64,000 nt of DNA from Candidatus Merdivicinus sp. (GCA_050943495.1 JBMNPH010000007.1:35703-99702); one strand, 5' to 3'; positions 1 through 64,000 are shown, counted from the stretch's first letter. The notes: a model not told the origin generated them from the letters alone. A program made the numbers and translations.

Positions 1-1
1 T

Positions 2-271
2 TATTTTGCCCTTCATGTGCGCGGAGACAGCATGATTCGCGCAGGAATTCTGGATGGCGATATTATTGTTGTTCGCAAAACGCCGGTCTGCCGCAATGGA
101 GATATCGTGGTGGCTCTGATCGACGATGAAGCGACAGTAAAACGCTTTTACCGTGAAAAGGGTTATTTCCGTCTGATGCCCGAAAATCCCGCTTATGAAC
201 CCATCATTGTAGAGGAATCAGAAGGATTGACCATCTTGGGCAGAGTTGCTGCTCTTATTCGAAATTACTGA
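2..271 (+). CDS. lexA: LexA repressor, C-terminal S24 autopeptidase domain (5' end lies outside the window)
   Basis: The frame is open from the window edge. FALHVRGDSMIRAGILDGD...ATVKRFY...ILGRV matches the LexA/S24 Ser-Lys self-cleavage core. Confidence 0.85.
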   Translation, partial: YFALHVRGDSMIRAGILDGDIIVVRKTPVCRNGDIVVALIDDEATVKRFYREKGYFRLMPENPAYEPIIVEESEGLTILGRVAALIRNY

Positions 272-981
272 TGAATGCCGCACGGAAATTTTCCTGCGGC
301 TTTTTTAAGGGGGAAAAGTCGGTGGATTCCGTTTGGAAAGAAAAACTTTGGAGGATCCTCTTTCCTGCCCAATGCCCTTTCTGTGGGAAACCGGTTGCGT
401 TCCCCGCAATTTGCTGTGATTCCTGCGCCGCAAATCTGCCATATCTCAAGAATAATCCTTATCAAATCCGCGATCTTCCAGTCTTTTCGCCCTTTTCTTA
501 TGAGGGATTGGCAGAGCAGGCGGTTTGGCGGCTAAAATTCTACCAAAAACCTTCCACAGCACGCCCTCTCGCCGATTTTCTAGCAAACGTTCTTCCGGAT
601 TCCAATTCATTTGACTGCATCATTCCCATTCCGATGGATGCCAAAAAGCTGCGAAAGCGCGGCTATAACCAAGCTGCACTTTTAGCTCGCTTTCTTTCCG
701 AAAAGACTGGAATTCCTGTTTTGCCGGAAATTCAAAAAATACGCCCAACTGCAGAACAGCATACCTTAAATGCCAAGGAACGTCAAACCAATCTGCGAGA
801 CGCTTATCGTCTGATCCACCCGGATCGGGTCAAAGACCGGCACATTTTATTGTGTGATGATGTTATCACAACTGGTGCCACAATTCAGGAAGCCGCCTCC
901 CTTCTGATGCAGGCGGGCGCTGCTTCTGTCACTGCAGCTGCCGTGACACTGGCATCTGTTTTCCCTGAAACCCAATCATAA
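271..981 (+). CDS. comFC: ComF family protein (ComFC-like, Cys4 zinc finger plus phosphoribosyltransferase fold)
   Basis: CPFCG...CCDSC zinc finger followed by the PRTase motif ILLCDDVITTGATI. The ATG overlaps the lexA stop (TGATG). Confidence 0.8.
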   Translation: MNAARKFSCGFFKGEKSVDSVWKEKLWRILFPAQCPFCGKPVAFPAICCDSCAANLPYLKNNPYQIRDLPVFSPFSYEGLAEQAVWRLKFYQKPSTARPLADFLANVLPDSNSFDCIIPIPMDAKKLRKRGYNQAALLARFLSEKTGIPVLPEIQKIRPTAEQHTLNAKERQTNLRDAYRLIHPDRVKDRHILLCDDVITTGATIQEAASLLMQAGAASVTAAAVTLASVFPETQS

Positions 982-994
982 GAAAGGAATTGCC

Positions 995-1690
995 ATGCCT
1001 TCATCAGAACGCATTTACCACACCCTGCGCCAGGAAATCTTGAATCTCACTTTAAAGCCCGGCCAGCAGCTCCGTGAGGATGATCTCGCCCGCCGTTTTG
1101 GAGTCTCTCGCTCTCCTGTCAGAGCTGCAGTTTCACGCCTTTCCACAGAAAAGCTTCTGCGAGTGGAACCGCGTAAAGGTACCTTCGTCACCGAAATTGA
1201 AATGGATTATGTTCGGCAGCTGATTTTTCTGCGAACTTCAGTCGAACTGCGCATGCTTCCGCTGCTCTGCCAAAAAAGGCCGACAGATTTATGGAATAAA
1301 ATGGAGGAAAACCTTGAACGACAGCGACTCCTCCTTGCCGGAAGTTTTGAACCTACTCAATTTTATCGGCTTGACAATAAATTCCATGAAATGTACTTCA
1401 ATACGATGGAATTGGATGCCGTCTGGAAACTGCTCCAGCAGTTTTATGTGCATTATACCCGCTTCCGCGTTCTGGACATGCAGCGCAGCGGTTTGTTCCG
1501 TCAATTTTACGAGGAACATTGCCAAATTCTGGAGTTGATGCGGAAGGGACAGCAAGAAGAACTCTGCTCTTTGATGGTTCAGCATCTGGAAAGTCCTTTT
1601 GAGCGAATTACCGGTCATTCATCCAAAACATCCGGATTGGATTCTGCTGAATTTGTGGAAAATATTTCTTGCAATCATGCGGAAAATTGA
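995..1690 (+). CDS. GntR family transcriptional regulator (FadR/FCD-type C-terminal domain)
   Basis: N-terminal winged HTH (LREDDLARRFGVSRSPVRAAVSRL...RKGTFV) with an all-helical C-terminal domain. An AAAGGA RBS precedes the start. Confidence 0.8.
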   Translation: MPSSERIYHTLRQEILNLTLKPGQQLREDDLARRFGVSRSPVRAAVSRLSTEKLLRVEPRKGTFVTEIEMDYVRQLIFLRTSVELRMLPLLCQKRPTDLWNKMEENLERQRLLLAGSFEPTQFYRLDNKFHEMYFNTMELDAVWKLLQQFYVHYTRFRVLDMQRSGLFRQFYEEHCQILELMRKGQQEELCSLMVQHLESPFERITGHSSKTSGLDSAEFVENISCNHAEN

Positions 1691-1697
1691 GTATAAT
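1669..1697 (+). promoter_or_regulatory. Sigma-A type promoter (TTGCAA-17-TATAAT) inside the gntR 3' end, reading into the ECF S-component and coaX
   Basis: Hexamers TTGCAA at 1669-1674 and TATAAT at 1692-1697 with 17-nt spacing, read directly from the sequence. Confidence 0.5.
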
Positions 1698-1815
1698 GAT
1701 ACCGAAAACAATTCCATTGGTGTTGAATCCAAAAAATATTGCGGTTTTTTTGGATTTTACATAAATATTATTGCGTTGTATCCCATTGTGGGAGCAGCAG
1801 CAGGAGGAATGTATC

Positions 1816-2457
1816 ATGAATAACAAACCATCCGCAAAAACTCTGGAGCTGGTACAGCTCGCGCTCTTCGCCGCGATTATTATCGTGATGGCATCGGTCC
1901 CCTTCCTGGGATATATCCCACTTCCCTTTACCAGAGCGACTATCCTGCATGTACCGGTTATCATCGGCTGTCTGATGTTTGGTCCGAAAAAAGGTGCCAT
2001 CTTAGGCGCACTATTTGGGTTGACCAGCCTCGTCCAGGCGACCTTTAATCCCAATCTGACTTCTTTTGCCTTCTCTCCTTTCTATTCTCTGGGAGATGTT
2101 CATGGCAATTTCTGGAGTCTGGTAATTTGTTTTGTTCCACGAATTTTGGTGGGGATCGTCCCCTATTATGTGTACCAACTGTTTCGGAAACTTTTCCAGA
2201 AAATCAAGGGCGGTCAAACTTTCTCATTGATTTTGGCTGGCCTAGCTGGTTCCCTTGTGAATACCCTGTTGGTCATGAACTTCATTTACCTTTTCTTCGG
2301 CAAAGAATATGCTGCCGCAAAAGAAATTACCACAAATTTGTATGGTGTTATTTTAGGCGTTATCGTTGCAAATGGAATCCCCGAAGCAATTGTTGCAGCG
2401 ATTTTGACTACTGCTATCTGCAAAGCATTGTTCCGTATTCGTAAAATGGAACATTAA
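1816..2457 (+). CDS. ECF transporter S component, possibly pantothenate-specific (PanT-like) given adjacency to coaX
   Basis: Multi-TM protein with the S-component signature region ATILHVPVIIGCLMFGPKKGAILGALFG. The ATG at 1816 follows an AGGAGGA RBS; the ORF-track start at 1771 lacks an RBS. Confidence 0.7.
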   Translation: MNNKPSAKTLELVQLALFAAIIIVMASVPFLGYIPLPFTRATILHVPVIIGCLMFGPKKGAILGALFGLTSLVQATFNPNLTSFAFSPFYSLGDVHGNFWSLVICFVPRILVGIVPYYVYQLFRKLFQKIKGGQTFSLILAGLAGSLVNTLLVMNFIYLFFGKEYAAAKEITTNLYGVILGVIVANGIPEAIVAAILTTAICKALFRIRKMEH

Positions 2458-2481
2458 AGTAAAAAGTTAAGGAGTGTTCCC

Positions 2482-3264
2482 ATGCTTTTAGCACTTGATG
2501 TTGGAAATACCAACATTTGTATTGGTTGTATAAAAGACGAAAAAATTCTTTTTACGGGCAGGCTTTCTACCGACCACAGCAAAACAGCCGATGAATATGC
2601 CATTGCATTCAACAGCATTATCCGGCTGTATGGCTATCATGCCGCAGACATTGATGGCAGCATCATCTCATCGGTGGTTCCTCCCATCACACAAGCCCTC
2701 AAAGATGCTGTCTATCGCTTGACGGGGACAACTGCTCTGTTGGTTGGGCCGGGTGTCAAAAGCGGACTCAATATCCTGCTGGATAATCCAGCTCAAACCG
2801 GAAGCGATCTTGTGGTGGATGCTGTCGCCGCCATTGCGCAGTACCCCAAACCTCTGATTATCATCGATATGGGAACGGCAACAACCGTTTCGGTGGTTAA
2901 TGAGCAGGGAGGCTATATGGGCGGATTGATTTTGCCGGGTGTTCGGATTTCGCAGGATACCTTGACCGGACGCACTTCCCAACTACCTCGTATCGCGCTG
3001 GAGGCTCCCGCGCATGTCATCGGACGTAATACGATTGATTGTATGAAAAGTGGTGCTATTTTTGGTCAGGCAGCCATGCTGGATGGTCTAATTGACCGCA
3101 TTGAGGAGGAAATTGGCCAGAAAACTACTGTGGTTGCTACTGGCGGCTTAGCCGGATGTATCGTGCCGCACTGCAAGCGCGATATTATCTATGATAATGA
3201 CTTGCTTCTCAAAGGCTTACGCATAATCTACGAAAAAAATCGTCCGGATTCCAAACGATCATAA
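2482..3264 (+). CDS. coaX: Type III pantothenate kinase
   Basis: N-terminal LALDVGNTN motif, ASKHA fold length (260 aa) and an AAGGAG RBS. Confidence 0.9.
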   Translation: MLLALDVGNTNICIGCIKDEKILFTGRLSTDHSKTADEYAIAFNSIIRLYGYHAADIDGSIISSVVPPITQALKDAVYRLTGTTALLVGPGVKSGLNILLDNPAQTGSDLVVDAVAAIAQYPKPLIIIDMGTATTVSVVNEQGGYMGGLILPGVRISQDTLTGRTSQLPRIALEAPAHVIGRNTIDCMKSGAIFGQAAMLDGLIDRIEEEIGQKTTVVATGGLAGCIVPHCKRDIIYDNDLLLKGLRIIYEKNRPDSKRS

Positions 3265-3265
3265 C

Positions 3266-3305
3266 CAAAAATCCCGGTGAGAAAAATTTCTCACCGGGAT
3301 TTTTA
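3266..3305. terminator. Bidirectional intrinsic terminator between coaX and bioY
   Basis: AAAAATCCCGGTGAGAAAAATTTCTCACCGGGATTTTT: a perfect GC-rich stem flanked by an A-run and a T-run. Confidence 0.85.
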
Positions 3306-3308
3306 TTT

Positions 3309-3854
3309 CTACCTTGGAAGCACTTTGCGCAAACGATTTCCTACCACAACGGCTAAAACAATTTTAATTGCGTCGCCAGGTAAAAACGGAAATACACATG
3401 CTGTGAGTGCCGCTGCTGCACTGCTTCCTGTAACAACTACATACCAAATTGTACCGATTACATACAGAACAACTGTTCCAACAATATGCGCAGTGATCGA
3501 CCATCCAATCCGTTTACCGGTTTTGGACAAAATTAGTCCGCCTACGAATGCACATGCGGCATAGCCAACAATATATCCACCGGTGGGTCCAACCAGACGA
3601 CTCAACGTACCAAATCCAGAGAATACCGGTACCCCAACTGCGCCAAGCAGTATATAGATAACGTGACTAACGGAAGCTTCCTTCCAGTCCAAAATCTCGA
3701 CGGAGAGATAGGTCACAAATGACGCCAGCGACAATGGTACCAATCCGGGCAACGGAATCTGTATCTGGGAAAAGACCCCCATCCACGCTGCAAATAATGC
3801 AATTCTTGCCATCCGCACAACCGGACGGACTGTATTTCTGTTTGAGTTTTCCAT
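3309..3854 (-). CDS. bioY: Biotin transporter BioY (ECF S component)
   Basis: 181-aa, 6-TM protein with BioY-typical segments (IPLPGLVPLSLASF, GPTGGYIVGY, PFLPGDAIK). AGGAGG RBS. Confidence 0.85.
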   Translation of the reverse strand: MENSNRNTVRPVVRMARIALFAAWMGVFSQIQIPLPGLVPLSLASFVTYLSVEILDWKEASVSHVIYILLGAVGVPVFSGFGTLSRLVGPTGGYIVGYAACAFVGGLILSKTGKRIGWSITAHIVGTVVLYVIGTIWYVVVTGSSAAAALTACVFPFLPGDAIKIVLAVVVGNRLRKVLPR

Positions 3855-3866
3855 GGCAGCCTCCTG

Positions 3867-3896
3867 TGTTAACTATAATTTTTATTACGGTTAACA
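3867..3896 (-). promoter_or_regulatory. BirA-type biotin operator (inverted repeat TGTTAAC-N16-GTTAACA) upstream of bioY
   Basis: A perfect 7-nt inverted repeat abuts the -10 box of the bioY promoter. It resembles the Firmicute bioO half-site TGTTAACC as I recall it. Confidence 0.6.
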
Positions 3897-3925
3897 TTAT
3901 AGCACATACTCCATTCGGTTGTCAA
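3896..3925 (-). promoter_or_regulatory. bioY promoter (TTGACA-18-TATAAT)
   Basis: Minus-strand consensus hexamers: forward tgtcaa at 3920-3925 and attata at 3896-3901. Confidence 0.65.
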
Positions 3926-3940
3926 GAAAAATCACAATCT

Positions 3941-5134
3941 TTATTTCTTTTTCGCATCTACTACTGCGATTGCCTTTTGTAATTGCGTATCTTCTTCCTC
4001 AGAAAGATTAGCCAGATTCAGCTGCTGATCGGGGGTTAAATTCACCTCATAATCTGGCTTTAACCCAACGCCATGGAAATTGATTCCAGAAGGCGGATTA
4101 TAGTAGTGGGTTGTTAGGTTAATCGCTGAACCATCCGACAAGGAATATGCGGTCTGCATAATCCCCTTTCCGAAGGTATTGACACCGACTAACTCTGCTT
4201 TATGGTAATCCCGCAGAGCCGCCGAAAAAAGTTCCGCAGCACTTGCCGTATTTCCATCCACCAAGACAACCATCGGCATGTCCACACAGTTGGCATCAGA
4301 TGTGTATAAAACTTCATTTTCACCCTTGTTGTTGGTGACAGATACGATATCACCTTCGGGCAGCAGATAGTCAAGAACTTTCGCGACGCCATCCAACAAG
4401 CCGCCCGGATTACTCCGAACATCGAAAATAAGGCCAGTAGCCCCCTGATTCTGCAAATCGGTTACGGCTGCCTTGAAATCATCTGGAGTCGATGCATCAA
4501 ATCCCGTAATCTTAATATATCCATTTTCTCCGATCATTCGGCTGGAGACACTGGAAGTTTCAATCAGTTTGCGTGTTACTTCCATTGTCACTTCTTCCTG
4601 ATCTCGACGGACCGTAACATTTACCTTGGTTCCTTCCTCGCCGCGCACCAATGAGGTTGCTTCCTGATATCCTACCGATAGGACATCTGTATCGTCAATT
4701 TTTACGATGAGATCTCCCGGCAGAATTCCCGCTAACTCCGCAGGCGATTCCGGCGTAACTTCTTTGACCAAAATATAGCCACTTTCATCCATCGTCACAG
4801 TGATTCCGATTCCGATGAGTTCCCCTTTATTATCCATTTGATAATTTTTATATTCATCTGGATCCATATAATATGCGTAATTATCATTCAATCCCGCCAT
4901 ATAACCATCCGCGATAGAATCTGTCAATGTTTCTTCATCAATATCCTCCAGGGCATTATTGCGGACAATCTGATCAATTTCCGCAATTTTTTCATACAGA
5001 TCCGCACGCTCATCGACGTTGGCAATTTTGGTGTTAAAAATGTTTTTGGAATAAGTCATCGTAATCGTAAATGTGATTGCGGCAACGATTGCCATAAAAC
5101 ATATTGCAGCCCCTAATGAAATCTTTTTATTCAT
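3941..5134 (-). CDS. S41 family C-terminal processing peptidase (Ctp/Prc-like) with PDZ domain
   Basis: N-terminal TM anchor, PDZ region, and the S41 motif NTASAAELFSAAL. The start is taken at MNKKISLG (ATG 5134) after a GAGAAGGGA RBS, not the longer ORF. Confidence 0.85.
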   Translation of the reverse strand: MNKKISLGAAICFMAIVAAITFTITMTYSKNIFNTKIANVDERADLYEKIAEIDQIVRNNALEDIDEETLTDSIADGYMAGLNDNYAYYMDPDEYKNYQMDNKGELIGIGITVTMDESGYILVKEVTPESPAELAGILPGDLIVKIDDTDVLSVGYQEATSLVRGEEGTKVNVTVRRDQEEVTMEVTRKLIETSSVSSRMIGENGYIKITGFDASTPDDFKAAVTDLQNQGATGLIFDVRSNPGGLLDGVAKVLDYLLPEGDIVSVTNNKGENEVLYTSDANCVDMPMVVLVDGNTASAAELFSAALRDYHKAELVGVNTFGKGIMQTAYSLSDGSAINLTTHYYNPPSGINFHGVGLKPDYEVNLTPDQQLNLANLSEEEDTQLQKAIAVVDAKKK

Positions 5135-5232
5135 GAAAACATCCCTTCTCCGCCGCATCCATTGACATCTGCTCCGCAGCGGAAAAGCAAATGCAAAAGG
5201 GGCGCATTGCACCCCTTTCCAGTATCAGATTA

Positions 5233-6465
5233 TCAATAAGAAACATAATTAGATGGATTCTGGCGGGTACCATTGATCCGCACTTCAAAATGAAGGTGTG
5301 GACCAGTTGACTGTCCAGTCGAACCAATCTTCGCAATGACCTGTCCCTGTACAACGTTCTGACCGACGCTGACATTCAAGCTAGAACAATGTGCATACAG
5401 CGTCGAATATCCGCCGCCATGGTCAATGACAACATAATTGCCGTAACTCCAGTGCCATCCCGCTGTGATGACTGTTCCCGATGCAGAAGCATAAATATTA
5501 GCCCCATAGCATCCGCCCGCTGTTATATCAATACCGGAATGGAACGACCCCCAACGCGGACCGTAACCGGATGATATGTAATATCCATCATTGGTCGGCC
5601 GTGCAAACATTCCGGAAAATTGAGTGGATTGACCGCCATTTTGAGCTTGTTGCTTTTTCTCATTTTCCTCCTGAAGCCGTTTAATCTCAGCAGAAATTTC
5701 TGCCTCAATCTGGTCAGCTTCTTTCTGTTTGGCAGCAGCATTCTGCTCAAACATTTCTTTTTCAGCCTCAATATTCTGAATGGCATTCTGGCTCTGCTCA
5801 TATGCCTCCTGCAATTCAGCATTTGTCTGTTCCATTTCAGCCTTTTGCGCGTTCATTTGTTCCTGCTGTTCCGTGATATCTGACTGTATCCGTTCTGCTT
5901 GGGATTTTTGATTTTCAAGATCAGATTTCTGCACCCGCAGTGTTTCCAAAAGAGCTGTATCATGTTCGGAAATTGCCTGCATCATTTCGATATTGGTGAG
6001 AAATTCACTGAAACTTCCCGCTGAAAAAAGCATCTCCAACGAAGAAGTATCCCCTGCCATATACATGGCACGCATCCGCTGTTTATACTGATCTGTAGTG
6101 GTATCAATTTCCTCTTCTTTGGCTACGATATTCTCATTCGTTTCCGAAAGCAGTTGCTCGCTTTCTTCCATTTCCTGACTAAGCTGAGCTATCTGTCCAT
6201 CAATTACTGCAACCTTCTGCGTATTGAGAGCAATCTGCTGGGAAAGAGTATCCTGATATTGCTGTTCTTTTGCGATATTATTCTTTAGTGAAGACAATTC
6301 CTCATTGATGGCATCCAATTCCTTCTCAATTTTCTGCTGCTGACTTTGCAGAGAACTGAGAGATGCTGCCTCCGCTACCGGAGATTCCTGTACATATAGA
6401 GCGCAAACAGTTCCGATACATAGCGCGGTAAGAATTGCAACTGTTTTTTTCTTTGGATCGTGCAT
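5233..6465 (-). CDS. M23 (LytM) peptidoglycan metalloendopeptidase with long N-terminal coiled coil (EnvC/PcsB-like architecture)
   Basis: Signal or TM segment, about 270 aa of Q/E-rich heptad-like sequence, then FHSGIDI (HxxxD) and GPHLHFEV (HxH). Confidence 0.85.
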   Translation of the reverse strand: MHDPKKKTVAILTALCIGTVCALYVQESPVAEAASLSSLQSQQQKIEKELDAINEELSSLKNNIAKEQQYQDTLSQQIALNTQKVAVIDGQIAQLSQEMEESEQLLSETNENIVAKEEEIDTTTDQYKQRMRAMYMAGDTSSLEMLFSAGSFSEFLTNIEMMQAISEHDTALLETLRVQKSDLENQKSQAERIQSDITEQQEQMNAQKAEMEQTNAELQEAYEQSQNAIQNIEAEKEMFEQNAAAKQKEADQIEAEISAEIKRLQEENEKKQQAQNGGQSTQFSGMFARPTNDGYYISSGYGPRWGSFHSGIDITAGGCYGANIYASASGTVITAGWHWSYGNYVVIDHGGGYSTLYAHCSSLNVSVGQNVVQGQVIAKIGSTGQSTGPHLHFEVRINGTRQNPSNYVSY

Positions 6466-6485
6466 CTGAAAACGGATCCCCTTTC

Positions 6486-7715
6486 CTAATATTGAATAAA
6501 GTTTGCCGGATTCTGCCGGACGCCGTTATAATATACCTCGAAATGTAGATGTGGCCCTGTTACATTACCGGTTGCGCCGACTTTTGCGATTACTTGTCCT
6601 TGGGAAACCGTTTGACCTGGGCTGACCAACAATTGTGAACAATGCGCATATAAAGTAACGTATCCATCGCCGTGATTAATAACCACATTATTTCCGTAAC
6701 TCCAGTGTGTCATCGGACTTGCTACCACACCAGATTTTGCTGCGACAATGTCGGCACCATAAACACCGCTTCCACCGAGATCAATGCCGGTATGGAAATC
6801 TGTATTATTGAACCGCCAGCCATAGGCTGAATTCACATTCGAAAAATTGGGGAGTGGCCACAAAAAACCAGCTTCGGTCACGATATTTCCACCTTGCTGC
6901 GCATTCTGCTCTGCAATTTTCTGCATAATCTCTTCAATTTCACGATCAATTTCCTCTGCTTCCCGCAGACGCTGTTCTTTATTAGCCTCAAAATTCTGCC
7001 GTTCCAATTCCAAATTCTGGGTAGCAGTCTCACTTTGCTGGTAAGCGGCTTCCAGTTCCTGATTGGTCTGTTCCATCTCGGTGCGGCTTTGTTCCGCAGC
7101 GGACTGCTGTTCTGCGAGATCTGCCTTCACACGCTCTGCCTGTGATTTTTCATTCTCTAATCCCGCTTGCTGCACCCGAAGCTGTTCCAGCAACTGGGTA
7201 TCATGACGGGATATTGCCTTCATCATTTCGACTCCTGTGAGAAAATCACCGAAACTTTCGGCAGAAAACAAGGTTTCCAGCGGCGAGAGGGAATTACTCA
7301 TATAATTCGCGCGCATCCGCTGCTTATACTGATCCGCCGTTACAGAAATTTCTTCCTCTTTGGCGGCAATATTTTCCTCTGTCTGCGTCAGCTGTTCTTC
7401 CGTTTTAGAAATATCCTCAGAAATCTGGGAAAGCTGCTGATCCAGAACACTCATTTTCTGAAGATTCAAGGAAATCTGCTGTTCCAAAGTTTCCTGATAC
7501 TGTTCCTGTTTGGCGATATCATTTTTGGTGGCGGAAAGCTGCCGATTAATTTCATCCAATTCCTGCTCAATTTTATCTTTTTGGGATTCCAAACTATCCT
7601 TTTGGGCATCCAACGAAGCAGAAACCGGCAATACAGCCGTACTTCCATACATGACTCCTGCGGAGAAAAATACGCTGCATGCAGTTATTGCCGCAAGTAT
7701 TCTGCACTTTCTCAC
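6486..7715 (-). CDS. M23 (LytM) peptidoglycan metalloendopeptidase with coiled coil, paralog of 5233-6465
   Basis: Same architecture as its neighbour, with FHTGIDL and GPHLHFEV. GTG start after an AAGGGGGA RBS, immediately downstream of ftsX. Confidence 0.85.
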   Translation of the reverse strand: MRKCRILAAITACSVFFSAGVMYGSTAVLPVSASLDAQKDSLESQKDKIEQELDEINRQLSATKNDIAKQEQYQETLEQQISLNLQKMSVLDQQLSQISEDISKTEEQLTQTEENIAAKEEEISVTADQYKQRMRANYMSNSLSPLETLFSAESFGDFLTGVEMMKAISRHDTQLLEQLRVQQAGLENEKSQAERVKADLAEQQSAAEQSRTEMEQTNQELEAAYQQSETATQNLELERQNFEANKEQRLREAEEIDREIEEIMQKIAEQNAQQGGNIVTEAGFLWPLPNFSNVNSAYGWRFNNTDFHTGIDLGGSGVYGADIVAAKSGVVASPMTHWSYGNNVVINHGDGYVTLYAHCSQLLVSPGQTVSQGQVIAKVGATGNVTGPHLHFEVYYNGVRQNPANFIQY

Positions 7716-7727
7716 CCAAAATCCCCC

Positions 7728-8639
7728 TTATACCTTTAAGTGCTTGCGCATACTGAACGCACTTCCAATACTTCCTGTCAAAATACCTGCCAATAAGAAT
7801 CCACCGAGAATCGGATAACAAATTTCAGCAAATGGGACAGTGTATTGGGTTAAAGATGTCAGCCACGCAGAGGAATCAAAAGTAATTGCCTCTAAAAAGA
7901 GAGTATATCCTCCCCAAATAGCAAAAAACGCAATGACAGCAGCCAGGATTCCCAGCAAAATTCCTTCTACAATAAAGGGAATCCGAATAAAAAGATTCGT
8001 TGCGCCTACATATTTCATGATACTGATTTCTTTACGGCGGGTAAAGACGGAGGCTCGAATCGTATTGGTGATAACAACGATTGATACAAGTACCAAAGCC
8101 GCAATCACGGCACCACCAATGGTATTGACCATCGAACGGACATCCACTAACGTTTTAGTCAGATCAGTAGGTGCTTCCGCTTTATCGACGTATTCCATAC
8201 GGCGGATGGAAGCTACAATGGTATCTACCCGTTCTGGTTCCACAATTTTTGCAGTAAATTTTGCCGGGAGAATTTCCGCGGCCTCACCTTCCATCCCATC
8301 GAGAAGATAACCGTCTTCTCCGAGACTTTCCTTATATTCTGCAAACCCCTCTTCTGCCGACACATAGACAATTTCATCCAGACCCTCTACTTCGGTCAGG
8401 TTCTGTTTCATAGTATCCATATATTCAATAGGGGTATCCATTTCCATAAAAATGACAACTTCATTCTGCTGTCCAATGTATTCCACAATACTGTCTACGT
8501 TGATGCTGAACAAAACCGCGAATCCAACAATAATCAGGCAGGCAACCAACGTTCCCACCGAAGCAATCGTCATCATCCGGTTTGTCCACAAATTATGGAT
8601 TCCGTTTTTGACTAGGTATCGAAAACTACTTGCTCTCAT
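7728..8639 (-). CDS. ftsX: Cell division ABC transporter permease-like protein FtsX
   Basis: Four TM segments with a large extracytoplasmic loop between TM1 and TM2. Overlaps the ftsE stop by 14 nt. Confidence 0.85.
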   Translation of the reverse strand: MRASSFRYLVKNGIHNLWTNRMMTIASVGTLVACLIIVGFAVLFSINVDSIVEYIGQQNEVVIFMEMDTPIEYMDTMKQNLTEVEGLDEIVYVSAEEGFAEYKESLGEDGYLLDGMEGEAAEILPAKFTAKIVEPERVDTIVASIRRMEYVDKAEAPTDLTKTLVDVRSMVNTIGGAVIAALVLVSIVVITNTIRASVFTRRKEISIMKYVGATNLFIRIPFIVEGILLGILAAVIAFFAIWGGYTLFLEAITFDSSAWLTSLTQYTVPFAEICYPILGGFLLAGILTGSIGSAFSMRKHLKV

Positions 8640-9312
8640 GGGCGCCTCCTATGTAATCGTCAAAGACCACTTCACCATTCTCGATGTTGATGGTACGGCC
8701 TCCGAAATATTTCACCATCTCATGTTCATGAGTTACCATGACGATGGTGGTGCCGCAGCGGTTGATTGCCTGCAGCATCTCCACAATTTCATAGGAAAAC
8801 TCCGGGTCAATATTGCCGGTCGGCTCATCCGCGATAATCAGCGGCGGATCGTTGACCAGGGCCCTTGCAAGCGCAACACGCTGCTGCTCACCGCCCGACA
8901 GTTCATACGGATATTTCCGTGCTTTATCCTGAAGTTCCATCAGTTCCAGCACATAAGGCACCTGTTGGCGAATCACTTTATTGGAAGCGTCCGTCACCCG
9001 AAGGCTGAACGCAACATTGTCGTAAACCGTCATATTGGGGATCAAGCGGAAATCCTGAAACACAACACCGATACTGCGCCGAAATTTTGGAATTTGCCGC
9101 TCTTTCAATTTATTGAGATTATATCCATTGACAATTACCGTGCCGGATGTCGCACGGGTTTCCCGTAAAAGGAGTTTGATAATGGAGCTCTTTCCTGCTC
9201 CGGATGATCCGACAACAAAAGCAAAATCTCCGTTATCGATCTGCAAATTTACATTTTTTAACGCTTCTGTTCCGTTTTCATAACTGAAACAGACATCCAT
9301 CAGATTGATCAT
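8626..9312 (-). CDS. ftsE: Cell division ATP-binding protein FtsE
   Basis: Walker A GSSGAGKSS, ABC signature LSGGEQQR, Walker B LIIADEPT. Start at MINLMDV (9312) after a GGAAAGGA RBS. Confidence 0.9.
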   Translation of the reverse strand: MINLMDVCFSYENGTEALKNVNLQIDNGDFAFVVGSSGAGKSSIIKLLLRETRATSGTVIVNGYNLNKLKERQIPKFRRSIGVVFQDFRLIPNMTVYDNVAFSLRVTDASNKVIRQQVPYVLELMELQDKARKYPYELSGGEQQRVALARALVNDPPLIIADEPTGNIDPEFSYEIVEMLQAINRCGTTIVMVTHEHEMVKYFGGRTINIENGEVVFDDYIGGAHESK

Positions 9313-9463
9313 GCTTCGCATCCTTTCCTGCGCCCGAAAGCTGTATCTAAACAGCCGCAGCATCTGTATCTATCGCCGCGGCAAAATGCAAACGGACCAT
9401 CCAAAACCGGCACGAAACGCGCAGCCGTATATCGGACAGTCCGCCGCCGCCATTGTCAAAATC

Positions 9464-10549
9464 TTAGAACTTCATCGGGTTAGAGGTCAGGTATTTCTTA
9501 ACCATCAGCGCAATCTTAAAGATAATTGCGTCATCAAATTCACGAAGATCCAGGCCGGTCAGTTTCTTAATTTTTTCGAGACGGTACACCAGCGTATTGC
9601 GGTGCACGAACAGCTTCCGGGAAGTTTCCGACACATTCAGGTTGTTTTCGAAGAAACGGTGAATGGTAAAGAGGGTTTCATGATCGAGAGAATCAATGGA
9701 ACCGGTTTTGAAAACTTCTTTCAGGAAGGTTTCGCAAAGTGTTGTGGGGAGCTGATAAATCAGACGGGCAATTCCCAGATTGTCATAGCTGACAATCGAC
9801 TCGTCGGTATCAAATACCTTGCCGACTTCGAGCGCAATCTGCGCTTCCTTGAAGGAACGTGCCAGATCCTTAACGCCTACAACTGCAGTACCGATACCCA
9901 CAACTGCCTTGGTATAGAATTCGGAACTGAGAGTATCGACGATAGAACGAGCGAGTTTTTCCAGATCCTTCGATTCAATTCCGGACTTGATTTCCTTAAT
10001 CAGAACGATATCGGTTTCGCTGATATTGAAAACAAAATCTTTCTGCTTGTCCGGGAAAAGGTTCTGGATCACTTCATAAGCGGAAACATCATTGGTAGAA
10101 ACAACCCGAACCAGCAATGCAACGCGATTTACATCGATATTAAAGTGGAGTTCCCGTGCTTTGATATAGATATCGCCGGGGAGAATGTTGTCCAGAACCA
10201 CATTTTTGATAAAATTATTGCGGTCATATTTCTCATCATAATACTGTTTGATGCTCGAAAGGGAAATTGCCAGAAGCGAGGCATAACGTGCGGCCATTTC
10301 ATCAGTTCCCTCGACAAAAACAGCATAGTCTGCCTTGATGTGAGGACCGAACGGCTTATAGGTATAATTATCCCGTACAAAAGTATCATGGGATTCGCCG
10401 AATTCAACCGCATAGTAGTTATTGTTTGTATTAATTTTAGAAAGCTCGCTGCAGGCAATAATTGCCCCAGTTTCGTCGATTACACCAATTTCACGGTCGA
10501 TTGTATCCCGCATCTGGTGGACAACGCCTTGAAAAAGTCGATTTGACAT
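9464..10549 (-). CDS. CdaR/PucR family transcriptional regulator (sugar-diacid-recognition-like N-terminus, C-terminal PucR HTH)
   Basis: The N-terminus (VVHQMRDTIDREIGVIDETGAIIACSE) resembles a diacid-recognition domain. The C-terminal region TSRKLFVHRNTLVYRLEKIKKLTGLD is a PucR-type HTH. Confidence 0.7.
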   Translation of the reverse strand: MSNRLFQGVVHQMRDTIDREIGVIDETGAIIACSELSKINTNNNYYAVEFGESHDTFVRDNYTYKPFGPHIKADYAVFVEGTDEMAARYASLLAISLSSIKQYYDEKYDRNNFIKNVVLDNILPGDIYIKARELHFNIDVNRVALLVRVVSTNDVSAYEVIQNLFPDKQKDFVFNISETDIVLIKEIKSGIESKDLEKLARSIVDTLSSEFYTKAVVGIGTAVVGVKDLARSFKEAQIALEVGKVFDTDESIVSYDNLGIARLIYQLPTTLCETFLKEVFKTGSIDSLDHETLFTIHRFFENNLNVSETSRKLFVHRNTLVYRLEKIKKLTGLDLREFDDAIIFKIALMVKKYLTSNPMKF

Positions 10550-10643
10550 AATGAACTACCTCTCTTCTTGCAAATATTTCGTCATAACCCGCCCATTAAG
10601 CGAATGGCAGCCAATCAAAACTGCGCAGACCTATACACATTCT

Positions 10644-10672
10644 ATATTATCCTATTTTCACTAAAAATGCAA
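10644..10672 (-). promoter_or_regulatory. Candidate promoter of the CdaR-like gene (TTGCAT-17-TAATAT)
   Basis: Minus-strand hexamers: forward atgcaa at 10667-10672 and atatta at 10644-10649, 17-nt spacing. Confidence 0.45.
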
Positions 10673-10910
10673 GGAATTCCAGCATTTTCCTCGAATTTTT
10701 TTGAATTTTTTTGATCTTTTTCCAATTATTACAAATCCGTTACACCTTCATTACAAATTGTAACATTTCCGGCGTCAAACTTTGTGAATGCTTCGTAAAC
10801 TTTTTATAAATATCTGCCCTAAAATTCGTCTTTCCTCCCAAAACAGACTCCTTTTTTCATATTCGTAAATTCTTTGATTTGATTTTCTTTTGAATATTTC
10901 TGCAAAATAC

Positions 10911-10939
10911 TTGCATTTCTAAAAAAGCTGTGCTATAAT
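10911..10939 (+). promoter_or_regulatory. Promoter of the rimP-nusA-infB operon (TTGCAT-17-TGcTATAAT, extended -10)
   Basis: TTGCAT at 10911-10916 and TATAAT at 10934-10939, with TG at 10931-10932. Preceded by a long AT-rich tract. Confidence 0.7.
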
Positions 10940-11037
10940 GACTAAGGTAGAATATGGTATGATTAAGAAAGGCTGGGAAATTCCCGGTCTTTCGTTTATG
11001 TTACGGGTTTTTCCCAATTGTCAGAAAGGCGGATTGC

Positions 11038-11514
11038 ATGAGTAAAAGCACCATTATCCAAACGGTTTGGCAGCTTGCTGAACCAATTGCCGCAGAATTG
11101 GGCGTCTCCCTGTGGGATGTCCGCTTCGAAAAAGAGGGCGCCAGTTGGTTTCTGCGTATCCTCATCGATAAAGAGGGCGGCGCTGATATCAATGCCTGTG
11201 AGGCAATGAGCCGCGCCATCGATCCCCTGCTGGATGAGGCAGATCCGATTCCCCAGAGCTATTACCTCGAAGTCTGGTCAGCGGGAATGAACCGGGATCT
11301 CACCCGGGATTTCCATTTCACCCAGAATCTCGGCGGAAAAATTACTGTCGGTCTGTTCCAGCCATGGCAGCCGGGCGGCGAAAAAGAACCCGTCTGCATA
11401 TTAAAGGAATATCGGGGGAAAACGATTGTTGTAACTGACCCCGCCGGCGAAGAGCATGAACTGACTCTTTCGGAACTGCGCTTTGTCCGCCGTTTTGATG
11501 AAATGCCATTTTAA
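11038..11514 (+). CDS. rimP: Ribosome maturation factor RimP
   Basis: 158 aa. Conserved position upstream of nusA, with the N-terminal segment EPIAAELGVSLWDVRFEKEG typical of RimP. Confidence 0.85.
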   Translation: MSKSTIIQTVWQLAEPIAAELGVSLWDVRFEKEGASWFLRILIDKEGGADINACEAMSRAIDPLLDEADPIPQSYYLEVWSAGMNRDLTRDFHFTQNLGGKITVGLFQPWQPGGEKEPVCILKEYRGKTIVVTDPAGEEHELTLSELRFVRRFDEMPF

Positions 11515-11540
11515 TTACAGATTCAATTGGAGGAACTATC

Positions 11541-12668
11541 ATGAACACCAAAGAAATCCGGGATTTTTTCGATGCGCTCCAGCTTCTTGAAATGGAAAAG
11601 GGAATCGACGGCGCATATCTGATCGAAAAAATCACCAATGCAATCGTCATTGCCGTAAAGCGTGATTACCAAGTTACCGAAAATGTCAACGTTACCATCA
11701 ATCCTGATCTTTGCCGTTTTGAGGTCTCCATTACCAAGACCGCCGTTCAGGAGGTCGAGGATCCCGCTACCCAGATCAGCATGGATGAAGCGCTCAAATA
11801 CAACGCACATCCGATCGAAGGAATGCCGGTGGAAATCGTACTGGATACTAAGCAGTTCGGTCGAATCGCTGCCCAGACCGCAAAACATGTCATTCGTCAG
11901 GGAATTCGGGAGGCAGAACGTTCTCAGCTCATTTCCCAGTACCAGAATAAGGTCTACGAAGTTGTGACGGCAACCGTTCAGAAAGTGGAACCGGCTACCG
12001 GCAATGCGACCGTAGAGATTGACAAAAATGAAATTCTCCTGTTTAAAAATGAACAGCTTCCCAATGATAATCTCAAGGAAGGCGACCGCATTAAAGTTTA
12101 TGTGGTCGATGTAGTCAATTTCGAGCGCCGCTGTTCCCTGAAAATCTCCCGTACTCACAAAGATCTCGTTAAACGCCTCTTTGAACGCGAAGTTCCGGAA
12201 ATCTTCGACGGTGTTGTGGAAATCAAGTCCATCTCCCGGGAAGCCGGATCCCGTACCAAAATGGCTGTGTGGAGTAAAAATCCCGACGTCGATCCGATCG
12301 GCGCCTGCATCGGCCCCAAAGGAAGCCGTATTTCTGCTGTCGTGACCGAGCTAAAAGGCGAAAAAATCGACATTGTCAAATACAGTGAGGATGACGCAGA
12401 ATTTATTACCCAGGCTCTCTCCCCCGCCACCGTTACCAGTGTGGAAATCCTGCCGGGTGACGAACGGATGTGCCGGGTTACTGTTCCCGACAATCAGCTC
12501 TCCCTTGCCATCGGCAACAAGGGCCAGAATGCCAAACTGGCTGCAAAACTAACTGGTTACAAGATTGATATCCGGCCGGAATCCGGTGTCCTTGATGCCG
12601 GAAAGAAAGAGGAAGAACCGGCATTGGAATCCTCTGAAGCGGAAGAATTGTCCGCCGACGAGGCATAA
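11541..12668 (+). CDS. nusA: Transcription termination/antitermination factor NusA
   Basis: N-terminal domain, S1 and two KH regions (GACIGPKGSRI, LAIGNKGQNAKLA). GGAGGA RBS. Confidence 0.95.
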   Translation: MNTKEIRDFFDALQLLEMEKGIDGAYLIEKITNAIVIAVKRDYQVTENVNVTINPDLCRFEVSITKTAVQEVEDPATQISMDEALKYNAHPIEGMPVEIVLDTKQFGRIAAQTAKHVIRQGIREAERSQLISQYQNKVYEVVTATVQKVEPATGNATVEIDKNEILLFKNEQLPNDNLKEGDRIKVYVVDVVNFERRCSLKISRTHKDLVKRLFEREVPEIFDGVVEIKSISREAGSRTKMAVWSKNPDVDPIGACIGPKGSRISAVVTELKGEKIDIVKYSEDDAEFITQALSPATVTSVEILPGDERMCRVTVPDNQLSLAIGNKGQNAKLAAKLTGYKIDIRPESGVLDAGKKEEEPALESSEAEELSADEA

Positions 12669-12691
12669 TTTATCAGGAAAGGAGCAGACTG

Positions 12692-12994
12692 ATGCAAACA
12701 AAACGGATCCCGCTGCGGATGTGTACCGGCTGCGGGGAAATGAAATCCAAAAAGGAACTGGTGCGGGTTGTCCGTTCCAGCGAAGGTGAGGTTTTCCTCG
12801 ATCTGACAGGGAAAAAAGCCGGGCGCGGCGCATATGTCTGCCCCTCTCCGGAATGCCTCAAAAAGGCCCGCAAGGCCCGGAGGATTGAGCGCTCATTTCA
12901 GTGCAGAATCCCCGATGAAGTCTATGATGCGATGGAGGCCGAACTGGAAAAGTATGCCGTCCATCCGAAAGGAAAGGAAGATTCGGAAAATTGA
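12692..12994 (+). CDS. ylxR: YlxR/RnpM family RNA-binding protein (DUF448)
   Basis: RMCTGCGEMKSKKELVRVV...GRGAYVC motif and the conserved position after nusA. Confidence 0.85.
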   Translation: MQTKRIPLRMCTGCGEMKSKKELVRVVRSSEGEVFLDLTGKKAGRGAYVCPSPECLKKARKARRIERSFQCRIPDEVYDAMEAELEKYAVHPKGKEDSEN

Positions 12995-13311
12995 ACGCAT
13001 TTGATTCCACCCTCTCTCTGTGCATGCGTGCAAGACGGCTCACATTCGGGCTGGACACCGTCCGGAATACCGCCGCACGCGGGGAAGTTTTTCTGCTGCT
13101 GACTGCCTCGGATCTCTCTCCGAAAACAGTCAAAGAGGTGGAATACCTCAGCAGTCGTTATCACATTCCCTGCTGTAAAATTGCCCGCTGTATGGAGGAA
13201 GTGGCGAATATCATCGGCAAAAAGACCGGAGTTATCGGCATCACTGACGAGGGATTCAGCAACAAGCTGATGCTCATCCACAACGAAACGGAGGATCACC
13301 TATGCAGATAA
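12991..13311 (+). CDS. ylxQ: L7Ae/YlxQ family ribosomal-protein-like RNA-binding protein
   Basis: Aligns by eye with B. subtilis YlxQ (RARRLTFG..., [18 protein letters not shown]). Probable TTG start overlapping the ylxR stop. Confidence 0.75.
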
Positions 13312-15869
13312 AATATCGACTTCATGAAGTTGCGAAAGACCTGAATGTAGACAAAAAGGATATCATCGACCTGCTTGACCGGTATTTCGGCGGCGAACCG
13401 CGCAAACATGCTACGGTTCTCACCGAAGAAGAACTGAATGTCATTTTCGAACATTACACTCAGAACAACCAGGTTGAGAATTTTGACCGGTATTTTGCTT
13501 CCAAGGATGCTGCACCGGAAAAGGTGGAACAGCCGGAAACGAAACCCGCACCCGCCAAAAAAGAGGCTCCCAAAGCGGAACCCAAACCGGCAGAACCCAA
13601 ACATACCGAACCGAAAAAAGCAGAGGCCAAAAAGTCCGAACCTGTTAAAGCAGAAGCGCCGAAGGAAGCACCCAAAGCAGAAACTCCTGCTGCACGCCCC
13701 GCAGAAAACCGTCCTGCGGAATCGCGCCGCGAACCTCGACGGGACAATAATTCTTCCCGCCGTGAAGAACCGCGCCGGGATAATCGCCGCGACAATCATC
13801 GGGAGGATCGTCCTCAGCAGAATGCAAAACCGGTGAAGACTCCTGCACCGGCTCCACAGCCGACAAAACCGGTGGAGACTGTGGAAAAGGAACGTACCGT
13901 TCGTCACGTCGATACCCGTACCGTCGAAATCAACCTCGATAAATATAATGAGCATTATGAGGAGATTGCTCCTCAGTCCAGCGGAAAGAGCGACAATCAG
14001 CAGCGCAAACAGAAACTGAAACAGAAATCTCAGAACAAGAATAAGGCGAAATTCTCGAGCAAACGGGAAACTGAAGCGGAAAAACTGCAGCGTCTCGCGT
14101 TGGAACGCGCTCGCAAGCAGCAGCTGAAGGTCCTCATTCCGGATGAAATTACCGTTTCCGAACTCGCTTCCCGCCTGAAAGTCACTGTGACCGATGTTAT
14201 TAAAAAGCTGATGCTCATGGGCGTTATGGCTTCCCAGAATGAAGTTATTGACTTTGATACCGCTTCTCTCGTGGCAATGGAATACAATGCCAAGATTGAA
14301 AAAGAAGTGATCGTGACCATCGAGGAACAGCTGATTCACAACGAAGAAGACAGCAGTGAAGATTTGGTAGAAAGAAGTCCAGTTGTCGTCGTTATGGGAC
14401 ACGTTGACCACGGCAAAACCTCCCTTCTCGACCGGATCCGCAATGCGCATGTCACCGACACTGAAGCAGGCGGCATTACCCAGCATATCGGTGCGTACCG
14501 CGTGAAAGTCGGCGACCGCTATGTCACCTTCCTGGATACTCCCGGCCATGAGGCGTTTACCGCCATGCGTGCCCGCGGTGCTGCTGTCACCGATATTGCC
14601 ATCCTGGTGGTTGCCGGTGATGACGGAATTATGCCGCAGACTGTCGAAGCAATCAACCATGCGAAAGCCGCTGGTGTATCAATTATCGTTGCCATCAACA
14701 AGATGGATAAACCACATGCTGACGCCGAACGAGTCAAACAGGAACTGACCGAATATGAGCTCGTACCGGAAGAATGGGGCGGCGATATCATCTGTGTACC
14801 GGTTTCCGCTGCAACCGGCATGGGAATTGATGATTTGCTGGATAACATCATTCTGGTATCGGAAGTACAGGAACTGAAAGCCAACCCCAATCGTCTGGCA
14901 AAAGGTACCGTAATTGAAGCTCGTCTGGACAAAGGCCGCGGCCCTGTTGCGACCCTTCTGGTTCAGAATGGTACCCTTCATACCGGTGACGTTCTGATTG
15001 CGGGCACATCGGTCGGTCGTGTCCGTCAGATGCTGAACGACCGCGGACAGATCGTAACCGAAGCAGGTCCTTCCATTCCGGTGGAAATTACTGGTCTGAC
15101 TGAGGTTCCAGCTGCCGGCGATATCTTCAATGCCGTAGAAGATGAGCGTTTGGCTCGGGAACTGGTGGAACAGCGCCGCGCAGAACAGAAGGAAGAGCAA
15201 TTCAAATCCTTCCAGAAGGTAACACTGGATAACCTCTTCAGCCAGATTGCAGAAGGCGAAATGAAGGAACTCCCACTCATCGTTAAGGCTGACGTACAGG
15301 GTACCGCGGAAGCAGTCAAACAGTCTCTGGAAAAACTGACCACCGACGAAGTCCGGGTACGAGTCATCCACACCGGTGTTGGCGCGATCAACAGTTCCGA
15401 CGTCATGCTGGCGAACGCTTCCAATGCCATCGTCATTGGCTTCAACGTCCGTCCGGACCCCACCGCCAAAGCGGAAGCGGAACAGCAGAATGTAGAACTC
15501 CGGATGTACCGCATCATTTACGATGCCATCGAGGAAGTCAAGGCTGCAATGAAAGGTATGCTCGCACCTAAGACCCGTGAAGTTGATATGGGCCGTATCG
15601 AAGTCCGTCAGGTATATAAGATTACCGGTGTCGGCGCAGTTGCAGGATGCTATGTCCTGGAAGGCAAGATCGCAAGAAATGCTCAGATCCGGATTGTCCG
15701 CGATGGTATTATCGTAGCAGTCGATCAGATTTCTTCCCTGAAACGCTTCAAGGATGATGCCAAGGAAGTTGCACAGGGGTATGAATGCGGCGTTACCCTT
15801 GCAAAATTCAATGATATCAAGGAAGGCGATATTTACGAGGCCTTCACTATTGAAGAATACCGCGATTAA
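13302..15869 (+). CDS. infB: Translation initiation factor IF-2
   Basis: G-domain [12 protein letters not shown] and DTPGHEAF, with a K/E/P/A/R-rich low-complexity N-terminal region. GGAGGA RBS. Confidence 0.97.
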
Positions 15870-15940
15870 CCATTTCATTCTGCCGCCTCTGTCCCAAACG
15901 GGGCGGGGGCGGATTTGTTATCTGCTGAAAGGAGTCTAGT

Positions 15941-16318
15941 ATGGCAAGTTATAAAATCGGCCGTCTTTCTGAGGACATCAAGCGGGAACTCAGCCACCTG
16001 ATCCGGGAACTGAAGGATCCTCGGATTTCCCAGATGCTGAGCATTATCCGCTGTGAAGTTTCCGGCGACCTTTCCCATTGCAAAGTCCATGTCTCCGCGC
16101 TGGAAGGGGAAGCTGCCACCAAGGAATCCATCAAGGGATTGGTCTCCGCTTCCGGTTATCTCCGGCGCGAAATCGGAAATACTCTTCATCTCCGGAAATG
16201 CCCTGAATTTCACTTTATTCCGGATGATTCCATCGCTTACAGCGCAAAAATCAACCGGATTCTGCAGGATTTGGATGAATCTTCTCCTGAAACAGATTCT
16301 GATCCTTCCGAAGAATGA
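15941..16318 (+). CDS. rbfA: 30S ribosome-binding factor RbfA
   Basis: 125 aa with RLSEDIKRELSHLI...DPR and the conserved position after infB. Confidence 0.9.
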   Translation: MASYKIGRLSEDIKRELSHLIRELKDPRISQMLSIIRCEVSGDLSHCKVHVSALEGEAATKESIKGLVSASGYLRREIGNTLHLRKCPEFHFIPDDSIAYSAKINRILQDLDESSPETDSDPSEE

Positions 16319-16329
16319 GGTGAACCATC

Positions 16330-17286
16330 ATGGAATTTTCCTTACAGCAGGCTGCGCAGTTTCTAATGGAGTCGGATGACATCCATATTCTCTGCCACCG
16401 AAATCCGGATGGTGATACTCTGGGCAGTGCGTATGCCCTCTGGAATGCTCTTCGCAATCTGGGCAAACATGCTGCTGTCCGATGCAATGACCCTATTTCT
16501 TCCAAACTTTCCTTTTTAGCCAATGGCTATCAAGAGGAAATGTTTTCGCCGAAAACGATTGTATCCGTTGATATTGCCGATGAACAGCTTTTCGGCGATG
16601 GACTTTCTCCCTATCTGGGCAAGGTTCAGCTGGCCATCGACCATCATCCTTCACACACTTATTTTGCTGAAAACACCTATCTGGAGGCAGATTCTGCTGC
16701 TACCTGCGAGATTATCTGCCTGCTGATCCGCGAAATGAAGGCGGAAATAACCCCGCAAATCGCAAACTGCCTGTACACCGGAATGGCAACAGATACCGGG
16801 TGTTTCAAATTTTCCAATACCACTCCCCGCACCCACCGCCTTGCCGCCGACATGATGGAGGCTGGATGTGATTATGCAGAAATTGGCAAGCGAATTTTTG
16901 ACACCAAATCCCGCGGAGAATTTGCTATCGAGCGGGAAGCCCTCAACAATATGGAGATCCATTTTGAAGGAAAGGTTGCTCTGATTGTACTCACACAGGA
17001 TATGTACGAACGCTGCCAAATTTCAGAAGCAGAAGCCGACGGACTAACCTCGCTGCCGCGCAAGCTGGAAGGCGTTGAAGTGGGAATTACCATCAAGGAA
17101 CGCGGGTGTAGAGAATATAAGGTTTCGATGCGTTCCGTAGAGCGAGTCAATGTATCGGAACTTTGCCGTCAATTTGGTGGAGGTGGACACATGCGTGCCG
17201 CCGGATTCACCGCATACGGCACATTAGATGAGGTAAAAACATTAATTTTGGGCGCCGTAGGGCGCGCTTTGGAGGAGAATCCATGA
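16330..17286 (+). CDS. nrnA: DHH/DHHA1 phosphoesterase (NrnA-like oligoribonuclease/pAp phosphatase)
   Basis: Motifs HRNPDGDTLGS, AIDHHPSH and GGGGHMRAAG. Confidence 0.85.
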   Translation: MEFSLQQAAQFLMESDDIHILCHRNPDGDTLGSAYALWNALRNLGKHAAVRCNDPISSKLSFLANGYQEEMFSPKTIVSVDIADEQLFGDGLSPYLGKVQLAIDHHPSHTYFAENTYLEADSAATCEIICLLIREMKAEITPQIANCLYTGMATDTGCFKFSNTTPRTHRLAADMMEAGCDYAEIGKRIFDTKSRGEFAIEREALNNMEIHFEGKVALIVLTQDMYERCQISEAEADGLTSLPRKLEGVEVGITIKERGCREYKVSMRSVERVNVSELCRQFGGGGHMRAAGFTAYGTLDEVKTLILGAVGRALEENP

Positions 17287-18206
17287 GCAAACGCCCCGAC
17301 ACCAATCTTTCCGGCATCCTATGCATTAACAAACCCCAGGATTTCACCTCTTTTGATGTCATTGCAAAGCTGCGCGGAATCAGCGGTACCCGGAAAATTG
17401 GACATAGCGGCACATTGGATCCGATGGCGACGGGAGTTTTGCCGATTTTTTTCGGCATTGCCACTAAAGCATGTGATCTCCTGCCCAATCATGACAAACG
17501 CTATACAGCAGGAATCCGGTTTGGCTGTGTTTCCGATACGCAGGATATCTGGGGCAATGTCCAAAAATTAGAAACGAAGCCGGTCACACTTCCGGAACTG
17601 GAAGCTTCCCTCCCCTATTTTACCGGATCCATTGCACAGATTCCCCCCATGTTTTCCGCTGTTCAGGTGAACGGACAGCGCCTTTATGACCTTGCCCGCA
17701 AAGGGATTGAAGTAGAGCGCAAGGCGCGGAATATCACCATTTACCAGCTGAATCTCCTCGCATTTGATTCCGAAAAGCAGGAGGCTCTGCTGGATATTTC
17801 CTGTTCCAAGGGGACCTATATCCGCACCCTCTGCCATGATTTGGGACAAATGCTGGGAACTGGTGCGGTCATGTCCTCCCTCACCCGAACAGAAGCCGCT
17901 GGATTTACGTTGGAAAACTGCATTTCTCTCGAGCAGGCACAGCAAGCTGCTCTCGAACAACATTTTGCCGATCTTCTGTTGCCTGTCGGACAAGCCTTTT
18001 CCGATCTTCCCGCGATCATTCTGAATGATATCCAAGCACGCATGTTTCAAAACGGGGTTCGCCTGGATCTTAATCGAATTTCTTTTGCCAAAATCGGCGG
18101 TGATCATGCGGTTTATAATCGTGATCATGAATTTCTGGGAATTGCTGCCTGCAATTTTGACGAAATGGAACTGACCATCCGCAAAATCTTCTGCCAAAGG
18201 AGCTGA
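17283..18206 (+). CDS. truB: tRNA pseudouridine(55) synthase TruB
   Basis: GHSGTLDPMATGVLPI catalytic Asp motif. The start overlaps the nrnA stop. Confidence 0.93.
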   Translation: MSKRPDTNLSGILCINKPQDFTSFDVIAKLRGISGTRKIGHSGTLDPMATGVLPIFFGIATKACDLLPNHDKRYTAGIRFGCVSDTQDIWGNVQKLETKPVTLPELEASLPYFTGSIAQIPPMFSAVQVNGQRLYDLARKGIEVERKARNITIYQLNLLAFDSEKQEALLDISCSKGTYIRTLCHDLGQMLGTGAVMSSLTRTEAAGFTLENCISLEQAQQAALEQHFADLLLPVGQAFSDLPAIILNDIQARMFQNGVRLDLNRISFAKIGGDHAVYNRDHEFLGIAACNFDEMELTIRKIFCQRS

Positions 18207-18212
18207 CATATC

Positions 18213-19139
18213 ATGGAATACAGCCATCAAATCCCCACACTCAACCATCCCACAGCAATCGCACTGGGATTGTTTGACGGACTTCATCTCGGACATCGCG
18301 CTGTCATTCAACAGGCTGTATCCTGTGCACCGAAGCTCTGTCCGCTGGTCTTTACCTTTCAGTTTGACCGCCCGGAAGATATCACCAAACCAGATTTTGC
18401 GAATATTCTCACCCATACAAGAAAGGAACAGATCTTAAAAAAATTAGGCGTCCAACTCGTTTGCGAACCACCTTTCTCGCTTTTTCGAAATTTATCTCCC
18501 ACCGAATTTTTCTCCGAAATTCTGGTCAAACGTTTGCATGCTGGTGCGATTTTCTGTGGAGAAGATTTTCATTTCGGAAAAAATGCCGCGGGTGATGCTA
18601 ATCTTCTCCATGCGCTCTGCAAACAGGCAGGTATCCATTTTTATGCGGTTCCTCCCCTGTTGGTGGATGGAAATGTTGTCAGTTCCACACAAATCCGCCA
18701 TTTGCTTCGGGAGGGAGATCCTCTTCAGGCTGCTAAACTTCTGGGCGAACCTTATACCATTGATTATCCAGTAGCGCATGGCCGTCAGCTTGGCCGTACC
18801 ATGGGATTCCCAACCATTAACCAAATTTTCAAAACGGGAGATCTTATCCCACGAAATGGTGTCTATGCATCCGTTGCACAGGTTGGGAATTGCCGTTATC
18901 CAGCTGTTACCAATGTGGGAATTAAGCCGACCCTCGGCGGAAAAGATGCACCTTCTGCTGAAAGTACTCTTCTGGGCTTCGAAGGGGATTTATATGGACA
19001 AGCTATTCCGGTTTCCTTTTATGCATTTCTTCGCCCCGAGCAACGTTTTGATTCCATTGAACGTCTGTTTCGTCAGGTTGCACTCGACGCACAGCAAGCA
19101 GAAAAACTTTGGCCGGAAATTCAAGCTCATCTTTCTTAA
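18213..19139 (+). CDS. ribF: Bifunctional riboflavin kinase / FMN adenylyltransferase
   Basis: GLFDGLHLGH nucleotidyltransferase motif and a C-terminal riboflavin kinase segment (GFPTIN). Confidence 0.92.
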   Translation: MEYSHQIPTLNHPTAIALGLFDGLHLGHRAVIQQAVSCAPKLCPLVFTFQFDRPEDITKPDFANILTHTRKEQILKKLGVQLVCEPPFSLFRNLSPTEFFSEILVKRLHAGAIFCGEDFHFGKNAAGDANLLHALCKQAGIHFYAVPPLLVDGNVVSSTQIRHLLREGDPLQAAKLLGEPYTIDYPVAHGRQLGRTMGFPTINQIFKTGDLIPRNGVYASVAQVGNCRYPAVTNVGIKPTLGGKDAPSAESTLLGFEGDLYGQAIPVSFYAFLRPEQRFDSIERLFRQVALDAQQAEKLWPEIQAHLS

Positions 19140-19147
19140 AAAATCCC

Positions 19148-19176
19148 TTGACAACTTTATTATTTTGTGCTATACT
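19148..19176 (+). promoter_or_regulatory. Promoter of the tRNA-Leu pair (TTGACA-17-TGcTATACT)
   Basis: TTGACA at 19148-19153 and TATACT at 19171-19176, with an extended -10 TG. The tRNA starts 13 nt after the -10 box. Confidence 0.75.
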
Positions 19177-19188
19177 TGTCAATGTCCT

Positions 19189-19270
19189 GCGGGCGTGGTG
19201 GAATGGCAGACACGATGGTTTTAGGAGCCATTGCTACGGCGTGCGGGTTCAAGTCCCGCCGCCCGCACCA
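19189..19270 (+). tRNA. tRNA-Leu (anticodon UAG), CCA encoded
   Basis: Cloverleaf folded by hand. Acceptor GCGGGCG/CGCCCGC, anticodon stem ATGGT/GCCAT with loop TTTAGGA, T-arm GCGGG-TTCAAGT-CCCGC, long variable arm. Confidence 0.9.
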
Positions 19271-19297
19271 TTTAAGGGCGCAGGAGTTTCTAATTAT

Positions 19298-19384
19298 GCG
19301 GATATGGCGGAATTGGCAGACGCGCTAGATTCAGGTTCTAGTGACTTCACGGTCATACAGGTTCAAGTCCTGCTATCCGCACCA
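19298..19384 (+). tRNA. tRNA-Leu (anticodon CAG), CCA encoded
   Basis: Acceptor GCGGATA/TATCCGC, anticodon stem CTAGA/TCTAG with loop TTCAGGT, long variable arm, GTTCAAGTCC T-loop. Confidence 0.9.
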
Positions 19385-19406
19385 GCGGCTAAGAGCCGCA
19401 GCAAAG

Positions 19407-19442
19407 ACGCGCACTCATGTTATGGGTGTGCGTTTTCTTTTT
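19407..19442 (+). terminator. Intrinsic terminator after the tRNA genes (copy 1 of a duplicated module)
   Basis: Stem ACGCGCAC/GTGTGCGT followed by TTTTCTTTTT. Confidence 0.7.
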
Positions 19443-19506
19443 ATCCCGCGCTGATACAGGCATCCATTTTGTAACGTCAACTCAAGCGGCTTAGAATCGC
19501 AGCAAA

Positions 19507-19549
19507 GGCACGCGCTCACGTTAGTGGGTGTGTGCCTTGTTTAAATTTT
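19507..19549 (+). terminator. Second terminator-like hairpin (copy 2 of the duplicated module)
   Basis: 13-bp stem GGCACGCGCTCAC/GTGGGTGTGTGCC (includes G-U pairs) followed by TTGTTTAAATTTT. Confidence 0.55.
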
Positions 19550-19564
19550 GTGTTACACAAAAGT

Positions 19565-19602
19565 AAGCGACAGGACAAAATAGCAATACTGTCCTGTCGC
19601 TT
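19565..19602 (-). terminator. Terminator hairpin downstream of the DUF4037 gene
   Basis: Perfect 12-bp stem AAGCGACAGGAC/GTCCTGTCGCTT. On the minus strand it is followed by ACTTTTGTG. Confidence 0.6.
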
Positions 19603-19609
19603 AGAATTA

Positions 19610-20689
19610 TTATGATTCATATAAAGAACGAATGCGCCGTTGTTGAGATGGGTGATCAAATATCGCTGTAAAATTTGCAACCTCGCTCAAACTACCAATC
19701 AAAGGAAGGCCCTCCAATTCTGTTTCTGTGAGCTTTTGCTGCAAGACTTCTGCCACACGATCCGCCCAAATCACTTGAATATTTCGACCAAAATAGGATG
19801 AGCGCTTCAAATGCAGCGGTGCCGTAAGGCCACTTCGATCGTGTAAATCCGCAACCGCCAGCTGTGCCTCTACCATGGCATCCTCCCGCTCATTTAATTC
19901 CTGAGCTGACAATGCGCGTCGAATCTGATCTCCAATATTTTGGGGAATCGGCAATTCTTTAAAAGCAGTTCCAAACCACTTGCTGTAAGGGGCATATTGA
20001 CCGCAGTACAAAAAACAGAGACGCATCAGCCGTTCTGAAATTCTTCCGCATACCAAACGAGATCCAATCTCGTCCCCACAATCACCGCAGCGCCGCAGAA
20101 ATGCCTGCTCTTCAGCAATCAGTGACCAATTGGAGGCAAGCAGATAATCGCGCACTAATTCCGGATAAAATCGCAGAGAACGGATCTGTTCTTCCATACC
20201 GATACCATCATGATACAGAATTCCAGCAGAAATTCCCAGCAAGCGATGTTCAGAACAAATCAGCCAATCTACTGCATTCCATTTCTCTGGATGATCCTTT
20301 CCCAAATACTGCTGCAAAAATCCAGATACTGTGTGAATCCAAATCAATGGCTTTACAGGTCCTTTCTCCAGCATAACCGGATGGCGGACTCCATGATCTT
20401 TCGGATCCGGATCGGAAAAATTTACACTATACCCTTCCAAAGAACATGGAAGATTCTGAGAAAGCACCTGCAGAATGTTATCCTTTTGAAATAAATCTTC
20501 CGCATTCAAAAATAAATACAAGCGCGGTCCCCACATATGGTCGGTTGAAACCTCATCATCATATCCTAAGACATCCGAACCATACCCCAACAAACCTGCT
20601 GCATACGGAATCTGCGGGAAATATTCCTCCAAAATCGGGCGAACCGCCTCTTGATAAAATTTCTTACATAAAATTCGACCTTTTATCAT
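19610..20689 (-). CDS. DUF4037-like protein (predicted nucleotidyltransferase-related, function unknown)
   Basis: The N-terminal pattern FYQEAVRPILEEYFPQIPYAAGLLGYGSDVLGYDDEVSTDHMWGPRLYLFL matches my recollection of DUF4037 proteins. The ATG overlaps the MFS stop (ATGA). Confidence 0.55.
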   Translation of the reverse strand: MIKGRILCKKFYQEAVRPILEEYFPQIPYAAGLLGYGSDVLGYDDEVSTDHMWGPRLYLFLNAEDLFQKDNILQVLSQNLPCSLEGYSVNFSDPDPKDHGVRHPVMLEKGPVKPLIWIHTVSGFLQQYLGKDHPEKWNAVDWLICSEHRLLGISAGILYHDGIGMEEQIRSLRFYPELVRDYLLASNWSLIAEEQAFLRRCGDCGDEIGSRLVCGRISERLMRLCFLYCGQYAPYSKWFGTAFKELPIPQNIGDQIRRALSAQELNEREDAMVEAQLAVADLHDRSGLTAPLHLKRSSYFGRNIQVIWADRVAEVLQQKLTETELEGLPLIGSLSEVANFTAIFDHPSQQRRIRSLYES

Positions 20690-21870
20690 TTCATTGCATC
20701 CTCTTTCATCGGAAAACGAAGCAACAGAACACTCATCACAAAGAACAGCACCATCGCTGCCGGAAGCAGTAAAAAGGCATTACCAGCACCCATTTTATCC
20801 ATCAGAATCCCATAAACTGCATTCCATCCGATGTCAAATAGGGTCGCTGTACTAATAATCATCCCAGTTGCAGTGGTAACCCCATTGACTGGATAATAAT
20901 TTTGAATCATCATGACCATTGTCGGATACAAAATCGAGAAAAAGAGGCCGGATGCGACTAAAATCATTAAGCCGCTGCCGCCAATCAGACCGCCTACAGC
21001 ATACAGGATTGTCGCTATTCCCCCAAAAAGAAAGATACTTTTCTTAATTCCCAGTTTCTGTACCACCGGTGCAAAAATCAACCGTCCTACCATGATGCCA
21101 CCAAAAAATAGGGCCAGGTAGGTCGACGATTGATCCATGGATAAGCCGAATGCCTGTGTACCAAAAGTCACAAACCAGTTCATAATACTGTGTTCCGCAA
21201 TAAAATAAAATCCAAAAGCAAATACAAAGATAAGATAAACTCGGTTCTTGGCAACATCCAGAAATCCAAATTTCTTCTGTTCCTTTTCTCCGTCCAAAGA
21301 AACTCGATCCGGAAAATGAACAAACATCAAAACGATGATCCCAATGACACCAATTACTAACAAAATACAGTTGGCGACTTTCCAAGATCCAAATCCTTCT
21401 GCAAATTTACCGGCCAGTTTCTGACTTCCTGTGGTGCCGAGTCCCTGGATAAAAAACAAAGTACTGACAATCGCAGCCGGTGCGCTTACAAATATGTAGG
21501 AAGTCATAACATTGATCAGAGTACTGGTCAATGTCGAAGCACCCATGCTGAAAAACATGCCGATTAGCAGACAGTAATAATTATCTGTCATCAAATAGAA
21601 GACAACAGCTGCCAGCCATAGACAGGCTGCAAACAAAAAGGCAGGTTTTCTCTTTTCCCGGTCAGCCAGCCGTCCGCCAAACAACAGGAAAACAAGGTTT
21701 CCAATATAACTCACGGTAATGATTCCGGAGAGTTGGGAGTTTGAAAGCGCAAAATGAGTGCCAAAAATCGGGATAAAAACGCCGCGCATTGCATCACTGG
21801 CACCTAAAGCAATCATCAAAACCAAAAATCCAATATAAGCAAATATAGCATTTTTTCGAATATTTTTCAC
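20686..21870 (-). CDS. MFS transporter
   Basis: 394 aa with about 12 hydrophobic segments and the GGRLADREKRKP loop motif between TM2 and TM3. GTG start after an AGGAG RBS. Confidence 0.8.
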   Translation of the reverse strand: MKNIRKNAIFAYIGFLVLMIALGASDAMRGVFIPIFGTHFALSNSQLSGIITVSYIGNLVFLLFGGRLADREKRKPAFLFAACLWLAAVVFYLMTDNYYCLLIGMFFSMGASTLTSTLINVMTSYIFVSAPAAIVSTLFFIQGLGTTGSQKLAGKFAEGFGSWKVANCILLVIGVIGIIVLMFVHFPDRVSLDGEKEQKKFGFLDVAKNRVYLIFVFAFGFYFIAEHSIMNWFVTFGTQAFGLSMDQSSTYLALFFGGIMVGRLIFAPVVQKLGIKKSIFLFGGIATILYAVGGLIGGSGLMILVASGLFFSILYPTMVMMIQNYYPVNGVTTATGMIISTATLFDIGWNAVYGILMDKMGAGNAFLLLPAAMVLFFVMSVLLLRFPMKEDAMK

Positions 21871-21921
21871 ACTTGAATCTCCTATCTGTTTGGCATTTCA
21901 AAGTTGTCCGGACAGCAAACC

Positions 21922-21950
21922 TCGCCCGCCCACAATTTGTGAGCGAGCGA
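21922..21950 (-). terminator. Strong intercistronic hairpin between the GH43 and MFS genes (terminator/attenuator or RNA stabiliser)
   Basis: On the minus strand, UCGCUCGCUCACA/UGUGGGCGGGCGA forms a stem of about 13 bp with two G-U pairs. Only a weak U-tract (GGUUUGCUG) follows. Confidence 0.4.
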
Positions 21951-21965
21951 AACATTTCATTTCCT

Positions 21966-23537
21966 TTATTCCATTGGACGATAACAAAAATCTGCAAAAT
22001 CAGCCGGCTGCCGTCGTCCGGAAAGGTCTTGACAGCAAACCCCGACAAAAGCACCAGTATAGGCAGCACCTTCGACGTGTTCGTCAGATAACAAAGATCC
22101 ATCCAAAACCGGACCGATATTCTTCCATTCTTCCCCTTTTACCGCATACCGGAACTGAAGAGCGTGACCTTCTTTTACGGTAACTCCCAGCCGCACTTCT
22201 GCATCTTCCGGCAAAGGAAGATAAGTTCCTTCGGTCGGTTCCGAAAAAGTACCGTTGATGCAAGAAATAATATACAGATATTTTCCGCCGCCGCAATCAC
22301 CGGATACATTCAAATAATAGAAATTCCGACTATTGTAGTAGCAGACCAATCCGGCCATCTGCTGATGGCTGACAGGATGGAAGTCCAAAGTTGTTTCCGC
22401 TTCAAAGGTAAAGTGTTCCCATCTTCTGGCCAATAAACTCTGGCGGAAAAGCGAAGAAAGAGATTCCTGACCATAAAGCCGCAGATAACCCGGCCGGTCC
22501 GTAAAGGACATAGCATCTCCTATCGGCAGCCGAAGTGACTGGAACGAATCCGGAAGTTTTCCCTCTCGGAAAGAAACAGATTCTTCTTGATCCGGAAGTT
22601 TGACACTGGATTCTTTCCACAATTTCACTTCCTCACTGGGAAGAGGACCATCTACAACATACGGCCAGTCATTTTTCCACACCATTTTCTGGAGAGCGGT
22701 CTCCCGTCCTAATGGACACATCCCCGTATTTCCAGCGGGACGTGCACACAGATGGACCAAATACCAATCCCCTTCCGGAGTCTCAACAAAACTAGCGTGT
22801 CCTGCTTTCTTTAAGGCAGGAGCTGGATTGGCCTTGGATGTTAAAATGGGATTTTCCGGATGAATTTCATACGGACCAGTCAAATTCCGGCTGCGCGCCA
22901 CTGTGGCCGCATGATTTTCTCCAGTTCCGCCTTCTGCTGTCAGCAGGTAATACCATCCGTCTTTTTTGTAAAGATGGGGGCCCTCTGTCACATGAATCTC
23001 GGAACCGCCGAAAATATTGTAGATCTCACCCACCAGTTTTTTCTGTTCCGGCGAATATTCCTGCAAAACAATTCCGCCAAAACGATGGCGGCCAGTACGA
23101 TGTTCCCAAAGTACATTTACCAGCCATTTTTTATCTCCATCGTGGAACAACGAAGGGTCAAATCCGCTGCTGTTCAAATAAACCGGATCACTCCACTCTC
23201 CTTCTACCTCATCCGCAGTGACAAGATAATTGTGGACATCTTTCCAAATTCCTGCTGTGTTACGCACAATTGTATAAATTAAGTAGAATTTCCCATCCGA
23301 ATAGCTGAGGCAGGGAGCCCAGATTCCACAGGAATCCGGTACTCCAGCCAAATCCATCTGAGACAGACGATTCAATGGACGAGAAGCAAGCGTCCAGTTT
23401 ACCAAATCCTCCGAGCGGTAAATCAGTACTCCCGGCCACCATTCAAAGGTCGATACTGCGATATAATAACTGGATCCCACCCGTACAATAGAGGGGTCCG
23501 GTTTAAAACCGCGTAAAATTGGATTTTGTACCTTCAT
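21966..23537 (-). CDS. Glycoside hydrolase family 43 (beta-xylosidase/alpha-L-arabinofuranosidase type) with C-terminal beta-sandwich domain
   Basis: The N-terminus NPILRGFKPDPSIVRVGSSYYIAVSTFEWWPG is typical of XynB-like GH43. 523 aa, AAGGAG RBS. Confidence 0.85.
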   Translation of the reverse strand: MKVQNPILRGFKPDPSIVRVGSSYYIAVSTFEWWPGVLIYRSEDLVNWTLASRPLNRLSQMDLAGVPDSCGIWAPCLSYSDGKFYLIYTIVRNTAGIWKDVHNYLVTADEVEGEWSDPVYLNSSGFDPSLFHDGDKKWLVNVLWEHRTGRHRFGGIVLQEYSPEQKKLVGEIYNIFGGSEIHVTEGPHLYKKDGWYYLLTAEGGTGENHAATVARSRNLTGPYEIHPENPILTSKANPAPALKKAGHASFVETPEGDWYLVHLCARPAGNTGMCPLGRETALQKMVWKNDWPYVVDGPLPSEEVKLWKESSVKLPDQEESVSFREGKLPDSFQSLRLPIGDAMSFTDRPGYLRLYGQESLSSLFRQSLLARRWEHFTFEAETTLDFHPVSHQQMAGLVCYYNSRNFYYLNVSGDCGGGKYLYIISCINGTFSEPTEGTYLPLPEDAEVRLGVTVKEGHALQFRYAVKGEEWKNIGPVLDGSLLSDEHVEGAAYTGAFVGVCCQDLSGRRQPADFADFCYRPME

Positions 23538-23586
23538 TTGCTAAAAATCTCCTTGTATTCAGGTTTTTAAATCCGCTAATTGCGAA

Positions 23587-25056
23587 TTATTTCTTGCGAA
23601 GACGGATCATTTTCACTTCATGAGGCTGCAGGATATCTTGTCTGGAATACGGTTTGCCAACAGGAATTGAAAGGCGTTTCCAACTCCGCTGAGGCTGGCT
23701 GATCGACTTTAAATGATCCAGTTCGCACTTGGTCGGATATTCCGGTGCACCCATTGCAACCCAATTATCAAAAACAGAAGTATCCTGATTCAAGGATGAA
23801 ACTTCCTCCTCATATTCGCCCTCCAGATCCAAGTCAAAAGACACTGTCTCAACCTTATCCTGGAATACATGATTGCGGCTAAGAGGAGTTAGCTTACTGC
23901 GATCCCCCAATGCAAAAGCATCCTGATAATAACAATAATTCCAAATCAGAACGCAATAATCATCGCCAGTTCTGGAAACCAGATGATTTTCGTCCGCAAC
24001 GAGAATTTCATCCCCCAGCTTTGACAGAAAGTAATAAGCCCAATAGGAAGGTTTTTTCAATCCAGAAGGATTCATCATTCCGAATCCTCCATGGAATTGA
24101 TAGAGATTTGCGCCCTGTTCCTCAAAAACATCCGTAAAGGTCCAGAAACCAAGCGAATTTACTTTCTGAAAATTCATTGAAATATTGTAGAGAATAAACG
24201 GCGCCATAAACATGGTATCATGAATCAAATCACGCGGACTGGGCGAAGAATTCCACTCTGTCAAATGAATTTCAGCCTGCGGATAGGGAGATTGATCGAC
24301 AATCTCCCGTATCATACTCAAATGCTGAATCGTAGAATCCTGTTTCATATATCCCATCTGCTTATTTCCCTCGGTATCCAACGGCCAATAGGTTGGATAT
24401 GGATGCGCGGAGAAAAAGTCAATTGGCAAATGCTTGTCATCACAGAAGCGGATAAAATTCTTGAGCCATTGCAAATCTTCCCGGAAGTCAGCACCGCTGG
24501 TTGATGGGCCTCCGACACGCAAACGCACATCAATTTTTTTGACTGCCTCAACAGATACCTCATACAGATGGCAATACTCTTCAAATGTTCCGCGCCAGAA
24601 AGAACCGAGGTTCGGCTCATTCCATACCTCAAAATACCAAGTAAGTACTTCCTCGATTCCATAGCGATCGATTGCATGGCGAACAGTCGCCTCTACCAAC
24701 TCGGCCCACTTTCCATAATCTACAGGAGGTGCACCATTCCCCTTCCACCAGAAAACTGTTCCGCACTGGGTAGCCAACTGAGAAGGCATGAAACCGAATT
24801 CCATAATCGGTTTGATTCCTACCGAAAGCAGGAAATCAAACAGTTTATCAAAATATCCGAAATAAAATTTCGGTTTTCCATTCTCATCCTCCTGATAGAT
24901 TCCCATATCATCATGGAAAATCCCATGGAATCGAATGTATTCAAACCCGATTTCCCACTGCAACTCCCGCAATTGATCTTGCCAGTCCGCTCGTAGACCT
25001 TCTGCTGCACGACCTGCTGTCACACATTTTGTATAATATCTGCTGTTTTCCAACAT
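23587..25056 (-). CDS. Glycoside hydrolase family 39
   Basis: Acid/base motif YFEVWNEPN and nucleophile motif IHLTEWNSS are characteristic of GH39 (clan GH-A). Confidence 0.8.
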   Translation of the reverse strand: MLENSRYYTKCVTAGRAAEGLRADWQDQLRELQWEIGFEYIRFHGIFHDDMGIYQEDENGKPKFYFGYFDKLFDFLLSVGIKPIMEFGFMPSQLATQCGTVFWWKGNGAPPVDYGKWAELVEATVRHAIDRYGIEEVLTWYFEVWNEPNLGSFWRGTFEEYCHLYEVSVEAVKKIDVRLRVGGPSTSGADFREDLQWLKNFIRFCDDKHLPIDFFSAHPYPTYWPLDTEGNKQMGYMKQDSTIQHLSMIREIVDQSPYPQAEIHLTEWNSSPSPRDLIHDTMFMAPFILYNISMNFQKVNSLGFWTFTDVFEEQGANLYQFHGGFGMMNPSGLKKPSYWAYYFLSKLGDEILVADENHLVSRTGDDYCVLIWNYCYYQDAFALGDRSKLTPLSRNHVFQDKVETVSFDLDLEGEYEEEVSSLNQDTSVFDNWVAMGAPEYPTKCELDHLKSISQPQRSWKRLSIPVGKPYSRQDILQPHEVKMIRLRKK

Positions 25057-25074
25057 GATTCCTCGTTTCCACGC

Positions 25075-26706
25075 TTATTCATACCGGAAGGAAATTGTAC
25101 GATCGAAATTCGTCATGCCGGTAAAGTACAGATTCATATTCTGACGGCTTGGCTCTACAATACCACTCCGGCTACGGATATAGGTATTGTCAGCAAATCC
25201 AGGACCAAATGTCAGATGTTCCTTGCCATCATCCAGTTCCACATTACCTTCTTTCACAATCAGCTGCATGCCGGGCTGAGCAGCACATGCAAAATGGCTG
25301 TTGGTTACTTCAACATTTGCCGGAATACCGAACTCAAATTTGAACGGAATTAAATCGCAGCCTTCTGCACGAACGCGCAGATCTACACCATTTTCCTGCT
25401 CAATCAGGTCCATTGTTACCTTCAGATGCGCTACAACCAGCGTACCACGCTTACTGTGATCCATTTCGTTCCACAGCGAAGAGCCAGGGAACTCGCCGAA
25501 GGGCAAACGATAGGTGCCATCTGCATCCATGGTCATCCGGTAACCTTCTTCCGTTTTCTCCAAAGTTTGGGTCAACAGATTGCGCAGATTGAAATAGCTG
25601 ATGCCGATTCGCAGATAAACGCACATTTCTCCGAGCTGAACGGCAAAAGGTGTGGGGTTATCCCGAATGAAGGAGGCTGTAAATTTGCCTTGGCGGATAC
25701 GTGCGATGCCAGAATGCGGATACAGAATGCTGTATTTTTCCGGAACCTTGGGTGCATACTCAGGAAGTGCTTCCCATTCCGGATAAAGCAGCATAAATCC
25801 CCACAGATCGCTCAAATCTTCATGGTAGCGGATCAAAGAATCCAGAATCATGGCAGCAAAGCCGAAATATTCCGGAATATTGCACTTTGCAGCCAGATAA
25901 TAGTAAAGGAAGTAATAACGGTTCGGAAGCATCCGCTGGCCGTTATCCTGGCGGGTGGAGTTCATGGTGAAGACGCTGCCATCCGGCTCATAGAAAGTCA
26001 TCATCATATCCAAATTGCGGCGGGCATAGCTCAGATAGCTGTCATCGCCGAGAAGTTCCGCAATCAGAATCATCGCATAGTCATTTACGGTATTATAGAC
26101 GCCGGCAGAACGTTCTGTAAATTCACCGTCTTCGCTGCAGTCCACACCCTCTGCAAGATAATCCTGCGCCCGTTTAAAGAAGTGTTCTTTTCCGGTAAGT
26201 TTCCAAGCAATCAAAAGAGCACTGGTATTTACCCAACGATGGTTAGGGGTATGGAATCCGCCTTTATAAACACCTTCCGCACATACTTCAATTAAAGCGC
26301 CCAATTTTGCCTTGATGTCAGGTGCTTCGCCGGCACGATCCATAATTTGATAAGCGCGCCACAAAGTCTGAATGCCGAAAGAAGTATCCGGTGCAGAGAA
26401 GAAGTTACAGTCAGAAAGGTCAAAAGTACCATCAGGACGGCGATAATTCTCGCAGAATACAAACGCCGCATCAATTGCTTTGCGAACATCTTCATTATGG
26501 TAATAAGCACTTTCTTTCATGCAGTAGGCAAGGATCAGGGGTTCCAGTGCATTCATACCGGACTTCTGAGAAGCCCATCCTGCATAGGGGTCCCAAATGC
26601 CGCCATACTCGCGGCGGGATTCATCCAATACCTGATTGCGGAGAATATTCGCAACCTGACGGTCACTGTGTTCGAGGAAGAGTGCTTTTTTTTGCTGATA
26701 GTTCAT
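25075..26706 (-). CDS. Uncharacterised protein, paralog A. Helical N-terminal two-thirds plus beta-rich C-terminus; candidate polysaccharide lyase or hydrolase
   Basis: Real coding signal, with an AAGGAG RBS before the ATG at 26706. Shares the motifs FHTPNHRW, CSEDGEFTERSAGVYN and EPDGSVFTMNSTRQD with the protein at 28895-30550. I recognise no family. Confidence 0.8.
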   Translation of the reverse strand: MNYQQKKALFLEHSDRQVANILRNQVLDESRREYGGIWDPYAGWASQKSGMNALEPLILAYCMKESAYYHNEDVRKAIDAAFVFCENYRRPDGTFDLSDCNFFSAPDTSFGIQTLWRAYQIMDRAGEAPDIKAKLGALIEVCAEGVYKGGFHTPNHRWVNTSALLIAWKLTGKEHFFKRAQDYLAEGVDCSEDGEFTERSAGVYNTVNDYAMILIAELLGDDSYLSYARRNLDMMMTFYEPDGSVFTMNSTRQDNGQRMLPNRYYFLYYYLAAKCNIPEYFGFAAMILDSLIRYHEDLSDLWGFMLLYPEWEALPEYAPKVPEKYSILYPHSGIARIRQGKFTASFIRDNPTPFAVQLGEMCVYLRIGISYFNLRNLLTQTLEKTEEGYRMTMDADGTYRLPFGEFPGSSLWNEMDHSKRGTLVVAHLKVTMDLIEQENGVDLRVRAEGCDLIPFKFEFGIPANVEVTNSHFACAAQPGMQLIVKEGNVELDDGKEHLTFGPGFADNTYIRSRSGIVEPSRQNMNLYFTGMTNFDRTISFRYE

Positions 26707-26719
26707 GGTTCTGTCTCCT

Positions 26720-28825
26720 TTATCTCTGCACAAAATGCAGTTGATTCTGGTTATTGTCCGAAACCAGCGTCATTTCGCCAGTCCGGTTATCCCAAAGCAG
26801 GTCGCATCGAGTATCAACCTGACAATATGGTTCACCATCGCGCAGCATCTGATCAAAACCGCCACACGCAAACCGATCGATTTCCCCATTTTCATCTGTA
26901 TGAAGGGCTACAACGCCAACATAGGTGCCAGTAAACCGATGTCCTTTGCTTTGAATATCAAAGTGTTCCGGTTTGCCGGAAAGAACTGACCGACTATCTG
27001 TCAGCACAATAGTTCCGTCCTCCAAAACTGCGCCATTTGGAACTGCATTTTTGCGGATTCCATTTTCTAACAGCCATTTCAGATCAAAAGGATGTACTTT
27101 TGCATATTTAGCAATTTCTTCAAATTGTGCGGTGCAATCCTGACCATCAAAGTCATGGGTTGCAATTCCATCAATAAAAACCGGATTGCTGCGAGCTGCC
27201 CGCAGCAAAAACGCGAGGGTCTCAGGCTTGGAATACTCCGGCCCGATAAACAGCATTTGATGGAATACATGTCCATTATAGCAGATTTTCCCATCGCAAT
27301 CTATGGTCAAAATGCCCGAATCAATCTTTGCACTTGGTACTAATGCACAAATAACGCCTGCATTCCACAGTTCATCGCACTTTTCCATAATGAAGAGTCC
27401 GCCGTTGATATCATGGCTGTTGCGGAGATATGCATGTGGATACCAGTTGGTCAGAGCCGGACGTCCAAATACCACCAGAAGATCCATTTGCGGACGCGGC
27501 AGATTTAATGCATTCAGCAGACGGATTCTTGTTTCAATTTTCCGCATATTGTCCAGAAATTCATCATTTTCCATATCAAAGCGATGTGGACGGACATCAT
27601 GGTAGGCGTGATAATGAATTCGAACGCCGTAACGGGCATCCCGCATTGCCTTTTCGTAAATGCATTCGGGAGTTGTTTTGGCATAATACATGTCATAAAG
27701 CACCGGTTTTGGATGAGAGCAACAGATTCCCATTCGGACAGGATAACAAATATCTTCATCAGTTTGCCCGTATTCACGGGGCAAATCCCACCACATACAG
27801 CCAGTCTGCCAAATCTCGTCATTGCTGAGCGAATTATGATAGGTATTGTGAAGGCCGTGGAATACGCCATCTCCATAAGTCCGGCGTGCCTCATCTGCAA
27901 CAAAATTTTCCACCTTGATGACATTGTCCTTCAAAACATCGAAGTAGCGGTTAATGGCAGCCATCCGGCGGCTGTCCTCTCCTTCGGGAATCCAACGCAT
28001 ATCCAGAATGCAATCGCGCAGAGAGGTTCCAGTTTTTTCCTCATAATACCGGGCAAAACCTTTGCCATACAAACGCTGGCGGAATTTAATTCCCTTTTGA
28101 AAAATCTCAACCGCATGGATAATATTGATGGATTTGAACTCATCCAGTCCAACGCCGTCAAAGGGAATATCCCGATAATAACCAATAATTTTGCGGAAGC
28201 TCTTTTCATAGTAATCCGTATACAAATCCGGACTTTGGAAGGCATGTGCAGTCAAAAAATAGATGGTTTTATCTGCATATTCCGGTCCAAGATCAACATT
28301 CACATCGACAGTATCCGGATTCGGAGAAGTTACGGTACAACGATCCGTTACCTCTTCCAAAGAGCCAGGACGATACACACCGGGTGCAATTTTATCCATC
28401 ACATATGCTGCAAATAAGGTACTGTTCCGGCATTTGCCATCCCGATCACCGCATTTAATTGCCCGATAGCTGGTGGAACCATCTGCATCCAAAAGCTGTT
28501 CCCCTTCTACCAGCAGAGAAATGGCAGTATCATCCGTCACATCGGTATGATCACGCCAAAGCTGCAGTCCAACTTTAACATGGTGTGCGTGTGCATAATC
28601 TGCCACTTCTGCAAAAGCCGGTGCGAGACGATCCCGGTCATGATAAAAGTCGAGTTTTCCCCGCGCTGTAAAAAAGATCAAATCAAAGCAGGTATCCCGG
28701 CAGATCCGCTCAATATCCCGCATATATTGCCTATTTTCCAGCGTATTTTCATCCCAAAACCAATATAATATTTCAGGATGATTTCGATTCTCCAAGGCTG
28801 GTACGATTTTCTGTTGCATTTCCAT
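26720..28825 (-). CDS. Uncharacterised 701-aa cytoplasmic protein (no signal peptide), candidate glycan-active enzyme
   Basis: Long ORF with an AAAGGAAG RBS, embedded between the two paralogs in the glycan operon. I recognise no catalytic motif. Confidence 0.8.
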   Translation of the reverse strand: MEMQQKIVPALENRNHPEILYWFWDENTLENRQYMRDIERICRDTCFDLIFFTARGKLDFYHDRDRLAPAFAEVADYAHAHHVKVGLQLWRDHTDVTDDTAISLLVEGEQLLDADGSTSYRAIKCGDRDGKCRNSTLFAAYVMDKIAPGVYRPGSLEEVTDRCTVTSPNPDTVDVNVDLGPEYADKTIYFLTAHAFQSPDLYTDYYEKSFRKIIGYYRDIPFDGVGLDEFKSINIIHAVEIFQKGIKFRQRLYGKGFARYYEEKTGTSLRDCILDMRWIPEGEDSRRMAAINRYFDVLKDNVIKVENFVADEARRTYGDGVFHGLHNTYHNSLSNDEIWQTGCMWWDLPREYGQTDEDICYPVRMGICCSHPKPVLYDMYYAKTTPECIYEKAMRDARYGVRIHYHAYHDVRPHRFDMENDEFLDNMRKIETRIRLLNALNLPRPQMDLLVVFGRPALTNWYPHAYLRNSHDINGGLFIMEKCDELWNAGVICALVPSAKIDSGILTIDCDGKICYNGHVFHQMLFIGPEYSKPETLAFLLRAARSNPVFIDGIATHDFDGQDCTAQFEEIAKYAKVHPFDLKWLLENGIRKNAVPNGAVLEDGTIVLTDSRSVLSGKPEHFDIQSKGHRFTGTYVGVVALHTDENGEIDRFACGGFDQMLRDGEPYCQVDTRCDLLWDNRTGEMTLVSDNNQNQLHFVQR

Positions 28826-28844
28826 GGAATCTTCCTTTCGTTTT

Positions 28845-28883
28845 GCGAAAAAGTCTGCCGGGGGTTCATGTCCCGACAGACTT
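28845..28883 (-). terminator. Internal terminator/attenuator-like hairpin between paralog B and the 701-aa gene
   Basis: On the minus strand, AAGUCUG-UCGGG...CCCGG-CAGACUU is followed by UUUUUCGC. Confidence 0.45.
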
Positions 28884-28894
28884 TCTTACTACAT

Positions 28895-30550
28895 TCAGTT
28901 ATCAAACGCGACCTTCTCAATGGAAAATTCGCGATCTTCTTTTCTGCAATAGGCGTTAAGATAAAGAGTCATTTCCCCACTGCCGGCAGCCAAAGCACCT
29001 TTTCGGCCAGTAGTTTTTGCATGCTCTCCAAAGACCGGTCCCAATAAAACACGATCCTTATTATTTTCCAATACAACTGTACCAGATGTCGGCATCAAAT
29101 TCATGCCAGCCTGCGCCATGCAGCGGAATCCCTCGCCTGTAATCAGGCAATTCGGACGAAGAGCCATTTCAATCCGGATCGGCACACGATCACAGGTTTC
29201 GGTATGCAAGCGGAAACGAATTCCATTTTCTGTCGGAATGGCATCCAGTACAATGGTCAGATGAGCAGGTTCTTTGCGTTTACGTTCGCAATGCTCCTTC
29301 TGCCACCACCAATCAGAGCTGGCTGGTTTCTCTTCCAGAGGCAGAAGATAATAACCATTTGCCTCATAATGCATCCGATAGCCGTCATCCGTTTTTTCAA
29401 TGCTGGTAAATATTGCATTTCGTGCATTAAAGAAATGACAATAAATCCGCATGGAACATTCGATGGAACCAAACATTCCGTAAAAGAAATTCTGACTGTC
29501 CCGCAGCAGCGACAAACTGATATCGTTGTTCAGAATACGAACAATTCCAGAGTTCTTGAAATAGCCGCTTTCCTGCACATAATAAGGAGAAGCACTTTCG
29601 GGCTCATCCAAATCCTGAAATTCAGGATGCAGTGCCATAAACTCTGCCATAGAAGTTTCCAGATCGCGTCCGCCATGGGAAATTGCCTGATAATAAAGCT
29701 TCATTGCGATTTCAAAGAAACCGGGATTGTTGTCAATCTTGCTCATTAACAGGTAATTGTCAACATAACGATCTGCCCATGCTTTCTGACCGTAATCCTG
29801 ACGGGTTGAGTTCATGGTAAACAGACTGCCGTCCGGCTCGATATAATGGCGCATCAGGTTTAGGTTCCGGATAACATAAGTATAAAATTCCGGACGGTTC
29901 AGATGCTCTGCCATCATAATCAAACCACGATTCGTGACAAGATTGTAAATTCCAGCGGAACGTTCCGCATACTCACCGTCTTCACTGCAGTCGATTCCTT
30001 CTTTGAGGAACCCTTCGATTGCATCCAGGTACTCCTGCTTACCAGTCAAACGATATACAATGGACAGGGCGCCACTATAAATCCAACGATGATTGGGCGT
30101 ATGGAATCCAGCATACATAACACCGTATGCGAGTTTTTCCATCAAATCCATCATTCTGGCACGAAAACGCTCAATTAAAACGGTATTTTGTTCACGATCC
30201 ATCAGGAGAATCGCTTCACCTAATGCCTGTGTTTCCGTACCGGCTGCCGTATAGAAATTGCAGTCGATATAATGCTTGGTGCCATCCGGATTCATATTGG
30301 TAAAGCAGAACTGAAAAGCCGCTTCCATCCGATCAAAAATGGAATCATCCTGATAATACCGAGAATACGGATTCATATAGAGCAGAACGCCGCTTGTAAT
30401 AATCAAGCATCCCTCATTGTACTCCACGATGTCTTCCATTACATGACGGACACCGCCATAAAATGGATCCGATGGATTCATTATCTGATGCCGCAGCATA
30501 TCCGCATATTGATCGTCTGCTCGATGAATGACTCTTTCGTAAATTTTCAT
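28895..30550 (-). CDS. Uncharacterised protein, paralog B of 25075-26706
   Basis: ATG at 30550 after an AGGTGA RBS. Carries the motifs FHTPNHRW, CSEDGEYAERSAGIYN and EPDGSLFTMNSTRQD. Confidence 0.8.
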   Translation of the reverse strand: MKIYERVIHRADDQYADMLRHQIMNPSDPFYGGVRHVMEDIVEYNEGCLIITSGVLLYMNPYSRYYQDDSIFDRMEAAFQFCFTNMNPDGTKHYIDCNFYTAAGTETQALGEAILLMDREQNTVLIERFRARMMDLMEKLAYGVMYAGFHTPNHRWIYSGALSIVYRLTGKQEYLDAIEGFLKEGIDCSEDGEYAERSAGIYNLVTNRGLIMMAEHLNRPEFYTYVIRNLNLMRHYIEPDGSLFTMNSTRQDYGQKAWADRYVDNYLLMSKIDNNPGFFEIAMKLYYQAISHGGRDLETSMAEFMALHPEFQDLDEPESASPYYVQESGYFKNSGIVRILNNDISLSLLRDSQNFFYGMFGSIECSMRIYCHFFNARNAIFTSIEKTDDGYRMHYEANGYYLLPLEEKPASSDWWWQKEHCERKRKEPAHLTIVLDAIPTENGIRFRLHTETCDRVPIRIEMALRPNCLITGEGFRCMAQAGMNLMPTSGTVVLENNKDRVLLGPVFGEHAKTTGRKGALAAGSGEMTLYLNAYCRKEDREFSIEKVAFDN

Positions 30551-30581
30551 CTTAATCACCTGCAACTTTAATGGATAAAAG

Positions 30582-31475
30582 TTATCCCTTAATGGAACCG
30601 ATTGCCATACCTTTTACAAAATACTTCTGCAGGAAGGGATACATAATCAGAATCGGAATGGTTGCGAAAATCAGGCATGCGGATTTCAGGGTTTCGGTTT
30701 CTAGATAACTGCCCTGATTCTGCATCATTTCCTCAACATCCATTACCATCTGGTTCTGCGCAATAATCTGCTGCAGCCGCATCTGCAAGGTTTGGAGATT
30801 GGGATTCTGAATGTAATAAAGAATATCCGAATATCCGTTCCAACGGGATACACCATAGAACAATGCCATCGTCGCCAAAACTGGCTTTGACAGCGGCAGC
30901 ACAATGCTGACCAACGCACGGATTTCTGATCCACCATCAATCTTAATAGATTCAACTAAGCTGTCCGGAATTCCATTAAAGAAGGAACGCATAACAATCA
31001 AATTATAAACGGAAATAGCACCCGGAATTGTAATTGACCAAATTGTATCCAACAAGCCAAGATTCTGAATCAACAGATAGCTAGGAATTGTACCACCGCT
31101 GAAATACATGGTAATCAGAATGAAAATTGTCATCCATTTCCGCCATTTAAAATTCTTTCTGGAAAGCGGATATGCCATTGCAACCGTCATTGTCAGGCTG
31201 ATTGCGACCTGCATGAGGGTCAGGAAAATACTGAACCACAATGACCGCATCATCTGAGGGTCTTTGAATATCTTTTTATAGGCTTCTAAAGTTGTATTTA
31301 CTGGAAGCACACCGACTGCACCTGAATTAACTGCCTGGCTGTCACTCAAAGAGGTCGCCAATACATGCAGGAATGGCAGAATGCAGATAATTGCAGTGAT
31401 TGCAACAAATACAACCAAAATGCCCTCGAAAATGTAGTCAAAGCGACTCATTTTCATGCCATTTTCTTTTTCCAT
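30582..31475 (-). CDS. Carbohydrate ABC transporter permease (LplC/YtcP type)
   Basis: Six TM segments and an EAA-like loop (IDGGSEIRALVSIVLPLSKP). AAGGGGAG RBS. Confidence 0.85.
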   Translation of the reverse strand: MEKENGMKMSRFDYIFEGILVVFVAITAIICILPFLHVLATSLSDSQAVNSGAVGVLPVNTTLEAYKKIFKDPQMMRSLWFSIFLTLMQVAISLTMTVAMAYPLSRKNFKWRKWMTIFILITMYFSGGTIPSYLLIQNLGLLDTIWSITIPGAISVYNLIVMRSFFNGIPDSLVESIKIDGGSEIRALVSIVLPLSKPVLATMALFYGVSRWNGYSDILYYIQNPNLQTLQMRLQQIIAQNQMVMDVEEMMQNQGSYLETETLKSACLIFATIPILIMYPFLQKYFVKGMAIGSIKG

Positions 31476-31490
31476 AAAAATTTTCTCCCC

Positions 31491-32438
31491 TTACCACAGA
31501 ATACCTTCGTCATTCATCTTTCTGGAAATAAAGTTCGTACTGGTAACCAGAATAATCGTGACGACTGACTGGAACAATCCCGCTGCCGTCGAAATATTGT
31601 ACCGTAAGCTCTGGATACCGACACGGTACACATAAGTCGCAATAACATCGGAAATTTCGGAAACGTAGGGATTGGTTAATGCGTACATTTTTTCAAATCC
31701 TACATCCAGCAAACCGCCGAGTCCCAACACAAATACAATAGCAATTGTCGGGAATATGGTGGGAAGTGTAATATACCAGATGCCGCGAAGACGACCACAG
31801 CCGTCTACTTTTGCAGCCTCAAAAATTTCGGGATTTACGTTTGTCAATGCAGCCAAATAGATAATGGTTCCCCAACCAGCGCCTTTCCATACGCCGGTGA
31901 ACAAGAACATTCCAATCCAAGAACTTTTCTCTGTCAGGAATGAAATCCGTTCCATACCCATTGCTGCCAAAATATTATTTACAAAACCGTGAGCCGAAAA
32001 CAATTGAATAATTAAACCGCCAACAATAACCCAAGATAAAAAGTGGGGAAGATACAAAATCGACTGCGTAATCTTTTTAAAATATTTCAGCCGAATTTCA
32101 TTTAGCATTAAAGCCAAAATAATCGGTGCAGGAGTATCCAACAGGAATTCTCCCAAACTCAGTAAGACAGTATTGCGAAGGGCATTTATAAAATCGGCAC
32201 TGGAAAAAAGTTCTTTAAAAATTTCAAAGCCGATAAACTCACTTCCAAATACACCTTGGAAAATGTTATAATCCTGGAACGCGATGACAATTCCAAACAT
32301 TGGAATGTATTTAAAAATGATAAAATAAACAATTGGCACCAGCACCAGAAGGTACAGTCCAATATCCGTTCTTTTCAAATGCACCAGTCTCTCTTTTAGA
32401 GAGGGTTTTGTTTTGACAACCTCCATGGTGTCCCACAT
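31491..32438 (-). CDS. Carbohydrate ABC transporter permease (LplB/YteP type)
   Basis: The N-terminal LYLLVLVPIVYFIIFKYIPMFGIVIAFQDYN and the EAA loop (VDGCGRLRGIWYITLP) are typical of this permease class. The start could be 32426. Confidence 0.85.
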   Translation of the reverse strand: MWDTMEVVKTKPSLKERLVHLKRTDIGLYLLVLVPIVYFIIFKYIPMFGIVIAFQDYNIFQGVFGSEFIGFEIFKELFSSADFINALRNTVLLSLGEFLLDTPAPIILALMLNEIRLKYFKKITQSILYLPHFLSWVIVGGLIIQLFSAHGFVNNILAAMGMERISFLTEKSSWIGMFLFTGVWKGAGWGTIIYLAALTNVNPEIFEAAKVDGCGRLRGIWYITLPTIFPTIAIVFVLGLGGLLDVGFEKMYALTNPYVSEISDVIATYVYRVGIQSLRYNISTAAGLFQSVVTIILVTSTNFISRKMNDEGILW

Positions 32439-32454
32439 CCTTTTCTAGTAATCA

Positions 32455-32484
32455 TAAGAGAAAGGGGCGTATGGGATACGCCCC
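32455..32484 (-). terminator. Hairpin with U-tract directly after SBP gene 1 (partial terminator / mRNA stabiliser)
   Basis: On the minus strand, GGGGCGUA-UCCCA-UACGCCCC is followed by UUUCUCUU. Confidence 0.5.
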
Positions 32485-32500
32485 CCGTAATGCCTCAGAA

Positions 32501-34198
32501 TTATTTCATATGTTCATTGTAGTAAGCTGTTTTTTCATCAATGATAGCCTGGCCACCAGCCTGCAGATACTGATCCAAAATCTGCTGATAAGTTGCTTCA
32601 AACTGATCTGCCGGTGCGGTAATAATCTTTACATAGCCATCCTCATAAATCTTATTGAGGTTAACTTGATATTTGGAAACAGAATCCATTGGTTCTTCAT
32701 AGTTCGGGAATTCACGCAGGTCGACAAATCCGTCTACCAGAGAGTTATCCATTGCTGCCTGATAGTCTTTTACAACTTCCGCTGCTCTATCCGGATCAGG
32801 CTGCTTGTCGATAGAGAGCCATGTTGCGCCTGCATTGTAAACTCTCAATTTTGCTTCGTTCTCGTAAGTGTTCTCCGGATGCGCATCCAGGATATAGAAG
32901 TCAATACCACCCCAAGTACGGCGAGTCTTCCACTCATCCGGACGATCTTCGGTAGGAATTGAAAGACGAAGTCCATCTTCGCTGTACTGCCAATGTACTC
33001 CTTCTACGCCGTTAATCATCATGGTTGCAACTTCTGGCTGTGCCTGCCACTCAAAATACTGCATAGCAAGATCCGGCACTTCGCTGAAGGACGGTACAAT
33101 GTTAAACATAGAGTAATCCGGATAAATATTCTTCAGATGTTTACCTTCTGCATTTTCAAACGGATCGATGACAGTGACATCCGATTCCGGAACGTTTTTG
33201 TACATAGTTTTTGCTTCATCAGATGTAATCAGGTTTGCTGTCAGAGAACGGCTGGAACCCCATGCACCTGTAGAAACAGCCTGTTTGTACATGGTATCAT
33301 TCTGATCCAATGCAAATTCCGGATTGATGAGTCCTTCATTATACATCTGGTTCAAGAACTGCATACCATCTTTCCAACCAGGAAGCATCATGTAAGGCAG
33401 AGTGAAATCCTGTTCTTCTGTCATGTTCGGATCAACAAAAGACCAAAGAATGGTATGAATTTCACTGGGCTTGGACTTAATCAGGAATGGATAGTTCTTT
33501 TCACCCAAATTGCCAGGATCCTGCTCTTTAAAGGTCTTCATGGCATTGTACCATTCTTCACGGGTAGTAGGCGCATCCAATCCGCATGCATCCAACCAGT
33601 CCTGACGAATAACGGTGACATGGTTAGCAGTATGTTTTCTCTGGCCAACGATAGAAATCAATTCACCATTGCATTTGCCATAATCTACAACATCGCCCAA
33701 TTTTGCCTGCAGATTCGGGCACTGATCGTACCACTCATCCAATGCAGCAAGGCCGCCCTGCGTAGCATACTGGAAAACAAGGTCACGATTATAAGTAAAG
33801 CAAACATCCGGGGCAGACTTAGATGCCATTAAAACATTCAGTTTGTCTACTTCCTCAGAACGGGGAACTAAAACAAATTCAATATCTGCATTTGCATATT
33901 CGCCAAAGCTTTCCCGCATATAATCGGTGAGATAGTTATTATCACAGGTCTCTCCATTTTCCGAAATACCACGGTCGAACAGTTCAACTTTCAAAGTACG
34001 GCGTTCATCACTGCGCAGAGGATTAACAGCAGTACTGGAATCAGAGGAACTTTCTGTTCCAGATGTAGAAGTTGTATTAGATTCTGTAGTGGAGGCAGTA
34101 CTGGAAGCACCATCTTCCGAACAGGATGCCAATACGGATGTTGCCAAAACCATTGCCATTAAAATACTGGCAGTTTTTGCAAATTTGTTGCGGGACAT
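32501..34198 (-). CDS. Extracellular solute-binding lipoprotein, large LplA-type sugar SBP (paralog 1 of 3)
   Basis: Lipobox VLASC, S/T-rich linker, 565 aa, AAGGAG RBS. Colinear with the two upstream paralogs. Confidence 0.88.
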   Translation of the reverse strand: MSRNKFAKTASILMAMVLATSVLASCSEDGASSTASTTESNTTSTSGTESSSDSSTAVNPLRSDERRTLKVELFDRGISENGETCDNNYLTDYMRESFGEYANADIEFVLVPRSEEVDKLNVLMASKSAPDVCFTYNRDLVFQYATQGGLAALDEWYDQCPNLQAKLGDVVDYGKCNGELISIVGQRKHTANHVTVIRQDWLDACGLDAPTTREEWYNAMKTFKEQDPGNLGEKNYPFLIKSKPSEIHTILWSFVDPNMTEEQDFTLPYMMLPGWKDGMQFLNQMYNEGLINPEFALDQNDTMYKQAVSTGAWGSSRSLTANLITSDEAKTMYKNVPESDVTVIDPFENAEGKHLKNIYPDYSMFNIVPSFSEVPDLAMQYFEWQAQPEVATMMINGVEGVHWQYSEDGLRLSIPTEDRPDEWKTRRTWGGIDFYILDAHPENTYENEAKLRVYNAGATWLSIDKQPDPDRAAEVVKDYQAAMDNSLVDGFVDLREFPNYEEPMDSVSKYQVNLNKIYEDGYVKIITAPADQFEATYQQILDQYLQAGGQAIIDEKTAYYNEHMK

Positions 34199-34296
34199 AG
34201 ATACATCTCCTTCAATATTCTTTCATCAATATCACACGAGATCCGACTGCTGATTTGTAAAAATATATCTGCAGATGATGGATAGCGTATGTCCAA

Positions 34297-34325
34297 ATTA
34301 TAGAATATTTTTGAAGGAATGGCAA
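34297..34325 (-). promoter_or_regulatory. Own promoter of SBP paralog 1 (TTGCCA-17-TATAAT)
   Basis: Forward tggcaa at 34320-34325 and attata at 34297-34302, 17-nt spacing. Confidence 0.55.
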
Positions 34326-34431
34326 GCTTCAATTTTTTCCAGCATGAGGAACCCATCATTTTTTTACATCAGATCTGATATGCCATTACTTTTTTACAAA
34401 ATAATGGCATATCTTTTAAGATTTGACAAAA

Positions 34432-36123
34432 TTAGGGGTTCAGTTCTTTGAAATACTCAGTTTTTTCATCAATAATTGCCTGTCCGCCAGCCTGCAGATA
34501 TTGATCTACAATTTGTTGATAGGTTGCTTCAAATTGATCTGCTGGAGCCGTCACAATTTTAACAAATCCGTCATCATAAATCTTATTCAAATTAATCTGA
34601 TATTTGGAAACAGAGTCCAAAGGTTTCTCATACAAAGGATTCTCGCGAATATCTACAAATCCATCTACCAGAGAACTATTAAGAGCATCCTCATAATCTT
34701 TGGTAACTTCTTCTGCTCTTTCAGGATCTGGTTCTTTGTCAATGGAAAGATAGCCTGCTTTGCAATTATATACCCGCAGGAATGCTTCATTTTCATAAGT
34801 ATTATCCGGCGGTGCATCCAGAGGATAGAAGTCTGTTCCGGACCATGTCTTTACACCTTGCCATTCAGCCGGTCTGTCTTCATCCGGGATTGTGACTCGC
34901 AAGCCATCTTCATTATACTCCCAATGAATTCCCTCTATACCATTTAAAAGGCGAGTTGCGACATCCAAATCGGACAGCCATTCAAAATACTGCATCGCCA
35001 AATCCGGAACTTCACTTGCCGCCGGGATAAAATTCAACAGAGAATAATCCGGATAAACATTCTTTAAGTGTTTTCCTTCTGCATTTTCAAATGGATCAAT
35101 TACCGTCACATCGGACTCCGGAATGTTCTTATACATGGTCTTTGCTTCATCCGAATTGATCAGGTCACCAGTCAAACCTCTTCCAGAGCCCCATGCACCT
35201 GTCGAGACTGCTTGTTTATACATGGTATTATTGCTGTCCAATGCAAACTCCGGATTGATGAGTCCTTCATTATACATCTGATTCAAGAACTGCATACCAT
35301 CTTTCCAGCCAGGAAGAAGCAGCCATGGAAGAGTAAAATCTTCTTCCTCTGTTAAATCTGGATCAACAAAAGACCAAAGGATCGCATTTACTTCCGTACC
35401 AGAACCTTTCAGCAGGAATGGATAATTCTTTTCGCCCAAATTGCCAGGATCTTCCTCTTTAAAAGTTTTCATGGCATTATACCATTCTTCACGCGTCGTT
35501 GGTGCTTCCAACCCACAAGCATCCAACCAGTCCTGACGAATTACTGTGACATGCTGTGCCGTATGTTTCCGCAAACCAGGAATTGCAATAATTTCCCCGT
35601 TGCATTGTCCATACTTAATGTTATCTCCCAATTTTTCCTGCAGCAAAGGACATTCCGTATAATAATCATCCAGAACTGTCAAGCCACCCTGCGTAGCATA
35701 CTGATATACAAGGTCACGATTATAAGTAAAGCAAATATCTGGTGCAGATTTCGAAGCCATCAGCACATTCAGTTTATCGACTTCCTCGGAGCGTGGAACC
35801 AAAACAAACTCAATATCCGCATTAGCATATTCACCAAAGCTTTCCCGCATAAAATCAATTGTATAGTTATTATCGCAGGTTGCGTCACCCTCAACAACTC
35901 CACGATCAAATAACTCTACTTTTAATGTGCGGCGCTCATCGCTTCGATTCGGATTTGCTGTTGAAGCAGTTCCCTCAGAAGTTGTGGATGCTTCTGTATT
36001 CGCTGATGCAACACTAGATTCACTGTTTTCCGTGCCATTTGATGTACAAGAGGCCATTGCAGAAGCGGAAAGAAGCATAGCCATCAGAATGCTGGCCGTT
36101 TTCGCTGCTTTGTTCTGAAACAT
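34432..36123 (-). CDS. Extracellular solute-binding lipoprotein, LplA-type (paralog 2 of 3)
   Basis: Lipobox AMASC, S/T-rich linker, 563 aa. Roughly three quarters identical to paralog 1 by eye. Confidence 0.88.
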   Translation of the reverse strand: MFQNKAAKTASILMAMLLSASAMASCTSNGTENSESSVASANTEASTTSEGTASTANPNRSDERRTLKVELFDRGVVEGDATCDNNYTIDFMRESFGEYANADIEFVLVPRSEEVDKLNVLMASKSAPDICFTYNRDLVYQYATQGGLTVLDDYYTECPLLQEKLGDNIKYGQCNGEIIAIPGLRKHTAQHVTVIRQDWLDACGLEAPTTREEWYNAMKTFKEEDPGNLGEKNYPFLLKGSGTEVNAILWSFVDPDLTEEEDFTLPWLLLPGWKDGMQFLNQMYNEGLINPEFALDSNNTMYKQAVSTGAWGSGRGLTGDLINSDEAKTMYKNIPESDVTVIDPFENAEGKHLKNVYPDYSLLNFIPAASEVPDLAMQYFEWLSDLDVATRLLNGIEGIHWEYNEDGLRVTIPDEDRPAEWQGVKTWSGTDFYPLDAPPDNTYENEAFLRVYNCKAGYLSIDKEPDPERAEEVTKDYEDALNSSLVDGFVDIRENPLYEKPLDSVSKYQINLNKIYDDGFVKIVTAPADQFEATYQQIVDQYLQAGGQAIIDEKTEYFKELNP

Positions 36124-36203
36124 TATAAAGTCATCTCCTTATCCAAAATAACACATTCCCACATTTTTTCATAACATTTATGTGATTTTTTGTGTATGTG
36201 ATA

Positions 36204-36232
36204 AGTATAATGATCTTCTTCTTATATTTCAA
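36204..36232 (-). promoter_or_regulatory. Own promoter of SBP paralog 2 (TTGAAA-17-TATACT)
   Basis: Forward tttcaa at 36227-36232 and agtata at 36204-36209, 17-nt spacing. Confidence 0.5.
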
Positions 36233-36444
36233 CCTTCAATATTTTACGTCAGCAGCCTTCTTGAAAGCATCTTGTAAAAAAATAACCTTTTACGAAAATA
36301 TGACATCTAAAACTTATATAAACCTTGTAAGAAGATTGTTCATTTTTTATAATTAATTTTAAAAATTAATTTGTTAGGAAATGAATGTAACACATTCATT
36401 TTTTACACTCATTTCCTATTTTTCTATCATTTTTTTACAAAAAA

Positions 36445-38154
36445 TTAAGAATGAAGTTCCTGATAATAAGCAGTCTTTTCATCAATAATTGCTTGGCCGC
36501 CTGACTGTAAATATTGGTCAACAATCTGCTGGTAGACTGCCTCAAATTCATCCGGTGCAGCAGTTATAATTTTCACATAGCCGTCCGCATAAATCTTATC
36601 CAGATTCACCTGATATTTGGAAACAGAATCCAATACTTTGTCGTAACTGGGATACAGACGATTATCCACAAACATATCCTTAATAGAACTTTCCATGGAT
36701 ATCACACTTTGTTCTGTTTCATATTCGACTAACTCTGGATTATCCGGAAATTCATCGCTAAATGCTACATAAGTGGATATTGCTCGCAATTCATACTGTT
36801 CCGCTAAGGCATTTTCCGGATCCAAAGTAATATCGGGATGAGCATCCAACAAATACCAGTCTTTTTGATGCCATGTTTGACGGCCACGCCATTCTTCAGG
36901 CTGTTCAGCGTCGGAAAGAGGCACACGATATCCGTTTTCATCATATTTCCAATGAATTCCTTCAATACCATCGATTAAACGAGTGGCAACCTCAGGCTGC
37001 GCCATCCATTCAAAATATTGCATAGCAAGATCCGGCACTTCACTGAAGGAAGGAACAAAGTTAAACAAAGAATAAACTGGATTTCCTGATTTTTTTACTT
37101 CTCCTGCTTCATTTACAAAGGGATCGATGACTGTAACACGTGTTTCCGGGATATTTTTATATGTATCAAAACCTTCTCCACCTGCAAAAAATCTTGATGT
37201 CAAGCCTCTTGCAGAGCCCCATGCACCTGTTGTAATCGCTTGCTTATACATCGTATTATTCTGATCCAAGGCAAACTCCGGATTAATCAATCCTTCATTA
37301 TATAATTGATTCAGGAACTGCATGCCATCTTTCCATCCTGGAAGAAGCAGCCACGGCAGTGTAAAATCTTCTTCCTCTGTCAAATCTGGATCTACAAAAG
37401 ACCAAATAATATCTTGTATCTCCTTATGATCCGTACGGATTACAAATGGATAATTCAATTCGCCTAAATTGCCTGGGTCCTTTTCTTTAAATACTTTTAA
37501 AGTATTATACCATTCCTCGGTTGTAGTCGGAGCTTCCAGACCGCAGGCATCCAACCAATCCTGTCGAATTACAGTAGAATATTGACCACGGAAAGATTTT
37601 AGTCCGGGAATCGCAACGATTTCTCCTTCACATTTTGCATAATCGATCGCATCACCTAACTTTGCCTGCAATAAAGGAGCATCTTTATAATATTGGTCTA
37701 AAGGAGTTAATCCTCCTTGCGTTGCATATTGAAAAAGCACATTACGGTCATATGTACAACAGACATCCGGTGCTGATTTTGAAGCCATCAAAACGTTTAA
37801 TTTATCATCCCGGGATCCATTGGGAACCAATACAAACTCTATATCTGCATTGGCATATTCGCCGAAGCTTTCCCTCATAAAATCAGTAGTATAATTGTTA
37901 TCACAAGTAGCATCACCATCGGTTATACCACGATCAAATAATTCTACTTTCAATGTTCGGCGTTCATCGCTGCGCAAAGGGTTGGCATTAGAGGATTCCG
38001 TTGAAGATGTTTCCTCGGAAGAAGCTGTCGAGGAATCAGTACTAGATTCCGTCTGACTTTCCCCATTGGAACCACAGGAAGCCAGCATGGATGCTGCTAA
38101 AATTGCTGTCAGAAGAAGACTAAAAACTTTTTTGGATCCTTTCCTATAATACAT
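36445..38154 (-). CDS. Extracellular solute-binding lipoprotein, LplA-type (paralog 3 of 3, most divergent)
   Basis: Lipobox MLASC, S/T-rich linker, 569 aa. Shares RSDERRTLKVELFDRG, LPGWKDGMQFLNQ and VPDLAMQYFEW with the other two. Confidence 0.88.
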   Translation of the reverse strand: MYYRKGSKKVFSLLLTAILAASMLASCGSNGESQTESSTDSSTASSEETSSTESSNANPLRSDERRTLKVELFDRGITDGDATCDNNYTTDFMRESFGEYANADIEFVLVPNGSRDDKLNVLMASKSAPDVCCTYDRNVLFQYATQGGLTPLDQYYKDAPLLQAKLGDAIDYAKCEGEIVAIPGLKSFRGQYSTVIRQDWLDACGLEAPTTTEEWYNTLKVFKEKDPGNLGELNYPFVIRTDHKEIQDIIWSFVDPDLTEEEDFTLPWLLLPGWKDGMQFLNQLYNEGLINPEFALDQNNTMYKQAITTGAWGSARGLTSRFFAGGEGFDTYKNIPETRVTVIDPFVNEAGEVKKSGNPVYSLFNFVPSFSEVPDLAMQYFEWMAQPEVATRLIDGIEGIHWKYDENGYRVPLSDAEQPEEWRGRQTWHQKDWYLLDAHPDITLDPENALAEQYELRAISTYVAFSDEFPDNPELVEYETEQSVISMESSIKDMFVDNRLYPSYDKVLDSVSKYQVNLDKIYADGYVKIITAAPDEFEAVYQQIVDQYLQSGGQAIIDEKTAYYQELHS

Positions 38155-38217
38155 AACTACAACTCCTTTGACTCTTTTACATTTTTTTTGATTTGCTTGA
38201 TGTTTTGATTATAAACG

Positions 38218-38246
38218 TCGAAATTCTGAAATTCAATCTTCACAAT
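38218..38246 (-). promoter_or_regulatory. Own promoter of SBP paralog 3 (TTGAAT-17-TATAAT)
   Basis: Forward attcaa at 38241-38246 and attata at 38218-38223, 17-nt spacing. Confidence 0.55.
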
Positions 38247-38418
38247 TTATTGAGGTGAAGTGAAATCATACAAATCATCAAATATTGAAGTGCAAATTTT
38301 TACAGTTTTGGTAAAAAGGCCGCTATCATGGGCTTTTTTTGCAGATTAAAATTGTAAAAAATAATTTTGCTTCTTCATCGAAACAATCATATTTTGACAG
38401 GATAACCATCATTTTTTG

Positions 38419-38458
38419 TCAAAAAAATGCCTGTTTCAGCTCTCAACTGAAACAGGCA
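38419..38458 (-). terminator. Intrinsic terminator of the AraC-type sensor gene
   Basis: On the minus strand, UGCCUGUUUCAG-UUGAGAG-CUGAAACAGGCA is followed by seven U. Confidence 0.85.
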
Positions 38459-38470
38459 AATGCGATTTTT

Positions 38471-40732
38471 CTATGCATTTTCTGTCTTGGAAGATGCTCT
38501 CTTGCGATATTCTCCCGGTGAACATCCTTCAAATTTTTTGAAATAACGCGTCAAACTCTGTTCATTATTATAGCCAACCGCTGTTGCAATTTCTGTTAAC
38601 GTATGCGTAGTTGTACAGAGAAGCTTTTTTGCTTCTTCAATTCGCATTGTATTAATATAATCCACAATGTTAATGCCAAATTCCTCCAGGATCATTCGAC
38701 GCAAACGACTGTAGCTTACCCCAATGTTTTCCGCCACTGTATTGACATCGATATCCTTTTGATAATTGGATCGAATGAAACGCGCAGCCTTTTGCAATAT
38801 GCTGATTTCTTCTGTTTGTAAATTGCTGCATGTTTCAATATACTGATGGATGAATTCACGGAAATATTCGATAATTTCATCAAATGTTTCCAAAGACGTT
38901 GCTTTTTGATACAGCACACCCGCATCAACTGATGACCCGCCTCGTTGTGCATCAAATCGGGAAAGCTCAAATACCAAGTATCCAATAAAACTCGGCATTC
39001 CTTTTGCGCTTAAGCATATCGTTTGATTATGAACTTTTGTGGATAATTGATGGAAAACTGCATCAACTTCTGCCAGATCTTGCTGTTCTATAGCGCGAAT
39101 CAACCGTTTAGTTTCTTCGGCAGGCAGATAAATTGGAGTTTTCTCCTCACTCTCACAAATGATCTGATTCTTTCCCAGCAAAATCCGTCGATCTGCCCGG
39201 AGCCTTGCTTCCTCTAATGAAAACGGAAGATAGCGAATGGAATGATATACTTCGCCTACCCCAATCGTAGCTGTATGGGACAGTATCTGCTGAATTTTTT
39301 GCTGAATACTTTCAAATGCCTTTTGATTATAGTATTCCGCCGGTTCACTTTCACCATCAGATAGTTTTTCAAGCGGATGTACCATATCAAAGCTCAATAA
39401 AAACTCAAAGCAATTTTGACTGACAATTTTTCCGATACTCTGAACTTGATTTTCGCTGAGAATTTCAGCTATCAAATTCAATACCAATTCCTTAGTCTGG
39501 CCTTCCCACTGAAATCCTGCAATATCGTCAATTAAGATGCATACTGCACTATAAAATTGACGATTCAAATATTGATTCTCCTGCAAATCTTCAGAGTGCA
39601 GCAAAACCTTATCAAAAAACAGCTGTTCCTGCCGCAGTTCTTCCGTATTTTTAACCTGTTCTACCAATTTTGCAACTGCCTTATCAATCATTGCATCATT
39701 CGCAGGACTTTCCAATTTTAAACTATCTGACAGCCGATAAATACTCTGTACTGCTCGGCTAACCGGACTGTAAATCCGAATGGTCGCAATATACCACGCC
39801 ACTCCTGCTAAAAAGATTACTAAGCTGACAATTCCATAAACCGACAATAGCAACGTATCATATTCCGAAAATAACGACTGATATTCTGCAATATTGATAA
39901 ACGTATTTTGATAGCTGTCTTCCACAAAAGTCAACAAATACTGGTCATCCAACATCATTTGCTTTTGCGTACGCGCAGAATAACATATTTTATCATAATT
40001 TTCAGTGAACAGCTGATTCAAAGCAGAATCATTAACTGAATCATATACGATTTGATCCTGGCTGTTCAATATCACAGTATCCTGCTTCGGATCGGAAGAT
40101 TGAAACAATTCATTCAATGCCGATTTATTATAGTTGACAACGATCAATACTTTTTCGTCCGTAATATAAGAAGAATATTGAAAGATATATCGCACACAAT
40201 CATAGGACCATTTCCGATAATCCGTTTCAAATCGAACAGAACCAGCCAAAAATGTGGGGATCTTCCCGGTTTTTTTCATCTCTTCGACGCTTTCCACCCA
40301 GTTCTGATCATAAAAATCCCACATATTACTTTCGTAATGTTCCGATGCAATAATATAATTGCTGTCCCAGAAGTGGACATAAATGGATTGAATAGAGTCA
40401 TCCAATACGATAATGTCCTGCAATTGCTGTCGGATATTATAAATCCAATCAATTTGATCTTTTGTCAGTGGCGAAGCAATCAAACCCGAACTATCCGCCA
40501 AAGCAAAAATATCCTCACTGGAAAGGAGGGATTCGATATTACTTTGTACTCTTTGAAAGAGCGTCTGATGCATCTGAGCTGCCAATGTCTGACGCGACTC
40601 GATTTGTTCAATTACATCCTTTTCGGTATACTGCTTGACCAAAGTCACGTTACAAATATAGAGAACACCCGAAAAAAGAAGAATGATCACTGCCAATACA
40701 ATCACAGCATATTTCAGGATTATTTTCTTCAT
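38471..40732 (-). CDS. Membrane-spanning one-component regulator: TM, about 270-aa extracytoplasmic domain, TM, cytoplasmic linker, AraC/XylS HTH
   Basis: TM1 is KYAVIVLAVIILLFSGVLYI and TM2 is LLLSVYGIVSLVIFLAGVAWYIA. The C-terminal dual HTH is VAENIGVSYSRLRRMI...TEIATAVGYNNEQSLTRYFKKFEG. Start at MKKIIL (40732) after an AAGGGGGA RBS. Confidence 0.8.
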   Translation of the reverse strand: MKKIILKYAVIVLAVIILLFSGVLYICNVTLVKQYTEKDVIEQIESRQTLAAQMHQTLFQRVQSNIESLLSSEDIFALADSSGLIASPLTKDQIDWIYNIRQQLQDIIVLDDSIQSIYVHFWDSNYIIASEHYESNMWDFYDQNWVESVEEMKKTGKIPTFLAGSVRFETDYRKWSYDCVRYIFQYSSYITDEKVLIVVNYNKSALNELFQSSDPKQDTVILNSQDQIVYDSVNDSALNQLFTENYDKICYSARTQKQMMLDDQYLLTFVEDSYQNTFINIAEYQSLFSEYDTLLLSVYGIVSLVIFLAGVAWYIATIRIYSPVSRAVQSIYRLSDSLKLESPANDAMIDKAVAKLVEQVKNTEELRQEQLFFDKVLLHSEDLQENQYLNRQFYSAVCILIDDIAGFQWEGQTKELVLNLIAEILSENQVQSIGKIVSQNCFEFLLSFDMVHPLEKLSDGESEPAEYYNQKAFESIQQKIQQILSHTATIGVGEVYHSIRYLPFSLEEARLRADRRILLGKNQIICESEEKTPIYLPAEETKRLIRAIEQQDLAEVDAVFHQLSTKVHNQTICLSAKGMPSFIGYLVFELSRFDAQRGGSSVDAGVLYQKATSLETFDEIIEYFREFIHQYIETCSNLQTEEISILQKAARFIRSNYQKDIDVNTVAENIGVSYSRLRRMILEEFGINIVDYINTMRIEEAKKLLCTTTHTLTEIATAVGYNNEQSLTRYFKKFEGCSPGEYRKRASSKTENA

Positions 40733-40804
40733 GGCACATCCCCCTTTTTTCAGCAACATAAAATACAGTATATCATATTTTGCTCAAAAAGTACAGTCAC
40801 AGGA

Positions 40805-42067
40805 TTAAATACATTCCAAATAAGCGTTGGCAGCTAATAGGATTCCTAACTTTCCTGTATTATAGGTCAGTCCGCCCTGTACCCAAACCGAATAAGGTTC
40901 CCGCAGCGGACCATCCGCAGAAAGTTCCAGAGATGCACCCATTGTAAAGGTACCTGCTGCCATAATGACTTCATCCCCATATCCGGGCATTGCCCACGGT
41001 TCCGGAGTGACAAAAGAATCCACTGGAGATCCTGCCTGTATTCCGCGGCAAAATGCACACAATTTTTCCGGACTACCCAGTTCAATCGCCGCAATAATAT
41101 CCGTCCGCGGTTCCTTCCAATGGGGAGTTGTCCGACAGCCGAGTTCTTCAAATAAAGCACATGCAAAACAGGAAGTTTTGACTGCATTCGCAACAGCAGA
41201 GGGGGCGTGGAAGAATCCCAAATACAAACCACGGTTCTGATCCTGGGTGCAACCTGATTCCCGTCCGATTCCGGGGCAGGTGGCACGATAACCGCACAAT
41301 TCCACCAAATCTTTTCTTCCGGCAATATAACCGCCGGTCGGTGCAATTCCGCCGCCCGGATTTTTAATCAGCGATCCGGCCATTAAATCAGCGCCTACCT
41401 GCACCGGTTCCATTTTTTCCACAAATTCTCCATAACAATTGTCCACAAAGACAATGACATCCGGATTGCCTTTCTTGGCAGCAGCGGCAATTTTTCCGAT
41501 AATCTCCACTCGAAGAGATGGCCGCAGAGAATATCCGCGCGATCGCTGAATATAAATCATTTTTGCGGTTTTGGCCTCCACTTCGATCGCCGCATAATCG
41601 GGCGTTCCGTCCGCCAGCAGATCCACCTGCCGGTAAGAAATCCCATATTCTGCCAAAGAACCGGTTTTTCCTCCCCGGATTCCGATGACCTCTTCCATGG
41701 TATCATAGGGAGCACCTGTCACCGAAACAACTGTATCTCCTGCACGAAGCACTCCAAACAATGCCGTAGAAAGGGTATGTGTTCCTGAAACAAACTGATG
41801 TCGGACGAGAGCATCTTCGGCCCCGAATGCCTGCGCAAAAACCCGGTCAAGATTATCCCGACCCATATCGTCATAGCCATATCCGGTCGTTCCCACCAGA
41901 TGCGCCGCGGAAACCCGATTGTCTGAAAATGCTTTCAGGACTTTTGCTTCATTAAATGCCTGGATTTCCTCAATACTCTGAAAAATTTCCCGGCATTTTT
42001 TCTCTGCCTGATCCGCCAATTCCAGAAGGCGGGGAGAAAATTCATACAATCCCTGATAATCTGTCAT
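40805..42067 (-). CDS. YnbB / 'aluminium resistance' family PLP-dependent enzyme (Cys/Met metabolism fold)
   Basis: The N-terminal pattern ...AFNEAKVLKAFSDNRVSAAHLVGTTGYGYDDMGRDNLDRVFA is characteristic of this family. Confidence 0.7.
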   Translation of the reverse strand: MTDYQGLYEFSPRLLELADQAEKKCREIFQSIEEIQAFNEAKVLKAFSDNRVSAAHLVGTTGYGYDDMGRDNLDRVFAQAFGAEDALVRHQFVSGTHTLSTALFGVLRAGDTVVSVTGAPYDTMEEVIGIRGGKTGSLAEYGISYRQVDLLADGTPDYAAIEVEAKTAKMIYIQRSRGYSLRPSLRVEIIGKIAAAAKKGNPDVIVFVDNCYGEFVEKMEPVQVGADLMAGSLIKNPGGGIAPTGGYIAGRKDLVELCGYRATCPGIGRESGCTQDQNRGLYLGFFHAPSAVANAVKTSCFACALFEELGCRTTPHWKEPRTDIIAAIELGSPEKLCAFCRGIQAGSPVDSFVTPEPWAMPGYGDEVIMAAGTFTMGASLELSADGPLREPYSVWVQGGLTYNTGKLGILLAANAYLECI

Positions 42068-42083
42068 GCTTTACAATCCTTTT

Positions 42084-43115
42084 CTATTCCATTTCGTTTG
42101 CCAAATTTTCGAGCAATGCTCCAATCAAATCCCGCACTGCCTGCATATCATCCTGCCGGATCACGCATTGTGGGGCATGAATGTACCGACAGGGGGCAGA
42201 AATTGCCACGACCTGTGCGCCCGCAGCGCCGCGCTGATATGCGGCCGCATCATTCCGGCCTGCAATCGCCGTTTTCAGCTGAGCCGGAATCTCCTTCTGG
42301 GAAGCGAGTTCCATACATCTCCGGTACAATGGACGCGGATATAGGGCGCCTTTGTCCATAAAGCTGACTACTGCGCCTTTTCCCAGCTTACATGCACAGT
42401 CCGGTTCGGAGATGCCGGGAAGATCCGCTGCGGAAGTTGCCTCCACAGCAATGGCAATATCCGGCTGCTGAGAAAATGCCGCCGCAGCCGCACCCAATCC
42501 GCCGGTCTCTTCCTGCACACTGAATACAAAGGTACAGTCCACCGGAAGATCTGACTGAATCAAATCAATCAGCACAGCACAGCCGAAACGATTGTCGATG
42601 GCTTTTCCGCGGAACGCACCATTTCCAAACGGCGCAAATTCCGGCAGAAATGTGACTGTATCGCCCAACTGAACGAGTTTTTCCGCCTCATCCCGGCTTG
42701 CACAGCCAATATCAATATAGAGTTTGTCCGCAGGAACAGCCGTTTTGCGTTCTTCAGCGTCCTGCAGATGGATCGGTTTTCCGCCAATTACGCCCGGAAG
42801 AGCATCCTCGCCCACCAATACCTGACGTCCGATCAGAACCCGCGCGTCAATTCCTCCTACCGTTGCAAAGGTAAGGCTACCATCATCCGCGATCCCGTTG
42901 ATGATCAATCCCACTTCATCCATATGAGCATCCAGAAGAATTTTACGCGAAGAGGCACGTGCCCCCTTTTTCCGGGCAATGACATTGCCGAGTGCATCGA
43001 TTTCCGCGTCGCAGTGTTCTTCAATCATCGAGAGAATTGCGCTTGCAACCGCACTCTCATCCCCGGAAACTCCGGGAATCCGGCACAATGTTTCCAATAT
43101 TTCCTGTAAAGCCAT
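42084..43115 (-). CDS. M42 family metallopeptidase (glutamyl aminopeptidase / FrvX-like)
   Basis: Motifs DAHMDEVGLII, QEETGGLGA and DNRFGCA. Confidence 0.85.
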   Translation of the reverse strand: MALQEILETLCRIPGVSGDESAVASAILSMIEEHCDAEIDALGNVIARKKGARASSRKILLDAHMDEVGLIINGIADDGSLTFATVGGIDARVLIGRQVLVGEDALPGVIGGKPIHLQDAEERKTAVPADKLYIDIGCASRDEAEKLVQLGDTVTFLPEFAPFGNGAFRGKAIDNRFGCAVLIDLIQSDLPVDCTFVFSVQEETGGLGAAAAAFSQQPDIAIAVEATSAADLPGISEPDCACKLGKGAVVSFMDKGALYPRPLYRRCMELASQKEIPAQLKTAIAGRNDAAAYQRGAAGAQVVAISAPCRYIHAPQCVIRQDDMQAVRDLIGALLENLANEME

Positions 43116-43131
43116 TCTGCAATCCTCCCCG

Positions 43132-44145
43132 TTACCGCAAAATATAAGCTGCGATCAGTTCTCCTACCGCTTCCACATCGGTGAGCTGCACCACTTCAAC
43201 CGGCGTATGCATATACTTCAGCGGCAGCGAAATCAGCCCGGCCCGAACACCGCCTCTGGAAACGGCGATTCCATCCGCATTGGTGGAAGTTCTGCCGCCC
43301 ATCGCCTCGATCGTAAACGGGATTGCCCGCTCTTTCGCAACAGCAACCAGTTCTTCAAACATTCCTCGGTTCAGCGGCGGCGCAATTCCAATCATAGCAC
43401 CGCTGCCCATTTTCGGATAGCGATCCTTCAGTCCCTCCTGCAGGGCAAAACTTACGTCCACTGCAATGGCTTCCTCCGGCTGTTCGCGGAATGCTGCAAC
43501 GACTGCACCCAAACCGCTCGTTTCCTCCTGCGCGGAAAACAGCACCGTCACCGCATAAGGCAGCGGCTTTCCGGCCAGCAATTTTACCGCATGCAGAATC
43601 GCCGCCGCACCGGATCGGTCATCCAGTGAAACGGAAGTAGCGCGGCCATTCTGAAGCATGGTAAAATCTCCGGTCAGCGCCACGCGGTCACCGGGCATGA
43701 CGAGATTTTCGAGTTCTTCCCGGCTGTAACCGGTATCAATCGCAATTTCAGAAATTTCCGGCACTTTTTTGCGTTCCTCGTCATCTGAAAGATGCGGCGG
43801 TTTTGCAGCCACAATTCCCGGCAACGCCTGTTTACCCAGAACCGTCACCTGCTGTCCCAGAACCAGTCTCCGGTCAACGCCTCCGCAATTGGAAACCCTC
43901 AAAAAACCATTTTCTTCGATCTGTGTAACGATCATCCCAATCTGGTCAATATGCGCGTCCAACAAAATACGAGGTGCTTCCGCAGCTGCCCCCGGTAAAT
44001 GCGCAATGACATTTCCGAACGCATCCACTGTCACATCATCCGTATATTCCCGCAGGATATGCGCTGCCGCTTCCGATGCGACAAATTCTTCCCCGACTAC
44101 ACCGGGCGCTGCGCAAAGTTTCCGCAATACTTCCTCTGTTGTCAA
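43132..44145 (-). CDS. M42 family metallopeptidase, second paralog
   Basis: Motifs DAHIDQIGMIV, QEETSGLGA and DDRSGAA. TTG start after an AAGGAGGA RBS. Confidence 0.85.
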   Translation of the reverse strand: MTTEEVLRKLCAAPGVVGEEFVASEAAAHILREYTDDVTVDAFGNVIAHLPGAAAEAPRILLDAHIDQIGMIVTQIEENGFLRVSNCGGVDRRLVLGQQVTVLGKQALPGIVAAKPPHLSDDEERKKVPEISEIAIDTGYSREELENLVMPGDRVALTGDFTMLQNGRATSVSLDDRSGAAAILHAVKLLAGKPLPYAVTVLFSAQEETSGLGAVVAAFREQPEEAIAVDVSFALQEGLKDRYPKMGSGAMIGIAPPLNRGMFEELVAVAKERAIPFTIEAMGGRTSTNADGIAVSRGGVRAGLISLPLKYMHTPVEVVQLTDVEAVGELIAAYILR

Positions 44146-44157
44146 CGTGATTCCTCC

Positions 44158-45549
44158 TTACAATGCCTGCACAATTCTTTTGAAATGTTTGCCGCGTTCC
44201 TCAAAATTCCGATACAGGTCAAAGCTCGCACTCGCCGGCGACAAGCTTACGATATCTCCTGCCGCTGTATTTTCACGGGCAATCTGTACTGCCTCCTCCA
44301 TGGTAGCAGCATGCGCAATTTTTAGCCCGGACTCCGCAAATCCCGGACATTCGCGGACTGCTTTCTCAATTTTCGGCCCGGTTGCCCCCATCACGATCAG
44401 CAATTTAACCTTCTCCAAAATTTTCGGTGCCAATGGTTCGTACGGAATCTTTTTATCATATCCGCCCGCAATGATACAGATTTTCCGGTCAAAGGAATCC
44501 AATCCTGCGATTGTACGGGTGGGGCTGGAAGCAATGGAGTCGTTATACCATTCCACACCGTCCAGAATTCTCACCAGTTCAATCCGATGTTCCACTCCGC
44601 CAAAAGTGCGGACAACCTCCAGAATATCAGAAGCCGGCACTTCTCCATCCACGGCGGCAATCGCTGTGAGGACATTTTCTACATTATGCATTCCCCGAAT
44701 GAGAATTTCATCCTTGTGGAACAGCTTTTCTATCCGGCCATGCCGGGAAAAACAGAGAAATCCCTCTTCATCCAGAAAAGCGCCGTGTTCCGGCTTTTCC
44801 TTCATGGAAAACCAGGAGAGTTCCCCCCGCACTTCCGAGGCGAACCCGCTCGTCACCGGATCATCCAAATTCAGCACAGTGCGGGAAAAGGCGTCCTGAT
44901 GAAGAAAGATATTTTTCTTCGCATTGGTGTACTCCGCCATATCCTTATGAACATCCAGATGGTTCGGCGTTACATTTTTCACCACCGATACATCCGGTGC
45001 ACATCGCATCGACAGCAGCTGGAAGCTGGACAACTCCACAACAGCCGCATCTTCTTCGCGAATTTCCTCGATTTCCGGCAGCAGCGCCTTACCGATATTG
45101 CCGCCAAGATGGACGGTCCGGCCGGATTTTTCCAAAAATTTTGCAATTAAGGTTGAAGTTGTGGTCTTTCCATCCGAACCGGTGATGGCAAACAGTTTGC
45201 AGGGACAAAGTTTGCAGAAGCATTCCATTTCACTGGTAACAACCTTTCCGGCCTTCCGCGCTTCCTGCAGAGCCGGAGAAAGGTAATACATACCAGGAGT
45301 CCGAAAAATGACATCCGCATCTTTCAATGCGTCCAAATAATTTTCCCCCAGCCGGAACTTGGCCCCTAAAGCAGACAGCCGCTCATAATCTTCTCCCAGC
45401 TGTTCCGCGGAACGTTTGTCGCAGACCGTCACATCGATTCCTTTTTCCAGAAATTTCTCAATCAAACGGGTATGGCTTACCCCAATTCCAATCAAAACGA
45501 CCTTTTTATCCTGTAAATCCCGATACCACCGGGCAATTGATCCTGCCAT
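44158..45549 (-). CDS. murD: UDP-N-acetylmuramoyl-L-alanine--D-glutamate ligase
   Basis: N-terminal Rossmann segment VVLIGIGVSH, the Mur ligase P-loop ITGSDGKTTT, 463 aa. Confidence 0.9.
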   Translation of the reverse strand: MAGSIARWYRDLQDKKVVLIGIGVSHTRLIEKFLEKGIDVTVCDKRSAEQLGEDYERLSALGAKFRLGENYLDALKDADVIFRTPGMYYLSPALQEARKAGKVVTSEMECFCKLCPCKLFAITGSDGKTTTSTLIAKFLEKSGRTVHLGGNIGKALLPEIEEIREEDAAVVELSSFQLLSMRCAPDVSVVKNVTPNHLDVHKDMAEYTNAKKNIFLHQDAFSRTVLNLDDPVTSGFASEVRGELSWFSMKEKPEHGAFLDEEGFLCFSRHGRIEKLFHKDEILIRGMHNVENVLTAIAAVDGEVPASDILEVVRTFGGVEHRIELVRILDGVEWYNDSIASSPTRTIAGLDSFDRKICIIAGGYDKKIPYEPLAPKILEKVKLLIVMGATGPKIEKAVRECPGFAESGLKIAHAATMEEAVQIARENTAAGDIVSLSPASASFDLYRNFEERGKHFKRIVQAL

Positions 45550-45641
45550 TAATCTTCACCCTTCCAGCTATTCAATCACTAACAGTATAAGCTTTTTTGA
45601 AAGAATTATCAAGGGGGATTTTGGAGAAACAGTTTTGTCCC

Positions 45642-45926
45642 TCAAAATTGGAACAAGCCTTCCCGATATAAAGCGATCACAATTACGGCAATACTCCATA
45701 GGATGGCAGTCAGCGGTGCCAAAATTTGAAAAGACAGATGTTTTGTCTTATGACGGAACGTAATCATTCCCAGCCAAAGCCCCCATCCGCCGCCCAAAGC
45801 AGCCAGTCCCAGTAATGTCTTTTCGGGAATTCGCCACCGATTCCGGCGCGCTTTGTATTTATCCACTCCGCACAGAAAAAAATCTAAGAGAGAGAGGATC
45901 AGCAGGTAAAAAAGTATCCACTTCAT
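45642..45926 (-). CDS. DUF1294 family small membrane protein
   Basis: The DKYKARRNRWRIPEKTLL...FRHKTKH pattern is typical of DUF1294. Confidence 0.75.
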   Translation of the reverse strand: MKWILFYLLILSLLDFFLCGVDKYKARRNRWRIPEKTLLGLAALGGGWGLWLGMITFRHKTKHLSFQILAPLTAILWSIAVIVIALYREGLFQF

Positions 45927-46044
45927 ATTCCGATTCCTCCAAAATTTTGATTACTACGATTTTATCACACTTCTCTGCCGCCTGCAACCCGCTCTCATTT
46001 TCTCCTATTTTAAGGAAGAAACCCAAAGAAATTTTTAATTTTCC

Positions 46045-46073
46045 TTGTAATTCCCCCTGAACCCGTGTATAAT
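46045..46073 (+). promoter_or_regulatory. Promoter of the ATP-grasp/racemase/asnB cluster (TTGTAA-17-TATAAT)
   Basis: TTGTAA at 46045-46050 and TATAAT at 46068-46073. This lies inside the 5' extension of the ORF-track ORF, which argues for a downstream start codon. Confidence 0.6.
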
Positions 46074-46136
46074 AGAATCGATATGGTGTGTTCTTCTGCG
46101 GATACACAAAAAATCATCCCGAAAGGATCGATACTT

Positions 46137-47366
46137 TTGTCCAAAACAGATTTTATTCCCGTCCTGCTGGGCAGTGACGTCAATGTATATGGCATGGCCC
46201 GTTCTTTCCACGAGGCATATGGAATTCCCTCCGTGGCCATCGGCAAAGGTCGTTTAAACGCCACCTCAAACAGCCGCATCGTTTCGGTAGAAGTGGTGGA
46301 ACCCAACCTGGAAGATGACGCAGTTTTCTGCAAAACCCTCATTGATTTTGCCGGACGCTATCCCAAAGATCAGACTCTTCTCCTGGTTCCGTGCGGTGAC
46401 AACTACATTAAATTACTGGTCCGGAACCAGGAAGCGCTCCGTCCCTATTATCGCTTTGAGTGCATCAGCGAGGAACTGCTGATGCGGCTTTCCATTAAAG
46501 AGAGCTTTTACGAAGTCTGTACTGAACATGGCTTTGAATTTCCGAAAACAACCACCTGTTCTTATGAAAACTACAAGACGGTGGAACTGCCCTTTGATTT
46601 TCCCGTGATTATCAAGCCCTCCAATTCGGTGGCATACTGGAACTGCAAGTTCCCCCACAAGAAAAAAGTCTTTGTGGCTCAGAACAAGCAAGAGTATGAT
46701 GCCATTCTCAATGCGATTTACGGTTCTTCCTATAAAGACCATCTGATTTTGCAGGAATATATTCCCGGCGACGACGCGCAGATGCGAGTGATGAACTGCT
46801 ATTGTGGTTCTGACAAAAAAGTGAAGCTCATCGCCCTTGGACACGCCCTTCTGGAGGAACATTCCCCGGAAGGCATTGGCAGTTACGCCGCCATTATCAA
46901 TACCCGGGATGACGCTTTAGCGGAGCAGATGAAAAACTTCCTAGAGGGCATCGGCTATGTGGGCTTTGCCAACTTCGACATGAAGCTGGATCCTCGGGAT
47001 GGCAAGTACAAACTCTTTGAAATGAACCTGCGGCAGGGCCGTTCCAGCTTTTTCGTCACCGCTTCCGGCTACAATTTGGCCAAATGGCTCACTGACGATG
47101 TGATTTACCACAAGGAAATGCCGCTGACTATCGCCGACAATAAGGTGCTGTGGAGCATTATTCCCAAAGGGGTTATTTTCAAATATGTGTCGGACGAGTC
47201 CCTAAAGGCTGAGGCGAAAGCACTCATTAAGGCCGGAAAATACTGCCAGTCCCTTTACTACAAACCAGACATGACCATGAAACGGCGAATTGGCTGGCTC
47301 AAAAACCAGTTCCATTACTATCAGAAGTACAAACGTTATTTTGGAAACAAAGGATTAACCGATTGA
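46137..47366 (+). CDS. ATP-grasp carboxylate-amine ligase, candidate D-aspartate ligase for the peptidoglycan cross-bridge
   Basis: ATP-grasp fold length and pattern (FPVIIKPSNS..., LILQEYIPGDD, FANFDMKLD...LFEMNLRQGRS). The preferred start is the TTG at 46137 after an AAAGGA RBS; the ATG at 46083 is an alternative. Confidence 0.7.
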   Translation: MSKTDFIPVLLGSDVNVYGMARSFHEAYGIPSVAIGKGRLNATSNSRIVSVEVVEPNLEDDAVFCKTLIDFAGRYPKDQTLLLVPCGDNYIKLLVRNQEALRPYYRFECISEELLMRLSIKESFYEVCTEHGFEFPKTTTCSYENYKTVELPFDFPVIIKPSNSVAYWNCKFPHKKKVFVAQNKQEYDAILNAIYGSSYKDHLILQEYIPGDDAQMRVMNCYCGSDKKVKLIALGHALLEEHSPEGIGSYAAIINTRDDALAEQMKNFLEGIGYVGFANFDMKLDPRDGKYKLFEMNLRQGRSSFFVTASGYNLAKWLTDDVIYHKEMPLTIADNKVLWSIIPKGVIFKYVSDESLKAEAKALIKAGKYCQSLYYKPDMTMKRRIGWLKNQFHYYQKYKRYFGNKGLTD

Positions 47367-48085
47367 TGAAAAATTTAGGAGTCATCGGCGGGTTAGGCCC
47401 CATGGCCACCGCTTATTTTCTGGAATTGATTGTAAAAATGACCGAAGCCTCCTGCGACCAGGATCATCTGGATGTCACCATCCTGAACCGGCCACAGATT
47501 CCCGACCGCACGGCCTGTATTCTGGGGAAAAGTAAAAAGAGCCCCGTTCCTATGATGGCAGAGGCGGCCAGAACCTTGGAAGGTCTGGGGGCTTCCTGTA
47601 TTGCGGTTCCCTGCATTACTTCCCATTACTTTTTCGGGGAACTGCAAAAAGAGGTGTCCATCCCTTTTGTCAATCTGGTAAAAGAGACGGCTCAGCATTT
47701 AAAGGTAAACGGAGTGAAAACCGCCGGGATTCTGGCCACCAGTGGAACAGTTTCTACCCGCCTTTTTCAGCAGGCGCTGACAGAACTGGGTATGGACTTC
47801 GTTATCCCGGACGAGGAAAATCAACAGAAAGTTATGCACTTGATTTACGACAATGTCAAAGCTGGTATACCGCCGGAACTTCCTCTGTTTGAAGAAGCTT
47901 GCGCAAGTCTCCGGAAAAAGGGGGCAGAGTGTATGATTCTGGGATGTACAGAACTTTCTCTCATTAAACGAGATTTTCCCATTGGTCCAGGTTGTCTGGA
48001 CGCTTTGGAAGTGCTGGCTAAGCGTTCTATCGAGTTCTGCGAAAAACCTCTTCGACCGGCATATTCCTCTTTAATTACCCGATAA
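47366..48085 (+). CDS. Aspartate/glutamate racemase family protein (aspartate racemase-like)
   Basis: GVIGGLGPMAT N-terminus and two catalytic Cys motifs (VPCITSHYF, LGCTELSLI). The start overlaps the upstream stop (TGATG). Confidence 0.85.
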   Translation: MKNLGVIGGLGPMATAYFLELIVKMTEASCDQDHLDVTILNRPQIPDRTACILGKSKKSPVPMMAEAARTLEGLGASCIAVPCITSHYFFGELQKEVSIPFVNLVKETAQHLKVNGVKTAGILATSGTVSTRLFQQALTELGMDFVIPDEENQQKVMHLIYDNVKAGIPPELPLFEEACASLRKKGAECMILGCTELSLIKRDFPIGPGCLDALEVLAKRSIEFCEKPLRPAYSSLITR

Positions 48086-48112
48086 CCCCTTTAGAAAGGA
48101 TGAATACTTCCC

Positions 48113-49957
48113 ATGTGCGGATTTGCAGGATTTACCACCAACGGCTATACCGGCGACCGTCTGGCCATCATCAAAGCCATGTCTGACCAGATCATCCACC
48201 GTGGCCCGGATCAGGATGACTACTATGTAGATGACGGGATTGCCATGGGCTTCCGGCGGCTGTCCATTATTGACCTGGAAGGCGGTTCCCAGCCCATTAT
48301 CAACGAGGACGGTACCAAGGTCCTCACCTTCAATGGGGAAATTTACAATTTCCGAGAACTGCGGAAAGATTTAATTGAAAAAGGCCACATCTTCAAAACA
48401 TCCACGGACTCTGAGGTACTTCTCCATGGCTATGAGGAGTATGGTGCGGAGCTTCTTCAGAAACTCCGGGGGATGTTTGCCTTTGTCATCTGGGATAAAA
48501 CGGCGCAGAAGCTGTTCGGCGCCCGGGATATTTTCGGAATCAAACCCTTTTACTATTACAAAAAGGACGGAAACTTCCTTTACGGCTCCGAAATCAAGTC
48601 CTTTTTGAAGCACCCCTCCTTTGTCCGGGAAGTCAACGAGGAACGCCTTCCCGACTATATGTGCTATGAGTATATTCCCTGTGACGAAACTCTTTTTAAA
48701 AACGTCTACAAACTTCCCGGTGCGCACTGTTTTGAATATAAGGACGGGAAACTGAATATCTGGCGGTACTACCACATTGATTACAAGATCGATGAAAGCA
48801 AATCCTTAGAAGAATGGGAAAAACTCATCACCGACGAATTTACCAAATCAGTCGAAGCTCACAAAATCAGTGATGTGGAAGTTGGATGCTTCCTCTCCAG
48901 CGGCGTGGACTCCAGCTATGTGGTCAAGGAGGTTTCCAAGGTCACCAAGGATGTCAAAACCTTCTCAGTTGGCTATGCCGAGGAAAAATACAGCGAACTG
49001 CCCTATGCCCAGGATTTTTCCAAGGTTATCGGGGTGCAGAATATTTCCAACAAGGTCTCGGCAGATCAGTATTTCTCCATGGCCTCCAAAATCCAGTGGT
49101 ACATGGATGAGCCTCTGCCCAATCCCTCGGAAGTGCCTCTTTATTTTCTGGCGGAAAACGCTGCCAAATATGTAAAGGTAGTGCTGTCCGGTGAAGGCGC
49201 CGACGAACTCTTCGGCGGCTACCCCATGTATCTGGCAGGAGGGCATTTCCAGAAATACTCCCGGATTCCAAAATTTATCCGGAAAGGCGCGGCGGCATTG
49301 GCTAAGAGAGCGCCGGACTTTAAAGGCAAGCATTTTATTGTCCGGGGAGCGATGGAACCTTATCAGCGGTTCATGCGCGCAAACTACGTTTTTACTAGGG
49401 ACGAACGCTGGAAATATCTGAAAAATCGCATTCCAGCCAAAGACCCAGTGGAATACGCCAAACCTTTCTTTGATGAAATGAAGGACTTTGACGAGCCGAC
49501 CCAGCTTCAGTATGTGGACATTCACACCTGGATGCTTTACGACATCCTGCAAAAGGCCGACCGGATGAGCATGGCCAATTCTCTGGAACTGCGGGTGCCG
49601 TTCCTGGACAAAAAAATGCTGGAACTGGCGGTGCAGATTCCTACCCGTTACCGCATCGACGGCAACACCACCAAGGTTGCCCTGCGTGGAGCCGCCATCA
49701 AGCAAATTCCCGAACGGACTGCAAATAAGAAAAAACTGGGATTCCCGGTACCTCTCAATGACTGGCTCCGGCAGGATAAATATTACAATATGGTGCTGGA
49801 AAAATTTGAGGGAGAGATTGCGGATCGGTTCTTCAACCGAGAAGCGATTCTGAAACTCCTCAATGATCATAAAGCAGGAACCGCCCTGAACATGAAGAAA
49901 ATCTGGACCATTTACAGCTTTATTCTTTGGTATGAGGAATTTTTCGTAATTCATTAA
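48113..49957 (+). CDS. asnB: Asparagine synthase (glutamine-hydrolysing), AsnB/AsnH family
   Basis: N-terminal nucleophile MCGFAGF and the PP-loop LSSGVDSS. 614 aa. Confidence 0.9.
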   Translation: MCGFAGFTTNGYTGDRLAIIKAMSDQIIHRGPDQDDYYVDDGIAMGFRRLSIIDLEGGSQPIINEDGTKVLTFNGEIYNFRELRKDLIEKGHIFKTSTDSEVLLHGYEEYGAELLQKLRGMFAFVIWDKTAQKLFGARDIFGIKPFYYYKKDGNFLYGSEIKSFLKHPSFVREVNEERLPDYMCYEYIPCDETLFKNVYKLPGAHCFEYKDGKLNIWRYYHIDYKIDESKSLEEWEKLITDEFTKSVEAHKISDVEVGCFLSSGVDSSYVVKEVSKVTKDVKTFSVGYAEEKYSELPYAQDFSKVIGVQNISNKVSADQYFSMASKIQWYMDEPLPNPSEVPLYFLAENAAKYVKVVLSGEGADELFGGYPMYLAGGHFQKYSRIPKFIRKGAAALAKRAPDFKGKHFIVRGAMEPYQRFMRANYVFTRDERWKYLKNRIPAKDPVEYAKPFFDEMKDFDEPTQLQYVDIHTWMLYDILQKADRMSMANSLELRVPFLDKKMLELAVQIPTRYRIDGNTTKVALRGAAIKQIPERTANKKKLGFPVPLNDWLRQDKYYNMVLEKFEGEIADRFFNREAILKLLNDHKAGTALNMKKIWTIYSFILWYEEFFVIH

Positions 49958-49973
49958 GGAGGATATGTATCCT

Positions 49974-50450
49974 ATGGATATTACATTCCGTACAGAAGAA
50001 GGGCGATTCAACTATCGGGTATGCGCGATCATTATTGAGAATGGAAAAATCCTGGCGATGCATGATGAGCGTTCACCTTATTACTATCTTCCAGGGGGAA
50101 GAGTTGCTTTGCATGAGACCGCTGAACAGGCACTGTTACGCGAACTTCGGGAAGAATTGGAAATTGAGGCGCGGATTATTCGTCCGTTGTGGCTGAATCA
50201 AAGCTTTTTTACAGAGGATGTCAGCCAAGAACGATATCATGAAATCTGCCTGTATTTCCTGACGGATGTTTCTCAGACAAATCTTCTGGAAAAGGGCGAA
50301 TGCTTTACACGATTCGAAAATAAACATGTCCACACTTTTGAATGGCTTAAACTGCAACGCCTGCGGAATGAATATTTTTATCCGAATTTTTTGAAACAAG
50401 AAATTTTTTCAATCCCTGATACCTTTATGATTCATACAGAATACGAGTAA
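49974..50450 (+). CDS. NUDIX hydrolase
   Basis: Nudix box GGRVALHETAEQALLRELREELEIE. The ATG at 49974 has better spacing from the AAGGAGGA RBS than the ATG at 49965. Confidence 0.8.
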   Translation: MDITFRTEEGRFNYRVCAIIIENGKILAMHDERSPYYYLPGGRVALHETAEQALLRELREELEIEARIIRPLWLNQSFFTEDVSQERYHEICLYFLTDVSQTNLLEKGECFTRFENKHVHTFEWLKLQRLRNEYFYPNFLKQEIFSIPDTFMIHTEYE

Positions 50451-50502
50451 TATTCGTATTATTTTGACAAAATATAACAGATTGTAAAAGAAAGGAACTG
50501 CC

Positions 50503-51420
50503 ATGAGTTTTGATAACAAGCGCCGCTCTGGCGGCAGACCGATGAATAAACCAACCGGACGTCCTGCCGGTAAGAATTTTAACCGGAATCCTGATCCGAT
50601 GCGCCAGCTTCGGCGTGACCGGGATGACGATTTCGCTTTCCGTCCCGATGACGAAAATACTGCTTTTATTGCCGGCCGAAATGCTGTGATCGAAGCTCTA
50701 AAGGCAAATACCAATGCAGATACTCTATTTATTGAAAAAGGACAGACCGGCGGCAGCATGTCTAAAATCATCGCGCTTGCTAAACAGGCGGGCTGTCCTA
50801 TTAAAGAAGTAACTTCTCAGAAACTAGAAGGACTGGCTGCGGGGACTGTTCATCAAGGGGTTGTATTGTCTGTGTCCGCAGTTGAATATGCAGAAGTGGA
50901 AGATATTCTTGCCAAAGCCGCTGAAAAGGGGGAAAAGCCCTTTATCATTATTGCGGATGATATCGAAGATCCCCATAATTTGGGGGCGATTATCCGTACC
51001 GCTGAAACGGCAGGCGCACATGGAGTTATTATTCCCAAGCGGCGGGGAGTTGGCCTTACTTCTGCTGTTTTCAAATCATCGGCTGGTGCTGCTGCCCATC
51101 TGCCAGTTGCACGGGTAGCCAATCTTGCCTCCACTGTGGATGAATTGAAGGAACAAGGAATCTGGGTATACGGCTGTGATATGGATGGACAAAACTGGTG
51201 CGAAACTGATTTTTCCGGCGGAGTCGCTCTGGTGATTGGGTCAGAAGGAAAGGGTATGAGCCGTCTCCTCAAAGAAAAATGTGATGTCATGGTTTCCCTT
51301 CCCATGCGAGGACAAATTACCTCTTTAAATGCTTCTGTTGCAGGCGGTATTATTATGTATGAAGTCACACGCCAACGTTTGGGCATCTCCGCCCATAATT
51401 CCCGGAAATCGGAATCCTGA
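50503..51420 (+). CDS. rlmB: 23S rRNA (guanosine-2'-O)-methyltransferase RlmB (SpoU/TrmH family) with Arg-rich N-terminal extension
   Basis: SpoU motifs DPHNLGAIIRTAE, LVIGSEGKGMS and SLNASVAGGI. Confidence 0.88.
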   Translation: MSFDNKRRSGGRPMNKPTGRPAGKNFNRNPDPMRQLRRDRDDDFAFRPDDENTAFIAGRNAVIEALKANTNADTLFIEKGQTGGSMSKIIALAKQAGCPIKEVTSQKLEGLAAGTVHQGVVLSVSAVEYAEVEDILAKAAEKGEKPFIIIADDIEDPHNLGAIIRTAETAGAHGVIIPKRRGVGLTSAVFKSSAGAAAHLPVARVANLASTVDELKEQGIWVYGCDMDGQNWCETDFSGGVALVIGSEGKGMSRLLKEKCDVMVSLPMRGQITSLNASVAGGIIMYEVTRQRLGISAHNSRKSES

Positions 51421-53718
51421 TTGAAAGGATGTGTTTCTGTCTTGGGTTCTTCCGTAGATGAAATCCTTCGTGAACTGGGTGTTACCCCTTCTTCTGCTGA
51501 TTCAAAACCGGCGAATCCTACGTCCTCCTCTTCTGCGGAAAACGAGGATGCTGAACTCAATGCCCTTCTGAACAGCATAATTGGAGAAAAAACAGCGGCC
51601 GAAATCGGGGAAAAAATGAGATCAAATGAGCCGCCTACAAAAGTTTTCACACAGCGCACAAAACGCTATACTTCTCCCAAAAGTATGCCGGCAGCAAATC
51701 CGGTTCAAGAACCGCAATCCCGGTCCAATTTGCCTCCTATTTTTCAAAATATTCCTACAAAAGCAAAAGAGCCTTCTTCCACCGATCAGACGGGGAAAAT
51801 TCAAATTGATATAGATGCAATCCGCGCAGAGCAACGTCCTCCCCAATCGATTCCGGCACAAGATCTTTCTGAGCCTGCTCGGCAGTCTTCCGAAAATGAG
51901 CAACCCAAACTGCGTCCGGCAGAAAAGGTTCGAGAAATGCATCATTTTCAGAATCCCTTTGACTCTTCTTCCCAATATGCCCCGCCTTATCGCGGTTTTG
52001 GAAAAAAATTGGAACACGAATCTCCGTCTGTACAGATGGATCAATTGCGTTCCGCCTCAAAATTATCCTTGTGGACAGGTATTCTTACATTTATCATTTC
52101 CCTTATTCTGCTCGGTTTTGTAATCGCTATTCAATTTCAGCGGGTACAATCCCCTCCTCTTATGCCAACCAGAATAACTTTAGGATTGATGGTTGCCTTA
52201 GCTGCTGCTGCAGGTGGAATCAGTTGGAAAATGATTACGACGGCACTTGTATCCTTTTTTAAATTTGAACCAAACCGTGAGATACTGCCTGTTCTCACTT
52301 ATCTTTTGTGCTTTCTCCAGGCAATTGGACAATTGATTTTTCCAAAAGGAATCCTTCATGTCAATGTTCAGCTTTACATACCTGCCGGTGTTTTACTGCT
52401 GGCTTTTGCTTGGTTCAGTCGCGTGACAGTATTCAAGACTGCCCTCATCAATGGCAAGTTAGTTTTCTCAGATTTCGACAAATATATTCCACAGCCCATC
52501 ACCGATACCCGACTTGCGGCTGAATTTACTCGTGGTCTGGTGGATGGGTACGGAATTCCAGTTATCAACCGGCAGACAGATTTATTAGGAGATTTTCTTC
52601 CGATTTCTTTTGGATCGGATCGCAGTGATATTTCCGGCAGGAACTTGGGAATGACCGCATTACTGATCGGAAGCGCGGCTGCTTTGTTCACCTTTTTATT
52701 CACACAGCAAAAAAATTTAGCGTTGACCGTAATGACCGCGATTTTTCTTGTCTTTTCTCCTCTCACAAATCTTTTTTGCACCGCACATCCTCTCCGTCGA
52801 AGTGCAAAAATTTTGAATCGGGTTGGCGCGCTTGCTGCAGGAGAACGCTGTACGCAAGATTGCGCGGAAGTAAATGCCGCGGTTATTGATGCCAAAGACT
52901 TGTTCCCATCCTCGAGTGTGACTTTGAGCGGCATCAAAACTTTTGAAGGAATGCGTATTGACGAAGCAATCTTAGATACCGCCTCAGTATTAGTGCAAGC
53001 TGGCAGCATCCTTTCTGATGTTTTCCTCAAAATTATTTCCAATCGTACAGATCTTCTCCGCCAGGCAGAATCTATTTCTTTTGAAGATGGACTGGGAATT
53101 TCCGCATGGGTTGGAAAAAAACGCGTTCTTATTGGAAATCGCGAGCTTATGATTCAAAATAACATACGCGTTCCCAGCGAAGACTATGAACATCGCTTTC
53201 GAGAACAAGGTTGTGATTTGGTATATTTAGGCTCTGCAGGAGATTTGACAGCAGTATTCATTATTACACTCCGTCCCTCTCAAGAAGCAGATATGGCGAT
53301 TCAACGGTTGCTGGAAAATGATATTTTACTCACGGTTCACACTGTCGATTCCATTGTCACGCAACAGCGTTTGGCAGATCTCTACCTCTGTGAAACTTCA
53401 TGCTTTAAAATTCTTCCGGCGCGCCTTCAGGAAAAATTCCGCGAACGGCGGACTTTAGTGAAGCTGAAACCCGCAAGTCTCGCGAATAATGGCAGTTTTG
53501 AATCGATGTCGGCTTCTCTGGTCGTTGCCAGACGAGTCAAAGTTATGATGACCATCAGTGGAGTCATTCAGATGGTCAGCATTCTGCTCGGAGCTGCCCT
53601 CGTTCTTATGCTGACCGTACTGAATTCTATGGCACAATTCTCGGCCCCAATCCTCTGTGGATATTTGCTGCTTTGGTTGGGCGTAGATCTCCTGATTCAA
53701 AAACTGGTTCGTATTTAA
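51421..53718 (+). CDS. Membrane protein with a disordered N-terminal region and a degenerate (probably non-catalytic) P1B-type ATPase-like core
   Basis: Several TM segments plus regions colinear with heavy-metal P-type ATPases, in which the canonical motifs are replaced (see findings). The start is uncertain: TTG at 51421 or TTG at 51442. Confidence 0.7.
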   Translation: MKGCVSVLGSSVDEILRELGVTPSSADSKPANPTSSSSAENEDAELNALLNSIIGEKTAAEIGEKMRSNEPPTKVFTQRTKRYTSPKSMPAANPVQEPQSRSNLPPIFQNIPTKAKEPSSTDQTGKIQIDIDAIRAEQRPPQSIPAQDLSEPARQSSENEQPKLRPAEKVREMHHFQNPFDSSSQYAPPYRGFGKKLEHESPSVQMDQLRSASKLSLWTGILTFIISLILLGFVIAIQFQRVQSPPLMPTRITLGLMVALAAAAGGISWKMITTALVSFFKFEPNREILPVLTYLLCFLQAIGQLIFPKGILHVNVQLYIPAGVLLLAFAWFSRVTVFKTALINGKLVFSDFDKYIPQPITDTRLAAEFTRGLVDGYGIPVINRQTDLLGDFLPISFGSDRSDISGRNLGMTALLIGSAAALFTFLFTQQKNLALTVMTAIFLVFSPLTNLFCTAHPLRRSAKILNRVGALAAGERCTQDCAEVNAAVIDAKDLFPSSSVTLSGIKTFEGMRIDEAILDTASVLVQAGSILSDVFLKIISNRTDLLRQAESISFEDGLGISAWVGKKRVLIGNRELMIQNNIRVPSEDYEHRFREQGCDLVYLGSAGDLTAVFIITLRPSQEADMAIQRLLENDILLTVHTVDSIVTQQRLADLYLCETSCFKILPARLQEKFRERRTLVKLKPASLANNGSFESMSASLVVARRVKVMMTISGVIQMVSILLGAALVLMLTVLNSMAQFSAPILCGYLLLWLGVDLLIQKLVRI

Positions 53719-53720
53719 AC

Positions 53721-53770
53721 AAAAGCGTCACAACAGCAGATTTCTGCCATTATGACGCTTCTTTTTTCTG
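53721..53770. terminator. Bidirectional terminator between the ATPase-like gene and proS
   Basis: Stem AAGCGTCA...TGACGCTT, flanked by CTTTTTTCTG on plus and TTTTGTTT on minus. Confidence 0.7.
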
Positions 53771-53782
53771 TTAAGTTTTCGA

Positions 53783-55222
53783 TTAGTACTGGCGTCCCCA
53801 GTAAATCATATGCTTTGCAGGCTTTCCACAGCAAACACAGGTATCCCCGATATGTTCCTGTTCAAAGGGAATGCAGCGGGATTTAATGTTGGTGAGTTCC
53901 TTAATTTTATTTTCACATGCTTCATCGCCGCACCACATCGTCTTAATGAAGCCGCTCTTGGTGTTGGCAATTTCCAGGAATTCTTCCCAATTATGGGCTA
54001 TATAGGTGCGTTCTTCGCGGTTTTTCAACGCCTTTTCATAGAGTCCATCGCGGACTGCAGTCAGCGTTGCCGGCACTGCAGTTTCCAGCTCATCCAGCGA
54101 AACTACAATCTTTTCCCGATTATCCCGCCGCACTAAAACGCATTGATTTTGTTCCATATCCTTGGGTCCAATTTCCAAACGAACCGGTACCCCTTTCATC
54201 TCATACTGGCTAAACTTCCAACCAGGAGAATTATCCGAATCATCCAATTTTACCCGTACAATCTTTTTCAGACGTGCAGCCAATTCGTTAGCCTTGTCTA
54301 AAACGCCCGGTTTGTGCTGCGCAATCGGAATAATGACCAACTGAATTGGTGCGATGTCAGGCGGCAAAACCAACCCATTGTCATCGCCGTGGGTCATAAT
54401 AATACCGCCAATCAGACGAGTAGAAACGCCCCAGGAAGTTTGATGCGGATATGCGAGCTTGTTGTCGCGACCGGTAAATTGAATATCAAAAGCACGTGCA
54501 AATCCATCGCCAAAGTAATGCGAAGTTCCGGACTGAAGTGCAACGCCATCATGCATCATCGCTTCGATTGTATAAGTAGCCTCTGCACCAGCGAACTGTT
54601 CTTTCTTGGTTTTTTGTCCCTTCAAAACCGGCATGGCAAGAGATTTTTCACAGAAGTCTGCATACACATCCAGCATCTGACGTGTTTCTGCCATCGCCTC
54701 TTCTGCGGTCTCGTGCATAGTATGGCCTTCCTGCCACAAAAATTCCACGGAACGGAGGAAAGGACGGCTGGTCTTTTCCCAACGCACAACCGAACACCAT
54801 TGGTTGTAAAGCATAGGAAGATCGCGATAGGAGTGGATAACATGGGCATAATGCTCACAGAAAAGAGTCTCTGAGGTCGGACGAACGCAGAGACGTTCCT
54901 GAAGCGGTTCCGACCCACCATGGGTTACCCATGCAACTTCTGGTGCGAATCCTTCTACATGATCCTTTTCTTTTTGCAGAAGACTTTCCGGAATGAACAT
55001 CGGCATGCTCACATTCTCATGCCCCAATTCCTTGAAACGGGTATCCAAAATCCGCTGCATATTCTCCCAGATGGCATATCCATACGGACGCAGAATATAG
55101 CAACCCCGGACACTCGAATAGTCAATCAATTCTGCCTTTTTGACGATATCCGTATACCATTTTGCAAAATCTTCCTCCATTGAGGTGATTTCTTCCACCA
55201 TTTTCTGTTGTTTTTGTGCCAA
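53783..55222 (-). CDS. proS: Proline--tRNA ligase (short archaeal/eukaryote-like type without the bacterial INS editing domain)
   Basis: 479 aa. The N-terminus [36 protein letters not shown] and the C-terminal Zn-type tail CxxCG...YWGRQY are typical of this ProRS class. Confidence 0.9.
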
Positions 55223-55310
55223 ATCGATCGCTCCTCATCTTGTGATACTACTGTTCTTCATTATATCAGATTACCGGCCCAATTTCAACCAAATTCCGCC
55301 GATTTTTCAT

Positions 55311-55339
55311 GAAAAAGGGAACGATTTTCATCGTTCCCC
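55311..55339 (-). terminator. Terminator of the MATE gene
   Basis: On the minus strand, GGGAACGA-UGAAAA-UCGUUCCC is followed by UUUUUC. Confidence 0.75.
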
Positions 55340-55358
55340 AAGCTCTCTAAAAGAATGC

Positions 55359-56729
55359 CTACATTGTTCGAATGTGCTTTTTATACATATCCAGGAAAAG
55401 CAGGATACTAATGACACATGCTACAGCCTCCGCAATCGGGAAAGCAAACCAGACATTGGTGACTTCGCCGGTCAAGGAAAGCAGCCACGCTGCCGGCAGC
55501 AAAAGAATCATTTGACGCAGCAATGAAATAATTAAGCTACGCATTCCCATACCAGTTGCCTGGAATGCTGTCGAAAATAGGATACCAATTGCAGCAGGAA
55601 CAAAACAAATACTAATAATCCGTAATGCCGGACGGCCAATGCGAAGCATTTCTGCATCTGCCGAAGCCTGTCCTGCCTCTTTGAAGATATTCAGCAATTG
55701 ATCTGGGAATAACTGGAAAATCAGTAAGCCAATTACCATGATTCCTACCATCACGACTGCGCCTATCTTAATAGCAGACAAAAGACGTTCCTTTTTGCGT
55801 GCCCCGTAGTTATATCCCATAATCGGCATCAATCCCTGATTCAAGCCAAATGCAGGCATAAAGATAAAGGATTGCAGCTTATAATAAGCACCCAGTACCG
55901 CCACTGCTGTATCAGAAAAACCAGCCAGAATCCCATTCAGTCCCATATTCAGGAAAGAGCTAATTGCCTGCATTACAATGGAGGGCAAGCCGACTGCATA
56001 GATATCCCGAATAGTTTTCCATTCAAAATGGAAGCCCTTCAGTTCAATCTTAACATGATGTTCCCGACAGAACAGGATGATTATCGCAAAAATCAAAGAA
56101 ACAACCTGTCCCAAGACTGTTGCGATTGCCGCACCGGCAACTCCCATTTCTGGAACACCCAGCAAACCAAATATAAAAATCGGGTCAAGAATAATATTAG
56201 TGATTGCGCCGCTCAATTGAAACAGCATGGGGAAAATCATATTTCCGGTCGCCTGCAGCGTCTTTTCACAGCAAATCTCCACCAGACAAGCCAATGAAAA
56301 GATGGTTACAATCGAGAGGTAATCGATTCCCATTTCTACAACCTGTTCATTAGAACTGAATGCTCGCATAAATGGTTCCGAGAAAAGCAAACCAAATATC
56401 AAAAATGGCACCCAGCTGAATATTCCTAAAAATACACCATGAGTTGCCGCTTTATTGGCCTCTTCATACTTATGCTCACCCAATCGGCGGGAAATGAGCG
56501 AATTAATTCCGACTCCGGTTCCTACGCCAACCGAAATCATCAAAGTTTGCACTGGAAACGCTAGCGATACCGCAGCCAATGCATTTACGCCCAAACGGGA
56601 TACAAAAATGCTGTCCACAATATTATAGAGTGCTTGTACAAGCATCGAAAACATTGCCGGAAGGGACATCGACAATATTAATGGCAGCATCGGTTTTGTA
56701 CCCATTTTATTTTCTTGTACCTGTTCCAC
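55359..56729 (-). CDS. MATE family efflux transporter
   Basis: 456 aa with 12 TM segments and the N-terminal LPLILSMSLPAMFSMLVQALYNIVDSIFVSRLG typical of MATE/NorM. GTG start after an AAAGGATGAG RBS. Confidence 0.85.
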   Translation of the reverse strand: MEQVQENKMGTKPMLPLILSMSLPAMFSMLVQALYNIVDSIFVSRLGVNALAAVSLAFPVQTLMISVGVGTGVGINSLISRRLGEHKYEEANKAATHGVFLGIFSWVPFLIFGLLFSEPFMRAFSSNEQVVEMGIDYLSIVTIFSLACLVEICCEKTLQATGNMIFPMLFQLSGAITNIILDPIFIFGLLGVPEMGVAGAAIATVLGQVVSLIFAIIILFCREHHVKIELKGFHFEWKTIRDIYAVGLPSIVMQAISSFLNMGLNGILAGFSDTAVAVLGAYYKLQSFIFMPAFGLNQGLMPIMGYNYGARKKERLLSAIKIGAVVMVGIMVIGLLIFQLFPDQLLNIFKEAGQASADAEMLRIGRPALRIISICFVPAAIGILFSTAFQATGMGMRSLIISLLRQMILLLPAAWLLSLTGEVTNVWFAFPIAEAVACVISILLFLDMYKKHIRTM

Positions 56730-56782
56730 CGTATCTCATCCTTTCATTTTATTGAGTAGTCAAATAAATTCACATGGATATT

Positions 56783-56811
56783 ATTATACTATGAAAATCT
56801 GAGATATGCAA
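56783..56811 (-). promoter_or_regulatory. Promoter of the MATE gene (TTGCAT-17-TATAAT)
   Basis: Forward atgcaa at 56806-56811 and attata at 56783-56788, 17-nt spacing. Confidence 0.6.
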
Positions 56812-56869
56812 CATATTTCACGCGAATTCTCCCTGTTTAGCAAACACTCCAGCATTTTACGACAAGATT

Positions 56870-58120
56870 TTATGACATTTTCGCACAATGTGACTCAAAT
56901 TCCAATTTCATTGGCAGATGAGGAATACCAATCTCTAAAAATTCCGAGCCGGTAACCTGAAATCCCTGTTTTCGATAAAAGTCGACCGCTGTTTTCCTTG
57001 CATGCAGGGTAATAGCCGAATATCCCCATCGTTTGGCAACCTGAACCGCCAGTTTGTGCATTCGAGTTCCGATTTTCCTGCCGCGCCGGTTTTCCATAAC
57101 CGCAACCTGCTTCATCCGCATCGCATGAGGATCTTCCGAATCCGGAAGCAGCATCATAGTCCCAATCACTTGGCCATTCTCAATTGCGGACAAATGATGA
57201 AAATCCGCTTCGACAGACAGATCCTCTTCCCGAAGATCCAATCCTAGCGGAAGACGCAAGACCTCATTCCGCAGTTGCAAATTCTGACGGTACTCTTCGC
57301 TCTGATAGGGGACTTCTCGCACAGCAATTCCATCTTCCAACCCGAGCATCTCCCGAGCTGCCATCAATACTCCATTTTCATCATTGGATCCGACTAAAAA
57401 TCGCGCATGCTGCAGAAGGATAGGATGTGCATTTGCCATAGCGCAGCTATAATAACAGGCATCCATCATTTCACAGTCGTTGAGATAGTCACCGAATGCC
57501 ATGGTTTCCTCATATGAAATTCCTTCCAATTTTTCTAGCGCAGTCAGTGCTGTCCCCTTATTGGATTGTCCCATAATATCAATCCACGTCTCTCCAGAAA
57601 GCGTAATTTGATAGGATGTGCTTGCACACTCCCTCATCCGACGGAAACTATTCGTTTCAGCACCAAACAGATCATATACTGCAATTTTGCAAACGGGATC
57701 TTCGATTTGCAATAAATCTGGTACGAGTTCCAAACGTTCATAATACATTTTGGCATTTGGATAGAAATTCGGTTCCTGATTTTCACAGTAGGCATTCTCC
57801 GGGCAGCAGAGAATCGGACATGCACCTGGAATCCGTCGAAGCTGCTTCACCAAATCCTGCCAATCTTCTTTCTGAAACGGTTCCAGAAAAATCGGTTTCT
57901 CCTTTTCAAAAATCATTGTCCCATTCTCACAGATATAAATAAATTGATCCCCATAAGGCGCTAATTGCTTCTTCAAATTATAGTATTGCCTTCCGCTCGC
58001 AATTACCAATCGAATTCCAGCTCTTTTTAGCTGATTGAGAAAGCGCGGAAAGTCCTCTGGTAACCTTTTTTGGGAATCCAAAAGCGTTCCATCCATATCG
58101 ACTGCGATCAGCTTAATCAT
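56870..58120 (-). CDS. Fusion protein: Cof-type HAD-IIB phosphatase (N-terminal) plus GNAT N-acetyltransferase (C-terminal)
   Basis: HAD motif I is IAVDMDGTLL, with motif IV at FGDYLNDCEMM. A GNAT core follows (QVAVMENRRGRKIGTRM...ITLHARKTAVDFYRKQGF). Start ambiguous (58120 or 58132). Confidence 0.8.
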   Translation of the reverse strand: MIKLIAVDMDGTLLDSQKRLPEDFPRFLNQLKRAGIRLVIASGRQYYNLKKQLAPYGDQFIYICENGTMIFEKEKPIFLEPFQKEDWQDLVKQLRRIPGACPILCCPENAYCENQEPNFYPNAKMYYERLELVPDLLQIEDPVCKIAVYDLFGAETNSFRRMRECASTSYQITLSGETWIDIMGQSNKGTALTALEKLEGISYEETMAFGDYLNDCEMMDACYYSCAMANAHPILLQHARFLVGSNDENGVLMAAREMLGLEDGIAVREVPYQSEEYRQNLQLRNEVLRLPLGLDLREEDLSVEADFHHLSAIENGQVIGTMMLLPDSEDPHAMRMKQVAVMENRRGRKIGTRMHKLAVQVAKRWGYSAITLHARKTAVDFYRKQGFQVTGSEFLEIGIPHLPMKLEFESHCAKMS

Positions 58121-58196
58121 ATTCGTTATCATCCTTCCTGCAATATCCTCTTTCATCCTACCACAGGGGACGGATGATTTCCAGTAAAATTTATGC

Positions 58197-58231
58197 AAAA
58201 TGAAAGTCGGGCAATCATCCCCTTGCCCGAC
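58197..58231 (-). terminator. Terminator of folT
   Basis: On the minus strand, GUCGGGCAA-GGGGAUGA-UUGCCCGAC is followed by UUUCAUUUU. Confidence 0.75.
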
Positions 58232-58238
58232 TGAACCT

Positions 58239-58934
58239 TTACTTTAAATTGAGACGGTAGTAGCTATAGAAAGCTACGGCTGCCGCCGAAACGAGCGCCA
58301 GTACAATGAGCGCAGCCACATGTCGTTTGGTAAACTGCATCTTTCCGGAATTTCCAAATGTCAATCCCATCCGTCCGGTAATTGGAAGCATGACATTGAG
58401 AAAGAGCACCAATAAAAAGGATTCTGCCGGAAACAGGCAAAGATTCTTCACAATACGCGGCAGCGTCAAGAATGCATATTCGCCGCCCAAAACCAGTTTA
58501 TTATAGAGCACCAGCAATGCCGGATTAAGAATTAGATTACAAATTGCCATTACAAAAAAGCGGGATAATAAAACACGCCATGTAGTAATTTTAGTTCGAT
58601 ACAAAAATAAGGCAAAAATTAAAGAACTTGCGATTTCCACAAAAATAAACGGAAAAAAATAAGGTCCTACCGGAAACAGCATACAGCCTAATGTATCCGA
58701 AATCGCAGCAGCAAGAATTGCCACAACAGGTCCAAAGACCATTGCACCGAGGGCATTCACAAAAAATCCAGTGGTGATGTTCAAATAGGGACCGACCGGA
58801 ATCTCAATGGCTTTCAATGCCACACGTAATGCGATCATTAGTGCGGCAAAAACAAGAATTTTAGGCTTTTTCAGCTCCTGGCAGGAAAGCTGCCAATATT
58901 CGGCGCTGAAGGGGGTTGCATACAGTGTTTTCAT
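58239..58934 (-). CDS. folT: Folate-family ECF transporter S component
   Basis: The S-component-like multi-TM protein (ALRVALKAIEIPVGPYLNITTGFFVNALGAMVFGP) sits directly downstream of a THF riboswitch. The ATG at 58934 is 8 nt after the AAGGAGG RBS. Confidence 0.8.
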   Translation of the reverse strand: MKTLYATPFSAEYWQLSCQELKKPKILVFAALMIALRVALKAIEIPVGPYLNITTGFFVNALGAMVFGPVVAILAAAISDTLGCMLFPVGPYFFPFIFVEIASSLIFALFLYRTKITTWRVLLSRFFVMAICNLILNPALLVLYNKLVLGGEYAFLTLPRIVKNLCLFPAESFLLVLFLNVMLPITGRMGLTFGNSGKMQFTKRHVAALIVLALVSAAAVAFYSYYRLNLK

Positions 58935-59005
58935 TTTCAAAACCTCCTTGCAGACATGTCACTCGTAGCCACATACCCGCAGGAGGGGACGCTCCCCGGT
59001 ATATA

Positions 59006-59106
59006 GCAGCGGGATGCGGGTTCCGCACCGCAAGCCAAAACTGGCTTTTCGTCCATCCGACAACTCCCTGTTCGGACAGCACTTAACGCGCGAGACCCTA
59101 CTCTGC
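59006..59106 (-). promoter_or_regulatory. THF (tetrahydrofolate) riboswitch aptamer
   Basis: The minus-strand RNA is GCAGAGUAGGGUCUCGCGCGUUAAGUG...GGAUGGACGAA...GCGGUGCGGAACCCGCAUCCCGCUGC. It contains the conserved THF-I blocks AGAGUAG, GCGUUAAGUG, ACGAA, GCGGUG and GCAUCC in the order seen in the crystallised Eubacterium siraeum aptamer as I recall it. Confidence 0.85.
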
Positions 59107-59120
59107 TTTTTATCGTTATC

Positions 59121-59149
59121 AGTTTATCACATTTTTCTGCCTTTGTAAA
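59121..59149 (-). promoter_or_regulatory. Promoter driving the THF riboswitch and folT (TTTACA-17-TGaTAAACT)
   Basis: Forward tgtaaa at 59144-59149 and agttta at 59121-59126, with an extended -10 TG. The predicted TSS lies a few nt before the aptamer P1 stem. Confidence 0.5.
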
Positions 59150-59163
59150 GAGAAGATGTAAAT

Positions 59164-59589
59164 TTATTCATGATTCAACACTTTTTCCATTCCAACATGC
59201 GGACAATATTCATCCAGATATGGTTCGGTTACGACACAATACCCCAGTTTCTCATAAAATTTCTGTGCTCGCATCTGCGCACTCAATCCCAGCTTCGCCG
59301 CACCCAATTCTATGGCCTTTCGTTCGGCTTCCCGAACAATTTCTGCCCCCAAGCCTTTCCCACGATATTCCGGCAATACAGCTACCCGTCCCAAATGCCA
59401 TCCGGTTTCTTCCTCATACAGTCGGGCACAGCCGGCTGCTTGATCTTCCATATACAGAATCAAATGCTCACAACTGTCATCAATTTTATCAAATTCGTCG
59501 TGAAATCCCTGTTCTTCCACAAAAACTTTTACCCGAATCTCCAATGCATCCTGAAAGTTTTCCGGACTTTTCCGCCACACCAGTTTCAA
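59164..59589 (-). CDS. GNAT family N-acetyltransferase
   Basis: Acetyl-CoA motif RVAVLPEYRGKGLGAEIV. The preferred start is the TTG at 59589 after an AAGAGGGA RBS; the longer ORF to 59715 adds a non-GNAT-like extension. Confidence 0.75.
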   Translation of the reverse strand: MKLVWRKSPENFQDALEIRVKVFVEEQGFHDEFDKIDDSCEHLILYMEDQAAGCARLYEEETGWHLGRVAVLPEYRGKGLGAEIVREAERKAIELGAAKLGLSAQMRAQKFYEKLGYCVVTEPYLDEYCPHVGMEKVLNHE

Positions 59590-59764
59590 AAGAATCCCTC
59601 TTTTCTTCAATATAAAAATATTGTACCATGTTTTACCGTTGCTGTCGAGTATTCCGGTAGAAGAACCAGCTATTTCAGCAAAAATGATTGCCTTTTTTTT
59701 AAAAATATGATACACTGAATTTGTAAGAAAATTGTAAGAATTAATCGAAAAGGAGGAGTATTGG

Positions 59765-60817
59765 ATGGATTCACTGGAATGCCAATTGTCGGAATCCGCG
59801 CCTGCTGCACGCGATCAATGGCTTGCCACTTTTCCGTCTCAGGATTCCCTGAACAATATACCGATCTCTCCAGATTTTGAACGCAAAATGAAGCGCTTGA
59901 TTCAATTGCAGCAAAAATCTAAAAGAAAATCTTGGCGCTACTTTGCTGCAACTGCTGCCGCTTTGATCGTGGTATTTTCCGGCGCGATGTCCGTGGACGC
60001 TTTCCGCACTTCTTTCCTTAAAATTCTTTATCAGGTTAATCCCAAATTCACCTCGATTGATGTGACTCCTGAATGTACGGATGATTCCGAATTCATGCCT
60101 TTTACAGTTGGGTATATTCCCGATGGCATGAAACAGGTCGATCGCAACTATTCGGCGAATTCCTTGCATATCCGCTATGAAAACGAGGAAGGAACTTATC
60201 TGCTGATTGATGAAAAGATGATGACAGAAAAAAGTTCTCTGTCCGCTGGAGTCGATACTGAAGATGCGTATACAGAAAATACGGAAATTCAGGGAAATGA
60301 GGCTTTTGCTGTCAGCAAAAAGGACTGGAGCTACATCATGTGGAGCAACCGCAATTATGTCTTTACAGTCAGCGGTTTCCTCCCTCTGGACGAGATAAAA
60401 ACTGTGGCTGAATCCGTTCAATTGGATCCTTCTCTGAACTATCAAAAAAATATGATCCTACCATTTACTCCTGCAACCTGTGGCTGGATGCCTTCTGGCA
60501 GTACTGCTTATGCTTGGCGTGAAACCTTAACTTCCTGTCAGACCAATTTTCGGAGCAGTCCAGAAAGCTTCGTCCTCTGGCAGGGAATTTCCGGCACAAT
60601 GGAAGGACTCAGTTTCCCCTATGAAGAAGTTGCCCCGACAGAAATTACCATCAATGGCTGTCCCGGACAGTTCTGGCAGTTGGAAGAGGATATCTGGCTC
60701 CGATGGGATCAGGATGGCTATACCTTCCAGATTGATGGAAGACTGCCATTGGATACTCTGATAAAGATTGCAGAAAATCTGGAAATTACACCGCTTTCCT
60801 CTGCAGATCAGGAATAA
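59765..60817 (+). CDS. Single-pass membrane protein with two tandem DUF4367-like extracytoplasmic modules (anti-sigma-factor-like architecture)
   Basis: Short cytoplasmic N-terminus, TM segment YFAATAAALIVVFSGAMSV, then two repeats ending ...YVFTVSGFLPLDEIKTVAESV and ...YTFQIDGRLPLDTLIKIAENL. AAGGAGGA RBS. Confidence 0.65.
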   Translation: MDSLECQLSESAPAARDQWLATFPSQDSLNNIPISPDFERKMKRLIQLQQKSKRKSWRYFAATAAALIVVFSGAMSVDAFRTSFLKILYQVNPKFTSIDVTPECTDDSEFMPFTVGYIPDGMKQVDRNYSANSLHIRYENEEGTYLLIDEKMMTEKSSLSAGVDTEDAYTENTEIQGNEAFAVSKKDWSYIMWSNRNYVFTVSGFLPLDEIKTVAESVQLDPSLNYQKNMILPFTPATCGWMPSGSTAYAWRETLTSCQTNFRSSPESFVLWQGISGTMEGLSFPYEEVAPTEITINGCPGQFWQLEEDIWLRWDQDGYTFQIDGRLPLDTLIKIAENLEITPLSSADQE

Positions 60818-60851
60818 CAAAAAACGCCGGCATTATCACCGGCGTTTTTTT
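60818..60851. terminator. Bidirectional terminator between the DUF4367 gene and niaX
   Basis: AAAAAACGCCGG-CATTATCA-CCGGCGTTTTTTT. Confidence 0.85.
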
Positions 60852-60855
60852 CTAT

Positions 60856-61422
60856 TTATTTACTGTGAAAATGGACGCTTGCGGGTATCCGGATCACTTT
60901 GCTCACCGGCCGCCAGATAATATACGAAATGATAAAATCTACGATGTGATGTACCAGTGTCCCCACGCCTACCAACAGAATAATGGTCGTGAAAAATCCC
61001 TTGCTTTGATCAATATTTCCGCCAAAGTAGAACCAAGTGGAAACAACAGCTTCTGCTGCTCCATGAATCACACCAGTCACCAGTACCCAAATACTCATGC
61101 TGCCGAAGTGATTTAGCGTTTCTGGCTTCCTTTGCAGCCAATATGCACCGATCACGACAAAGAAAATCTGCACCAATGCCCGCAGCACAACTACCGGCGG
61201 AAATGCAGCGAAAATAAATCCCACTGTCGTTCCGAGTTCCACTGCAATGGCGACCGCAGGTGAAACAAACATGGCAACAAGTACCGCAACATGACTGGCG
61301 AGTGTAAAACTCATCGGATCCAACCGAATTTTTATGGGCGATACAATGGGAATCAATATTCCGATCGCACATAGCAGCGCAGCAATGACAAGTTTTTGCA
61401 GTTGAGCATTTTTCTGATTCAT
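60856..61422 (-). CDS. niaX: Putative niacin ECF-type S component (NiaX-like)
   Basis: 188-aa multi-TM protein downstream of niaR, with a NiaR-type palindrome over its promoter. ATG at 61422, 7 nt after a GGAGGA RBS. The assignment is mainly by context. Confidence 0.55.
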   Translation of the reverse strand: MNQKNAQLQKLVIAALLCAIGILIPIVSPIKIRLDPMSFTLASHVAVLVAMFVSPAVAIAVELGTTVGFIFAAFPPVVVLRALVQIFFVVIGAYWLQRKPETLNHFGSMSIWVLVTGVIHGAAEAVVSTWFYFGGNIDQSKGFFTTIILLVGVGTLVHHIVDFIISYIIWRPVSKVIRIPASVHFHSK

Positions 61423-61448
61423 GGGAACATCCTCCAAACTTCGTCTAT

Positions 61449-61467
61449 ACAGGTGTCATGACACTGT
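61449..61467 (-). promoter_or_regulatory. Candidate NiaR operator (ACAGGTGTCATGACACTGT; perfect core palindrome GTGTCATGACAC)
   Basis: The palindrome starts 4 nt downstream of the niaX -10 box. It resembles the Firmicute NiaR box built on a GTGTC...GACAC core, as I recall it. Confidence 0.6.
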
Positions 61468-61471
61468 TCTT

Positions 61472-61500
61472 AGTTTAAAGGAAAATCCCACATTTGTCAA
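61472..61500 (-). promoter_or_regulatory. niaX promoter (TTGACA-17-TAAACT)
   Basis: Forward tgtcaa at 61495-61500 and agttta at 61472-61477, 17-nt spacing. Confidence 0.6.
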
Positions 61501-61516
61501 CCGGCAATGACGAAAT

Positions 61517-62041
61517 TTATCGAGGGAAGAGGATGCCTTTTTTGTCCAGTTCTGCCAAAATCCGATGATAATCTTCCTCTGTACGGCAGGCAAGCGTATG
61601 AAGATGGACATTCCCAGTCAGATTGCAGAGAGGCGTGGCATGATTTTTCGCCAGTTTTTCTATAAACAAATTCGCGTCATACCGCGAAAAGATATGCAAT
61701 TTCCCGCAGATCTGCCCATACACAGGATGTTCCACCGTGACATCGACCAAACCACCGCCATTGTCCACTACGGTATACAATTCTTCCGCCAATCCCTGTT
61801 CATCGTGCCGGCAAGCGATGGTGTACATCTGAAAGCCCGCAATGGCATCATCACGTTCCTGCAACAGATATCCGCGGGGAGTCGCCTGAATTTCTGTTCC
61901 GGCTGCGCGCAGCAAAGCAATATCTCCGACAACAATCTGCCGGCTGACATGAACAGATGATGCAATGACTGTCGCACTTACCGGTTGGCCGCTTTGGCGT
62001 AGAATTTCCAGAATTTTCTCCCGTCTCTGGGACGCATCCAT
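61517..62041 (-). CDS. niaR: Niacin-responsive transcriptional repressor NiaR (YrxA family; HTH plus 3H domain)
   Basis: RREKILEILRQSGQPVSATVIASSVHVSRQIVVGDIALLRAAG HTH, followed by a His-containing 3H domain (VTVEHPVYG, NVHLHTL). Start at MDASQRR after a GGGAGGG RBS. Confidence 0.85.
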   Translation of the reverse strand: MDASQRREKILEILRQSGQPVSATVIASSVHVSRQIVVGDIALLRAAGTEIQATPRGYLLQERDDAIAGFQMYTIACRHDEQGLAEELYTVVDNGGGLVDVTVEHPVYGQICGKLHIFSRYDANLFIEKLAKNHATPLCNLTGNVHLHTLACRTEEDYHRILAELDKKGILFPR

Positions 62042-62103
62042 AGTATTCCCTCCCGTTTCATGAGAAAAAGCCGTTCCGCAACCAGCGCAAACGGCAATTT
62101 CTT

Positions 62104-62643
62104 TTATTTGAAAATTTTTAGAATGTATTTGGGGCGAAACCATCGCACATAGGCAGTGATTAACTGAGTCAGCGCAATATCATAGACAACAAATACCGCA
62201 TTCAGAAAAATCCAGCCGCCTGCTAGCAGCCACCACGCCTCTTCCAACAATTCTGCATATCCCGGAAAACGAAATACAAACATCGCACCGGCTACAATGA
62301 CAGCTGCACAGAGATTAAAGAGCAGGATTTTGCAAATCCACGGAAAAATTTTCCCCTTTCGGCACTCCAGTACGGATTTTACAATCGGATAGAAGCCCAA
62401 AAATGCAATATAGTACAACGCACATTCCTTATTCGGAGCGATCATTGCCGAAAGCAGTGCAACGGCGCCAAATGCCGTCCATGCTCCTTTATACCCAGCA
62501 TCAATTACAATGGGAACCAATAACAATCCCGCAATTGCCGGAAGAGCAAAATCCGCCATTGGAAATACACCCGTCAGCAACATGCAGACGATACTCAAAG
62601 CCGCCATCATGCCTCCGAGTGCAATCTGATTTGTCTTTTTCAA
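62104..62643 (-). CDS. Hypothetical polytopic membrane protein (about 5-6 TM)
   Basis: Hydrophobic segments throughout. TTG start at 62643, 7 nt after an AGGAGG RBS and 12 nt after the J-protein stop. I recognise no family. Confidence 0.65.
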   Translation of the reverse strand: MKKTNQIALGGMMAALSIVCMLLTGVFPMADFALPAIAGLLLVPIVIDAGYKGAWTAFGAVALLSAMIAPNKECALYYIAFLGFYPIVKSVLECRKGKIFPWICKILLFNLCAAVIVAGAMFVFRFPGYAELLEEAWWLLAGGWIFLNAVFVVYDIALTQLITAYVRWFRPKYILKIFK

Positions 62644-62654
62644 AAGACCGCCTC

Positions 62655-63332
62655 CTAACAGCAGGCGATCAGGTCGCCGCCCATACATTCACAGCAGCAG
62701 TCCGCACAAATCAAATTTCCGCAGCAATTACAGGCTGTATTCATATTATTCATATCATTCGTCCGGTATGCGCCATTGGGCGAACCCATATTTCCCTGCT
62801 GCTGCCACATCATCCGATTCATCGCCGCACGATATTCGGGATTATTCGGACTCAATCGGCAAGCGGTTGAAAAATGATTCATCGCATCATCCAGCCATCC
62901 GCGCTGGAAAAAAATACTTCCCTTCAGGAAATACCATTCTCCATCCCGATTGCGAACAGGCATTCCATCCAGCAGTTCCTCTGCCTCAACCAGCCGGTTT
63001 TGCTGAATCAGCCGGCGAATATCGCCCAAATGAGAGGATCCGCCATACCCTGCCTGCTGCCCGCCGTATCCGGAAGCGGAAGAATAGCCGGCCGAACTGC
63101 TGTTTCCTGCATTGCTCTGACTGCTTTGGCCGCCTGCACGCAGTCGGTTGATGACCATATCATAGGCCTCATTCACCTCTTGCATTTTCTCGTTGGCGAG
63201 ATCTGCCAGCGGACTGTCCGCATAATTGTCAGGATGATACTTTTTCACCAGCTGCCGGTATGCAGATTTTACCTCCTCTTCCGAAGCATTCGGAGAAATT
63301 CCCAATACCTTATAAGGATCTGTGACTGCCAT
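62655..63332 (-). CDS. J-domain protein with G/S/Q-rich linker, TPR-like helical region and C-terminal cysteine string
   Basis: J domain DPYKVLGI...YRQLVKKYHPD (HPD present). The C-terminus is ACNCCGNLICADCCCECMGGDLIACC. Start at 63332 (GGAGG RBS) or 63344. Confidence 0.85.
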   Translation of the reverse strand: MAVTDPYKVLGISPNASEEEVKSAYRQLVKKYHPDNYADSPLADLANEKMQEVNEAYDMVINRLRAGGQSSQSNAGNSSSAGYSSASGYGGQQAGYGGSSHLGDIRRLIQQNRLVEAEELLDGMPVRNRDGEWYFLKGSIFFQRGWLDDAMNHFSTACRLSPNNPEYRAAMNRMMWQQQGNMGSPNGAYRTNDMNNMNTACNCCGNLICADCCCECMGGDLIACC

Positions 63333-63389
63333 TGCTGCCTCCATTCCATCTTAACGGCACAATTAGATTTGAAACAGCCTGCACTGCCG

Positions 63390-64000
63390 TCAAAGTGCAG
63401 TTGTATTTTGCGAATCTTTTCGGTTTGCCCGCGCAATCATATCTGCTGCTGCACGGGGCAATCCCAGATAGACAATATTATCCAATATGGATTTATAGCG
63501 CTGCCAGTTCAGCAGCTCATAGGTAACGCCAAGTTCCGCCACCGTAACATTCAGAACCCCTTTCCCATATTGCCGGATTTCCGCCAATTTCTCATCAGTA
63601 GGTTCCTGTCCGTCCAATCGCAGCAGAAAGGGATTATATCCCTTCGATTTCCGGTCATCTTCGAGGTCATCCAGCGCATCCATCAAATAGACCCACCGCC
63701 CCATCAGATAACCGAATCGTTCCAGAATTCTTTTCTGCATTTCATCCTCTGCCAGCAATTGCAGCATTTTGCTCATGGCTGCTGCTGTCGGTTGAGCTGC
63801 ACGGTCAACGCTTGGGGTTTTCGCTTGTTCCAAAGCAAACTGTTCTTTCATCATCTGCGAAAAAATCTCGTCAACTTCCGCATACTGCCGGCACGCCTTT
63901 TTCCGGGCTGCGGCCGCGAACGGGAGTATCGGATAATACAAAAGCCGCTTCCAGAAACCCGAATCCTGAAGGTTGTCCCGTAGTTTATGATAAAACAGGA
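63390..64000 (-). CDS. DUF5685-like protein (5' end outside the window)
   Basis: The reading frame stays open through to the window edge (upstream residues CFYHKLRDNLQDSGFWKRLL...). The family call rests on recollection that DUF5685 genes sit next to this J-protein type. Confidence 0.55.
   Translation of the reverse strand, partial: LFYHKLRDNLQDSGFWKRLLYYPILPFAAAARKKACRQYAEVDEIFSQMMKEQFALEQAKTPSVDRAAQPTAAAMSKMLQLLAEDEMQKRILERFGYLMGRWVYLMDALDDLEDDRKSKGYNPFLLRLDGQEPTDEKLAEIRQYGKGVLNVTVAELGVTYELLNWQRYKSILDNIVYLGLPRAAADMIARANRKDSQNTTAL

Follow-up and report, generated by a model that had tools for sequence, protein, structure and literature searches.

Two lyase-like paralogs and a glycosidase-like protein in a putative oligosaccharide-utilization operon of a gut Oscillospiraceae bacterium

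The window analyzed here, a stretch of 64,000 nucleotides from Candidatus Merdivicinus sp., carries on its minus strand three adjacent genes for proteins of 551, 701 and 543 amino acids (aa). We consider it likely, with a probability of roughly 0.6, that these encode intracellular oligosaccharide lyases (the 551-aa and 543-aa paralogs) and an exo-glycosidase (the 701-aa protein) acting on an acidic, xylose-bearing oligosaccharide, and that the family of the paralogs is uncharacterized. The initial annotation had described the pair as distant (α/α)-toroid plus β-sandwich polysaccharide lyase (PL)-like proteins with an Asn/His...Tyr arrangement. This description is supported by the fold (the 44 best Foldseek matches of an AlphaFold model), by conservation in 251 homologs and by a genome context that includes GH105.

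The three open reading frames were found at the positions first annotated: the 551-aa paralog A at 28895..30550, the 701-aa protein at 26720..28825 and the 543-aa paralog B at 25075..26706. The ribosome-binding-site-like sequences AGGTGA and AGGAGA precede the ATG codons at 30550 and 26706, respectively, and the lengths of 551 and 543 aa are therefore favored over longer TTG-initiated frames. None of the three proteins has an N-terminal signal peptide, as judged by eye. The trio is located between ABC permease genes and two xylosidase genes, which were recognized earlier as GH39 and GH43 and are confirmed as such: a XynB1-like GH39 β-xylosidase (23587..25056, minus strand; Pfam 1e-100; PDB 2bs9/1px8, E 6e-99) and a XynB3-like GH43 β-xylosidase with a GH43_C2 domain (21966..23537, minus strand; Pfam 7e-99; PDB 2exh, E 6e-181). 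Both are close to the characterized β-xylosidases XynB1 and XynB3, and the gum-arabic or arabinogalactan substrate that had been offered as a speculation is not supported. Genes for an MFS transporter (20686-21870) and a DUF4037 protein (19610-20689), also on the minus strand, close the gene string at its 3' end. On the other side of the trio, and on the same strand, lie two LplB- and LplC/YtcP-type ABC permeases (30582..32438), three tandem paralogous LplA-like lipoprotein solute-binding proteins of ~565 aa (32501..38154) and a 762-aa membrane-anchored, YesS-like regulator of the AraC family (38471..40759), followed by a strong terminator-like hairpin. Taken as a whole, 19610-40759 would constitute an oligosaccharide-utilization operon of a gut Oscillospiraceae bacterium. 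A GH67 or GH115 α-glucuronidase is absent from this operon.

The space between the 551-aa and 701-aa genes contains a GC-rich hairpin followed by a U-tract (28850..28885, minus strand; -24.8 kcal/mol, z -5.8), which from its sequence looks like an internal terminator or an mRNA-stabilizing element. The hairpin is missing from the ortholog locus L003, where the gap is only 13 nt. So strong a terminator-like structure would fit a fortuitous gene order, in which the trio does not form one pathway and the paralogs serve in binding or regulation without being catalytic. We regard this as extremely unlikely. The order lyase-like/701/lyase-like is kept in the ortholog loci L003 and L169 at 62-66% protein identity. 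In a third locus (L172), a homolog of the 701-aa protein (57% identical) is preceded by a 552-aa protein without family, and 543-aa and 546-aa proteins without family are encoded further downstream, together with a DUF1961 protein. The intergenic gaps in the window are short and contain ribosome-binding sites. Moreover, eleven residues are invariant across the 251 homologs; within the toroid they lie on one face, as is typical of an active site.

The 551-aa and 543-aa proteins are 37% identical over 528 residues (E 2e-114), within the 35-45 percent first estimated by eye, and the blocks FHTPNHRW, CSEDGE[FY][TA]ERSAG[VI]YN and EPDGS[VL]FTMNSTRQD were indeed found in both. The pair and the 701-aa protein are outside any curated family that we searched. 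In agreement with the initial annotation, none of the three trio proteins reaches the gathering cut-off of a Pfam (2025) or NCBIfam (June 2026) model, nor the threshold in searches of PDB sequences. The 551-aa protein has a Lyase_8_N match of 15.9 bits, below the 24-bit cut-off and limited to residues 57-135, and this match is absent from the 543-aa protein; neither paralog matches Lyase_8 or Lyase_8_C in Pfam. Within the wider family, Lyase_8_N is weakly matched by 17 of 49 members, and three distant members pass its threshold, over residues 4-86 only. Hepar_II_III_C and alginate-lyase domains are matched neither by the paralogs (E up to 1) nor by the 49 members (E up to 0.1). A profile of these members has a single match among PDB sequences, the N-terminus of chondroitinase AC (E 0.003), and none of the PL8, PL15, PL17, PL33, PL35 and PL39 structures hit by Foldseek matches it by sequence, though they are in the same database. 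The sole sequence-level tie to solved lyases involves the initial ~85 residues of PL8, a part that does not include the catalytic region. The pair is not placed in a characterized family by any sequence model, and a match of the kind that would speak against the initial annotation did not emerge.

These searches also bear on the view that the proteins are lyases and a glycosidase of existing CAZy families that have no Pfam or NCBIfam model or solved structure (e.g., PL34, PL37 or a recent GH family), with nothing new at the family level. One UniRef entry is labeled 'Heparinase II/III-like protein', and an ortholog of the 543-aa protein carries a 'faint' precomputed match to Ulvan_lyase_N (PF25840, PL40), a domain that the window proteins do not match. 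Every other source name encountered for the family is 'hypothetical protein', literature searches found no characterization of these proteins, and with the lack of gathering-score matches and the solitary chondroitinase AC hit this makes membership of an existing family unlikely. We therefore see in the pair and the 701-aa protein good, if unsurprising, candidates for new carbohydrate-enzyme families.

Structural modeling of the 551-aa protein (pLDDT 93.2, pTM 0.90) predicts a 12-helix (α/α)6 toroid (residues 3-307) and a β-sandwich (residues 326-547). The helix-rich then β-rich layout first described is borne out by the model, with the boundary near residues 307 to 326 and not at ~370. In a Foldseek search against the PDB, ranks 1 to 44 are all toroid-type PLs, with probability 1.00 and ~10% identity, and comprise PL35, PL8, PL33, PL15, PL17 and PL39. 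The best E-value was obtained with PL35 (8khw, 3.5e-11) and the best TM-score with PL33 (8r72, TMq 0.60). As modeled, the protein falls in the toroid plus β-sandwich lyase fold class (PL8/12/15/17/21/33/35/39/40).

The residues N153, H154, R155, E184, E196, S198, Y202, D252 and R423 (551-aa numbering) are conserved in all 251 homologs, R250 in 99.6%, and R197 is nearly invariant. All conserved residues of the toroid precede helices 2, 4, 6, 8 and 10, where they occupy loops or helix N-termini, which corresponds to one face of the toroid. In paralog A, the proposed carboxylate-neutralizing Asn153/His154 of FHTPNHRW (residues 149-156; codons 30083..30106, minus strand) are at the N-terminus of helix 154-169. 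CSEDGEYAERSAGIYN (residues 188-203; 29942..29989, minus strand) contains Tyr202, proposed as the catalytic residue, at the start of helix 202-217, and EPDGSLFTMNSTRQD (residues 238-252; 29795..29839, minus strand) places R250 and D252 in a loop before helix 259-272. The equivalents in paralog B are N155, H156, Y204 and D254. The spacing is 48 residues from N153/H154 to Y202 and 50 from Y202 to D252; the 48 residues from His to Tyr had been noted initially, whereas the E-x4-Y motif given with them is in fact E196-x5-Y202.

Residue equivalences to known lyases rest on spacing and secondary-structure position. On this basis the 48-50 pattern parallels the hairpin-periodic spacing of PL39 (N186/H187, Y239, D288), PL40 (N245/W246, Y305, D358), PL35 (N192, Y246) and PL33 (N238, Y291); PL17 was compared for the Asn/His neutralizer, along with PL39 and PL35. 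In Hepar_II_III-type lyases, Asn(/His) and Tyr are ~52-56 residues apart versus 48 here, both, by position, at helix N-termini. Compared by position only, the PL8-style Asn/Tyr/Arg set is likewise conserved at similar spacing (N153, Y202, R250), with no His near Y202. The only conserved His of the β-domain is H510 (88% of the family; motif GPxF[GA]xH); a second one is lacking, and the His-x-His metal-binding motif of the PL39/PL40/Hepar_II_III β-domain is absent from the family. H510 lies 308 residues after the Tyr, compared with about 155-165 in known families, and is replaced by Asn in the 543-aa clade (Asn507 in paralog B).

Clustering at 50% identity gives about 1,360 clusters for the family, whose members are found in at least 559 species-level genomes; most of these are from gut and anaerobic-digester Clostridia, and some from Spirochaetes. 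A GH105 unsaturated-uronyl hydrolase is encoded within 10 kb of a member in 33 of 86 loci (24 of the 50 loci of at least 15 kb), and a GH38 enzyme in 23 of 86 (20 of 50). The same type of ABC importer accompanies the family (permease in 36/86 loci), an AraC-family regulator does so in fewer loci, and the window permeases cluster with those that adjoin family members elsewhere. Compact loci of lyase-like protein, GH105, GH38 and ABC importer are present in Lacrimispora amygdalina and Clostridium boliviensis. Because the neighbors differ widely between loci (GH38, GH31, GH2, xylosidases), no single substrate fits the whole family.

The ~10% identity to every solved PL, the lack of a His-x-His motif and the varied neighbors count against the lyase reading, and so do two further observations. 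The product of a lyase would usually need GH105 or GH88, and both are absent from the window operon and from the ortholog loci L003, L169 and L172. Uronyl C5-epimerases such as DS-epi1 use the same fold; according to the PL33 paper, human DS-epi1 and the toroid lyases have both the fold and the Tyr/His apparatus in common. The pair might accordingly catalyze another uronate reaction on a lyase fold, as a C5-epimerase or as a hydratase or hydrolase of unsaturated or saturated uronides, without β-elimination. Very weak matches to C5-epim_C (two family members), GH127 (one) and GH88 (one), and the presence of GH127 lower in the Foldseek list, point in this direction. In the same list, however, 44 lyase chains outrank any hydrolase, and GH127 has a TM-score of only about 0.34. 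In roughly half of the long loci, a GH105 gene is no more than 10 kb away from a family member, as expected if unsaturated uronates are made, and an oligosaccharide epimerase would have no obvious use in a cytoplasmic catabolic operon. Such a reaction is hence rather improbable for the pair.

For the 701-aa protein the initial annotation could name no motif. It matches no family, as stated, but a fold can be named. The AlphaFold model (pLDDT 94.2, pTM 0.93) consists of a TIM barrel with a β insertion (~residues 101-199), an α/β domain and a C-terminal β-sandwich. Foldseek matches include GH106 (2e-13, TMq 0.52, 10% identity), GH112, GH35-like proteins, GH42 (TM 0.40-0.43) and GH164. The order of domains is that of GH106 α-L-rhamnosidase, GH112 phosphorylase and GH42 β-galactosidase (Foldseek E 2e-13 to 1e-7); yet identity is 7-11%, TM-scores are only 0.40-0.52, and the ~100-residue β insertion in the barrel and a D-E in place of N-E at strand 4 set the protein apart. 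Neither 6q2f (GH106) nor any other GH was found among PDB sequences by phmmer and a 47-sequence profile, and no Glyco_hydro_42, 42M or 42C domain was detected with Pfam. Invariant among the homologs are D228-E229, which follow strand 224-228, and D356-E357, which follow strand 353-356; with strand numbers deduced from DSSP, E229 and E357 would come after barrel strands 4 and 7, at whose ends the retaining glycosidases of clan GH-A have their catalytic Glu residues. On the strength of the model, the protein looks like a TIM-barrel glycosidase. It would be a three-domain exo-glycosidase without known family, with Glu229 and Glu357 as candidate catalytic residues. Homologs adjoin GH105 in three loci (L086, L087 and L173), with PL22 also in L086 and GH115 in L173.

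In the proposed pathway, the LplABC-type importer with its three binding proteins would bring an acidic oligosaccharide into the cytoplasm, where the paralogs would most likely use β-elimination to break the bond at O4 of a uronic acid. Asn153/His154 would neutralize the carboxylate, and Tyr202 would act as proton donor to the leaving group and perhaps also abstract H5. Asp252 and Arg250 would assist, as would the β-domain His510 in the 551-aa paralog. As this His is an Asn in the 543-aa clade, the two paralogs probably differ in uronate epimer or linkage, judging from the sequences. The 701-aa enzyme would take off a neutral or uronyl residue that is exposed either ahead of the lyase step or following it, and the GH39 and GH43 β-xylosidases would then finish off the xylose. 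We infer that the substrate is an acidic xylose-containing oligosaccharide, e.g., glucuronoxylan aldouronates or xylogalacturonan/pectic fragments.

The aldouronate-utilization clusters of Paenibacillus and Geobacillus combine an LplA-LplB-YtcP importer with GH67 and GH39/GH43 xylosidases. The window operon shares with them the importer type, the AraC-class regulator and the XynB1/XynB3-like xylosidases, while the position of GH67/GH115 is held by the three trio proteins. This exact placement would be explained if the pair eliminated the 4-O-methyl (or another 4-O-substituent) of α-1,2-linked (Me)GlcA on imported aldouronates, giving a hexenuronosyl side chain without glycosidic cleavage, to be removed by the 701-aa protein or by a GH105 encoded elsewhere. 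We consider this elimination very unlikely; if true, it would provide a lyase-based alternative to GH67/GH115 α-glucuronidases for xylan debranching.

PL39 (Dp0100) and PL40 (Uly1040) are among the closest known systems. They have an Asn(-His/Trp) neutralizer, a Tyr ~50-60 residues on and an Asp ~50 residues later on successive helical hairpins, to which N153/H154, Y202 and D252 of the pair would correspond. Unlike these, the pair is shorter (~550 versus 770-860 aa), ~10% identical and without HMM match, lacks the His-x-His/Mn2+ site (the conserved β-domain His is elsewhere in the sequence and lost in the 543-aa clade), and is cytoplasmic, found in gut Clostridia and not tied to alginate or ulvan loci. 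The PL35 GAGases (8KHW/8KHV) and PL33 (BtPL33HA, 8R72) likewise have two domains and a similar length (580-606 aa), with Asn and Tyr 53-54 residues apart, but the family lacks their Hepar_II_III_C signature, and its neighbors are GH105, GH38 and xylosidases, not glycosaminoglycan loci. The intracellular xanthan-oligosaccharide pathway of Ruminococcaceae UCG13 (PL8, GH88 and GH38) follows the same logic as the family loci, in which an ABC importer is combined with a cytoplasmic lyase, a hydrolase for unsaturated uronyl residues and a GH38 α-mannosidase. The pair differs from PL8 xanthan lyase in lacking Lyase_8 and Lyase_8_C, in having one β domain instead of two and in having no His 9 residues before the Tyr, and the window operon has xylosidases and the 701-aa protein in place of GH88/GH105 and GH38.

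Confirmation would make the pair the founders of a new and widespread polysaccharide-lyase family, and the 701-aa protein the founder of a new glycoside-hydrolase family. For experiments, the compact loci in cultured species of Lacrimispora and Clostridium are a direct starting point. Both families are now annotated only as hypothetical proteins, so that microbiome profiling based on CAZymes probably underestimates the capacity of Firmicutes to use acidic glycans (xanthan-like, pectic or glucuronoxylan-derived oligosaccharides).

The gene island lies on the minus strand of the window and is flanked by housekeeping genes: infB, an nrnA-like gene, truB and ribF at one end, and at the other a gene of the methionine gamma-lyase family. 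In transcription order, it encodes a 762-aa AraC-family regulator (38471–40759), three tandem paralogous solute-binding lipoproteins of about 565 aa (36445–38154, 34432–36123 and 32501–34198), two ABC permeases (31491–32438 and 30582–31475), the 551-aa protein (28895–30550), the 701-aa protein (26720–28825), the 543-aa protein (25075–26706), a GH39 (23587–25056), a GH43+GH43_C2 protein (21966–23537) and an MFS transporter with a DUF4037 protein (19610–21870). The 551-aa protein is 100% identical to ACOX6P_07200 of a Candidatus Merdivicinus sp. MAG (Oscillospiraceae), and the 701-aa and 543-aa proteins to ACOX6P_07195 and ACOX6P_07190, respectively; all three are named "hypothetical protein". 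The G+C content drops to 0.37–0.42 over the regulator, binding-protein and permease genes (positions 30001–40000), is 0.45–0.46 over the enzyme genes and 0.47–0.54 in the flanking housekeeping genes. The island may have a mosaic make-up or have been gained by horizontal transfer.

Three binding proteins (32501–38154, minus strand) thus accompany one permease pair. A sigma-70-like match is present upstream of each binding-protein gene (38236, 36232 and 34325), and after the third comes a hairpin resembling a terminator. The orthologous loci L003 and L169 encode a single binding protein. Between the 551-aa and 701-aa genes, a strong hairpin on the minus strand (28850–28885) has a 15-bp main stem and a U-tract (−24.8 kcal/mol, z −5.8), and looks like an internal terminator or an element for processing or stability. 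In L003, the orthologous junction spans just 13 nt and lacks a hairpin.

The initial annotation had described the 543-aa and 551-aa proteins as paralogs. Alignment confirmed this (37% identity over 528 residues, E 2e-114), and the conserved blocks quoted there are common to both; upstream of the ATG starts it had picked lie AGGAGA for the 543-aa gene and AGGTGA for the 551-aa gene. All three proteins score below every Pfam and NCBIfam cut-off, in agreement with its view that they match no recognizable family. The best sub-threshold matches, Lyase_8_N (15.9 bits) and chondroitinase-AC, both involve the 551-aa protein and fall on its N-terminal helices. Single-sequence searches of PDB sequences gave nothing significant, and phmmer with P0105, one of the two family members strongest for Lyase_8_N, gave nothing useful against the same set. 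Family profiles matched only the first ~80 residues of chondroitinase AC (E 0.003). A 77-residue chondroitinase-AC fragment retrieved just one 109-aa fragment from a large protein collection, so that no PL8 alignment could be built.

The lyase-like family is sizeable. A word-indexed search yielded 531 relatives, nearly all named "hypothetical protein". When 1.84 billion cluster representatives were searched exhaustively with an HMM, 1,363 had E ≤ 1e-3, and 587 of these reached E ≤ 1e-30. At least 559 loci were found in a one-genome-per-species scan, most of them in Clostridia (Oscillospiraceae, Lachnospiraceae, Ruthenibacterium, Hungatella, Lacrimispora, Eisenbergiella) and some in Spirochaetes and Bacteroides. 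Some distant members (P0314, P0322, P0329 and similar) carry N-terminal extensions of ~40 residues, possibly signal peptides, and P0366 (943 aa) has an extra N-terminal region of 377 residues; not every family member is therefore a cytoplasmic single-module protein.

The AlphaFold2 model of the 551-aa protein, based on a 49-sequence alignment, is confident (pLDDT 93.2, pTM 0.90) and comprises twelve helices (residues 3–307) followed by a beta-sandwich (326–547). The helical-then-beta layout proposed from the sequence is thus borne out, with the boundary near residues 310–325 rather than at ~370 aa. In Foldseek searches against the PDB, ranks 1–44 were without exception polysaccharide lyases of toroid plus beta-sheet type, the fold that had been guessed, at ~10% identity. 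These include the PL35 GAGases VII and II (E 3.5e-11), PL8 hyaluronate, chondroitin AC and xanthan lyases, PL33 BtPL33HA with the top TM-score (0.60), and members of PL15, PL17 and PL39. GH127 came next in the list after the lyases, with a TM-score of ~0.34.

In an alignment of 251 sequences, residues G148, T151, N153, H154, R155, E184, E196, S198, Y202, D252 and R423 (numbering of the 551-aa protein) are invariant, and W156, D187, S248 and R250 are at least 99% conserved. The Glu...Tyr block of the initial annotation is part of this set, spaced as E-x5-Y instead of with four intervening residues. In the model, helix 154–169 begins at N153/H154, helix 202–217 begins at Y202, and the T245–D252 block precedes helix 259–272, which places the conserved toroid residues on one predicted face of the toroid, in loops before alternate helices. 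Candidate catalytic residues are the neutralizer N153/H154, Y202 (48 residues later), D252 (a further 50 later) and H510 of the beta-domain (88% conserved). Published catalytic sets follow the same periodic pattern, the residue equivalences being positional: N186/H187, Y239, D288 and H405 in PL39; N245/W246, Y305, D358 and H485 in PL40; and, with no Asp listed, N192, Y246 and H401 in PL35 and N238, Y291 and H444 in PL33. No His-x-His/metal motif is present in the 251-sequence alignment. H510, in the motif GPxF[GA]xH (codon 29021–29023), is the sole conserved His of the beta-domain. It is replaced by Asn throughout the 543-aa clade, comprising the window protein (Asn507, codon 25186–25188) and the homologs P0023, P0026 and P0242; P0013 has Asn at this position as well. 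Because this is a clade-specific change at a candidate catalytic residue, it suggests that the two paralogs differ in specificity.

To characterize the genomic context, ORFs were called and clustered in 85 fetched loci plus the window (n = 86), 50 of which are at least 15 kb long. The commonest neighbours in the 86 loci are LplB- and LplC-type permeases and LplA-type binding proteins. A Pfam "GH88" protein is encoded within 10 kb in 33 of 86 loci (24 of the 50 long ones) and a GH38 alpha-mannosidase in 23 (20 of the long ones); 35 of the 50 long loci have one or both. Compared with PDB sequences, the "GH88" neighbours are GH105 proteins (3qwt, 3pmm and 4xuv at E 1e-117 to 1e-98; YteR at 1e-27). 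On functional grounds, the predicted lyase chemistry is best supported by GH105, a consumer of 4,5-unsaturated uronates, which is encoded no more than 10 kb away in roughly half of the long loci. An alternative is that the paralogs put the lyase fold to use as epimerases or hydrolases; DS-epi1 sets a precedent for an epimerase of this kind, but with GH105 so frequent nearby we regard this as unlikely, and favor lyase activity. Compact loci in Lacrimispora amygdalina and Clostridium boliviensis consist of the lyase-like gene, GH105, an AraC regulator, an ABC importer, a HAD protein and GH38, and follow the same logic as the intracellular PL8+GH88+GH38 pathway for xanthan oligosaccharides shown biochemically in Ruminococcaceae UCG13. 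The papers on xanthan degradation that were consulted describe only PL8 lyases and a Bacteroides PL-CE protein, for which no activity was detected, and do not describe the lyase-like family. A link to the fuco-glucuronomannan lyase FdlA was ruled out, as this is a beta-helix enzyme.

Several other proteins recur in these loci. The GH105 neighbours (among others L001:3453–4550, L004:8720–9790, L084:5894–6994 and L087:6403–7509) exceed the NCBIfam equivalog cut-off of NF051900, "beta-galactosidase BglB" (e.g., 472 bits against a 420-bit cut-off). We did not adopt this name, as Pfam and PDB point to GH105; it looks misleading for these proteins and would spread through PGAP annotation. A separate unannotated family of ~735 aa adjoins the lyase-like family in 8 loci (including L014:3961–6165, L004:19924–21662, L170:19989–21674 and L013:3529–5838). 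With its GAHNRSM and HHGHSDENS motifs and a sub-threshold Hepar_II_III_C match (E 0.0024), it probably represents a second family of toroid-type lyases that is likewise uncurated. Next to GH105, loci of the lyase-like and the 701 family alike repeatedly encode a xylose-isomerase-like TIM-barrel protein (AP_endonuc_2; L005:11646–12587; L086:9066–9890; L087:12038–12859 and 14121–15110; L069:17991–18977), which may isomerize the unsaturated uronate once it is released.

For the 701-aa protein, the word-indexed search gave 143 relatives, none of them named, from Clostridia and Bacteroidota. The confidently predicted structure of this protein (pLDDT 94.2, pTM 0.93) matched the GH106 rhamnosidase 6q2f in Foldseek (E 2e-13, TMq 0.52), followed by a GH112 phosphorylase, a GH35-type beta-1,2-glucosyltransferase, many GH42 beta-galactosidases and GH164; the architecture in common comprises TIM-barrel, alpha/beta and beta-sandwich domains. 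Invariant D228-E229 and D356-E357 follow strands 224–228 and 353–356, an arrangement like that of strands 4 and 7 in clan GH-A, with Asp instead of the usual Asn before the acid/base residue. Homologs adjoin GH105 in Vallitalea pronyensis (with PL22), a Lachnospiraceae MAG and another Clostridia contig (with GH115). In 83 further loci (80 from environmental metagenome contigs), the top neighbours are GH28, NPCBM-GH27, sulfatases, GH92, GH3, GH29 and GH78. From these neighbours, the 701 family is also part of acidic-glycan catabolism. That all three proteins already belong to CAZy families lacking both a Pfam model and a structure is improbable. A few members of about 896 aa (P0178, P0191, P0198) are fused to SGNH/GDSL esterase domains (PF13472, PF00657), which hints at an acetylated natural substrate. 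In loci from Clostridia (L087:3909–6377 and 7512–9977; L173:21090–22106), GH105 and the 701 homolog are flanked by unannotated proteins of ~820 aa with only a weak PA14 match, a further uncurated family in the same pathways. A 705-aa protein adjoining P0013 (locus L171) is 701-like in size but was found to be unrelated.

The order lyase-like/701/lyase-like recurs in two other contigs, L003 and L169, at 62–66% identity. BLAST confirmed that in L003 both flanking genes, as well as an extra 575-aa gene, are paralogs. The flanking 548-aa product in L169 is P0002, 66% identical to the 551-aa protein, and unassigned 542-aa and 553-aa proteins match the lyase-like family in size. A third contig, L172, has a 57%-identical 701 homolog preceded by an unassigned 552-aa protein, with unassigned 543-aa and 546-aa proteins and DUF1961 farther downstream. 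A DUF1961 (YesU-like) gene is found in each of the three contigs, together with a further gene for ~550–575 aa (L003:15489–17956; L169:12740–15419; L172:13342–14955). A fortuitous gene order, or non-catalytic proteins, is unlikely in view of the conserved synteny and the invariant residues.

Xylosidase genes are absent from L003, L169 and L172, and they therefore seem to be a window-specific addition to the conserved core module; GH105 is absent from these contigs and from the window. In the aldouronate clusters of Paenibacillus and Geobacillus, LplA/LplB/YtcP-type importers occur with GH67 and xylosidases, and the trio of the window takes the position of GH67. The window GH39 and GH43 are very near XynB1 (E 6e-99) and XynB3 (E 6e-181), both characterized beta-xylosidases. 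An earlier speculation on gum arabic or arabinogalactan found no specific support, as no arabinogalactan-specific enzyme is present. The most economical, if tentative, reading of the substrate is an oligosaccharide that is acidic and carries xylose, for example glucuronoxylan aldouronates or xylogalacturonan/pectic fragments.

For the lyase-like pair, neither the fold nor the probable chemistry is new. The new element is the family itself: sizeable and uncurated, it fails all the sequence-based membership tests that were run, and it combines a compact two-domain architecture with a variant set of beta-domain residues. Its partner, the GH-like 701 family, is just as uncurated. Though no conceptual surprise, the two families offer a solid lead, tractable by experiment, towards two new CAZy families in gut Firmicutes.
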